DNA from: an uncultured Candidatus Peribacteria bacterium
GTDB lineage: Bacteria > Patescibacteriota > Gracilibacteria > UBA1369 > 2-02-FULL-48-14
Assembly (NCBI GenBank): GCA_964356195.1
Contig: CAYHGP010000006.1
Span: forward strand, 1-41,214
Reading direction: 5' to 3'
DNA length: 41,214 nucleotides
Below, in pieces: positions 1-41,214 of this stretch. The notes below the pieces were generated by a model, which saw nothing but the letters and a program-made list of their open reading frames with translations, had not been told where the DNA came from and searched no databases. Made by a program: the position numbers and the translations under genes. Position 1 is the stretch's first letter. Each line of letters opens with the position of its first letter.

Positions 1-248
1 GAGCCGTCCAGACCTTCTTCTTCCACGGTGCGCACGAAGCTCACGTTGGTGCTGATGAGTCCGGCGTCATCCAAATCGTTGGCGATGGTCTTGGCGCTGG
101 AGCCTTTTTCAACCTCGAAAACTATTTTTTCGTCGCTGCTGCTGTCCACGGCTTCATTTAAATCGTAGCGCCAGAACGGACGCCAAAAATCCCAGACGAA
201 AACAATCGCCAATATAAGAAGGACAAGCTGGAAGATGCGTTTCTCCAT
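1..248 (-). CDS. mltG: Endolytic murein transglycosylase MltG/YceG-like, N-terminal part (gene runs off the window start)
   Basis: Reverse translation from the ATG at 248 gives MEKRIFQLVLLILAIVFVWDF (an N-terminal TM anchor). It continues ...KIVFEVEKGSSAKTIANDLDDAGLISTNVSFVRTV, the usual start of the YceG domain (G-s-s...Ia..L.e.GvI). There is no stop before position 1. Confidence 0.6.
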   Translation of the reverse strand, partial: MEKRIFQLVLLILAIVFVWDFWRPFWRYDLNEAVDSSSDEKIVFEVEKGSSAKTIANDLDDAGLISTNVSFVRTVEEEGLDG

Positions 249-581
249 TTAAGCTTGGGGTTGGTCAGCACCACCGGCAAGTCCGGGGATGTCCATTCCT
301 AAATCGCTCATCATACCGCGCATTCTCTCGGCGGCAACTTCTTGAGACTTCTTAATGGCCTTATTAAAGACGGAAATGAGCACATTTTGCAGTTTAGCCT
401 GATTCTCAGGTTTCAGCATTTCTTCTGAAATGCGTACTTCCACCACTTCCTGCTCGCCGTTGATGACCACCACCACACCTTCGCCTTCAGCCTCAATGTG
501 AAGGTTTTTCAGCTCTTCCTTGATCTTTTTAGCCTGTTTCTGAAGTTTGTACATATCTTTCGCTTGTCCGAAGAGTCCCAT
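249..581 (-). CDS. ybaB: Nucleoid-associated protein YbaB/EbfC
   Basis: 110 aa. MGLFGQAKDMYKLQKQAKKIKEEL...VVVVINGEQEVVEVRISEEML...LQNVLISVFNKAIKKSQE matches the typical YbaB length and pattern. Its stop abuts the mltG start. Confidence 0.85.
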   Translation of the reverse strand: MGLFGQAKDMYKLQKQAKKIKEELKNLHIEAEGEGVVVVINGEQEVVEVRISEEMLKPENQAKLQNVLISVFNKAIKKSQEVAAERMRGMMSDLGMDIPGLAGGADQPQA

Positions 582-634
582 AAATGTGTTTTTTAATAGT
601 AAGCGGCTGGATTATATCGTGTTTTTGATTTTTC

Positions 635-1297
635 TCAAAGATTTTGGAGGGAGGCTTGCGCCGCTTTTCGTTCCGCACACTCCAAACAGATTTGGATAGT
701 GACTTTTGATGAGGTGAGCAGGGCATCAAGGGCGTTTTCACAGGTGACGGGTTCTTTGCGCTCTTTTTCGAGTTCATGTTTGTACATACGGAATTTCCTC
801 TCAAGTTCGGGGCGGAGGTGAAAGGTGATGACGGACGTTTTTTCAGGTTGGGTTCTGCGCCCGGGCGCTAAGTCTAACCTGTAATTTTGTTCAAATTTTC
901 CGGCGATCCTTAGTTCGTGAACGAAAGTCTCAAGTGCTAACTTTGGCATTGTTTCTACTCGCTCTGCCCAATACTTATCTGTTTCAGGGGTTGCAATGTA
1001 CGCCACTCGTTCCAATTTGCTCCACCCTTGTTCACCCGAGGTGAGCTGTTCTTTTAGGATTGGCTTATCTTCAAGTTTGATGGCCAGCCTTAGGACCTTG
1101 TCCACCGCCTCCTTGCTCATCCCCGCCATTTTCCCGGCGAACTCATGAATGCTGGTGTAGCCCCTCTTCTTATATAGGCGGCGGCGGAGGACTTCGGGGA
1201 GGAGGCCAGCGAAACGGCGGCGCCATACTCGAGCGGCAAGGCCGTACTTTTTGCAGAGTTGGTAAAGCTGGCTGTCGGACATTTTTTCGAGGTTCAT
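635..1297 (-). CDS. Hypothetical protein resembling the N-terminal helical domain of DUF222-type HNH endonucleases; no HNH motif seen
   Basis: 220 aa. The segment LPEVLRRRLYKKRGYTSIHEFAGKMAGMSKEAVDKVLRLAIKLEDKPILKEQLTSGE resembles the RRRLY..GY.S..E...-type N-terminal domain found in many HNH endonuclease annotations. The C-terminal third has no H-N-H catalytic pattern, only CLEC. Confidence 0.45.
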   Translation of the reverse strand: MNLEKMSDSQLYQLCKKYGLAARVWRRRFAGLLPEVLRRRLYKKRGYTSIHEFAGKMAGMSKEAVDKVLRLAIKLEDKPILKEQLTSGEQGWSKLERVAYIATPETDKYWAERVETMPKLALETFVHELRIAGKFEQNYRLDLAPGRRTQPEKTSVITFHLRPELERKFRMYKHELEKERKEPVTCENALDALLTSSKVTIQICLECAERKAAQASLQNL

Positions 1298-1361
1298 ATT
1301 ATAAGGTTAATGAAGCCTCACAATAGCACAAAAGGTGAGTATACGCTCACCAATTAACTGG

Positions 1362-1383
1362 ACAAGAATGCCGTCTTGTTTTT
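1362..1383 (+). terminator. Weak terminator-like hairpin (ACAAGA-ATGCCG-TCTTGT followed by a T run), preceded by a GGTGAG-TATACG-CTCACC hairpin at 1334-1351
   Basis: Read directly: 6-bp stems and a U tract on the plus strand only. No plus-strand gene lies upstream, so its function is unclear. Confidence 0.2.
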
Positions 1384-1504
1384 AAGTTTTTATTTACCAT
1401 ACATAGGGGTGTAACGGTTTAACATAACTTGCCTAAATGTAGAAAAACCGTACAGTTAAGGCTGTCTTTGCTTTAAATTTGTATTTATGCAATTTGTACG
1501 AGCT

Positions 1505-1742
1505 GGTCAGTCTGATCGTGACCACCTAAGATCTGGAGGAGTAGACGCAAGGCCCAGGAAAACTATAGAGGCTCCGGATCTAGGGGAATTGCCTGTGCTC
1601 TCTAGGTTTATTCATGGAGAACCTGAAAGAATGCAGCCACGTTCTGCCGTGGGGTATACTCCACCTGGTGTAATTCCTGGTGAGTCAGATCTCCTTAGAG
1701 ATCGTGTACATACCCTTCTATCAGAAGGGTCACTTGCTGATC
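1505..1742. ncRNA. Candidate structured RNA of unknown class (or a long structured leader of rplY)
   Basis: It lies in a 507-nt gap with no convincing CDS.
- A 13-bp hairpin pairs 1525-1538 with 1572-1584 (one bulge, one G-U).
- Further hairpins: 1649-1664 (GUGGGG-UAUA-CUCCAC), 1688-1703 (GAUCUC-CUUA-GAGAUC) and 1712-1730 (CCCUUCU-AUC-AGAAGGG).
- A possible closing helix pairs 1505-1510 with 1737-1742 and 1518-1523 with 1728-1733.
- A possible pseudoknot pairs 1554-1560 (CCAGGAA, in the loop of the 13-bp hairpin) with 1674-1680 (UUCCUGG).
Strand is unresolved. Confidence 0.3.
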
Positions 1743-1804
1743 CAAAGTAATTCCTCTTGCCTTATCCGCAGGAGATCGCTAAAATCCCTCCGCTAACTCA
1801 TTTT

Positions 1805-2464
1805 ATGGAACAAACCGTTTTCCCTGCACAACTCCGAGACAAATCTGTTAAGACTAAGAATCTTCGCAAGATGAATTTGATTCCGGCCGAATACTATGGC
1901 CGTGGAATTCAGAATATCAGCTTACAACTTGACTACCAGTCTTTCCGAAAAATGTACCGAAAGGCCGGTTTTAATACCGTGATCACTCTCGAAATTGAAG
2001 GAGGAGGAACTAAAAAAGTGTTGATTCATGAAGTAGATCGCCACCCGGTGACGGACTTGTTCAGCCATGTGGAGCTTATTAACGTACGTATGGATGAAGA
2101 GGTAACCACTACGATTCCTGTTCGTTTGGAAGGTTCAGCTCCTGCTGTTCGTGATTTTGGTGGAGTGCTTATTCAAAGCATGGATGAAATTGAAATCACT
2201 TGTTTACCAGGTGACTTGATTCACGAAATCGTTCTTAGTGTTGAAGGTCTTACTGAACTCAATTCCGGTTTGCACGTTTCTGACATCAAACTTTCTGATA
2301 AAATCAAAATCCTCAGTGACCCTGAAGCTTCTGTTGCCATGGTCTCTGCTCCTCAAGAAGAGGAAGTGGCCGCTGTTGAAGCTCCTGCGGTGGGTGAAGT
2401 TGAAATCACTACAGCTAAAGAAGGAGAAGCAGGCGCTGCTCCAGAGGAAAAGAAGGAAGAGTAA
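1805..2464 (+). CDS. rplY: 50S ribosomal protein L25 / general stress protein Ctc (long form with an acidic tail)
   Basis: LRKMNLIPAEYYGRG...NTVITLEIEGGGTKKVLIHEVDRHPVTDLFSHVELINV...IPVRLEGSAPAVRDFGGVLIQSMDEIEITCLPGDLIHEI is a clear L25/Ctc two-domain pattern. I prefer the ATG at 1805 over the TTG at 1757 used in the ORF track. Confidence 0.85.
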   Translation: MEQTVFPAQLRDKSVKTKNLRKMNLIPAEYYGRGIQNISLQLDYQSFRKMYRKAGFNTVITLEIEGGGTKKVLIHEVDRHPVTDLFSHVELINVRMDEEVTTTIPVRLEGSAPAVRDFGGVLIQSMDEIEITCLPGDLIHEIVLSVEGLTELNSGLHVSDIKLSDKIKILSDPEASVAMVSAPQEEEVAAVEAPAVGEVEITTAKEGEAGAAPEEKKEE

Positions 2465-2483
2465 TTGTTTAAAACTTAAAAAA

Positions 2484-2509
2484 GGCGGGCCCGTCGGCCG
2501 CCTTTTTTT
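2484..2509. terminator. Bidirectional rho-independent terminator between convergent rplY and the 2522-2761 gene
   Basis: A GC-rich stem, GGCGGGCC-CGTC-GGCCGCC, is flanked by an A run upstream and T7 downstream. Confidence 0.7.
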
Positions 2510-2521
2510 GTATTATAGTTT

Positions 2522-2761
2522 TTACTGGATCAGATCGTTTAGGAGTCTACGTAATGTCTGTGCCTCTGAAGTGCGCGCGGTTTCGGTGTCCTCCAATTTA
2601 ATGTTGAAGCTAGCACCGAGTGTAAGGCTGGGAGGCAGCATAATCTTGGGAAAGGGTACCCGTTCAACGTCGGTGCCTTTGCGAACTTCCAGTAGCGCCA
2701 TTTCTCCTTCATCGGAAAGGTAGGTGGCGTTGTATTGATATTGAAAAGGATTCCAGTGCAT
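2522..2761 (-). CDS. Small DUF3006-like protein
   Basis: 79 aa. The pattern ...GEMALLEVRKGTDVERVPFPKIMLPPSLTLGASFNIKLEDTETARTSEAQTLRRLLNDL fits the DUF3006 layout: a small beta domain, a P-x-L-P motif, then a short helical tail. Assignment is by recollection only. Confidence 0.4.
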   Translation of the reverse strand: MHWNPFQYQYNATYLSDEGEMALLEVRKGTDVERVPFPKIMLPPSLTLGASFNIKLEDTETARTSEAQTLRRLLNDLIQ

Positions 2762-2802
2762 GGCGTGTAAGTTAAGTGTTTAGCTTAGCAAAAGGTACGT
2801 AT

Positions 2803-2837
2803 AAAAAAAGTGCCAATGGGTCTTTCCCAATTGACAC
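2803..2837 (-). terminator. Rho-independent terminator downstream of hppA
   Basis: The minus strand reads GUGUCAAUUGGG-AAAGA-CCCAUUGGCAC followed by U7. One position pairs as U-G on the minus strand but would be a C-A mismatch on the plus strand. Confidence 0.6.
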
Positions 2838-2874
2838 TTTTTCTAAAGCTTTCTGAGCTTGGTTTTTTAAGCTA

Positions 2875-4932
2875 TTACAGCACGGAATGAAGCACAATCA
2901 CGGGCGCAATAATCAAGGCGATGGTGTTGATCACTTTGATCAGCGCGTTCAAGGCAGGTCCGGCGGTGTCCTTGTAAGGATCACCAACAGTGTCTCCCAC
3001 CACGGCGGCTTTGTGAGTGTCGGAGCCTTTGCCTCCTCCGTTTCCATCTTCCACATATTTCTTGGCGTTGTCCCAAGCACCACCGGCGTTGCTCATGTTA
3101 ATGGCCATGAGGAGTCCGGTTACAATCACTCCACCGAGCAAGCCTCCAAGAGCCAGAGGGCCGAGAATGAATCCGACGGCGAGCGGAGCCACGATGGCGA
3201 TGATGCCGGGAAGGATCATTTCTTTGAGAGCGGACTTGGTCACAATGTCTACGCAAGTTCCGTATTCGGGGCGAGCTTTGCCTTCCATGATTCCCGGAAT
3301 TTCACGGAACTGGCGGCGTACTTCTTCCACCACGCTGAAGGCGGCTTTTCCCACGGCTTGCATGAGGAATCCTGAGAATAAGAATGGAAGGGCTCCTCCA
3401 ATGAAGAGACCGATCATTACACGGTAGTCGGCGAGGTCGAAGACGAATTCTTCACCGCTGCTGGCAAGGAGAGATTCGCCGTAAGCCTGGAAAAGAACCA
3501 AGGCTGCGAGGGCCGCTGATGCAATGGCGTAACCTTTAGTCACGGCTTTAGTGGTGTTTCCTACGGCATCGAGGGCGTCGGTGTGGACGCGAACTTCTTT
3601 AGGGAGATCGGCCATTTCTGCAATTCCTCCGGCGTTGTCCGTAATAGGGCCATAAGAGTCCATGGCAATCACCATTCCGGTGGTGGAAAGCATGGCAACC
3701 GCGGCAACGGCGATTCCATAAATTCCGCTTTCAAGAGTGGAATGATCTCCAAGCCAGTAGGCGGAGAAGATGGAGATTACAATTAAAATCACCATAGGGA
3801 AGGTGGAGAACATACCCACGGCAAGACCTGCAATGAGGTTGGTTCCTGCTCCGGTTTCAGAAGCTTTAGCGATGCGCTTCACGGGGTCGTAATCTTTTGA
3901 AGTGTAGTATTCGGTCGCGATGTTGATGAAAAGAGTGAGGATGAGTCCCACAACAGCGGCAAAGAAAATCTTTACGTCGTTGAGCATGTTCATGGTCACG
4001 AAGTAGAAACCAATGGCTGAAATAACTCCGGTGACAAAAGTTCCACGGTAGAGCGCGCCCATGATATTTTTTTTATCTTCACCCAAGCGAACAAAATAGA
4101 TTCCAAAAATGGTGGCGAGCACGGCAATAGCACCCAGAGCCAAGGGGTACTCCACTCCCACTGCTCCTATTTTTGTCGTTAGCGTAGAGCCGGCCAAAAT
4201 CATGGCGGCAATTAAAGTCACGGCATAGGTTTCGAAGAGATCCGCACCCATTCCGGCGCAGTCTCCTACGTTGTCGCCTACGTTGTCGGCAATGGTGGCC
4301 GGGTTTCTTGGATCGTCTTCAGGGATTCCTTTTTCAATCTTTCCCACCATGTCACCACCCACGTCGGCGGCCTTGGTGAAAATTCCTCCTCCCACACGAG
4401 CGAAGAGAGAAATGAGGGAAGCGCCAAATGCGAATCCAATCAAGAGGCCCGGAGCTTTATCGACAGCGATTCCAAAGTAGTTCGTGAACATCCAGTAGAA
4501 TCCGGACACTCCGAGCAGAGCAAGGCTCACCACGGAAAGACCGGTGACGGCTCCTCCACGGAAAGCGATCATGAATGCGGGAGCCAAGCCTTCTTTGGCA
4601 GCGGCGGCGGTGCGAACATTGGCGCGGACGGAAACGCCCATTCCAATGTAACCGGCGAGAGCCGAGAAAACAGCGCCCACCAAGAATCCCATGGCGATGA
4701 GGAATCCGTTTTCAGGAAGTCCGAGACCGAGTAGCAAGAACACCAAAATCGTGAAAACAGCCAAAGTTTTGTACTGACGGTTGAGGTAGGCCATGGCCCC
4801 TTCCTGAATGGATTTTGCGATTTCCTGCATTTTGACGTTTCCGTCACTCTTCGAGAGAACACTCACAATAAGGCCAATAGCCCAGGCTAGAGCCAGAATG
4901 CTCGCAGCTGAGGCCAGAACAGGTATACTCAT
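2875..4932 (-). CDS. hppA: Membrane-bound proton-translocating pyrophosphatase, K+-independent type
   Basis: 685 aa and polytopic. Signature motifs present: [50 protein letters not shown] and [16 protein letters not shown]. Confidence 0.95.
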
Positions 4933-4976
4933 AAAACTTGTGTTAAGGATTGATAAGGTAGGCGAATTCTAAGGGC

Positions 4977-5759
4977 TTAGCTTAAGCTTTTCAAGGTCTT
5001 CACCATTTTTGCCATTTCCGTTTTGTTCTCATCACGGTAGATGAGGTACTGGTAATTCATGAAAACCATTAAGAAGGTCATCATGAAAACCATTCCTACA
5101 GTGAAAAGGACTCCTGCTACAATTCCTCCAAGGACTCCTCCAAAGCTCTCTAACCCGGAGGCCATTAAGGGTACGGCAACGGCAAAAACCAAAGCTATAT
5201 AGAGGTATAGCGCAAGCATACTTACCGTTTGTATGGCCAAAAAATTCCCTAAGGTTCTTAAGATTCCTGCATTTTCAACCAACTTTGAACTCAAGCGATT
5301 GGCATCCCCTCCGGCAATTCCTTCCAACTGGCTGATTTTTACGGACTGAGAATACATCAATGCCTTGTAGAGTCCCGGGAAAAGAAGAAGCATGGACCAT
5401 AGTGCAATTTTGATGGCGGTAAGGATTTGTGTCCCCAGTTGCGCCCAGAAGCGAGAGAGCCCGTAACGAAGACCTTCTTCAATATCAATTATGGTCTTGC
5501 CGGCGTAGAGGTCACTGCACCATTTGGTGACCGCTGTATAGAAACAGCTTACGAATACCAGGTAGGCAATATATACAATGAGGAGAACCAGGCCGACCGG
5601 TCCTTCGGAGCCATAGGCATATGTGAAGTTCACCGCTAAAGCGACTATGGCGAAAAAAACAATGCTTACCACGGCGGGTAAAAGCATAAATTCTTTCCAT
5701 CGTTCGAGGGTGGTGTTCCAGGCGGTTTTCGCAATAAAGTCGGTAGAATTTTGTTGCAT
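4977..5759 (-). CDS. Polytopic membrane protein, function unknown
   Basis: 260 aa with about six hydrophobic segments. It sits in tandem downstream of nothing I recognise. No catalytic motif seen. Confidence 0.55.
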   Translation of the reverse strand: MQQNSTDFIAKTAWNTTLERWKEFMLLPAVVSIVFFAIVALAVNFTYAYGSEGPVGLVLLIVYIAYLVFVSCFYTAVTKWCSDLYAGKTIIDIEEGLRYGLSRFWAQLGTQILTAIKIALWSMLLLFPGLYKALMYSQSVKISQLEGIAGGDANRLSSKLVENAGILRTLGNFLAIQTVSMLALYLYIALVFAVAVPLMASGLESFGGVLGGIVAGVLFTVGMVFMMTFLMVFMNYQYLIYRDENKTEMAKMVKTLKSLS

Positions 5760-5844
5760 TGTGGGAGGTTAGGTAATTCGCCTTTTATCTTACTTGAAGC
5801 TTGATATACTAGGAAAGACATTTCTTACTCCACAACCTTATAAT

Positions 5845-6390
5845 ATGGATCTCCAAAAATCTGCCCAAGAAGCTTTCGAAATTGCGAAACTGAAAGAACC
5901 TGTTATGAATGCCGTCGCGAAAGACGCCGGTGCCCTTCAGCCCGCCTTGATTATTGTGGTTGCTGCAGCGGTGCTTGGAGCTTTGGGCTCTTATCTTTTC
6001 CCGGTTTCTTACGGGATGGTCACTTACCGTTTGGATACCGCCGGTCTTATTGCACAAATTCTCATCGCCTCCGTTGTTGGGATTGGAGGGCTTTACTTGG
6101 GTGGATTCTTAGCTGAAAAGGTTTTTAACTCCAAGCTGAATATGGCGGGGTACCTTCGAGTGATGGGTTACGCTTCGATTGTGAATGCTCTTGGTATTTA
6201 CCCACCGCTCAGTGCCATTTCCGGCATTTGGTCGTTGGTTATTCTCTGTTTCGTCCTTAATAAATTGGGAAAACTCAACGCGGGCTCCATTGTTTTGTTT
6301 GTTCTACTTTACTTCGTGGTGATGGGCGTTGTGGCTGCCCTTTTGGGTGGAGGCTATGCGATGGGAATGATGAGTGGCTACGACTGGTAG
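5845..6390 (+). CDS. Yip1-like integral membrane protein
   Basis: A short soluble N-terminus is followed by five hydrophobic segments (ALIIVVAAAVLGALGSYLF...), which is a Yip1-domain-like topology. I prefer the ATG at 5845 to the TTG at 5794. Confidence 0.45.
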   Translation: MDLQKSAQEAFEIAKLKEPVMNAVAKDAGALQPALIIVVAAAVLGALGSYLFPVSYGMVTYRLDTAGLIAQILIASVVGIGGLYLGGFLAEKVFNSKLNMAGYLRVMGYASIVNALGIYPPLSAISGIWSLVILCFVLNKLGKLNAGSIVLFVLLYFVVMGVVAALLGGGYAMGMMSGYDW

Positions 6391-6427
6391 ATCGCTCCAA
6401 GCCAATCTGTTCAAGAGCGCTTCCTTG

Positions 6428-6436
6428 TGCTATAAT
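6428..6436 (+). promoter_or_regulatory. Extended -10 promoter element (TGcTATAAT) upstream of the 6459 gene
   Basis: TG-c-TATAAT was read directly, 22 nt upstream of the ATG. The -35 is poor. Confidence 0.4.
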
Positions 6437-6458
6437 ATAAGGACGTTTTTGAATTTTT

Positions 6459-7553
6459 ATGGCTGATCCCAATAGCGACTTCCTGAATCCCAACATCGAA
6501 ACTCCTCGCGAACCTGAAAAAAAGCTTGAAGAAGATGCGGAGCTTGATGAAACCATGGATGAACCGCACAGTGCTTTGGACCAGCTCAAAGAACCGGGTG
6601 GTTTGCTTGTGGAAGATATGCCTGAAAGCAATGAACTTCAGGAACGTCGTCGCAAAACAAAAAATCGTCTGAGAGAAATGACCGAATCTGAGGAACCTGC
6701 GGCTTCCGATGATGTGTTTGATGATCAAGAAGAAGGAGGACTTATGGACTTGCTGCGTGAAGCGAATCTTTCTACGCGCCATCTTAAGTTTTGTTGCAGT
6801 GGAGTGGTCTTGGTCGCACTTTTGGTAGGACTCTACTTTGGAGGGAAAAGTTTGTGGACTTATTGGCAAAATCGAAGCCCGGATGAAGTAGTCGAAGAGG
6901 ATGTGGAAACGCCTCCCGACGAAACTCAGAATTATGATTTCTTGGATCCCTCTCTTTTGAGTGGAATTCTTGTGGGAGAGGAGACTCCTGAAGAAGATGC
7001 GGCAACGGATGCCGGTGAAACTTTGGGAACGAATGAAACTGCCTCCGATACGCTCACGCAAGGAATTGTGGATTTTGCGAAACTGTATGAATCCATGAGC
7101 GTGGACATCAATCAGCTCTTGGCCTCCAGCTCCGACCGACGCGGCACTCTTGAGGATTATGTGAATGAACTTAAGTTCCTGGTCTATACCGCCGGACAAA
7201 ACATTGAAACTTTGAACACGGAAAGTGAGAATTTGGTGGATCAATACACCGTTCTTGAAACTGAAAAGGACGAGGAAGAACAACGTTATTTCGATAAACT
7301 TCGCGACCTGGATGCGTATGGGGCCGTCGCCGCTTTGCAAAGCTTTGTGGAAAAGGGGCAGTCCATTGTTGAATTGCGTGCCGAATACAATGCCCGTCAA
7401 AAAATCATTTCTTATTACGAGCAAATTTTAGACAGTGTGGATGCGCGTCTAAAAGACATCGAGCTCAACGAAGAAGCTTTGGTAAAGGGCATTCAGGTGG
7501 TTCAAATTGAAGACTCTGATCTGAATTTGATTATAGACGAAAGCGAACTGTAG
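6459..7553 (+). CDS. Hypothetical membrane-anchored protein: acidic N-terminus, one TM, coiled-coil C-terminal region
   Basis: 364 aa. The N-terminus is acidic (EKKLEEDAELDETMDE), followed by a TM segment (CCSGVVLVALLVGLYFGG) and a long E/L/N-rich helical region. The opposite-strand ORF 6411-7424 is rejected. Confidence 0.6.
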   Translation: MADPNSDFLNPNIETPREPEKKLEEDAELDETMDEPHSALDQLKEPGGLLVEDMPESNELQERRRKTKNRLREMTESEEPAASDDVFDDQEEGGLMDLLREANLSTRHLKFCCSGVVLVALLVGLYFGGKSLWTYWQNRSPDEVVEEDVETPPDETQNYDFLDPSLLSGILVGEETPEEDAATDAGETLGTNETASDTLTQGIVDFAKLYESMSVDINQLLASSSDRRGTLEDYVNELKFLVYTAGQNIETLNTESENLVDQYTVLETEKDEEEQRYFDKLRDLDAYGAVAALQSFVEKGQSIVELRAEYNARQKIISYYEQILDSVDARLKDIELNEEALVKGIQVVQIEDSDLNLIIDESEL

Positions 7554-7561
7554 CTTGTACA

Positions 7562-9700
7562 ATGGACTGTATGTCGTATCCCTCCCTACGCAAACAGATT
7601 CTTGAACGACGGCCGGATCTTCCTATTAAGGCCATTGATTTGGCGTATGAGTTTGCGAGAAAATCCCATGGAACTCAAAAGCGTTATTCGGGCGAGGCCT
7701 ACATTGTGCATCCGGTGGAGGTGGCGCGCATTTTGCTGACTTTGAATCCCGACTTGCCCGCGATGCAAGCGGCTTTGCTACACGATGTGACGGAAGATAC
7801 TCCTGTGAAAAAAGAGGCCATTGAAGAAATTTTCGGAAAAGAAGTGGCCGATTTGGTGGAAGGTCTTGAAAAGTTGGCCGTGGTGAAAGTGCGCAAGGAA
7901 GATCCGCAGGTGGAAAAGTGGAAGAAGATGTTTTTAGCCATGGCGAAGGATGTGCGCATTGTGTTCATCAAACTGGCCGACCGACTTCATAATATGCGAA
8001 CCTTGCAACACGTGCCGCCGCACAAGCAGGAACGCATTGCGCGAGAGACTTTGGGAGTTCACGCCGCCATTGCGTCGCGACTCGGTATTTATCAAATCAA
8101 AAGCGAACTGGAGGATTTGTGTTTTCAGTACCTTTACCCGGAGGAGTACAAGGAGCTTTCGGAAAAACTTCGCACGCAGCAAGAGCGAAGTGAGGAGTGC
8201 ATGGCGTTTGCCACTTCACAACTGGAAGAACTGCTGAAACGTGAGGGAGTGAAATTTGTGGAAGTTCAGGGTCGCATGAAACACCTGTGGAGTATTTATC
8301 AAAAATTGCAGAAAAAAGAGGCGGATAGTTTGGATGATATTTATGATCTTTTTGCGGTGCGTATTATTTTGCCCGATCTTTTTCGCGGCGAGAAAGAACA
8401 GGTCTCTCATGTCTATTCGGTTCTTGGACTCCTTCACAATGAGTACATTCCTTTGCAGGATCGCTTTAAAGATTATATTGCCGTTCCAAAATCCAACGGT
8501 TACCGCAGCATACACACCACGGTTCTCGGTTTGGGTGGGGATTTGTACGACGAACCCACCGAAGTTCAGATTCGAACTTTGACTATGCACAAGGAATCCG
8601 AAATTGGAATTGCCTCGCATTGGACTTATAAGTTGGGTAAAAAAACGAGCAAGGTTTTGGATAGAAAAGTACATTTCGCCCTGCAAAATGCGCTGCAAAA
8701 GCTTAAGGTTTTGGTGAAGAGCAATCCGGAGCTGGAATCGGACGTGAGGGCGTGGGTGGAACGTTACCAATTTTTAACGCCGGACGAACGGAAAAAAATC
8801 GAGAAAAATTTAAAGGACGCCGGAGTAACTGCGGAAGATTTACTCGCCGTTAAAAAAGGACGCAGTCAGGAAGCTCCCAGTTTGCATGGCAATGTTGAGG
8901 AACAAATGGCGTGGCTTCGCGGACTCACTAAAGAGCAAAACATTAAGTCGGAAATCGATTTGTATCCGGACCGCATTTTTGTGCTTACGCCGAAGGAGAA
9001 AGTCATTGAGCTTCCTCTTGGAGCGAATCCCATTGATTTTGCTTTTGCCGTACACACCGAGGTGGGCACCAAAATGGTGAGTGCCAAAGTGAACGGGCGC
9101 ATTGTGCCTTTCGAATATGAGCTTAAGAATGGGGAAGTGGTGGAAGTGGTGACGCGCAGCAACGCGAAGCCGAATCGTTACTGGCTTTCTTTGGCGCGAA
9201 CCTCGGAGGCGCGAAGCAAAATTAAGAATTGGTTCAATAAGCAGGATAAATCTCTGAATGTGGCGGCCGGAAGGGACATGGTGAACCGCGAATTACAGCT
9301 TTTGGGGAAGCCTGTTTTGGATGACAAAATCGCCTTATTAAAAGACTACGCCGGTTTGGCGCGCACTCCCGCTGCCCGTGAACTGCTTTTGGAAAATGTT
9401 GGACTCGGTACGGTTTCTGCTTTCCAAATTGTGAAGACGGTTTACCCCGATGAAACGGCCCAGGCGCGTAAAAAGAGTGTCATCAGCGCGGTCGCCTCTT
9501 ACACCGATAAGGTTCTCGTCACCGGTGAGGAAAATTTACCGGTGGTTCTGAGCGCCTGCTGCAAACCAAAACCGCCTCATGCCATTATGGGCTACGTTAC
9601 CCGCGGCCAATTCATTCGCATCCACAAACAGAGTTGCAAGGAATTGAGTGGCCTTGAAAAGGAAAGATTCGTTAGCGCGGTGTGGAAGGAGCGGCTATGA
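7562..9700 (+). CDS. relA: Bifunctional (p)ppGpp synthetase/hydrolase (long RelA/SpoT homologue)
   Basis: 712 aa. It has the HD hydrolase motif (HPVEVA...LHDVTEDT), the synthetase region (DLFAVRIIL...GYRSIHTTV...EVQIRT), a TGS region (IFVLTPKEKVIELPLGANPIDFAFAVHTEVG) and an ACT-like C-terminus. Confidence 0.95.
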   Translation: MDCMSYPSLRKQILERRPDLPIKAIDLAYEFARKSHGTQKRYSGEAYIVHPVEVARILLTLNPDLPAMQAALLHDVTEDTPVKKEAIEEIFGKEVADLVEGLEKLAVVKVRKEDPQVEKWKKMFLAMAKDVRIVFIKLADRLHNMRTLQHVPPHKQERIARETLGVHAAIASRLGIYQIKSELEDLCFQYLYPEEYKELSEKLRTQQERSEECMAFATSQLEELLKREGVKFVEVQGRMKHLWSIYQKLQKKEADSLDDIYDLFAVRIILPDLFRGEKEQVSHVYSVLGLLHNEYIPLQDRFKDYIAVPKSNGYRSIHTTVLGLGGDLYDEPTEVQIRTLTMHKESEIGIASHWTYKLGKKTSKVLDRKVHFALQNALQKLKVLVKSNPELESDVRAWVERYQFLTPDERKKIEKNLKDAGVTAEDLLAVKKGRSQEAPSLHGNVEEQMAWLRGLTKEQNIKSEIDLYPDRIFVLTPKEKVIELPLGANPIDFAFAVHTEVGTKMVSAKVNGRIVPFEYELKNGEVVEVVTRSNAKPNRYWLSLARTSEARSKIKNWFNKQDKSLNVAAGRDMVNRELQLLGKPVLDDKIALLKDYAGLARTPAARELLLENVGLGTVSAFQIVKTVYPDETAQARKKSVISAVASYTDKVLVTGEENLPVVLSACCKPKPPHAIMGYVTRGQFIRIHKQSCKELSGLEKERFVSAVWKERL

Positions 9701-10298
9701 GCCTCATTCCACCATATCCAATCAGCAAAAAGCCAACTATTAAGTTTAGTGTTTGGATGAGCATTGTTGGCACGGTTTCTTTTAGTAAAGAAAGTATAAC
9801 TACCGACGTCCCCATAAATAATAATGTTGCTAATCCTGTCGCGAATCCAAAGAGATATAACTCTCTTTTTGTATAATTATATTCGACTGCTTTTGTAGCG
9901 AATAGGCTCGTAAAAAAGACAATGGTCATTGGGCTGGAAATTGTGAGAAGAAAAGTCGAGGAAAAGCTTGTAAGGAGGCTTGCAGATTGAAGGTTTGAAG
10001 TTGTTGCAATATTTCCACCGGCTATACTTTTAATGATGAAAAGACCAAATATAATCAAGACAATCGAACTGATGATACCGAAAGCTTTTTTAATTTTCTT
10101 TTTTTCGAGTAGTTTCCCGATGCCCAATATGGCAAGTGTAATATAAAGGTAATCGACTATTGTCACTGCCGTCACAGCAATAAGACCGTCGAGCAGTGAT
10201 TTTTGTAAGGCTAAATTAATGATGAAAAAGAAAACCGGTCCAATTGCCAGCTGAAGGATTAGTCCTGTTATTAAACCGTTTTTAAAGACTTTCATCAT
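9672..10298 (-). CDS. LysE/ArgO-family amino-acid exporter
   Basis: 208 aa and six TM segments. The N-terminus FKNGLITGLILQLAIGPVFFFIINLALQKS is typical of LysE-type translocators. Its 3' end overlaps the relA 3' end by 29 nt (convergent). Confidence 0.7.
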   Translation of the reverse strand: MMKVFKNGLITGLILQLAIGPVFFFIINLALQKSLLDGLIAVTAVTIVDYLYITLAILGIGKLLEKKKIKKAFGIISSIVLIIFGLFIIKSIAGGNIATTSNLQSASLLTSFSSTFLLTISSPMTIVFFTSLFATKAVEYNYTKRELYLFGFATGLATLLFMGTSVVILSLLKETVPTMLIQTLNLIVGFLLIGYGGMRLIAAPSTPR

Positions 10299-10307
10299 TA
10301 AGATCCC

Positions 10308-10907
10308 TTACTTTTTTTCGCCGGAAAGCAGCTTGTAAGTCCACATCCCAAGAATAGCGCCAATCACAGGACCCAGGACGTACATGAGGTTGAAGGAACC
10401 GATGGAGAGAGCGACGGCAGGATTGAGGACTCCGTTGGAAACGGAAGCGGCGATGGAAATTCCAAGGAGAAGAGAGCCACCTACTACGATCCCGAGAAGA
10501 TCTTTGGGAACGCGACCGTACATTACAGCGGCAACTCCGAAGGCGAAGAAGAAAGCACCGAAGCCTTCAGCAACGGCAATCCAAGGAGAAGTGCTCATGG
10601 CGAGTACGGCCGGGTCAACCATTTGTGCGGTGACGGCGAGAGCGGCCCAAGCTCCAAGGAATTGCGCAATCCAGTAGCCAATGGCGTCTTGCCAAGTGAT
10701 TTTCCCGATGGAAAGAGCTCCTGCAGTGATGGCTGGGTTGAGATGAGTTCCGGAAATGTGTCCGATGGTATAAACGAAAAGGCCCAAGGTCAGACCGGCA
10801 AGTACTGGAGTTGGAACGGGAAAAGTTCCTGCAAGCGAGAGCGCAACCACGAAGGCCAAAGCAAAAGTGCCGATGAACTCCGCAAGATACTTGTTGAAGT
10901 TTTTCAT
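10308..10907 (-). CDS. aqpZ: Aquaporin/MIP-family channel (short, 199 aa)
   Basis: Two NPA boxes are present: HISGTHLNPAITAG and GVLNPAVALSIG. The N-terminus is AEFIGTFALAF. Confidence 0.9.
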   Translation of the reverse strand: MKNFNKYLAEFIGTFALAFVVALSLAGTFPVPTPVLAGLTLGLFVYTIGHISGTHLNPAITAGALSIGKITWQDAIGYWIAQFLGAWAALAVTAQMVDPAVLAMSTSPWIAVAEGFGAFFFAFGVAAVMYGRVPKDLLGIVVGGSLLLGISIAASVSNGVLNPAVALSIGSFNLMYVLGPVIGAILGMWTYKLLSGEKK

Positions 10908-10962
10908 GGGGCGTGGGTTAGGATGGCTTCAGTATAGGGAAGAAAAGAGAAAGCGTCAAAAA

Positions 10963-11685
10963 TCAGGCTTGCACTCGTAAAGTTTTCAGCGGTTTCTCCA
11001 AATGCGGGCTAAAAAAGCCGGGGATCCATTCTTTGAGCGTTTCGTGCTCTTCTGGAAGCAGCGTGACTTTTTGGCATTCGCTGGAGGGAGCGCGGCGGAA
11101 AAACTCGAAGGCTTTGCAGTATTTGAGAGGGAAGGATGGGTGATGATTGTTGCTGCAATCGGCGCAAGCGAGAGTGCCGGCGTCGTGGTCCCAGTGAGCG
11201 TCTTCTTCCAAAGTGCGATGGCAGTGGCCGCATTGTTTGAAGCTGGGGAGAAAGCCGAGTAAATGAGCGAGTTTGATGAGCGCCACTTCGGGAATGAAGG
11301 CATGGGCGTCTTTTTGATTCAGGTCTTGCAGAGTTTCCAAAAGTAAATCGTAAACTTCGGGCTGGTGGTTTTCCTCTTGCATCGATTTTTCGAGAATTTC
11401 CAAAAATACAGACACACGGAGAATGCGATCGATATTGTTTTTGAGTTCGGAAAAACTGCATTCGGCTTGCGGGCTTTGAAGGTAAGGGTGATGTGCGGAG
11501 TGGTAAATGGTCCCGCGAATAAGGTTCATTCCCTCTAAGTGACCACGGCGGCGGGAACCCGGAACGGCCGCGCCTTTCGCGACAAGATCCAGACGTTCGC
11601 CGTCACTCGAAAGCACGGTGACGAGCAAATCTTTTTCGCCCCATTCGCGGGTGCGGAGAATGATGCCGGTGAGGTTTGTAATCAT
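10963..11685 (-). CDS. recO: DNA repair protein RecO
   Basis: 240 aa. It has an N-terminal OB-fold pattern (GIILRTREWGEKDLLVTVLSSDGERLDLVAKGA) and a Cys4 zinc motif (CGHC...CADC). Confidence 0.85.
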   Translation of the reverse strand: MITNLTGIILRTREWGEKDLLVTVLSSDGERLDLVAKGAAVPGSRRRGHLEGMNLIRGTIYHSAHHPYLQSPQAECSFSELKNNIDRILRVSVFLEILEKSMQEENHQPEVYDLLLETLQDLNQKDAHAFIPEVALIKLAHLLGFLPSFKQCGHCHRTLEEDAHWDHDAGTLACADCSNNHHPSFPLKYCKAFEFFRRAPSSECQKVTLLPEEHETLKEWIPGFFSPHLEKPLKTLRVQA

Positions 11686-11711
11686 CAGGCGGAACGAAGT
11701 GAAGCCTAAAA

Positions 11712-12629
11712 TTAAGAAGGGTCTAAAACGAGGGTGCGATTCAAATAGAAATTGGTGGCCAAGGTGCTGGCGATGACGCCCACGCCCACGCTCACCACGA
11801 GTTCACCGAGGAAAAGCCAAACGGGGCTGAAGTTTTCGGAAAAGTTTACGTAGTCGGAAAGTGACGTGCCTTCTAGGAAAAACATCAAAAGAAAAAAGCT
11901 GAAGAATACCGCCACCAGGCTGTAGACGCCGCCTTCAAACAAAAAGGGGAAGCGAATCATTCCGGGTTTTGCGCCCACCAGCTGCATGATTTGGATTTCG
12001 GTTTTGCGGGTGAAAATGCTGAGGTGGATGGCATTCATAATCATCAACAAGGAGCCGAAGAGGAAAGTAATCACTACACCCACGATGAGTTTTTTGGTGA
12101 ACTGCGTTACGCCAATGAGTTTTGCGGCAATGGCTTCGTTTTCCGAGGAACTTTCCGTGCTGAGGAGTAAGCCGGTGTAGGCGGATTGATCGAGATAATC
12201 TAAAACCATTTGATGTTGGTCGGGGCTTTCGGTGACAATCCTCAGGCTGGAAGGCAGCGGATTTTCAATACCATAGACGGTGAAAGGGTCCGCCTTGTCC
12301 GGGTAGAGGTCTATGAATTGTTCGAGGGCTTGGTCGCTGCTGGTGAATTCCACTTCTGTGACCACGGGAAGGGATTCCACTTCGGCAACCAGGTCGTTGA
12401 TTTCGTAGGCGGAAGTTCCTTCCTTAAGGTAAATGATGAGGTCGATTTTTTGGGCGAGCTGGTCAAGGCTGCTTTGCGTGAGGACGTTCAGCACCATAAT
12501 CACGTTGAAAATGAAGAGGATGAGCCCCATCATCACCGTGGTGGCAACGGAAAGCAGGAGGTTGCGACCCACGTTTTGCAGCGAGATGTGAGCTAGGCGG
12601 CGGAAATTGTAAGCGAGTCTTGGTCGCAT
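11712..12629 (-). CDS. ftsX: Cell-division ABC transporter permease FtsX
   Basis: 305 aa. The N-terminus is ...SLQNVGRNLLLSVATTVMMGLILF, followed by a large extracytoplasmic loop and three C-terminal TM segments with MQLVGAKPGMIRFPFLFEG. Confidence 0.9.
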   Translation of the reverse strand: MRPRLAYNFRRLAHISLQNVGRNLLLSVATTVMMGLILFIFNVIMVLNVLTQSSLDQLAQKIDLIIYLKEGTSAYEINDLVAEVESLPVVTEVEFTSSDQALEQFIDLYPDKADPFTVYGIENPLPSSLRIVTESPDQHQMVLDYLDQSAYTGLLLSTESSSENEAIAAKLIGVTQFTKKLIVGVVITFLFGSLLMIMNAIHLSIFTRKTEIQIMQLVGAKPGMIRFPFLFEGGVYSLVAVFFSFFLLMFFLEGTSLSDYVNFSENFSPVWLFLGELVVSVGVGVIASTLATNFYLNRTLVLDPS

Positions 12630-13075
12630 GGAGTGGCGGTTTCGATGGAGCGGCGGATAAGCGAACTTTTGAAGGTCTGGGGTTCGAAGGCATCGAGGCG
12701 AATCACCTCGATGTCGAGTTTTTCTTTGATGAAGTAGTTCTTGAGGCCGTAGGTGAAAACATATTGATCGTAACCGAGAGCGAGGAGGTCCGGGGCGTAC
12801 TTTTTTATGACGCGGTATTTGTCGTCGGCATAACCGAGTACGGCTTTGCTCACGTGGGCGCAGGCGGCCACATCGCGAAGTCGTTTGCGTTCGTTGTATT
12901 TGGCGGCGTGACCTTTTACTTTTTTCACGGTTTCGTCACGGGCCACCACCACAATGAGTTCGGTGCCGAGGGCTTTGGCCTGCTTTAAATAATCTTCATG
13001 ACCGGCATGAAAAAAATCGAAGGTTCCAAAGGCCATGACGGTTTTGGGCCCGGTTTTGTCAGAAGAGGTTTGCAT
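12593..13075 (-). CDS. ribL: Archaeal RibL-type FAD synthetase (FMN adenylyltransferase), cytidylyltransferase fold
   Basis: AFGTFDFFHAGHEDYLKQAKALGTELIVVVARDETVKKVKGHAA closely matches my recollection of Methanocaldococcus RibL (GTFDILHPGH...ELIVIVARDETVKKLKG). The start is uncertain (13075, 13036 or 13111). 13075 keeps the first beta strand. Confidence 0.7.
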   Translation of the reverse strand: MQTSSDKTGPKTVMAFGTFDFFHAGHEDYLKQAKALGTELIVVVARDETVKKVKGHAAKYNERKRLRDVAACAHVSKAVLGYADDKYRVIKKYAPDLLALGYDQYVFTYGLKNYFIKEKLDIEVIRLDAFEPQTFKSSLIRRSIETATPCDQDSLTISAA

Positions 13076-13373
13076 CGGGGAAGCCAAAGTTAAGGTAAAG
13101 CGCGCCGGCAAAAACCGCGACGGACAGTGCGCTGCAGATTACGAACGGAACTTTCAAGTTTCCAACGATGTCTTCGAGAGTGAGCGAAAGTTGAGCGCTT
13201 CCATAGAGAAGAGCGGAAAGCAGAAAGGGCAGGTCGAGTGCATTGAAAAGCAAGGTGTCGGCAGGGTTTATGACTCCTTGAGCAATCAGCAGGGAACTGC
13301 TGACGTGCAGCCCTCCGAGGACAACGAAAAACAGGAAGGAAACGGACGCCAGACTTTGCAGTGTTTTTTGCAT
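13059..13373 (-). CDS. Small membrane protein (three TM segments), unknown function
   Basis: 104 aa and hydrophobic. It is tightly packed between neighbours on the same strand. Confidence 0.5.
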   Translation of the reverse strand: MQKTLQSLASVSFLFFVVLGGLHVSSSLLIAQGVINPADTLLFNALDLPFLLSALLYGSAQLSLTLEDIVGNLKVPFVICSALSVAVFAGALYLNFGFPDANLF

Positions 13374-13412
13374 GGGTGAAGTATAGCGAAGGAATGAGTT
13401 GTTGCGCTAGAG

Positions 13413-14876
13413 TCAGTTCGTATCTACGAGTGAAAAGGACTCGTACTCTTTAACGAGTTCCCAGCCGTTTTCGGTTTTTTCCCAGTCGATTTGGTCTTTC
13501 AGTATAAGAGGGTCGCCTCCGGTTGGGCTTTCAAAACGATACAAAGTGGGGGCTCCATTTTCTAAATCCCACAGGAGCCAGTACTCTTTGGCTTCGGGGT
13601 CCTCGATTCGAACTACAATCTGTTTCAGATCGGGAGATAAAAATTGATGAACGCCCAAAGGACTCGGACTGCCCCACGAATCTTTCGAGAAACCTTGATC
13701 AAAACTTTCATTGGGGATGTGTTCGTCGTTTAAGTAAATCCCCGCCAAATGGTCTCCATCACAGTTGGCCTCTTCATACACTTTGAAGTGGTAAAGGCGA
13801 TCTTCTCTTGTGATTATTTTTTCCCACTTACAACCGTCGGTGTTTCCACCGTCTCCGCCCGTTTGGGCGATCCAAACTTGTTCGGTGAGATCCAAAAGAG
13901 ATTGAAAGACTTGTGTGATTAAACCGGTTTCTGCGTCGTACCAATCTATAACTTCGGTATGGAGGTAGCCTGTGCGCGATTCCCCCTCTCCATAGAACTG
14001 ATTGTAATTCATAAGGAATTCTTCGGCGTCGGCCTCGAAGAGCAGAGTGGCTGTTTCATCCTCGAAACTGTAAACTTCCACTTTCTCTCTGGATTCCACT
14101 GTGAAGAGGTTTCGTGGTTCCCCTTCAATTTCTGTGTGAAACCAGTTGCCTTCGTTTTCCACGAACCAACCCATAATAAAATCGTCTTCGTATTCCCAGA
14201 GCACGTGTTCTTCATCGAGCGGGCCTAAAACTGTTGGGAATTCCATGACCTCCCCGAAAAAGGAACTTTCTTTAAAACTCCTGCATTTCTCCACGGAGGC
14301 TTCAAAATCCCATGTGCAGGCGTCGTCTTCTTCAAAATCGACTGTAAATTCGCTGCTCTCCACCGGACCTTCTTGGAAATTTGCTGAGATTTCGCCCAGT
14401 TCTTGGTCTTTCGTTGTCATCTCAATGATTTGGATATCTCTGATGCCATAGGACTCATCGTCTGAAGTGAAAAAATAAGACCCTCCATCGTCGATGTAGT
14501 TTTCCTCGATTGTTTCGGTTCCAGGTTTTAAAAACTCTAGAGTCAGCAGAAAATCTTCAATGCTGATGGGGTCTAAAATGATACGAACGTAAGCTTGTTC
14601 GTAGCCTTCTTCATTTACTTGTAAATCCAAGCTTCCAATAGGCAGTATGACTAAGCCCTCATCTTCAAGGGTTCCTTGTAGTAGTTCCGGCGCTTCAAGA
14701 ATATAAGCTTCCGATCTCACAAGGTCGTCATCCCAGTCGATTGGCCCAAGGATGAGACTTTCAATGACTATTGTATTTTCCAGAGCCGTTTCTTCAATGT
14801 TTGCCGGAGTGCATCCAAATAAAGACAAGGCGGCTAGGCTCAAAAGGTAATTCAGGAGGCGCGGTGTGTCTTTCAT
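13413..14876 (-). CDS. Acidic secreted lipoprotein, unknown function
   Basis: The signal peptide carries a lipobox (LSLAALSLFGC). The mature part is very D/E-rich and aromatic-rich. No recognisable domain. Confidence 0.7.
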   Translation of the reverse strand: MKDTPRLLNYLLSLAALSLFGCTPANIEETALENTIVIESLILGPIDWDDDLVRSEAYILEAPELLQGTLEDEGLVILPIGSLDLQVNEEGYEQAYVRIILDPISIEDFLLTLEFLKPGTETIEENYIDDGGSYFFTSDDESYGIRDIQIIEMTTKDQELGEISANFQEGPVESSEFTVDFEEDDACTWDFEASVEKCRSFKESSFFGEVMEFPTVLGPLDEEHVLWEYEDDFIMGWFVENEGNWFHTEIEGEPRNLFTVESREKVEVYSFEDETATLLFEADAEEFLMNYNQFYGEGESRTGYLHTEVIDWYDAETGLITQVFQSLLDLTEQVWIAQTGGDGGNTDGCKWEKIITREDRLYHFKVYEEANCDGDHLAGIYLNDEHIPNESFDQGFSKDSWGSPSPLGVHQFLSPDLKQIVVRIEDPEAKEYWLLWDLENGAPTLYRFESPTGGDPLILKDQIDWEKTENGWELVKEYESFSLVDTN

Positions 14877-14938
14877 GGCCTAGGTTTATTGGACCGAACT
14901 CAGCATAGCGATGCGGGAATGACTTTGCTAGATTGATA

Positions 14939-14978
14939 TTGAAATTCTCTTGCGGCTAGATACTATGTACTATACAGT
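14939..14978 (+). promoter_or_regulatory. Candidate padR promoter with an overlapping imperfect palindrome (possible PadR autoregulatory operator)
   Basis: The promoter is TTGAAA (14939-14944), a 16-nt spacer, then TACTAT (14961-14966). The imperfect palindrome ACTATGTA-C-TATACAGT (14962-14978) matches 6 of 8 positions per half-site and overlaps the -10. Confidence 0.3.
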
Positions 14979-15000
14979 AAGTTCACTTTAAGCTTAATTT

Positions 15001-15339
15001 ATGCATTTTTCCAAAGAAATTTTGAAAGGAAGTATTGAAATCATTGTCCTTCAGGCTCTCAAGGAGTCGAGCGAGGCTTACGGTTATCAATTGCTCACGT
15101 CTATACAAGAAATGAGCGAGGGTACTTTTGATTTCCAGGAAAGCACGCTTTATCCTTTGCTTTATCGACTTGAGGAGAAGGGCTTGCTGAGCAGTGATCG
15201 AAAGAAAGCTCCGAGCGGCAAGGAACGACGTTACTACCGTTTGACGCCTAAGGGCAGCAAGATTCTTGCTGAGAAACGCATTGAACTGGGTCATTTCATA
15301 AAAGGTATGAATAAAATTTTAAAGTTCAATCATGAATAA
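15001..15339 (+). CDS. PadR-family transcriptional regulator
   Basis: 112 aa. The winged-helix pattern is GSIEIIVLQALKESSEAYGYQLLTSIQEMSEG...ESTLYPLLYRLEEKGLL...RRYYRLTPKG. Confidence 0.9.
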   Translation: MHFSKEILKGSIEIIVLQALKESSEAYGYQLLTSIQEMSEGTFDFQESTLYPLLYRLEEKGLLSSDRKKAPSGKERRYYRLTPKGSKILAEKRIELGHFIKGMNKILKFNHE

Positions 15340-16801
15340 GAAGGAATACTTTACTTTTTTGAAGAAAAATTTACCCAAAGACAAGTATAAAGAACGGTTT
15401 TTAGAAGAACTGGAGGAGCATTTTGAGGATGCCTTGTATCTTGAAGCTTTCCAAAAAGAGGGGTCTGAAAGCCGCGTCTTAGCTCGTCTGGGAGCCCCTG
15501 AGCAAACTGTATTTTATTACAAACGATTTATGACTAAACACTCTGCTTTTTACACGTACTTGGAGTCTTTATTTTGGGGGATTCTTTCCACTCCTCTTTA
15601 CCTTTCCTTGTTTGTTGGAAACTCGGTTACGGAATCGACAGAGGTGCTTTTTCTTAAAGTGGTCCTTTGGTTTTTGACCGCCTCCGTTCTTGGAGGTGCT
15701 TTCTATCTTTTTTATCGTTTTGTGTTCTCCAAATTAAGACCTCTGAATGAACTCTTGAGTCCGCAGGGCAAGATCGGTTCGTTTTTTCTGAATCTCATCC
15801 CTGCTTGGCTTAGCGTTTCCTTGTTCACGACCTCTTTCTATATGGGGGATAACGATGAGGCGCAAGACTATTTGTTTCCTCTCGTCTTGCTGGCTTATGT
15901 TGTGGTGGTGGGTTTCTTTGCTTGGAAGGCCTATGCCCACAGTTTTAAGAAATCATGGATTATACATGAGGCAAAGCTTATGTACTTTTTCACATTGGCT
16001 CTATTTGTCGTACTTCTTTTTACGGAAGTGGGTGAGGTGGTACTTTATTTTTCGAAAGTGATTTGGGTGATTCTTTTTTACGGATTTTCCGGCCAACTCA
16101 CCCAGGCTGTTTGGACTTCCGGGCTTTTGGTCTTGGCATTGGGTCTCTTTAGTTTGTATGGCGTCGTTCGTTGGTTTGGTGAGCGTTCCAAGCCTTTCCC
16201 GCTTTTTAAAACCTGTCTTCTTGCGACGGTGATTTATGCTCTTTTTCTTCCCAGGCTTGGGAGTGAAGCTTATGAAGCGGTGGACTTGAATTGGAACAAA
16301 CCCGCCGTGGAATTTGTTTCTTTGCTTGAGAAAGAGGAAATGGGTCCTTTTTACCTTTGGTCCAAAAAGTTCCGTCGCGATGACGGTCCTAATATTCAGT
16401 ACTCCATCTCTTACCGAGGTGCGGGTTTCTTTATTCATATGCAGGATTTAGCGGATTACCAGTTGGTACCTACTTCTGTTGATGCACTTGGTTTTGAGAG
16501 CTTGGATACGGATCCTACTGAAGTTTATCCACAGACCAATTCAATTCTTCATGAAGATCTTCGTTGTGAACTCACTGAAATGGCTGCTCAATCTTATGAA
16601 GGTTTGGAGCCACCTACTTTGGGTGGAGAAACGGATTGTAAGGCGTTGTATTTTAAGGACGAGTTGATTTTCAGTAGAGAGGACGAGGGTTGGTTTATTC
16701 TTAAAAATGCAGTTTTTTCTCCCGATCAAACATGGATGCTCCTGGAATTCCAGGATGTCATGGAGGACCCCACTTTACTTTATTTGGTGGATTTGAGGTG
16801 A
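15332..16801 (+). CDS. Membrane protein with a DUF1700-like N-terminal helical domain (the usual PadR partner) and a large C-terminal extracytoplasmic domain
   Basis: It overlaps padR by 8 nt (ATGAATAA). The N-terminus KEYFTFLKKNLPKDKYKERFLEELEEHFEDAL...LGAPEQ fits the DUF1700 pattern. About eight TM segments follow, then an acidic soluble C-terminal domain of about 170 aa. Confidence 0.65.
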   Translation: MNKKEYFTFLKKNLPKDKYKERFLEELEEHFEDALYLEAFQKEGSESRVLARLGAPEQTVFYYKRFMTKHSAFYTYLESLFWGILSTPLYLSLFVGNSVTESTEVLFLKVVLWFLTASVLGGAFYLFYRFVFSKLRPLNELLSPQGKIGSFFLNLIPAWLSVSLFTTSFYMGDNDEAQDYLFPLVLLAYVVVVGFFAWKAYAHSFKKSWIIHEAKLMYFFTLALFVVLLFTEVGEVVLYFSKVIWVILFYGFSGQLTQAVWTSGLLVLALGLFSLYGVVRWFGERSKPFPLFKTCLLATVIYALFLPRLGSEAYEAVDLNWNKPAVEFVSLLEKEEMGPFYLWSKKFRRDDGPNIQYSISYRGAGFFIHMQDLADYQLVPTSVDALGFESLDTDPTEVYPQTNSILHEDLRCELTEMAAQSYEGLEPPTLGGETDCKALYFKDELIFSREDEGWFILKNAVFSPDQTWMLLEFQDVMEDPTLLYLVDLR

Positions 16802-16814
16802 GTTGTAATGTTGA

Positions 16815-17279
16815 CTATCTCTCTAGGGAAGCCTTCAAGGGTTCTAACATTGCCCTATAGTCGCCTGACCCAACAAACCATGGTACCTGTTCACCAGTAT
16901 TATAAGTGTCGTCTTTTGGATCTTTTGGAAGGGTATTAAGCTCTGACTGCACATAATCAAGCAATGCTTCCCTTTCAGCAGTTTGGCTGGCTTTGCGCAT
17001 TTCTTTCCCGCTTCCTGCATGTTTGACGCTATCTTGCAAAGTGTCAATCCGAGCCTTTACATAGTCTCTACGTGCAATGTAGTCCATGCCTTTCATCAAC
17101 TTAGCAAGCGTTGTCTTTTCTATTAATTTTTCTTCTTCACCCTCAACTTGTTTTACATCTCCCATCCCCACCATTTTGGCTTTCATTGGAACCTTTGATT
17201 TTGACCCTTTTGGAACCGGGGTCTTTTTAACTCCTGAAGTGTCTTGTTTTTCCTGAGTATTTTTTTTTTCTGGGGACAT
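16815..17279 (-). CDS. Hypothetical protein: Lys-rich disordered N-terminus and helical C-terminal domain
   Basis: I prefer the ATG at 17279 (MSPEKKNTQEK...), which gives 154 aa. The ORF-track start at 17366 would read through the C13 tract and the predicted promoter. Confidence 0.5.
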   Translation of the reverse strand: MSPEKKNTQEKQDTSGVKKTPVPKGSKSKVPMKAKMVGMGDVKQVEGEEEKLIEKTTLAKLMKGMDYIARRDYVKARIDTLQDSVKHAGSGKEMRKASQTAEREALLDYVQSELNTLPKDPKDDTYNTGEQVPWFVGSGDYRAMLEPLKASLER

Positions 17280-17307
17280 GTTTTTTTTTGTTAGGTGAGT
17301 TCTTGTT

Positions 17308-17339
17308 ATTATAGCATAACCCCCCCCCCCCCTCAGCAA
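17308..17339 (-). promoter_or_regulatory. Candidate sigma70-type promoter with a G13 tract inside the -35/-10 spacer
   Basis: The minus strand reads TTGCTG-A-G13-TTATGC-TATAAT. The -10 is a perfect TATAAT at 17308-17313 and the -35-like box is at 17334-17339. The spacer is 20 nt as assembled. Confidence 0.4.
17320..17332. repeat. Homopolymer: 13 consecutive C (G on the minus strand)
   Basis: Counted directly. T10 (17260-17269) and T9 (17281-17289) lie nearby. Confidence 0.9.
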
Positions 17340-17395
17340 GCCAAACCTGCTAAAAATGTAAGTCAAGCGGGTTTGTAAAAATTCAGGAATTTTTC

Positions 17396-17425
17396 AGGAC
17401 AAGGGTGCTGGGCATCGTCTATAAT
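17396..17425 (+). promoter_or_regulatory. Candidate promoter of the DinD-like gene
   Basis: AGGACA, an 18-nt spacer, then TATAAT (17420-17425), 20 nt upstream of the ATG at 17446. Confidence 0.35.
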
Positions 17426-17445
17426 GGGAACTCTTAACTTGAGTT

Positions 17446-18270
17446 ATGAACGATTCCGCAAACAATAAGCTGGTGCTATTCGAGTCAAAACAGATTCGTC
17501 GGGTCTGGCACAAGGATGAATGGTTTTATTCAGTGGTGGATATAGTTGGAGTTTTGGCTGATTCCACTAATCCTACCGACTATCTTAAAAAACTTAGGAA
17601 ACGAGACAATGAACTCGGGACCTACCTGGGGACAATTTGTCCCCAGGTAGAAATGATTACAGAAACAGGTAAAAAGAGAAAGACCTTGGCTGGTAACACG
17701 GAAGATGTTCTCCGCCTCGTTCAGTCCATCCCATCGCCCAAAGCTGAGCCTTTTAAACTCTGGCTGGCCAAAGTGGGGTATGAACGAATTGAAGAAATGG
17801 AAGATCCTGAGCGTGGTATTGATCGGGCAATGAAAACCTATCTTCAAAAGGGGTATTCTAAGGAATGGATCAACCAGAGGCTTAAAACGATTGAAGTTCG
17901 TAAGGAACTCACGGATGAATGGCAAGAACGAGGGATGAAAGAAGGCGCGGAGTACGCTATTTTGACCAATGAGATTACACAGGCTTGGTCGGGGAAAAAC
18001 GTGAAAGAGTATAAAGCCTTTAAAGATCTGAAAAAGGAAAATCTTCGGGATAATATGAGTAATTTGGAATTGGTTTTGAATATGCTCGCGGAAGCCACTA
18101 CTACGGAATTTTCCAAAAAGAAAAAGCCGGTCGGTCTTGGAGAAAATCGACAAGTGGCCAGAAAGGGTGGTGGAGTAGCCGGAGTTGCTCGAAAGGAAAT
18201 CGAAAAGACCACAGGCGAATCGCTCATAAGTTCCAAAAATGCGAAAGAATTAAGAAAGCGATTGAGTTAG
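17446..18270 (+). CDS. dinD: Bro-N domain protein, DNA-damage-inducible protein D (DinD)-like
   Basis: 274 aa. The N-terminus is Bro-N-like (LVLFESKQIRRVWHKDEWFYSVVDIVGVLADSTNP). The C-terminal half (KDLKKENLRDNMSNLELVLNMLAEATTTEF...NRQVARKGGGVAGVARKEIEKTTG) aligns by eye with my recollection of E. coli DinD, which is also 274 aa. Confidence 0.6.
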   Translation: MNDSANNKLVLFESKQIRRVWHKDEWFYSVVDIVGVLADSTNPTDYLKKLRKRDNELGTYLGTICPQVEMITETGKKRKTLAGNTEDVLRLVQSIPSPKAEPFKLWLAKVGYERIEEMEDPERGIDRAMKTYLQKGYSKEWINQRLKTIEVRKELTDEWQERGMKEGAEYAILTNEITQAWSGKNVKEYKAFKDLKKENLRDNMSNLELVLNMLAEATTTEFSKKKKPVGLGENRQVARKGGGVAGVARKEIEKTTGESLISSKNAKELRKRLS

Positions 18271-18320
18271 TGGCCGTGTTTCATCTTGAAGATCAAACCT
18301 AAACACTATAAAGTCTCAGC

Positions 18321-18611
18321 ATGAAACTCACGAAGGAACAAGTCGAGCATATTGCGCAGCTGGCCAAGCTGAAGCTCACCGAGGAAGAGGTGGAACGTTT
18401 GGCGAACCAGCTCACGGATATTTTGTCTTATATGGATGTGCTTAAGGAGCTCGACACCACGGGCGTGCCGGAAACTTCTCAGGTTACGGGACTTTCGAAT
18501 GTCACACGTAGCGATGAAGCGCGGCCGCTCTTATGCACTCCCGACGAACTTTTGGACTGCAGTCCGCTTCCGAAAGTGGATCATCAAATTCGCATTAAAC
18601 GCATAATGTAA
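18321..18611 (+). CDS. gatC: Asp-tRNA(Asn)/Glu-tRNA(Gln) amidotransferase subunit C
   Basis: 96 aa. LTKEQVEHIAQLAKLKLTEEEVERLANQLTDILSYMDVLKELDTTGV is the canonical GatC pattern. Confidence 0.9.
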   Translation: MKLTKEQVEHIAQLAKLKLTEEEVERLANQLTDILSYMDVLKELDTTGVPETSQVTGLSNVTRSDEARPLLCTPDELLDCSPLPKVDHQIRIKRIM

Positions 18612-18615
18612 CAGG

Positions 18616-18659
18616 CGAACCCGAAGGGTTTGCTAAGCAATAACGTGGCGTAAGCCACA
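18616..18659 (+). other. Two small hairpins in the gatC-gatA spacer
   Basis: GCGAACCC-GAA-GGGUUUGC (18616-18634, one G-U pair) and GUGGC-GUAA-GCCAC (18646-18659, a GNRA-type loop). Confidence 0.3.
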
Positions 18660-18670
18660 ACATATCTAAA

Positions 18671-20131
18671 ATGGATTTAAACTGGCTCTCTATCGCCGAA
18701 GCGCACCGAGGTCTGCAGGAAAAGAAATTTTCTGCGGAAGATTTGTTGGATGCGTGTTTGGCTCAGGTCAAGAAAGGCGAGTATTTGAATAATTTTGTAA
18801 CCTTGGTGGAAGATCAGGCGCGGGCTCGTGCTAAGGAAGTGGATGCTAAAATTGCGCGCGGCGAGAAAATCGGCGTTTTGGAAGGGATTCCGGCCGGGAT
18901 TAAAGATCTTTTTAACACCCGAGGAGTTCGCACCACGTGTTCTTCTAAAATGTTGGAAAATTTTGTGCCGCCTTACGAGTCCACGGCCACGCGACTTTTG
19001 AAAGAGGCGGGCTACGTGCTGTTTGGAAAAATGAATTTGGACGAGTTCGCGTGTGGAGCGTCTACGGAAAATTCCTATTTTGGTCCGAGTTTGAATCCTT
19101 GGAATAAAGAGTATGTGGCGGGAGGTTCTTCCGGTGGTAGCGCTTCGGCGGTGGCTGCGGGCATGAGCTTTTTCTCCCTTGGAACGGATACCGGAGGTTC
19201 CATTCGTCAGCCCGCTTCGCTGTGCGGTTGCGTGGGGCTCAAGGTGACTTACGGACGTGTGAGTCGTTTTGGGGTGACGGCCATGGCTTCGAGTTGGGAC
19301 ACCGTTGGGCCCTTTGCGCGAACGGTTGAAGATGTTGCGTTGCTGATGAATACCATTGCGGGTCCCGACGTTTATGATTCCACTACGCCGCAAGTTGCCG
19401 TTCCTGATTACACGGCGGACCTTGGCAAAGGGGTGAAAGGACTTCGAATCGGAGTGCCTAAGGAATATTTTGGAGAAGGGGTGGATGAAGAAGTGCGCGA
19501 AATTGTGATGGCGGCGGTAAAAAAATATGAAGAGTTGGGTGCCGTGGTGAAGGAGGTGAGTTTGCCCATGACCAAGTACGGTGTGGCGGTTTACTACGTC
19601 ACTATGCCCACTGAACTTTCCACGAACTTGGCGCGTTTCGACGGCTTGCGTTTCGGTCATCATGCGGAAGGCAGCGAAGACTTGGTCGAATCTTATAAGG
19701 CCAGTCGCGGAGAAGGTTTTGGTGCCGAAATCAAACGCCGCATTATGGTGGGAACTTTTGTGTCTTCCGCCGGTTATGCCGATGCTTACTACAAGCAGGC
19801 TCAGCGTGCCCGAACTTTGATTATTAAGGATTTTACGGCCGCGTTCGAGGAGGTGGATGTTTTGATGGCGCCTGTTTCACCTACGGCCGCATTTAAGGTC
19901 GGCGAGAAAGCCAGCAATCCTTTAGCCATGTACTTGGCAGATGCTTTGGCCATTCCTCCGTCGGCTGCGGGAGTTCCCGCCATTTCTCTTCCTTGCGGAT
20001 TTACTAAGGGCGGTTTGCCGGTTGGTCTTCAGATTATTGGTCCGATGTGGAGCGAGAGTTTGATTTTACAGACTGCGGCGGCGTTTGAGAAGGTGAGTGG
20101 GATCGGGGAGAAGAGGCCGGTTATTGGGTGA
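18671..20131 (+). CDS. gatA: Asp-tRNA(Asn)/Glu-tRNA(Gln) amidotransferase subunit A
   Basis: 486 aa. It has the amidase signature GGSSGGSASAVAAG...GTDTGGSIRQPAS, and a typical GatA N-terminus and length. Confidence 0.95.
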   Translation: MDLNWLSIAEAHRGLQEKKFSAEDLLDACLAQVKKGEYLNNFVTLVEDQARARAKEVDAKIARGEKIGVLEGIPAGIKDLFNTRGVRTTCSSKMLENFVPPYESTATRLLKEAGYVLFGKMNLDEFACGASTENSYFGPSLNPWNKEYVAGGSSGGSASAVAAGMSFFSLGTDTGGSIRQPASLCGCVGLKVTYGRVSRFGVTAMASSWDTVGPFARTVEDVALLMNTIAGPDVYDSTTPQVAVPDYTADLGKGVKGLRIGVPKEYFGEGVDEEVREIVMAAVKKYEELGAVVKEVSLPMTKYGVAVYYVTMPTELSTNLARFDGLRFGHHAEGSEDLVESYKASRGEGFGAEIKRRIMVGTFVSSAGYADAYYKQAQRARTLIIKDFTAAFEEVDVLMAPVSPTAAFKVGEKASNPLAMYLADALAIPPSAAGVPAISLPCGFTKGGLPVGLQIIGPMWSESLILQTAAAFEKVSGIGEKRPVIG

Positions 20132-20133
20132 TT

Positions 20134-20766
20134 ATGAAGCTATACCTGTCTTCCTACAAACTGGGTGAAAAAACTGAGACACTGAAACAGTGGCTGGCTT
20201 CGAGTAAAAAGCGGGTGGGATATATTCCGAATGCTCTTGATTTCATTGGAATGCCTTCGGAGAACCGGACGAAGCATATGGATTTTGACATGAATGAACT
20301 CAAGGTTTTGGGCTTTGCAGTGGAGGTGCTGGACTTGCGGGATTACTTTGGAAAGAAAGATGCTCTTCGAGAAAAGCTGGCTCAGCTCGATATGGTTTGG
20401 GTGAGTGGTGGTAACACTTTTGTTTTGCGTCAAGCAATGAAACTTTCCGGTTTTGATGAACTTGTAGGCGAATTGGCTGAATTGGAGGATTTTATTTATG
20501 GTGGGTACAGCGCTGGTTGTTGTGTGCTTTCTCCAAACTTGAAGGGCTTGCAAATTGTTGATGATCCAAACAATTTTCCTTACTCTCTTAAAGAACCGAT
20601 TTGGAATGGCTTAGGCGTTCTCGAGTATTTGTTCCTTCCTCACTATGATTCCGATCATCCTGAATCGGAAGCCATTGATAAAGAGGTGATTTACTGTACC
20701 GACCATAAAATTCCTTATCGAACGGTGAGGGATGGGGAGGTGGTGATGGAGGATTTTGCAGGTTAG
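20134..20766 (+). CDS. Peptidase S51 (dipeptidase E-like) family protein
   Basis: KLYLSSY...VGYIPNA...VWVSGGNTFVLRQAMKLSGFDELV...YGGYSAGCCVLSPNL fits the S51 nucleophile-elbow pattern. The ATG is at 20134. A GTG at 20128 overlaps the gatA stop. Confidence 0.7.
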   Translation: MKLYLSSYKLGEKTETLKQWLASSKKRVGYIPNALDFIGMPSENRTKHMDFDMNELKVLGFAVEVLDLRDYFGKKDALREKLAQLDMVWVSGGNTFVLRQAMKLSGFDELVGELAELEDFIYGGYSAGCCVLSPNLKGLQIVDDPNNFPYSLKEPIWNGLGVLEYLFLPHYDSDHPESEAIDKEVIYCTDHKIPYRTVRDGEVVMEDFAG

Positions 20767-20812
20767 GATCGCGCTTTATGTTATGTCATCCAATGCTGGC
20801 AACAGTGAATTA

Positions 20813-20840
20813 TTGACGGTCGGTTTTTGGCGAGTATATT
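20813..20840 (+). promoter_or_regulatory. Candidate promoter for the 20867 gene
   Basis: TTGACG, a 16-nt spacer, then TATATT, ending 26 nt upstream of the ATG. Confidence 0.4.
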
Positions 20841-20866
20841 TGGAAGTCCTTTGAACTTTTCACGCC

Positions 20867-21052
20867 ATGAAAGAAATGAACTCAAAAATGTTACTCGATC
20901 TGTCCAAAAAATTGGATGAAGTTGGTAAGTTGCTCAGAACGTACTTTGATGAAAAAACGAAGAAAGAGGAAGAAAAACTTTTGAAGAAATTTACTCATGA
21001 GCAGAGAATGGCTTATCTTGATGGGAAGATGGCTGTCCGTCGTACCTATTAG
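20867..21052 (+). CDS. Small helical hypothetical protein (61 aa)
   Basis: The ORF is K/E-rich and helical and has a plausible upstream promoter. No homology recognised. Confidence 0.4.
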   Translation: MKEMNSKMLLDLSKKLDEVGKLLRTYFDEKTKKEEEKLLKKFTHEQRMAYLDGKMAVRRTY

Positions 21053-21075
21053 TTTTACTTCTAAAAAATCAAATT

Positions 21076-21456
21076 ATGATTCCTGACACACAAGCAAAAG
21101 AAATTCTTAAAACCATGAAGCAAGGGTTTAAAAAAATTGATGAGCGATTTGACCAAGTTGATCAGAGACTCGAGAAAGTTGATGCGAGACTTGCAGTAAT
21201 TGATGAAAGACTCGATAAACTCGAGATGGGTATTGCTCAGCATGACCACACGCTCAAAACTTTAGTGACGCGAGAAGAATTTGATCGTTTTAGAAAAGAA
21301 GACATTCTTTTTAAACACAAGGCGACCAAGAAATTAGAGGATATTGAAGAAGCCGTGAAAGATTCGACTCGGTTCGATAGAAGGCTCGATCGTAAGGTTA
21401 ATAAGCATGAGGATGCGCTTAAAAAGCATCATCTCCTCGAACCCGTCCTCGCCTAA
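21076..21456 (+). CDS. Coiled-coil hypothetical protein (126 aa) with four heptad repeats of the form [IV]DxR[LF]xx
   Basis: The repeats read IDERFDQ-VDQRLEK-VDARLAV-IDERLDK. The rest is helical and charged. Confidence 0.5.
   Translation: MIPDTQAKEILKTMKQGFKKIDERFDQVDQRLEKVDARLAVIDERLDKLEMGIAQHDHTLKTLVTREEFDRFRKEDILFKHKATKKLEDIEEAVKDSTRFDRRLDRKVNKHEDALKKHHLLEPVLA
21136..21219 (+). repeat. Four tandem 21-nt in-frame repeats (degenerate) encoding the heptads
   Basis: attgatgagcgatttgaccaa / gttgatcagagactcgagaaa / gttgatgcgagacttgcagta / attgatgaaagactcgataaa. Confidence 0.8.
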
Positions 21457-21471
21457 TCCTCCTCCGTTTTT

Positions 21472-22239
21472 TTACTCTTCCTCACTTCGTTCGGATTGTC
21501 CCCCCGCAAACTCCCAGGCCATCATGAAGATGGCGCGTTGAGTGTTGGCGATTTCGGGGCTTTCGATGATCATGCCCACCACTTCGTTTTTGCCGAAGGA
21601 GACGATGGAAACTTTGTCGTCGTAGATGTTGATTTCGTTGGCGAAGGCGAAGGAGCCCACTTTTACGAGACGGATATCGCGGTGCTTTCGTTCATTGTCG
21701 GCGGCAATTTTTTGGCCGAGTTCGTCGAATGGGGCAATTCCGCGGAGGTAGATGCGGCGCTTCACGCGCTGGTTCACGTACTCTTCGTCGTAGTCGGGCC
21801 AGAATTCACGGATGGATTTGGAGTCGGCGTAGTTGAAGATTTCGGTTTTTGCCGTGAGCGTGTCTGCGTAGACTTTTTTCACACCGTCGATTCCTTCGTA
21901 ATAACGGATGCGCGGAACATAGGTGCTGCCGTGAAGGCGGCGGAGGTCGGGGAGGGCTTCTTTGAAGTCGAGGTATTTTTGGCGGACGTCTTGGCGGAGG
22001 ATGTCGGGCTCGGTGGCCACAAAATATTTCACACGTTTCTGGGTGTAAGTGCTGAGAAAGCCGCGTTTGATGAGTTTCTCCAGGATGTCGTAAGTGCTGA
22101 CGCGGTTGAGTTTGGCGCGCAGGGCAATGTCGGAGGCGGGTGATGGGCCGAGTTCCAATGAGGCGAGGTAGACTTTTGATTCTTTTGCGCTGAGCCCAAT
22201 GTTGCTTAGAACATTTTGGAGGTTCATTGTAAATGCCAT
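21472..22239 (-). CDS. TrmB-like transcriptional regulator (wHTH plus C-terminal sensor-like domain)
   Basis: [53 protein letters not shown] is the typical TrmB N-terminal wHTH. 255 aa. Confidence 0.75.
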
Positions 22240-22417
22240 TTATGTTGTAGAAAATTCCGACAGGCCCGTGAATTTCCAGCATATTCGTTTTGAAAACTCA
22301 GGTCAAGAATTTGTGTTAACGTTTAGCAACAGCCAAAATCAGGCTCAAAATTCCGGCTTGAAAGGGAGGCGGGTTTTCCGTTATCTAAAGGACGTTCACC
22401 CTTAACCCCCTCCACGC

Positions 22418-23851
22418 ATGGACACGTTTGCAGCTCTGGAAACCATGACCGCTCAAAATTCTCTTCGTGCTATTCCTCGCGAACATATGTACGCCAAGTA
22501 TCCTCGCACCAATGTCACTAAAAAAATGATTTTGGACATGGCTCAGGAACACGGCGTTCAATTCGTTGATTTCCAATTCACCGATATCAATGGGGTCCTC
22601 AAGGCCATCACGCTGCCTGTTCACAAGCTTGAAGACGCCATCGACAACGACATGTGGTTCGACGGGTCTTCTATTGATGGATTCACGACGATCACCGAGT
22701 CCGACATGATTTTGCGTCCCGACCTCAATACCTTTGCGATTTTGCCTTGGACGCTTGAGGGCGAAGACGTTACCGCTCGACTTATTTGTAACGTGATGCT
22801 CCCGGATGGAACTCCTTTTATGGGAGATCCTCGCAATATTTTAATTCGCCAACTTGAGGAGGCAAAAAAATTGGGACTCACGTTCAATGTGGGACCCGAG
22901 CTTGAATTTTTCCTCTTCCAGGCGGATGAAAATGGAAATCCTACCCTCGTCCCTCACGACAAGGCCGGTTATTTTGATCAGACTACGGACGATGCGCTGC
23001 AAATTCGCCGGCACATGGCTTTTGCCCTCGATATGATGGGCATTGAAGTGGAACGTATGCATCACGAGGTGGCTGCCGGACAGAGTGAAATCAACTTCCG
23101 TTATGGAAACGCTCTCCACATGGCGGACAATGCCGTTTCCTTCAAACTTACGCTGAAAGCTTTGGCAAAAGATTTAGGGCTTCATGCCAGCTTTATGCCC
23201 AAGCCGATGTTTGGAGTGAACGGAAGCGGAATGCACGTACATGAATCGCTGGCTTCAATTGCTGACGGATCCAACAAGTTCTACGATAAAGACGGGACCT
23301 ACTCGCTCTCTGCCATGGCTCAAAGTTTCGTGGCCGGACAGCTTCTGCATATTCGTGCCATGAACGCTGTTTTGAATCCTATTATTAATTCCTACAAACG
23401 TCTCGTGGTGGGTTATGAGGCTCCGGTGAATGCCGCATGGGGACAACGCAATCGCAGCGCGCTCATTCGCGTGCCTCGCATCAGTCCTGCGGTTTTGGAA
23501 AAGGGTTCGCGTGTAGAAATTCGCTGCCCCGATCCTGCTTGTAATCCTTACCTTGCGTTTGCCGTTTTGCTTGCCGCCGGTCTCGATGGAATCAAAAAAG
23601 GTCTCGTGGCTCCTGCTCCTGTGGAACAAAATATTTGGGAGCTCACGCCGAAGGAAATGAAGAAGATGGGAATTAAGACCGTGGCGAGCAACTTGAAAGA
23701 AGCGCTCGACGAACTTGAAAAAGATGAAGTGATTCGTGGCGCGTTGGGAGAAGAAACCTTTCAGAAATTTTATGCCGCTAAAATGGCCGAATGGGAGGCC
23801 TATCGCACTTACGTTTCTCCTTGGGAAACCGACCGTTACTTAGATTGCTAA
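22418..23851 (+). CDS. glnA: Glutamine synthetase, type I
   Basis: Motifs FDGSSIDGF, GPELEFFLF, HHEVAAGQSEINFRY, MPKPMFGVNGSGMHVH and NRSALIRVP are present. The start is uncertain: in-frame ATGs occur 9 and 23 codons downstream and there is no SD at 22418. Confidence 0.9.
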   Translation: MDTFAALETMTAQNSLRAIPREHMYAKYPRTNVTKKMILDMAQEHGVQFVDFQFTDINGVLKAITLPVHKLEDAIDNDMWFDGSSIDGFTTITESDMILRPDLNTFAILPWTLEGEDVTARLICNVMLPDGTPFMGDPRNILIRQLEEAKKLGLTFNVGPELEFFLFQADENGNPTLVPHDKAGYFDQTTDDALQIRRHMAFALDMMGIEVERMHHEVAAGQSEINFRYGNALHMADNAVSFKLTLKALAKDLGLHASFMPKPMFGVNGSGMHVHESLASIADGSNKFYDKDGTYSLSAMAQSFVAGQLLHIRAMNAVLNPIINSYKRLVVGYEAPVNAAWGQRNRSALIRVPRISPAVLEKGSRVEIRCPDPACNPYLAFAVLLAAGLDGIKKGLVAPAPVEQNIWELTPKEMKKMGIKTVASNLKEALDELEKDEVIRGALGEETFQKFYAAKMAEWEAYRTYVSPWETDRYLDC

Positions 23852-24811
23852 GAGGACACGTTCCAGGGCCAAATAATACGGGTCTTCTTCCCTTGGTTTC
23901 AGGGGGAGGAGGCCCGTTTTGAGTCGTCGGTCGATATCAAGGAATTTCTCCAAAGCCGTTTTCATTTCACCGGCCGTGAAGTTTTTCGCAAAGCGCAAAG
24001 TGTTTTGAACTACAAAAGGGTGAACGCCCATTTTTTTTGCGATCATTGTGGGAGGCAAATTTTCCTCGGCCAGCGCGCGCATTTCGAGCATGAGGCGGAA
24101 CTGACGCACAATCATTGAGAAAATATATGGAGCTTCTTCGCCTTGGTCTTGAAGTTGGCGAATTGTTTTGAGTACGCCCGGGAAGTCTTTGCGGGCGAGC
24201 TGGTCCGTCATCGTGAAAATGGATTTCTGAACGTTGTGAGTCACGACTTCATCAATCATTTCCGCCGTGATGTTTTTGCCTTGCGCGAAGAGGCTGAGTT
24301 TTTGGATTTCGCTTTCCAGGTTGAAGAGATCATCTCCGAGAAGGCTGGTCAAATAGCTGGCGGCATCGGTGGACATGAGGGCGCCTTGGCCTTGGGTGCG
24401 GCGTTGAATCCACGTGTTGAGCAAGGCTCCTTTGGGTTTGAGGAAGAGGCGATTGGTCGCTAGGGAAGACAATTTTTTAAAAATGCTGGTGCGTTTGTCC
24501 GGGTCTTTTAATTCCGTCATCACCAGGATGGTGGTTTCCGAAAGTTTTTCGAGAGCGGGGAGCAGCAAGTTGGCTTCTTCCGCCTTTCGTCCGCTGAGGA
24601 AATTTTTAAGGATAACGAGCCGTTTTTCAGAGAGAAATGGGGCCGTGGATATTGAACCAATAATTTGTTCAATATCACAGCTTTCTCCATCCAGTTCTTC
24701 CAAATCGGTATCGCCGTGTTTTTCCACAAAAGCTTCTTTCCAACGTTTCACCTCTTGGAGAAGGGAAAAGCTGTCTTCACCGGACATGAGGAAGAGATTG
24801 GGCTTGTTCAT
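23840..24811 (-). CDS. holA: DNA polymerase III subunit delta
   Basis: 323 aa. The pattern is LFLMSGEDSFSLLQEVKRWKEAF...PFLSEKRLVILKN...LLGDDLFNLESEIQKLSLF. Its 3' end overlaps the glnA 3' end by 12 nt. Confidence 0.8.
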   Translation of the reverse strand: MNKPNLFLMSGEDSFSLLQEVKRWKEAFVEKHGDTDLEELDGESCDIEQIIGSISTAPFLSEKRLVILKNFLSGRKAEEANLLLPALEKLSETTILVMTELKDPDKRTSIFKKLSSLATNRLFLKPKGALLNTWIQRRTQGQGALMSTDAASYLTSLLGDDLFNLESEIQKLSLFAQGKNITAEMIDEVVTHNVQKSIFTMTDQLARKDFPGVLKTIRQLQDQGEEAPYIFSMIVRQFRLMLEMRALAEENLPPTMIAKKMGVHPFVVQNTLRFAKNFTAGEMKTALEKFLDIDRRLKTGLLPLKPREEDPYYLALERVLLAI

Positions 24812-24815
24812 GCCC

Positions 24816-27800
24816 TTAGTTTATCGCTTTCTCTGTGGAAACGTCCACATATTCGGAGAGAGACGGGGGTGTGTTCAAGAGGATGCGGCTGTCGTAACGA
24901 ATCACGAGACCTCCTCCTTCAAGGGTTGGAGGGGCCACGAAGCGGGCGGCATCCATCAAGTGTTGGATGTTTCCATAGAGGGAACCGTCCACCGTGAGGA
25001 CTCCGTCCACGGGGCTGCGCCAATCGCCATTCGTATCGGTGTCCTTGGAATTTCCATAGAAGTTCTGGTCGGTGTAATAGACTCCCACGTTATGGTACGA
25101 AGTGTTTTTAAAGTAAATGTCTCCTCCCTGAACCACGAAGGCGACGGAAGGAAGATTTTTGTAATCGCTCAGGTCAGTCGAAGTCGCATAGCTGATGTCG
25201 CCGGCGATTACGAGGTCGGCATTTTCAACAATAATGGTCCAGGCTCCTGCAGGCACTTCCAAGCTTCCGAGGGTCAATTTTCCTGCGGACGTGGTGCAAG
25301 TGCTGACTCCGAGACATCCGTTGAAGTAAAGAATATTGCTGTCCGGATTGTTGGAGTTGGAGAGAGCGCCGGCTAAACTGCTCCAGTTGTCGGAGGCGGT
25401 GCTGCCGTTTCCGGAAGTGCTGTCGACGTTGCTGGATTGCAGTGTCACCGTGTTACGCGTGGCTTGGCTCACATGGCTTTCCGTCGTGGTTTCCACTGTT
25501 GTTTTTCTCCACAGGTCGGTTACGGTGTTCACAATTTCACAGACGTAGGAACTTAGGTTTCCAATGAGGCCGGTCGAGGAAGAATCACTGTCACAGAGAG
25601 AGATTGTGGTTCCTGTCGGGTCGCTCAAATAGGTGCTTGAGCTGGTTGTTTCTTCACTGCTGCCTTCCAGAATTATAAGCGCATCGGTGTTGGCATAATT
25701 GCTGGTGGCCTCGTCTTCATCGACGAAGATACAAGAGATGTCGGAGCCGCCTTCAAGGGCGACTTCCAAGTACACATCTCCAGCGTTTTCGGTGAGCAAG
25801 TAGGAACACAGCACTACGAGTCGAGCGCTGGCAGTGAGTGAATCAATTCCGTCGTAGACTTGGAGTTCAGCATCATTTTGGAATTCTTCGGTGAGACATT
25901 CGTCGGCCCCGTCGGAACATTCCAGACCGGAGTTGATGATTCCCACGTAACGGATGCGGATGACGGCTATGTCGACTACCGTGCCGGCGTTTTCAATCAC
26001 GACCTTGTTGTAAGGGGAAGGATTTTCGGGGGAATAATCGGGGTCGTAACAAACTTCGGTGGAAGTGAGGTCGCCGGAAAGGGGATCGTATTCGCAGACA
26101 TCAATGAGGGTGGATTCCGATGTGTTGTCGTCGTAGGCAAGGTAAGGAATGAAGGTTTTGTAGAAGTAGGTGTCGAAACTTTCCACGTAAGGAACAATGT
26201 ACTCTTCGTTGTGAAGTTCATGACAGGTTGCTTCATTGGTGATGTCGGGACAGCCGAAACCCATGTTCACGAGCGTGGAGTAACGGCTGTAGGCCGTGGC
26301 GCTGGTGAGTTCGCTGTAATTGGTGGCCAATTCCACGTCTCCTCCGGAGCTGGTGCCGTCTCCATTTTTTCCTTCCAAAGTTCCGTCCCACATACTGTCG
26401 GTGAAGGTGATGTCCTCTTCGCCGCCGGCGGGGTCGTATTGCAAGGTGTAGAATGCGCGGTCTTCATCGTGGGCGAAGAACACGTTTTCATCGGAGTGGG
26501 AATTCTTTTCGAGTGAGAAGTTGAAGGTGAAGATGAATTTGCTGAAGGTTCCGAGTTCTTGAATTTCAACAGGGAGGGTGTCGGAACAGGATTTCCCTTC
26601 ACCTTGCGTATCGACGCTGATTTCGGCGTCTTCACAAATGTCTTCGAAGATAATATCCACGCAATCTCCGTTGCCGACATCTTCAATGGTCACATCGCCG
26701 GTGGCGGTATCGTAGGTTCCGTTGTTATCGTCATCGTAGAGAATGGTTCCGGCGGTGTCTCCACAGTAGTAACTCACATCGAGGTCTTCGCTGGAGTCTT
26801 CGGTATCCACACAAATTTCGGTGCTTTCGTCGGCGCCTTCTACGGTGTCGATGGAGTCTTCGCCGAAGCTTACGTCAAGACAGACATTGCTTCCGCCGCC
26901 TCCTCCTCCGCTGGTGTCGTCGTCGTCATCATCGCCCGAACTGTCATCGTCGCCTGGCGTGACGGTTGTTGTTCCTTGGGTGATGCTGAAGGCGTCGGTA
27001 CAAATGAGAGCTTCGCCCTCAATATAAGAGGTCACGGTGTCGCCGGCCACGCCACCCACGTAGGTCGCGGTGACGGTGGTGCTGGTGCCGCTCACGGCAA
27101 CTTCCAAGTGGCCGTCGCTTTCGGTTGAGGCGCTTCCGGAGCTGTAATAAAGATCGCCGGAACCTGTGTTTGCAATAATGAGATTTCCGGACCAAGCGGC
27201 GTCGCTTGCCGTTACCATGGTGCTGATAGCGATGGTTCCCGCGGTGGCGTCCGAAGCGGACATGACGTAAGAGTCAGGACTCATTTCCACGTCAATACAG
27301 TAGTTTCCACCTGAAGTTCCTTCTTGAGTGATAGTGAAGACGTCGTTACAAAGAGTGTCTTCATCTTCAATGTAAGACGTCACAATGTCTCCGGCAACTC
27401 CGCCGACGTAGGTCACGGTCACCGTTGTAGCGGTGCCGGAAACCGGGATTTCCAAGTGTCCGTCTCCATAGGCTGAAGCGCTGCCATCCGTGTAGTAGAG
27501 GTCTCCTGAACCCGTATATTCCACAATCAAATTTCCCGTCCAGAGGGCGTCGCTGCCGGTCACGTCAATGGTGACGGTGATTGTTCCTGCGTCGGCATCC
27601 GTGGCGGACATGGTGTACGAGTCCGGATCCATTTCGAGGTCCACACAAACGTAGGATTCTTCTTCTTCGAGGGGAGGAAGTTCTTCATCAGCGAAACAGG
27701 CGGCTTCTTCGGTGAGTATGCCAAGAGTGATATAATTCCCTTCCTCGTAGTTTTCAAAACATAGGGTTCCTGTGTAGCTTGTGTAACCGGTAATGCTGAC

Positions 27801-29873
27801 GTCGGCCGTGTTGGTATTGCTGTCGCTATCCACCAAGGTTGTTCCTGTGGAGTCGTAGGCATCGAGAGTGAGAGTGGTTCCCGTGTAGGCGGTAGCCGTG
27901 TTATCGGTATAGCCGGCCGCTTCTAAAGTTCCCAGGTAAGTGGTGTCGGAAACATTGAGGGTGTAATCCCAACATACTACATTGGTGCCGTAGAGAGTGG
28001 CGAGGTCCGCTGCATCCGTAAGATCGATGGGGACTTCGGTTCCGGTGGAATCAATAATGTAAGGAGTGCCGAGAGTGAGGTCTTCACATACGGGAGCGAT
28101 TTCTTCGGGAGTTTCGCTAGGAATGACATCTCTACAAGTGGGGTCGGTGGGGTAGAGGTTGCTGGTGACGGTGATGTCGGCTCCCGGAGTTCCTCCTGTG
28201 ATTTCAACGGAGTAACCCATCACCAAAGTATGAGTACCGGTCATAGTGACTCCTGTTGCCGGGTCGTAAATACTTCCTACACCGTCACTGGTGCTTACGG
28301 TGAAAGGAGGAGTGAGGATTCCGGTTGTTGTGTTTCCCGTCCAAGTCACGGTCACGGTTCCCGCCATGTCGTCTGCGGTGATGACAAGAGGAGATACAAT
28401 ATGGAGTTCAATACAGTCGTTTTCTGTGATGGTGTAATCAAAGCTGTCGTTACAAAGATTGGCCACATCGTCACTGACGCCGTCTCCGTTTTCGTCGTCG
28501 AGGCCCACGCTTACGGTGTTAGAGCCCACTTCCTCGCTGTAGTAAGCTACCGTCCAATCGGTGGTGGTGTAAGGAGTGGTAGTGCCATCAAACGTCGCAT
28601 TCAAATCCGTGGATTCGTAGGTCACGCTGTATGGCCAATCGGTTCCTTCGTCGAAATCAGCATCCGCATCAATTCTGATATTGGCTTCATAAGGGCCTTC
28701 CGCAGGCAAGCTGATTCCGGGGCTGGTGATGTCGAGGTCGGTACAGTAAGGAAATTCGAGTTCCACTTCACACACGCCGCTTCCACAGTAGTCGACGCCG
28801 TTGTAGTCGGACACACAAACGGTGATGGCGTCGCCGGGTAAGGAATTGTTGTAACGCACGGTACTGTCTCCGCCTTCCAGGTCATTGCCCTGTCTTTTGA
28901 AAGATCCACTTGCATCGGGTGAGGCTCGAGAGCTGTCGTATTCATAGGCTTGGTAGTGGAAGGTGGAATCACCGGTGATATCGCTTCCATCGGTTCCCGT
29001 GGCGGTGACTTCGAGGTCGGTGTCATTGAAAACGTCGGCTACGGAAAGAGAGCTGGGGGTGATGGCGAGGGAGTCACAAGCCACTTCTTCACATTCGTAG
29101 TTGGTGACTAGGGTCGTGGTGTGATTGTTCCAATGGTATCCTGTTTCGCCATCTTCTTCCACTTCTTGCCAACAATCGGAATCACTCCAGTCACCACAGG
29201 ATTGATCGTAAGCATAAAAGCTTACATAAAGGGCTGAGTCGGTGGTAGCGCTATCTCCAGTCACTACATCCTCATCAAAATCAAAATCTAGTGTTTCATA
29301 AAACCAACGGTACTCTTGATCGCTCGTATCTACATCGCCATCTGCATCGTAATCATTGTATCCGGGAATAAAAGGTCGATCTCCTCGATCTGTAATTCCG
29401 TACTCCCACTGAATGTAGTCCGGGTATACCGCATCACTACTCGTGTCTCCTCTCACTATAGTGACTTCGAGTCCTCCGTCGTCGGTTGCGGTTCCACCGT
29501 CACAGGAAACATAACCCGATGGAGTGCTACACTCCATGGTGGATAAATCTATTGAATCAACAAAATCATCGTGAAGATAGAAACGCAGGTACTTAACATA
29601 CATGTAGTATTCATACCCCTCCGTATAACCTGAGGTATTAGTATATCCATGCTGGTGCCAAGCATCGGTATCCGGACAGTAGACGGTCTGTTCATAGTCT
29701 GAATCTGCGGAGGTGCCGCTCAATTCACCCTCAATAGTGCTTGAAGTTGGACCGGAGAAATGTCCCCCGCCAAAGGTCGCGGCTGAGGAAAGTTGCACGC
29801 CAATCAGCAAGCCAAAAATGAGACTGGAAATCCCAAAAGTGGTTCTATTTGATTTTGTAAACAGGTTTAACAT
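24816..29873 (-). CDS. Giant secreted acidic, Cys-rich modular protein (1685 aa), unknown function; adhesin or surface-protein-like
   Basis: It has a Sec signal peptide (FGISSLIFGLLIGVQLSSA|AT). It is extremely D/E/T/S/G-rich and has many Cys. At least seven modules open with C-x-[DES]-[LV]-x-[IMLF]. I saw no TM segment, LPxTG motif or lipobox at the C-terminus. Confidence 0.85.
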   Translation of the reverse strand: MLNLFTKSNRTTFGISSLIFGLLIGVQLSSAATFGGGHFSGPTSSTIEGELSGTSADSDYEQTVYCPDTDAWHQHGYTNTSGYTEGYEYYMYVKYLRFYLHDDFVDSIDLSTMECSTPSGYVSCDGGTATDDGGLEVTIVRGDTSSDAVYPDYIQWEYGITDRGDRPFIPGYNDYDADGDVDTSDQEYRWFYETLDFDFDEDVVTGDSATTDSALYVSFYAYDQSCGDWSDSDCWQEVEEDGETGYHWNNHTTTLVTNYECEEVACDSLAITPSSLSVADVFNDTDLEVTATGTDGSDITGDSTFHYQAYEYDSSRASPDASGSFKRQGNDLEGGDSTVRYNNSLPGDAITVCVSDYNGVDYCGSGVCEVELEFPYCTDLDITSPGISLPAEGPYEANIRIDADADFDEGTDWPYSVTYESTDLNATFDGTTTPYTTTDWTVAYYSEEVGSNTVSVGLDDENGDGVSDDVANLCNDSFDYTITENDCIELHIVSPLVITADDMAGTVTVTWTGNTTTGILTPPFTVSTSDGVGSIYDPATGVTMTGTHTLVMGYSVEITGGTPGADITVTSNLYPTDPTCRDVIPSETPEEIAPVCEDLTLGTPYIIDSTGTEVPIDLTDAADLATLYGTNVVCWDYTLNVSDTTYLGTLEAAGYTDNTATAYTGTTLTLDAYDSTGTTLVDSDSNTNTADVSITGYTSYTGTLCFENYEEGNYITLGILTEEAACFADEELPPLEEEESYVCVDLEMDPDSYTMSATDADAGTITVTIDVTGSDALWTGNLIVEYTGSGDLYYTDGSASAYGDGHLEIPVSGTATTVTVTYVGGVAGDIVTSYIEDEDTLCNDVFTITQEGTSGGNYCIDVEMSPDSYVMSASDATAGTIAISTMVTASDAAWSGNLIIANTGSGDLYYSSGSASTESDGHLEVAVSGTSTTVTATYVGGVAGDTVTSYIEGEALICTDAFSITQGTTTVTPGDDDSSGDDDDDDTSGGGGGGSNVCLDVSFGEDSIDTVEGADESTEICVDTEDSSEDLDVSYYCGDTAGTILYDDDNNGTYDTATGDVTIEDVGNGDCVDIIFEDICEDAEISVDTQGEGKSCSDTLPVEIQELGTFSKFIFTFNFSLEKNSHSDENVFFAHDEDRAFYTLQYDPAGGEEDITFTDSMWDGTLEGKNGDGTSSGGDVELATNYSELTSATAYSRYSTLVNMGFGCPDITNEATCHELHNEEYIVPYVESFDTYFYKTFIPYLAYDDNTSESTLIDVCEYDPLSGDLTSTEVCYDPDYSPENPSPYNKVVIENAGTVVDIAVIRIRYVGIINSGLECSDGADECLTEEFQNDAELQVYDGIDSLTASARLVVLCSYLLTENAGDVYLEVALEGGSDISCIFVDEDEATSNYANTDALIILEGSSEETTSSSTYLSDPTGTTISLCDSDSSSTGLIGNLSSYVCEIVNTVTDLWRKTTVETTTESHVSQATRNTVTLQSSNVDSTSGNGSTASDNWSSLAGALSNSNNPDSNILYFNGCLGVSTCTTSAGKLTLGSLEVPAGAWTIIVENADLVIAGDISYATSTDLSDYKNLPSVAFVVQGGDIYFKNTSYHNVGVYYTDQNFYGNSKDTDTNGDWRSPVDGVLTVDGSLYGNIQHLMDAARFVAPPTLEGGGLVIRYDSRILLNTPPSLSEYVDVSTEKAIN
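26976..27647 (-). repeat. Tandem duplication of a 108-aa module (2 x 324 nt separated by a 24-nt linker) inside the secreted giant protein
   Basis: CVDLEMDPDSYTMSATDADAGTITVTIDVTGSDALWTGNLIVEYTGSGDLYYTDGSASAYGDGHLEIPVSGTATTVTVTYVGGVAGDIVTSYIEDEDTLCNDVFTITQ is paired with CIDVEMSPDSYVMSASDATAGTIAISTMVTASDAAWSGNLIIANTGSGDLYYSSGSASTESDGHLEVAVSGTSTTVTATYVGGVAGDTVTSYIEGEALICTDAFSITQ. By eye the two copies are a bit under two-thirds identical. Confidence 0.9.
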
Positions 29874-29874
29874 G

Positions 29875-30027
29875 TTATTCAGCTAGAAAAGTAGGTGCTT
29901 CTTCAGGAGTTGTAATTTCGGATGAACCTTGCTCAGGTGCCTGAGAATTTTCGGGTCTTTTCTCTGTTTGGCCGCAGGCACTTAAGAAGAGAGAACTTAA
30001 GAGGATGATTTTAAATATTTTCTTCAT
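29875..30027 (-). CDS. Small lipoprotein (50 aa), missing from the supplied ORF track
   Basis: My translation is MKKIFKIILLSSLFLSACGQTEKRPENSQAPEQGSSEITTPEEAPTFLAE*. It has a perfect lipobox (LSAC). The ATG is 14 nt after the upstream giant gene's stop, and its TAA is 1 nt before the downstream giant gene's ATG. Confidence 0.6.
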   Translation of the reverse strand: MKKIFKIILLSSLFLSACGQTEKRPENSQAPEQGSSEITTPEEAPTFLAE

Positions 30028-30041
30028 ATTGTTAATTAACT

Positions 30042-33000
30042 TTATTCATCTTGTAAATCAGCAGCTCCTGATTCTCCACCTGTGCCGTCTTGTAAGGGAT
30101 GCACCTCGGGGCGTCCAGAACCCAGTTCAGGTCTAGGCCCTGTACCTTGGTCGCTAGGATCAGGTTCCTTTTCACCTACCAATTCAGGCGTCGTTTCCTC
30201 GGAATAAGCCACTGCAACTCCGGCACCAATAACATGGGTACCTTTGCGGGCGCTGAGGTAGTCGCGGACTTCGGCTTGGGCGGCTTGGTTTCCGCCCCCT
30301 GTGACTTTCACTTCCACATTGAGAGGTTCGTTCATAGTGACCGTGAAGTTCACACATTTTTCGTAGAGACCCACGGTTTTCACTTGCTTGGTGGTCAGGA
30401 TGACTCGCGCGTCCTCGTAGCGTTGAGTGTCGCGGAGTTGTTTTACGATATCGGCGTATTTTTTGTAAATGGCTCTTGATCCTTCTGGAATTTTGTCGTA
30501 AGTGGAGAGGAAGCTTCCAGTTGGTGTTTTCGTTTGTGCAAGTTGGAAAAGCTGTACCAGTTGAGCTCCTTCTGCTGGAGAGAAAATAATGTCGGCGGCG
30601 TCCAATACTTCGAGTCCGATTTGGCTGTGCATGAGCTTGTCGGGGTTGCTCTCCGCTATTTTGTCGCTGCCTTCATAGCCGAGGGGGGAAAGTACTCCTG
30701 TGGCCACTTCTATGAATGCTGCGATTTCTGGGCCGGTGAGGGTGGGGAAGGCCGCGCGCAAAGCCTCTGGTGTAATATTGGTAGCGTCCAGCATTCGGCC
30801 CTTCCCTTCGGGATCCCAGAAGTTTTCTCGGTATCCTTCAATTCCTTCGGTACCCACCATGATGTGAACGATGCTCCCTGCGGTGATTTCAGAGGCTGTG
30901 TAGTCTCCTCCTTCTCCACCAATGGGAGCTACGCTGTGTTTGCTTGCGGGATCGAAGAACTGTTTAACCATTTTTTCGGCGACGGAAGCGGCCATCCCTT
31001 CAGGGTACTCCGGAGGCTTCATTCCTCCTTCAATGAGGTATTTAGTGGTTTGTTTCGTGTTCCACTCAATGTTGTGTTCTCGAGCGGCTTCAAAGGGACC
31101 CGGTTCTCGGCTGTAAAGTTCACCGGCGGCTTCAACCGTGCAAGCTTGAAGCATATAGGTCATTTTGGTGTTGTCCCACCATTCTATTGGTTTGCCGGGA
31201 GGTACCGCCATGGCTGCAGCTTGTTCAGTTATATCTTTCACGAGTGCGCCATAGTCGGCTGGGGTGCCGTCTTCATTGACGCCCAAAGAAAGATTTTTGT
31301 ATTTACGTCTTCGAGTGAAATCAGCCTGTTGTTTTTCGTCGAGATCGGCATAGGGTCTGTTTTGTCTTACGCCATCTTTTACGAAAGTTGTTGCAGGATC
31401 CCAAGCGAGCAAGGTGCTTGCCATCGCTTCAATTTCACCACGAGTGGTTTCATCGAGTGCAGGCCCCGTGTGTTCTTGGTCGAGGAGTCCACGCATTTGT
31501 AGTCGGATGGCCTCACGGTTGGCTTGGTCATCGATGATTTCGGTCAGCGCGTTTCCTTCAGCAATTCCTCCCTCCGTTCCCATGGCTTCTTTGCTCGCAT
31601 AGATGCTCGATTCTCCGCCTTCTCGATCGGCGACAATTTCAGCTTGGGTTCGCGTGCCCCCCATGGCTTCGGTGTAGTGGAGGTGAGACGAACTTTCTCC
31701 TTCCATGACCCTGCTTTCAACGTGAGGATTGTTGGTGATGTAGAGTTTGACGCGGTGGGTTTGGCCGAAACTTTCGAAAGGGAAGTATTCGTCCACACGG
31801 CGAATGAAGAGTTTGTCAGATTTATCGAGGTTCAAGTAGATGGAGCCTTCGGGACCGATGTAACTTTGAATACCTGACTTGGGATCCACGTAAAGGTCTA
31901 CGCTGCCGTCCACTTTGAAGACGTCCAGTTTGATTTCTCCGTCGCGAGTCCCTTCCAGGTGCAGGCCTTGTTCTTCCACTCCGTGTAAGCGTGCATCCAT
32001 TTCTGCTTGGCTTGCGGCACCTCGGATGGATAAATCTTGAGATTGGGTGATGGTGGTGGAGCCATTCTTGGCTTCACGTTGTAAAAGTCCCGATTCGTAA
32101 ACGTGAACGGCTTGTATTTCTCCCGGAGCCACCGCTGCTTGTGTGGCCAGGGCTCTTTGGATGCGTACTGCCGCCACGTAGTCGAGGTTTACGGCTTCTT
32201 TGGGTCGGCTGTAGGCCAAGAATTTTTTACCTCTCCATCCCATCTTTATATAAGGAATAGGGAATGCCATCCCTGGGATGTAGGCGAGACCGAGACCCAA
32301 GAACTGGACGTGCTTTAAATCTTCAATGGCTTGATCTCCAAATTGTTGATGAAGACCCACGAGCATATTTTGCTGGAATGCTTTGAACTCCTCTGCCGTC
32401 ATGGTTCCTGGAACGAGCAGGGATTCATAGGTTCGGAGGGCGTCCGCTACCGTTTCCTTTTGTTTTTCGCCAATTTTAGCGGCCTTTCTCTCGACAACCT
32501 GCTTCATGTTGCGATCAATCCCTACCGTGAGTACGAAGGCGGTTGCCATGGAAGAGGCATCAAGGCCAGCTCCGGCTCCTACGCTGATTTTCCATACGCG
32601 GTGAGGGCCCATTTCATATCCCAGGTTCACGCCCGCTCCTATTCCTAGCCCTGCATTAGGTCCCGTTCCTGTATTATCAAGTCCCACTTGAGCTCCGGCG
32701 TGAAAACCGACGTCAAATTGTCCGAATTTGCTTTGGCCAAACTCTTTGTGGCCGGCAAGTCCGGCGTGAAACTCGAATTGATGGGTGATGGTGTTGTTTT
32801 TGAAACCCACGTGCATGACCAGAGACCCATCGTCCGTGAGAGGGATTGGCACGTTGGCATCGAAGGCGCCACCAATATCAGGTTTTCCTCCGTCAATGCT
32901 GTTCATAATGATTCCTGCCGTTCCTAAATTGAACTCATGGAGATTGTCGCTCGCTTGTTTGAGTTCGGCGGGGGACAGGTCCATTCCCATTTCTTGAATC

Positions 33001-35252
33001 GTTTCTAACTGTCCTCTTGTCATGGCGTCTTGTGGGTGCTCGCTGATGTATTCTTTTTGCTCCGCTTCTTCCAGGGTATATTCTTCACCCAAGTCTACGG
33101 CTGTACCCAAACGGACGAGTTGCTTTTGGGTGTCGTCGGCGAGGACGGTTTGCATGGTGTCCCAGGTCATGGGCGTTTTATATTTTTCTTTGGTGGTGTA
33201 GAGCCCTTTGTAAACGTTGTCGATTTCTTCTTGAGTGATGCCGCCTTTCTTTTCAAGTTTTTCTAATTTTCTCATGAACTGTTTTTTCTCACGGGCAGTC
33301 ATTTCATAGTTGTCGCTGGCGAATTTCTTACCTTTTGCGAGGGTAATAACGTCATTGTCCGCTAATTTTTGTACGGCTGCGTCGAGGTGTGCTTTCCCTT
33401 CCGGAGTCATGACATAGACTTCTTTGGAAAGCACTTCATCGGCGGAGGCATCCACCACTCCTTTTGCACGGAGGAGGTTCAAATTGTCCACGAATTTTTG
33501 TTTACCTGTTTCCGTGAGCTCGAGTGCTCCCGTTTTAGGGTTGTGGGTGAGGGCGGATTGAATGAGGTACTGCCACGCCGCTTTGTCGGAAATGTACTGC
33601 TCCATGCGGTCGGCGGTTTGTACGTTTCTAGGGATGAGGATCCTTTCTTTTCCACCTTTTGGGAAAGGATTCCATTCTGTTCTATAGAGTTGTGCTTTCC
33701 CTTCATAAAGTTGCATATTTACCGCTTCTCCTTTTAGGAGAGGGCCCGCGTTAGTTTTATCGAAAAGACGGTTTGCAACCGCTTCTAGGCTTTGAATGTC
33801 TGTCGTCTCTTCAAGTTTTTCACTCTCTTCCGTTGAGGTTTTTTCGTCACGAACGTCGAGTTTTTCAATGGAATTTATAAAAACCCAGGCTGCGCCGTAG
33901 AATTTCTCAATATTGGCGAGTTCCTTTTGCATATCCTCTTTTCGCTCAGGAGTGAGCTGCTTTTTGTACCTGTGGCCTTTCCCTCGGGTTACATAATAGT
34001 AACCATCGCTTACTATTTTACTTAGGTCTTCTTCTCTTTTTACGAGTTCATTGGGACCTCGGTGGAAAACGGCTTGAGTTACTTCTTGGTAGGTGACTTT
34101 ATTAGGATCACCTAAGAAAGTTTCCCGGCGGATTTCTTCCCACATTGCTGTTTCTGAACTTTTCCCGGCAATAGTGCTGAGCGTTTTTAAGGAGCCCAAA
34201 ATTTGGCTACCAAAGTCGAGGTCGTAGAATTTTTCGGCGTAATCATGGTCGGTCCACTCCTTCATGACGTCGGGAACCATTTTAAATACTCCTCGTGTTA
34301 GGCCTGCGCGTCCTTCGTCGATGTGTTGGGCTTGGAGTGCGTCCTCTCCCTCTATAAAGGTGGCGAGACGCGCGTCAGCCGCCTTTTGTTCCGCAGATTT
34401 TTCGGGGGTGGCTGGGGCGGCTGTAAAGGCTTCTCTTGGAGCGGGTGGCACTCCTCGTGCCTCTTCTTCATCCCAAGTTTCACGTAAGCCAGCCGTTCCT
34501 TTCGGACGTCCACTTTCATGCTCTGTAGGGAAAGGTCGCCCGGTAACAGTACTGATGCCGGCTTCGGCAACCAGAGGTGCTGTTTCAGGTTGAGGTACCG
34601 GCGTTGGTGCTGGTGTTTCACCTGCTTCATGAGACAAAACAGTGAGTTCGTAGTTGTCTTTCACAACTACATAGGCGCCGTTCGAGTCTACAAATTTTCC
34701 CGCGTATTTTCCGTCTTTTGCGCGGACGGCTTCTATAGGTTTGCTTGCACCGGGTATTTTAACACTGACTTTGGTCACCTTTTCGGGAACGAGGTTGGTG
34801 ATTCCAAATTTTAGATAGGCTTGGTCTCCAAAACTTTGTGACCAGCCTTTGTGAAAATCCACAAGGTACTTGCTTCCGTTCCCAAATTCATCATTGGCTT
34901 CATCCGGTTGAACGCGTTCTGTATTTCCTGTCGTTCTTCGGAGGAAGATCGGTGCAAAGTTCTCCGCTAACCCATCGTTGAGAGCCTTGAGGTCCTCGGC
35001 ACTCTTCAGTAAAACGTCCATTTTCGCTTTGTCGTGTTCGTCGAAATCGCCGTCTTTCGCCAGTTCTTCTCCTTTGGCGATGAGCTGCTTGGATTGTTCG
35101 CTGGAAATTTTCCCGGACAATTCTGAGCGTTGAACGTCTCTACTGTCCCAGCTTGCGATTTCTGCTACCGGTTCAGGCGTGCTTTCCAAAAAAACAAGCC
35201 TGTTTTGGAGGAATGGAGCTTCGAATCCACGATTTCTACAAGAGATTGCCAT
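30042..35252 (-). CDS. Giant orphan protein (1736 aa) with no signal peptide and no recognisable domain
   Basis: The ORF is uninterrupted over 5.2 kb with protein-like composition. It has only three Cys, a Pro-rich linker (ETPAPTPVPQPETAP), a central Gly-rich amphipathic segment and a disordered acidic/Gly/Pro tail. I recognised no Walker, HExxH, YD or RHS motifs. Confidence 0.85.
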   Translation of the reverse strand: MAISCRNRGFEAPFLQNRLVFLESTPEPVAEIASWDSRDVQRSELSGKISSEQSKQLIAKGEELAKDGDFDEHDKAKMDVLLKSAEDLKALNDGLAENFAPIFLRRTTGNTERVQPDEANDEFGNGSKYLVDFHKGWSQSFGDQAYLKFGITNLVPEKVTKVSVKIPGASKPIEAVRAKDGKYAGKFVDSNGAYVVVKDNYELTVLSHEAGETPAPTPVPQPETAPLVAEAGISTVTGRPFPTEHESGRPKGTAGLRETWDEEEARGVPPAPREAFTAAPATPEKSAEQKAADARLATFIEGEDALQAQHIDEGRAGLTRGVFKMVPDVMKEWTDHDYAEKFYDLDFGSQILGSLKTLSTIAGKSSETAMWEEIRRETFLGDPNKVTYQEVTQAVFHRGPNELVKREEDLSKIVSDGYYYVTRGKGHRYKKQLTPERKEDMQKELANIEKFYGAAWVFINSIEKLDVRDEKTSTEESEKLEETTDIQSLEAVANRLFDKTNAGPLLKGEAVNMQLYEGKAQLYRTEWNPFPKGGKERILIPRNVQTADRMEQYISDKAAWQYLIQSALTHNPKTGALELTETGKQKFVDNLNLLRAKGVVDASADEVLSKEVYVMTPEGKAHLDAAVQKLADNDVITLAKGKKFASDNYEMTAREKKQFMRKLEKLEKKGGITQEEIDNVYKGLYTTKEKYKTPMTWDTMQTVLADDTQKQLVRLGTAVDLGEEYTLEEAEQKEYISEHPQDAMTRGQLETIQEMGMDLSPAELKQASDNLHEFNLGTAGIIMNSIDGGKPDIGGAFDANVPIPLTDDGSLVMHVGFKNNTITHQFEFHAGLAGHKEFGQSKFGQFDVGFHAGAQVGLDNTGTGPNAGLGIGAGVNLGYEMGPHRVWKISVGAGAGLDASSMATAFVLTVGIDRNMKQVVERKAAKIGEKQKETVADALRTYESLLVPGTMTAEEFKAFQQNMLVGLHQQFGDQAIEDLKHVQFLGLGLAYIPGMAFPIPYIKMGWRGKKFLAYSRPKEAVNLDYVAAVRIQRALATQAAVAPGEIQAVHVYESGLLQREAKNGSTTITQSQDLSIRGAASQAEMDARLHGVEEQGLHLEGTRDGEIKLDVFKVDGSVDLYVDPKSGIQSYIGPEGSIYLNLDKSDKLFIRRVDEYFPFESFGQTHRVKLYITNNPHVESRVMEGESSSHLHYTEAMGGTRTQAEIVADREGGESSIYASKEAMGTEGGIAEGNALTEIIDDQANREAIRLQMRGLLDQEHTGPALDETTRGEIEAMASTLLAWDPATTFVKDGVRQNRPYADLDEKQQADFTRRRKYKNLSLGVNEDGTPADYGALVKDITEQAAAMAVPPGKPIEWWDNTKMTYMLQACTVEAAGELYSREPGPFEAAREHNIEWNTKQTTKYLIEGGMKPPEYPEGMAASVAEKMVKQFFDPASKHSVAPIGGEGGDYTASEITAGSIVHIMVGTEGIEGYRENFWDPEGKGRMLDATNITPEALRAAFPTLTGPEIAAFIEVATGVLSPLGYEGSDKIAESNPDKLMHSQIGLEVLDAADIIFSPAEGAQLVQLFQLAQTKTPTGSFLSTYDKIPEGSRAIYKKYADIVKQLRDTQRYEDARVILTTKQVKTVGLYEKCVNFTVTMNEPLNVEVKVTGGGNQAAQAEVRDYLSARKGTHVIGAGVAVAYSEETTPELVGEKEPDPSDQGTGPRPELGSGRPEVHPLQDGTGGESGAADLQDE

Positions 35253-35318
35253 ACGTTTTGTTTTGATTTGAATCTATACATGATATCATAAAAGCACTTT
35301 TCTCGCAATAGCCTCGCC

Positions 35319-35987
35319 ATGGCGTTTCAGACACCCATTCTCATCACCAATTTCAAGTGCTACCAAGAGTCCACGGGGGCTCGGGCGGTGGAGCTTGCCA
35401 AGCTTCATGAGCGTGTGGCGAACGAACTGGGTGTGAATGTGGCGGTTGTTGGAATGACTTTGGATCTTTCGATGCTCGCCATGAGTGTGAGTATTCCTGT
35501 TTTGGCTCAGCACTTGGATGGCATCGGTTGGGGCGCTTATACCGGTTTGATTCCGGTGGAAGTGGCGCGCAGCAGTGGAATTGACGGAGCGATGTTGAAT
35601 CACTCGGAGCGACGAATTTCGGACGCGGATATTGGCCGTGCTTTGGAACGGATGAAGGCCTTGAATATGCTGTCCTTGGTGTGTGCTGAAAATTTGGAAG
35701 AGGGGCGTAGGTTCGCAGAAATGGGTGCGGATTTTATAGCGATCGAAGTGCCGGAACTGATCGGTGGGAATGTTTCTGTTTCCACGGCGCATCCCGAGCT
35801 GATTTCGGAAGCGGTGGCTAAGATCGGCGCCGGGAAAGTGATTGTGGGGGCCGGCATTAAAACCGCCGAAGATGTGCGCGTTGCCATAAAGCTCGGGGCT
35901 GTTGGAGTTTTGGTTTCCAGCGGTATTGTGAAAGCAGCCGATCCTTTGGCGGCGATTCGTGAACTGTGCGGGGCGTTGAAACCTTAA
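35319..35987 (+). CDS. tpiA: Triosephosphate isomerase, archaeal (short, about 222 aa) type
   Basis: ILITNFKCYQESTG...PVLAQHLD...GAMLNHSERR...FIAIEVPELIGG...VGAGIKTAEDVRVAIKLGAVGVLVSSGIVKA aligns along its full length with my recollection of Pyrococcus TIM (IAINFKTY...LLNHSENR...VEPPELIGTG...CGAGISTGEDV...GVLLASGV). Confidence 0.85.
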   Translation: MAFQTPILITNFKCYQESTGARAVELAKLHERVANELGVNVAVVGMTLDLSMLAMSVSIPVLAQHLDGIGWGAYTGLIPVEVARSSGIDGAMLNHSERRISDADIGRALERMKALNMLSLVCAENLEEGRRFAEMGADFIAIEVPELIGGNVSVSTAHPELISEAVAKIGAGKVIVGAGIKTAEDVRVAIKLGAVGVLVSSGIVKAADPLAAIRELCGALKP

Positions 35988-35999
35988 TTTTTTGGACTT

Positions 36000-37229
36000 A
36001 TGGCAAAATTGGCCGGGGGACTTTTCCCTCGAATTGTTGCGCTGTTTCCTCTGATGTTTCCGCTCTACCTTTTCCGCGGAACTTTTTTTGGAGTGCCTGT
36101 GACTTTGCCGGAAGTGGGTCTCGGTGTTTTGTTCGTTTGGTTTTTGCTGCAACTTTGGCAGGATGGAGAGCTGCGACGAATTGGTGGACGAATTGACTGG
36201 AAGCTCGCCCCCATTTTTTTGTTTTTGGCCGCGGCCGTAGTGGGCGTTTTGGTGGCTCCGGACACGGCTACCATGATGGATGGAACGGAGTTTCCCGCGC
36301 AGGCGAAAGCCTTTGGGATTTTGAAGGGCTGGATACTGGCGCCCCTTTTATATTTCGTGATGGCGCGTAGCGTTTTCCGCGAAAAACCCGCGCTCATTCC
36401 TCTGGCTTTGCGCGCCCTCTTGGTTTCCGGCGTTGTACTTTCCTTAATGGCGCTGCAACAGGTTTGGACCGGGGAATTTTCGACCCTGGACGGACGCGCT
36501 TCGGGGCCGTTTGAGTCGGCGAATTATTTGTCTTTGTACTTGGGGCCTTTGGTGCTTTACGCAGGCTTGGCGTTTTGGCGGGCTGAAGGAAAAGCCGAGC
36601 GGATTTTTTTGGGAGTGAGTGGCGTGGTGGTTTTGCTGGGTTTGTATTTTAGTGAATCGTACGCGGCATGGATTGCGGTTTTGGCTGCGCTCACTTTGGC
36701 AGGTTTATTGTTTGCCAGGAAGAAGGGGAGGAAGGCGTTCTGGCTGGCTTTTGGCGGGCTTTTTGTGCTTGGCTTGGGGCTGGTTTTATCTCAACTTGGC
36801 AGTGAAAAATTCACGCAGTTTTTCGAATTTTCAGAGCGCTCCTCGTCGAGTGTTCGCATCCAAGTGTATGAAATCAGTTTTGCATTGCTCAAAGAACATC
36901 CTTTACTGGGAATCGGTCTTGGGCAATTTGAACAGCAATATCAGGAAGTGGCGGTTTCTACTTTGGTGGGAGCACCTTTTGAGTGGAATATGCTGCATCC
37001 TCATAACATCTTTCTGGCGTTTTGGCTGAACATGGGTTTGGCGGGTTTGGTGGCTTTTGTTTGGCTCTGCGGTCGAGCTTTTTTGTGGCTCACCGAGGAG
37101 GATAAAAAAGAGCGCCACCTCGCGGCCCTTATGCTCGTGGTCATCGTGATTCACGGATTTTTCGATACGCCCTACTTCAAAAACGACCTCGCTTTTCAGT
37201 TTTGGTTACTCATGGCGATGCTGATTTAA
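36000..37229 (+). CDS. O-antigen ligase-like (Wzy_C domain) polytopic membrane protein
   Basis: 409 aa with about ten TM segments. A loop followed by LLKEHPLLGIGLGQFEQQY...HPHNIFLAFWLNMGLAGLV is typical of the O-antigen ligase/polymerase family. Confidence 0.7.
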   Translation: MAKLAGGLFPRIVALFPLMFPLYLFRGTFFGVPVTLPEVGLGVLFVWFLLQLWQDGELRRIGGRIDWKLAPIFLFLAAAVVGVLVAPDTATMMDGTEFPAQAKAFGILKGWILAPLLYFVMARSVFREKPALIPLALRALLVSGVVLSLMALQQVWTGEFSTLDGRASGPFESANYLSLYLGPLVLYAGLAFWRAEGKAERIFLGVSGVVVLLGLYFSESYAAWIAVLAALTLAGLLFARKKGRKAFWLAFGGLFVLGLGLVLSQLGSEKFTQFFEFSERSSSSVRIQVYEISFALLKEHPLLGIGLGQFEQQYQEVAVSTLVGAPFEWNMLHPHNIFLAFWLNMGLAGLVAFVWLCGRAFLWLTEEDKKERHLAALMLVVIVIHGFFDTPYFKNDLAFQFWLLMAMLI

Positions 37230-37819
37230 AAGAGTCCCCAGTGATTGTTCGCGTAGATGAGAGCGGCGATGATAAGAACAATCACAGCCATGCCTCGTAC
37301 TGCGTTTGCGATGAAGCTTCTTAGCTGCAGTATGTTCATGGGGGTGGGAAGGTATTTTGCCACTTCCGGGTTCTTCAGAAGTTCCGGCATCTCTTTTGGG
37401 CTTAGTTTGCTGCTGAGTTTTGGGAACCGCTGCAGTTCCTCATCCTTAAGTACAAAACTGACCGGTAAGAGTTTTTCGTCTTTGAATTTCAGAAAGATCA
37501 TATTCCGTTTGAACATATCCTTGGCGGTCTTAAGCTCCGAAAAAGTGGAGTAAGGGATTTGCAACGTGGGTAGGAAGGGGATTTTTACCAAGAGTTTATC
37601 GCCTTCTTCCGCCAGTTTTCCGGCGTGATTACGAATCGCCAAATGTCCAAAATGAAATTCCGGGGTGGGCGAGGCGGAGTCCGGAATTTTGGTACTCACT
37701 CCAAAACGCTCTGTTAGAGGCTTAAAGCTTAATTTTTGAAATTTGGAGCCCACAAACACTACAAGCCCTACACTTGCAAGTGGAAGGAGAATGAGGAGAA
37801 GCACGGCAAAAGCTTGCAT
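37226..37819 (-). CDS. Hypothetical bitopic membrane protein (N- and C-terminal TM segments flanking a soluble domain of about 140 aa)
   Basis: 197 aa. Its start codon overlaps the stop of the upstream eRF1-like gene (TGATG). Its 3' end overlaps the ligase-like gene by 4 nt. Confidence 0.55.
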   Translation of the reverse strand: MQAFAVLLLILLPLASVGLVVFVGSKFQKLSFKPLTERFGVSTKIPDSASPTPEFHFGHLAIRNHAGKLAEEGDKLLVKIPFLPTLQIPYSTFSELKTAKDMFKRNMIFLKFKDEKLLPVSFVLKDEELQRFPKLSSKLSPKEMPELLKNPEVAKYLPTPMNILQLRSFIANAVRGMAVIVLIIAALIYANNHWGLF

Positions 37820-38223
37820 CAGTCTTGTGGCAAGTGGAAGTAATTCTTCATGAATTCCGTCATTTCGGCCGCTGTAAGGTTGTCAGTGGTTTCCAGGCTC
37901 TTTAGTTTTTGGAAAAGGCCTTTGTTCTCCTCAAGAATATTTTTAAATTCGTTCTTGGCTGTCCCGGGGCCAAAGATTACAATTTCATCGGCATCTTGGA
38001 TGGTTTTAATGATTTCTCTTGAGAAGGCTTTCATTTCGTTGTGGCGGCTGTTGTCGTCTCTGTGTTGGTTCACAATGGTGACGTGTTCACCTCCTTCGCG
38101 GGTTCCTTTGTGGTGAGGCTCTACGTCAGAATTGAAATCGGTAAAATCCATTTCGGCGAGCTTGTTGGCTCGTATGACAGAGGCGTGTGCGTGGTCAATC
38201 CAGATTCCAATATACTTGTGCAT
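37819..38223 (-). CDS. eRF1/Pelota-domain-like small protein ('translational machinery protein' / host-attachment-like family)
   Basis: 134 aa. IGIWIDHAHASVI...HHKG...AFSREIIKTIQDADEIVIFGPGTAKNEFKNIL...LKSLETTDNLTAAEMTEFMKNYF matches the pattern I recall for this family (VWIDHxEARxF...HHK...ILixGPxxxKxEl...DHPTdxQLvaxArkxF). Confidence 0.55.
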   Translation of the reverse strand: MHKYIGIWIDHAHASVIRANKLAEMDFTDFNSDVEPHHKGTREGGEHVTIVNQHRDDNSRHNEMKAFSREIIKTIQDADEIVIFGPGTAKNEFKNILEENKGLFQKLKSLETTDNLTAAEMTEFMKNYFHLPQD

Positions 38224-38270
38224 GAGGGAGGGGTTACAAAAAATCTTGCCTTTATGATACTCTATTTTCC

Positions 38271-38630
38271 GTGGAAATTACAGGCAAAATTATTCATGGG
38301 GCGGGGCGCGGGAGAGGACTTGGGTTCCCTACCATCAATTTGGACGTGACTCCTGCGGACCTGGAATTTGGAGTTTATGCGGCCCGGGTTTTGATTGAAG
38401 GGCGGCGAGTTGCGGGGGCGGTGAATTATGGAACGCGGCCTACTTTTAATGAAACGGTGCCGGTTTTGGAGATTTTTTTATTGGATTTTTCCGGGGATGC
38501 GTATGGCGATGAGGCCACCGTGGAAGTGGTTCAAAAAATCCGTGATATAAAAAAGTTCGCTTCACCGGAAGAACTCAAGGTGCAGATGGGAAAGGATGTG
38601 GAGGAAGTGCGGAGGGTGCTTGCCACCTGA
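38271..38630 (+). CDS. ribF: Monofunctional riboflavin kinase (RibF C-terminal-domain type)
   Basis: 119 aa with a GTG start. GKIIHGAGRGRGLGFPTINLD...GVYAARV...AVNYGTRPTF...LEIFLLDFSGDAYGDE...IRDIKKFASPEELKVQMGKD is the bacterial RFK module only. It has no N-terminal FMNAT domain. Confidence 0.85.
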   Translation: MEITGKIIHGAGRGRGLGFPTINLDVTPADLEFGVYAARVLIEGRRVAGAVNYGTRPTFNETVPVLEIFLLDFSGDAYGDEATVEVVQKIRDIKKFASPEELKVQMGKDVEEVRRVLAT

Positions 38631-38666
38631 CAAATTCCTGAATTTTCTGGATTCAACTTGTCAGCC

Positions 38667-39986
38667 ATGTATAATGCTTTCGCTATGAGAGACTTCCTCA
38701 ACAATCTATTTCCGAATCAACACCCGCTTCGACTTTTCTATCATAAAGTTATCGCGGTTTTGGCGGCGCTGCGTTATGGATTTCCTGCCGGCAGTATTAC
38801 CGTAATTGGAGTGACCGGCACTAAGGGAAAAACCACCACGTGCAATATGCTGCACAAGATTTTTACGGAGGCCGGGAAGAAAACGGGGATGCTCACCACG
38901 ATCAACTTTAAGAATGGTGAAGAAGAGGAGGTGAATCTCACCAAGCAAACGACCATCAGCCCCTTTTTGTTACAAAGAAAAATTCGTGAAATGGCGAACT
39001 CACGTTGTGAAGTTTTGATTCTTGAAGTTACGAGCCACGCCATGATGCAGTCCAGGCTCTGGGGGATTAATGTGGATACTGCGGTGTTCACGAACCTGAC
39101 TCAGGATCATTTGGACTACCATGAGACGATGGAAGAATATCGCAATGCCAAGGGGCGTCTTTTTCAGCAGCTCAACTCTTCGGAGCGTAAGCCGGACACT
39201 CCAAAACTTTCTGTGGTGAACCAGGACGATCCCGAGCACGAGTACTTCAATCAATTCCCCAGTGATCAGCTTTTTGAGTTTGGAATTGTGAAAGGAACTT
39301 ATGCCGCTCGGGATTTGAAACCTAATCCGAATGGGACGCTGTTCACCTTGCGCATTCCGAATGGAGAAGTGGATGTGAATCTTAAAATTCCGGGACGAAT
39401 GAATGTGTACAACGCGTTGGCTGCTGCAACGGTGGCGACGGCGCATCGCATCAATCTTCAAACCATCAAGCAGGCGCTGGAGCGGATGAGTCCGATTCCC
39501 GGGCGCTTAGAACTTATTGATGAGGGCCAGCCGTTTACCGTGGTTGTGGACTATGCACACACCGAGGATTCTTTGGACCAAGTGCTGAGTATGTTTCGTG
39601 AACTTACGAAGGGAAAATTGATTGTGGTGTTTGGAGCGACGGGCGACCGTGATAAAACCAAACGTCCTAAAATGGGAGCCGTCGTCGACAAGTATGCGGA
39701 TTTTATTGTCCTTACGGATGATGACCCTTACACGGAAGAACACCGCAGCATCGCGGCTATGGTGAAGGAGGGAATTCCGCGACGTGAAGGAGATCGCTTT
39801 TGGGAAGTGCTGGATCGACGCGAAGCGATTCGTTTGGGTCTTTCCGAGGCAAAAGAAGGAGACACAGTGATTGTGGCTGGGAAGGGTGCTGAGGAATTTC
39901 AAGTGGTGGGAAGGCAGCGCATTCCTCATGACGACCGCAAAGTGGTGCGCGAATATTTGGGAAAGGCGCTTGATGTTGAAATTTAG
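38667..39986 (+). CDS. murE: Mur ligase, MurE-type (UDP-MurNAc-L-Ala-D-Glu:diamino-acid ligase) with a short N-terminal domain
   Basis: Motifs present: [88 protein letters not shown] and [10 protein letters not shown] prefer the ATG at 38667 to the TTG at 38658. Confidence 0.8.
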
Positions 39987-39997
39987 CTCGCAGCTCT

Positions 39998-40681
39998 ATG
40001 TTTTTAATTATTGATAAGCCCAAGGGTTGGACCAGCCACGATGTTGTGGCCAAATTGCGTGGGGTTTTGAAGGAGAAGAAAATCGGACATTTGGGAACGC
40101 TGGATCCTTTGGCGACTGGCGTTTTAGTGGTGGCCGTGGGGCGCGATTCCACGAAACAAATCCAAAACTTTATGAAGCTGGACAAGGAATATGAAGCGGA
40201 AATGGAGCTGGGGAAGGAGTCGGATACTTATGATTCAGAAGGGGTGGTTCGTGAAACCGGTGTGGGTGCATTGGGGGTAATGGAGGCGCAGGTGCTTGCA
40301 GCCATGGAAAAGTTTTGGGGCAAAACTATGCAGATGCCGCCTGCTTTTTCGGCAAAAAAAATTCATGGAAAAAAAGCTTATGAATTGGCTCGAGCGGGTT
40401 TGCCGGTGGAACTCAAGGCGGTGGAAGTGGAAATGCATGGCAGCGATATTCGTGTAGATCTTCCTTTCGTGCGTTTCAAAGTTACGGTGAGCAGCGGAAC
40501 TTATGTTCGTTCGCTGGTTCATGACATCGGAAAAGCCTTGGGCTGCGGGGCGATTCTCACGGCGCTTCGTCGTACCCGAGTGGGCGATTTTAAAATTGAA
40601 GACGCTGAGGATATGAAACTTGAAACTCCAAACCCAAGGAGAGAAGTTCCCATGCCTTCTGCTCAGCACGGAGCGCTCTGA
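39998..40681 (+). CDS. truB: tRNA pseudouridine(55) synthase TruB (short form)
   Basis: [46 protein letters not shown] contains the catalytic Asp motif. It is 227 aa and has no obvious PUA domain. Confidence 0.9.
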
Positions 40682-40754
40682 GAAAGTTCATGAACTTTCT
40701 CTCCGCTTCCTTTCACGTTTAGTGCTTCCCAGAAGGCATGGGAACTTCTCTTGG
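40634..40754. terminator. Nested inverted repeat between convergent truB and alr (probable bidirectional terminator or other structured element)
   Basis: The outer arms are 40634-40661 and 40730-40754: 20 perfect bp (agaagttcccatgccttctg / cagaaggcatgggaacttct), plus 5 more bp after a 3-nt bulge. The inner element is a perfect 22-nt palindrome, gagaaagttcatgaactttctc, at 40680-40701, which spans the truB stop codon. Confidence 0.5.
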
Positions 40755-40764
40755 TTATGGACTT

Positions 40765-41214
40765 TTAAATTACTACTCTTGGTAACAAGGGAGAGATCCG
40801 AGTGACCACTTCGTAGTTAATAGTGCCGATTTTTTCACCGATTTCTTCTGCCGTGATGCGATTGGAGCCTTGTTCACCGAGCAGCACCACTTCCTCTTCC
40901 GGCTTCACGGTGGCGAGATGGCTGACGTCCACGGTGAACATATTCATGGAAACACGACCCAAAATGGGGCAGCGGGTTCCTTGGATGAGGACTTCTCCTT
41001 TGCTTGAAAGTCCTCGGTCGTAACCGTCGCTGTAACCTTGTGGGATCACGGCGATTTTGGTTGGCTTTGTGGTGATGTGCGTGAGCCCGTAACCGATGGA
41101 GTGGCCGACCGGAAGTGTTTTCACTTGGGCTACGTGGCTCACCCAACGTAAGACAGGTTTAAGCTCAAACGCTTGGTTTGATTTTTTGAGCTCTTCGGAG
41201 GGCCACAGTCCGTA
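40765..41214 (-). CDS. alr: Alanine racemase, C-terminal part (gene runs off the window end)
   Basis: The frame stays open to the window edge. YGLWPSEELKKSNQAFELKPVLRWVSHVAQVKTLPVGHSIGYG...IAVIPQGYSDGYDR...VLIQGTRCPILGRVSMNMFTVDV...INYEVVTRISPLLPRV is the canonical Alr C-terminal domain. Confidence 0.9.
   Translation of the reverse strand, partial: YGLWPSEELKKSNQAFELKPVLRWVSHVAQVKTLPVGHSIGYGLTHITTKPTKIAVIPQGYSDGYDRGLSSKGEVLIQGTRCPILGRVSMNMFTVDVSHLATVKPEEEVVLLGEQGSNRITAEEIGEKIGTINYEVVTRISPLLPRVVI

Follow-up and report, generated by a model that had tools for sequence, protein, structure and literature searches.

Within the window, a 41,214-nt stretch of contig CAYHGP010000006.1 from an uncultured Candidatus Peribacteria bacterium (assembly GCA_964356195.1), three tightly packed genes encode a giant protein without a signal peptide (protein A), a small lipoprotein and a giant secreted protein (protein B), and sequence comparison places this three-gene module in one lineage of Peribacteria (CPR) specifically. 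Both giants evolve fast, and blocks within the genes of the trio are exchanged among closely related genomes, which points to a device for the cell surface or for contact with a host. The explanation that we favor, and hold with roughly half confidence, is a module particular to this lineage that acts at the surface or in host contact and whose specificity-setting parts can be swapped, by a mechanism that we infer below.

A three-gene module at a fixed core-genome site

Re-deriving the open reading frames returned, at identical coordinates, the four consecutive minus-strand genes described in an earlier note on this DNA, separated by 14, 1 and 4 nt (Table 1), and confirmed the last of them as holA (TIGR01128 match at 3.5e-74), which runs into the convergent glnA with a 12-nt overlap at its 3' end. 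The packing of the A, lipoprotein and B genes fits translational coupling and, as had been reported, no internal terminator was found on the minus strand at the gene junctions, by a terminator scan that overall performed at chance level. Because the whole promoter scan was at chance level, the promoter-like site between A and tpiA is a candidate only.

Comparison of synteny across loci L001-L025 revealed that ~19 species-level Peribacteria genomes share the gene order tpiA / A, small lipoprotein, B, holA / glnA, with a diverged A homologue upstream of every B homologue and a lipobox-bearing small protein at the equivalent position in 18 of 19 distinct related loci. The giant-lipoprotein-giant arrangement, which the earlier note had proposed to look for in relatives, is thus conserved, and the retained order bears out its view that these are not three unrelated genes. 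Among the loci compared, the trio is universal, single-copy and at a fixed core-genome site. The supposed tie of its expression to holA is not maintained in relatives: in most of them, B is separated from holA by unrelated genes of 180-300 aa that lie on one strand or the other, and the 4-nt coupling is particular to this genome, such that holA is a syntenic neighbor, the next core gene, outside the module. The organism is a CPR bacterium with a reduced genome, as had been surmised, and one related chromosome measures 1.3 Mb.

Table 1. Features of the module and its flanks, with positions on the window.
Feature	Position	Strand	Remarks
Intergenic region A/tpiA, divergent	35253-35318	.	66 nt
Promoter-like site in A/tpiA gap	35308-35280	-	TTGCGA, 17 nt, TG-n-TATCAT
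Protein A	30042-35252	-	1736 aa
A N-terminal motif	35211-35252	-	M-A-[ILV]-x-C-x-N-x-G-F-x-x-P-F, here MAISCRNRGFEAPF; family conservation
A N-terminal part, ~300 aa	34353-35252	-	equivalent block hypervariable and recombining in relatives
A predicted OMP-like beta-barrel, residues 777-1015	32208-32924	-	AF2 model, Foldseek
A disordered C-terminal tail, residues 1686-1736	30045-30197	-	Gly/Pro/acidic; pLDDT ~30
Small lipoprotein precursor	29875-30027	-	50 aa
Protein B	24816-29873	-	1685 aa, Sec-exported
B signal peptide, residues 1-31	29781-29873	-	predicted cleavage between SSA and A
B head, residues 34-260	29094-29774	-	carries TSP3-like motif; variable allele class
B stalk, residues 261-1100	26574-29093	-	Cys-bracketed beta modules
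B C-terminal region, residues 1101-1685	24819-26573	-	predicted beta-sandwich rich, middle low-confidence
holA (DNA polymerase III delta subunit)	23840-24811	-	323 aa; TIGR01128 match

Protein B looks like a secreted adhesin

The description of B as a Sec-exported, Cys-rich and strongly acidic protein was upheld. Its leader has K7 and R10, hydrophobic residues 13-28 and SSA followed by A after residue 31, full-length homologues have comparable leaders, and the protein holds 40 Cys, 17.9% D+E, 32% T+S+G and 2.2% K+R, for a net charge of -265. At least 80% of homologues retain 27 of the 40 Cys, and the variable ones are gained or lost pairwise. The repeated Cys-initiated modules claimed for B stood in part, in that seven C-x-[DE]-[LVI]-x-hydrophobic starts are present but homology is demonstrable only between residues 743-858 and 859-975, a clear duplication (~63% identity, z = 49).

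The head carries one copy of a TSP3-like calcium-binding motif, DYDADGDVDTSD (residues 174-185), against a chance expectation of 0.015 occurrences. The module type of the stalk, of which AF2 and Foldseek covered only the last module, recurs as repeats in an SLH-domain cell-wall protein (P0017). Conservation within B is highest in the C-terminal region, which averages 52% pairwise identity across 12 syntenic loci, tracks the species tree and ends in a strongly conserved terminus, ...RYDSRILLNTPPxLSEYVDVxTEKxxN, with several positions invariant. Foldseek searches with the AF2 model of B matched integrin legs, PrgB Ig-like domains, the CfaB pilin and Srr2 (E 5e-7 to 1e-4, at low TM-scores of 0.1-0.27), and B is predicted from its model to carry arrays of Ig-like beta-sandwiches, such that it looks like a secreted adhesin. 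Neither A nor B matched a family in Pfam, NCBIfam, PHROGs or PADLOC, nor any characterized adhesin, secretion or porin family at curated threshold; the earlier statement that no domain is recognizable in either giant holds at the sequence level, to which the predicted structures add Ig-like arrays and an OMP-like barrel.

The 50-aa protein has the lipobox ascribed to it (L-S-A-C18, preceded by the n-region MKKIFK and a hydrophobic core), and its NCBIfam matches are to lipoprotein signal regions only. Its mature part is 33 aa long, acidic, polar and probably disordered, with a sequence that is unconserved among relatives.

Lipoprotein-tethered B could also form a coat, the trio then being a structural element of the envelope (S-layer-like coat, wall-spanning scaffold or fibrous surface) with no host-contact role and with variation driven by phage or predator pressure, not host recognition. 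We consider this a minority possibility, though an appreciable one. B lacks SLH, LPXTG and other wall-anchor motifs, as well as a TM anchor, and its 40 Cys contrast with S-layer proteins, which are usually Cys-poor. Its extreme acidity and Thr/Ser richness nevertheless agree with an envelope role, as do the repeat module that it has in common with the SLH-domain protein, the 881-aa SLH protein that adjoins holA in locus L002, and the universality and fixed core-genome site of the module, which are expected of a housekeeping envelope component. Further agreement comes from related CPR bacteria, for which fibrous surfaces made of giant proteins have been described (PMC8080830).

Protein A is predicted to contain a beta-barrel

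Protein A was correctly described as having three Cys and no signal peptide: no 19-aa window has a mean Kyte-Doolittle hydropathy >1.6, and therefore neither a TM segment nor a signal peptide is present. With a pI of ~5, 11% K+R and few Cys, its composition appears cytoplasmic, unlike that of B. It is not, as had been thought, an orphan, since it has a collinear family limited to Peribacteria (44 clusters among 1.84 billion representatives), in none of whose clusters was a signal peptide found. The N-terminal motif occurs in most of 15 syntenic homologues and many of the 44 representatives, and a Gly/Pro/acidic tail is general in the family, judging by the C-termini of representatives.

The AF2 model of A (mean pLDDT 77.9, ~70-90 in the barrel region; pTM 0.53) is largely helical outside a predicted 10-strand beta-barrel that resembles outer-membrane proteins and in which 8 long meander strands lead into a charged helical hairpin (residues 916-977) and 2 further strands. 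One face of the strands is hydrophobic/aromatic and the opposite face Gly-rich/polar, a dyad pattern kept across the family at <30% identity, and the turns are very short on the side bearing both termini. The top Foldseek matches of the barrel in PDB and BFVD are nearly all OM barrels or porin-domain proteins (TMt up to 0.48-0.50, at non-significant E-values of 0.03-0.5), its weak structural neighbors include the intimin and invasin beta-domains and FhaC, and its sub-threshold Pfam matches are to OMP families. A crude beta-amphipathicity scan of A did not pick out the barrel region. Because CPR bacteria are regarded as monoderm, the predicted barrel is without an obvious home membrane.

These features bear on whether A might instead be cytoplasmic, with a scaffold or unrelated function, and merely co-operonic with a lipoprotein-adhesin pair, the barrel being a soluble beta-domain packed within it. 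The signal peptide and TM helix missing throughout the family, the Lys/Arg-rich, Cys-poor composition that contrasts with exported B, the mainly helical structure beyond the barrel, the low pTM of the model, and the non-significant Foldseek E-values all lean that way. We nonetheless find it improbable, as the opposed strand faces (aromatic/aliphatic versus Gly-rich) and very short termini-side turns fit membrane barrels, the weak sequence matches fall repeatedly in OMP families, and A evolves, as described next, in a way seldom expected of a structural protein in the cytoplasm.

Fast and mosaic evolution of both giants

A and B reach dN/dS values of 0.36 and 0.30, respectively, where tpiA, holA and wzy of the same genome pair stay at 0.04-0.09, such that both giants stand at 6 to 9 times their neighbors. 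Species with TpiA identities of 82-92% share 17-29% identity in A. Divergent blocks are sharply bounded and comprise the A N-terminus, placed on the window via alignment A2, and the lipoprotein together with the B head; between loci L020 and L022, the A N-terminal block reaches a dN of 0.79, with a DNA identity of 52-74% versus a background of 90-96%. Allele classes of A and the B head co-segregate (rho 0.68-0.74), which may reflect linkage alone because the A cassette and B head adjoin each other in the genome, and they are decoupled from the species tree (rho about 0 with tpiA and holA). Block replacement at the A N-terminus parallels that of the secreted B head, which argues against a cytoplasmic A, and discrete swappable heads resemble specificity determinants more than lattice subunits, although phage pressure could give the same pattern. 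Fast, mosaic evolution is typical of exposed interaction proteins. The cell-surface or host-contact apparatus of the earlier note is thereby supported in its adhesin-like B and its fast-evolving, mosaic giants, and not in the orphan status of A or the link to holA.

Giant proteins without Sec signals are common in polymorphic toxin, competition and defence systems, and this likeness, along with the sharply bounded recombining cassettes in large proteins and the small, fast-changing lipoprotein gene inside one of them, could indicate that the locus encodes a polymorphic toxin or serves contact-dependent competition or defence, with the variable blocks as effector and immunity modules. We regard this as very improbable: PADLOC, Pfam and PHROGs revealed no domain typical of toxins, immunity or defence, variation sits in N-terminal parts and not at the C-terminus as in polymorphic toxins, the module occurs throughout the loci compared, once in each and in synteny, where defence islands are patchy, and the small gene encodes a lipoprotein without a conserved fold.

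Comparison with known systems

Large exported Cys-rich proteins that vary by strain, with a proposed role in attachment, have been described in Peribacteria (PMC4736985). Those of 'Ca. Peribacter riflensis', from the same bacterial class as the organism studied here, resemble B in size (average ~1650 aa), signal peptide, many Cys and lack of functional annotation, but Cys make up 2.4% of B and 7.2 +/- 2.4% of the proteins of the 14-gene cluster, and that study reports neither a signal-peptide-free partner nor an intervening lipoprotein nor allele cassettes (Anantharaman et al. 2016, PMC4736985). The holA neighborhood of its published genome also differs from the module locus.

Gram-positive Ig-fold adhesins and pilins (PrgB, Srr2 and, as a fold neighbor, CfaB), the best Foldseek matches of the B model, are likewise secreted with a tandem beta-sandwich stalk, whereas B has no LPXTG sortase signal and no recognized Big, Cna-B or SdrD domains, and Cys pairs instead staple its modules. 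Inverse autotransporters (intimin/invasin, type Ve) and two-partner secretion similarly combine a membrane beta-barrel with an Ig-like array and a variable binding tip; here the predicted barrel and array are on two separate proteins, and A differs in having no signal peptide, ~1500 aa of extra domains, no Pfam match and ~10 predicted strands instead of 12 or 16. The organism also belongs to a lineage that is regarded as monoderm and is not known to have BAM.

In the Mycoplasma attachment organelle, giant surface adhesins are paired with giant signal-peptide-free partners for host contact in a wall-less or reduced-genome bacterium. The pairing in the P1 adhesin operon and HMW proteins is similar by analogy only; Peribacteria have peptidoglycan, and HMW proteins are coiled-coil cytoskeletal proteins with no beta-barrel, unlike A. 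Small lipoproteins associate with beta-barrels in RcsF-OmpA/C/F and LptD-LptE. Common to these and, as predicted, to the module is a short lipoprotein whose linker is disordered and that either is encoded alongside a barrel protein or works with it. By this analogy, and as an idea only, the lipoprotein could thread, plug or tether the predicted A barrel, although those are diderm outer-membrane systems whose barrels, unlike A, are Sec-exported.

A model for the module

As a surface or host-contact module, the trio would work as follows. B would be exported by Sec and fold into a string of Ig-like beta-sandwich modules that are stapled by disulfides and bind calcium, with its conserved C-terminal 580 aa as the cell-proximal or assembly end and its variable N-terminal head as the distal, ligand-binding end. 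Anchored by its lipid to the cytoplasmic membrane, on the outer side, the 33-aa acidic lipoprotein would serve as a tether or adaptor. A would leave the cytoplasm by a non-Sec route and insert its conserved amphipathic beta-barrel into a lipid layer, either the membrane of a partner or host or an unrecognized outer layer of its own cell, which would leave every large soluble domain of A, the variable 300 aa at its N-terminus among them, on the cis side. The two variable parts, the A N-terminus and the B head, would jointly determine attachment specificity, and recombination would swap them under diversifying selection by hosts or phages.

Locus layout, expression signals and genomic setting

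The genes for the 1736-aa protein A, a 50-aa small protein (lip) and the 1685-aa protein B lie in line with holA on the minus strand (see table), separated by gaps of 14, 1 and 4 nt, and on re-check these positions and gaps agreed exactly with those of the earlier note. All of the ORFs are intact with the standard genetic code. The identity of holA as the DNA polymerase III delta subunit, also named in that note, is unambiguous from its sequence, with a full-length match to TIGR01128 (250 bits against a cut-off of 80, E = 3.5e-74) and with PF06144 and PF21694 (the DNA_pol3_delta N- and C-terminal domains) both over their cut-offs.

Coordinates and per-region values for the locus. dN/dS and block identities are from the close pair of related Peribacteria loci L020/L022; structural elements of A are from the AF2 model.
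Feature	Location	Strand	Size or value	Basis
A	30042-35252	minus	1736 aa	ORF
lip (small ORF)	29875-30027	minus	50 aa	ORF
B	24816-29873	minus	1685 aa	ORF
holA	23840-24811	minus	323 aa	ORF
A, helices	residues 697-770			AF2 model
A, eight long meander strands	residues 777-914			AF2 model
A, charged helical hairpin	residues 916-977			AF2 model
A, two further strands	residues 982-1015			AF2 model
A, mixed alpha/beta and helical domains, then C-terminal beta-sheet	after residue 1015			AF2 model
Divergent block 1	A codons 1 to about 290		52-74% identity	L020/L022
Divergent block 2 (short)	around A residues 1190-1290		61% identity	L020/L022
Divergent block 3	lip gene and first ~330 B codons		55-71% identity	L020/L022
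A			dN/dS 0.36	L020/L022
B			dN/dS 0.30	L020/L022
holA			dN/dS 0.056	L020/L022
tpiA			dN/dS 0.038	L020/L022
wzy			dN/dS 0.088	L020/L022

Promoter and terminator consensus scans of the region performed at chance level only, and it is with this reservation that we report no minus-strand terminator at the junctions, as the earlier note had also found, and one candidate promoter inside the 66-nt spacer between A and the divergent tpiA. The strongest promoter-like match of the region in the same chance-level scan (TTAACA, 16 nt, TAAAAT, 10/12 positions; 30008-30035, minus) straddles the A-lip junction, with its predicted start inside the lip ORF. Beyond B, the 3' ends of holA and the convergent glnA (plus, 22418-23851) share 12 nt (23840-23851), so that a terminator between the two has no space. 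No DNA tandem repeats were found.

Core genes in the window encode L25, H+-PPase, RelA/SpoT, RecO, FtsX, GatA, GlnA, the holA product, TpiA, a Wzy-type ligase, a Mur ligase, TruB and Alr; neither lgt nor lspA is in the window. The stretch at 14000-18300 has a low GC (0.415-0.438 vs about 0.47-0.53 elsewhere) and may represent an island that came from a phage or by horizontal acquisition, with two ORFs of ~490 aa each that lack a family match (13413-14876, minus; 15332-16801, plus) and a BRO-N domain protein (17446-18270). A 288-aa ORF with a TTG start and no family match, antisense to tpiA (35286-36152, minus), is almost certainly spurious.

The trio is conserved within a subclade and holA is not part of it

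B homologues, sought in a species-representative genome collection, were found at 20 loci (19 distinct once a duplicate was removed) labelled Candidatus Peribacteria, Peregrinibacteria or 'Gracilibacteria', all of them CPR and one of them on a complete 1.3-Mb chromosome. All loci shared the arrangement wzy, tpiA / A, lip, B ... holA / glnA, a lipobox ORF of 44-64 aa lay between A and B in 18/19 distinct loci, and every locus with enough upstream DNA possessed a 1400-1800 aa A homologue directly upstream of B, such that the giant-lipoprotein-giant synteny that the earlier note had proposed to look for in relatives was indeed there. These upstream proteins are diverged, collinear homologues of A (BLASTP E 1e-5 to 1e-91, 15-30% identity), and an exhaustive HMMER search with A residues 690-1736 against 1.84 billion representatives revealed 44 clusters, all of 1300-1800 aa bar two ~300-aa fragments and two of ~1100 aa, with no other architectures among them. 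Together, the syntenic homologues and these clusters rule out that A is an orphan, as had been claimed. A word-indexed homologue search returned A itself only and a profile search one extra protein, and without the synteny route and the exhaustive search these would have wrongly implied orphan status. The holA neighbourhood of 'Ca. Peribacter riflensis' differs from that of the trio loci, which confines the module to a subclade of the class.

In most relatives B and holA are separated by unrelated genes of 180-300 aa, which may lie on either strand, so that the 4-nt B-holA junction of the window is a local accident and the coupling is not conserved. On the ground of this variability we rejected functional coupling of holA to the module, and the suggested tie of the module's expression to a core gene is not a conserved one. 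The slot itself, which across species holds at least four unrelated gene families in either orientation (e.g., L001 14887-15744, L007 13030-13878, L016 12105-12995 and L020 12137-12685, all in related Peribacteria loci), appears to be an insertion hotspot that is empty in the window. A 220-aa window ORF (635-1297, minus), which Pfam does not match, shares 45-50% identity with the slot gene of the related loci L002/L009 (L002 14954-15781) and L006 (13088-13960), and its family seems to move between sites in these genomes.

A small predicted lipoprotein and a secreted, adhesin-like giant

The small ORF encodes a predicted bacterial lipoprotein (Lgt/LspA substrate), and the lipobox that had been noticed belongs to a textbook leader: MKKIFK as the positive n-region, IILLSSLF as the hydrophobic h-region, and L-S-A-C18, which fits the lipobox [LVI][ASTVI][GAS]C. 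Its NCBIfam matches were confined to lipoprotein signal regions. The mature part of the homologues is short (27-44 aa), polar and acidic, with no conservation of sequence. Several of these ORFs were initially masked by over-extended B ORF calls; that B itself might be the lipoprotein in loci seemingly without lip was ruled out, since the lip ORF there overlaps the over-extended B call.

Protein B begins with what reads as a type I signal peptide (K7, R10, hydrophobic residues 13-28 with Kyte-Doolittle values above 1.6, and SSA/A cleavage after about residue 31), and its full-length homologues carry comparable leaders. With 40 Cys, D+E at 17.9%, K+R at 2.2%, T+S+G at 32% and a net charge of -265, it bears out the earlier picture of a secreted, Cys-rich, acidic and Thr/Ser/Gly-rich protein. 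Across the family (15 homologues, 43-57% identity), 27/40 Cys are kept in at least 80% of homologues and the non-conserved ones are gained or lost pairwise (226/234, 353/363, 859/958, 1208/1217 and 1520/1526), which is the expectation for disulfides. The repeated Cys-initiated modules that had been described were found in part: seven modules do open with C-x-[DE]-[LVI]-x-hydrophobic, but only 743-858 and 859-975 are clearly duplicated (Smith-Waterman with shuffles), and a BLAST self-comparison reported no off-diagonal matches. Repeats of this module type also occur in P0017, which carries SLH and bacterial TSP3 domains, and a TSP3 calcium-binding motif fits B at 174-185 (DYDADGDVDTSD; chance expectation 0.015).

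An AF2 model of B residues 1000-1685 only (mean pLDDT 61.5) consisted of beta-sandwich runs, whose Foldseek neighbours were integrin-alpha leg domains, PrgB Ig-like domains, CfaB pilin and Srr2 at E values of 5e-7 to 1e-4 but with TM-scores of only 0.1-0.27; the Ig-like domains that we propose for residues 261-1000 follow from the module pattern only. Conservation in B is highest over the C-terminal 580 aa, which end in a strongly conserved terminal motif. Neither a sorting motif nor a TM segment is present at the C-terminus itself (...SEYVDVSTEKAIN), no LPXTG, SLH, LysM or TM anchor was found in B, and Pfam scans of 15/15 family members gave no match. B is therefore best described as a fibrillar adhesin-like protein that is secreted, disulfide-stapled and probably calcium-binding, and that would combine a conserved base with a variable head. 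In the relative L002, the gene immediately downstream of holA (16958-19603) encodes an 881-aa SLH-domain protein, and trio genomes may anchor some surface proteins via SLH domains.

Neither Pfam, NCBIfam, PHROGs nor PADLOC assigned A, lip or B to a family, and scanning each sequence of the two family alignments against Pfam was equally without a match. PDB sequence searches with single proteins and profiles were likewise without significant result (best, syntaxin-like helices at E = 0.05). The homology and structure checks proposed for the giants thus led to no curated family, with Foldseek giving fold neighbours only. A polymorphic toxin or defence locus would be another way to read such a trio, but against this PADLOC, Pfam and PHROGs found no defence, toxin or immunity domain in A, lip or B.

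Protein A carries a predicted barrel

Protein A contains 3 Cys and no hydrophobic segment, in agreement with the earlier count and with the reported lack of a signal peptide, and none of its 44 family representatives has a signal peptide either. One rival reading is simply that A is cytoplasmic; in the reading that we prefer, it would exit the cytoplasm via a non-Sec route. Most family members begin with M-A-[ILV]-x-C-x-N-x-G-F-x-x-P-F, which was ruled out as a prepilin leader since no hydrophobic helix follows the Gly, and most end in a predicted disordered Gly/Pro/acidic tail. The motif G-L-Y-E-x-C-x-N-F-T at residues 1628-1637 (30342-30371, minus) has Cys1633 and Asn1635 invariant in 15 syntenic homologues, in which Gln1369 and Trp1397-Asn1398 do not vary either; the invariant Cys/Asn motif, taken with the conserved Cys5, hints at a catalytic or cross-linking site.

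The AF2 model of residues 690-1736 (35-sequence alignment; mean pLDDT 77.9, pTM 0.53) places 10 strands of 8-17 residues in the barrel region, with termini-side turns of 2-5 residues, and these strands have one aliphatic/aromatic and one Gly-rich/polar face, a pattern kept across the family at <30% identity. Foldseek returned no significant match for the barrel model in the PDB or the viral library. Its PDB neighbours were almost all outer-membrane barrels (RagA, OpcA, BtuB, OprD, FhaC and OmpX, intimin and invasin beta-domains, and a designed 10-strand TM barrel at TMt 0.48), and its viral-library neighbours were phage 'porin domain'/OMP-barrel proteins (TMt 0.40-0.50, E = 0.027-0.5). No OMP family of the Pfam MBB clan exceeded its curated threshold in this region. 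Below threshold, the region alone matched PF13505 in 3/17 members (best E = 0.0066), PF10895 (E = 1.7e-4) and PF12099 (E = 0.037), and OpcA came up in the PDB profile search at E = 0.37. The region did not stand out in a crude beta-hydrophobic-moment scan. Because the weak signals all agree while none passes a curated threshold and the amphipathicity scan does not set the region apart, we keep an OMP-like barrel at residues 777-1015 as a moderately supported prediction. The earlier view that neither giant holds a recognisable domain stands for sequence families, and gives way at the level of predicted structure to Ig-like arrays in B and this barrel in A.

Fast, mosaic evolution of the locus

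We evaluated dN/dS in the L020/L022 pair, in which TpiA is 97% identical and dS is about 0.4-0.6 for all genes (see table). The barrel region was the most constrained part of A (omega about 0.05). Locus DNA of the pair is 90-96% identical outside three sharply bounded blocks. In a set of 12 genomes, A divides into two deep classes, {L002, L007, L010, L014} vs the rest, which split a species group whose TpiA is 82-92% identical, and the B head (residues 34-260) forms the same two classes. Distances of the B head correlate with those of the middle and C-terminal parts of A (rho 0.68 and 0.74) but show no correlation (rho about 0) with tpiA, holA and the B stalk (261-1100) and base (1101-1685), whereas stalk and base track the species tree (rho 0.72-0.87). 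These sharp blocks and class patterns point to exchangeable cassettes set in conserved flanks, the same pattern as in antigenic or receptor-specificity loci. An envelope coat, shaped by phage pressure, is a rival reading of the module. Because the A cassette directly adjoins the B head on the DNA, their co-segregation could be due to linkage alone; set against this, in L020/L022 both the N-terminus of A and the head of B are replaced while the intervening 4 kb is ~90% or more identical bar the A 1190-1290 block.

Interpretation and comparison with known systems

The best-supported reading of the trio is a lineage-specific cell-surface or partner-contact module, because of its conserved order and packing, the export signals of lip and B, the adhesin-like character of B, and the fast mosaic evolution. 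These same features lend support to the surface or host-contact side of what the earlier note had proposed; that the three products act together is something that we infer, with lip perhaps serving as a tether or adaptor and the A barrel residing in a lipid layer.

Large exported Cys-rich proteins with strain variation, and with a proposed role in attachment, have been described in Peribacteria (Anantharaman et al., PMC4736985), and the published Peribacter 'C-rich large extracellular proteins' have 7.2 +/- 2.4% Cys (PMC4736985). B is similar to these in large size and signal peptide, but at 2.4% Cys (1.8-2.7% in its family) it lies well below them, in a comparison by description only; it is a lower-Cys relative of this kind. 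Giant surface proteins have also been reported in Vampirococcus (PMC8080830). The trio belongs with these known large surface proteins of CPR bacteria, as a variant not previously described: our literature search found no published description of the trio, the A family, the predicted A barrel or the allele cassettes.

The nearest functional analogies are inverse autotransporters (intimin/invasin), for their barrel and Ig-like array, and lipoprotein-barrel pairs, RcsF-OmpA for instance. In an inverse autotransporter a single chain combines a signal peptide with a 12-strand beta-domain (PF11924) and Big domains at the C-terminus, whereas here the predicted barrel (in A) and the Ig-like array (in B) are divided between two proteins, of which A lacks a signal peptide. 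Pfam gave no inverse autotransporter match in A or B, the A barrel resembled the intimin/invasin fold weakly (E = 0.32 for 4e1s, 0.64 for 4e1t), and no testable membership feature of either system was clearly shown by the trio.

A more far-reaching reading, which we consider rather unlikely, is that the trio forms an episymbiont-host bridge or conduit. A would then be a new kind of giant non-Sec-exported protein with a conserved single-chain beta-barrel, which would insert either into a host bacterium's outer membrane or into an outer lipid layer, so far unrecognised, of the Peribacteria themselves; exchangeable host specificity would come from adhesin B, tethered by the lipoprotein, and from the N-terminal module of A. 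CPR bacteria are regarded as monoderm (see also PMC12102498). If the barrel is real and membrane-inserted, such 'monoderm' cells would either possess an outer lipid layer of their own or place a barrel in the membrane of a partner.

To our knowledge, host recognition, attachment and resource uptake remain largely unknown across CPR/Patescibacteria, and for Peribacteria we know of nothing on host interaction, of no cultured member and of no host. The locus is a concrete candidate for CPR partner contact that is present throughout its subclade, pairs a secreted Ig-like adhesin with a signal-peptide-less partner predicted to hold a porin-like barrel, and has blocks that recombine between near-identical genomes. 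Its allele cassettes are practical markers, whose correlation with co-occurring metagenome taxa could predict hosts.
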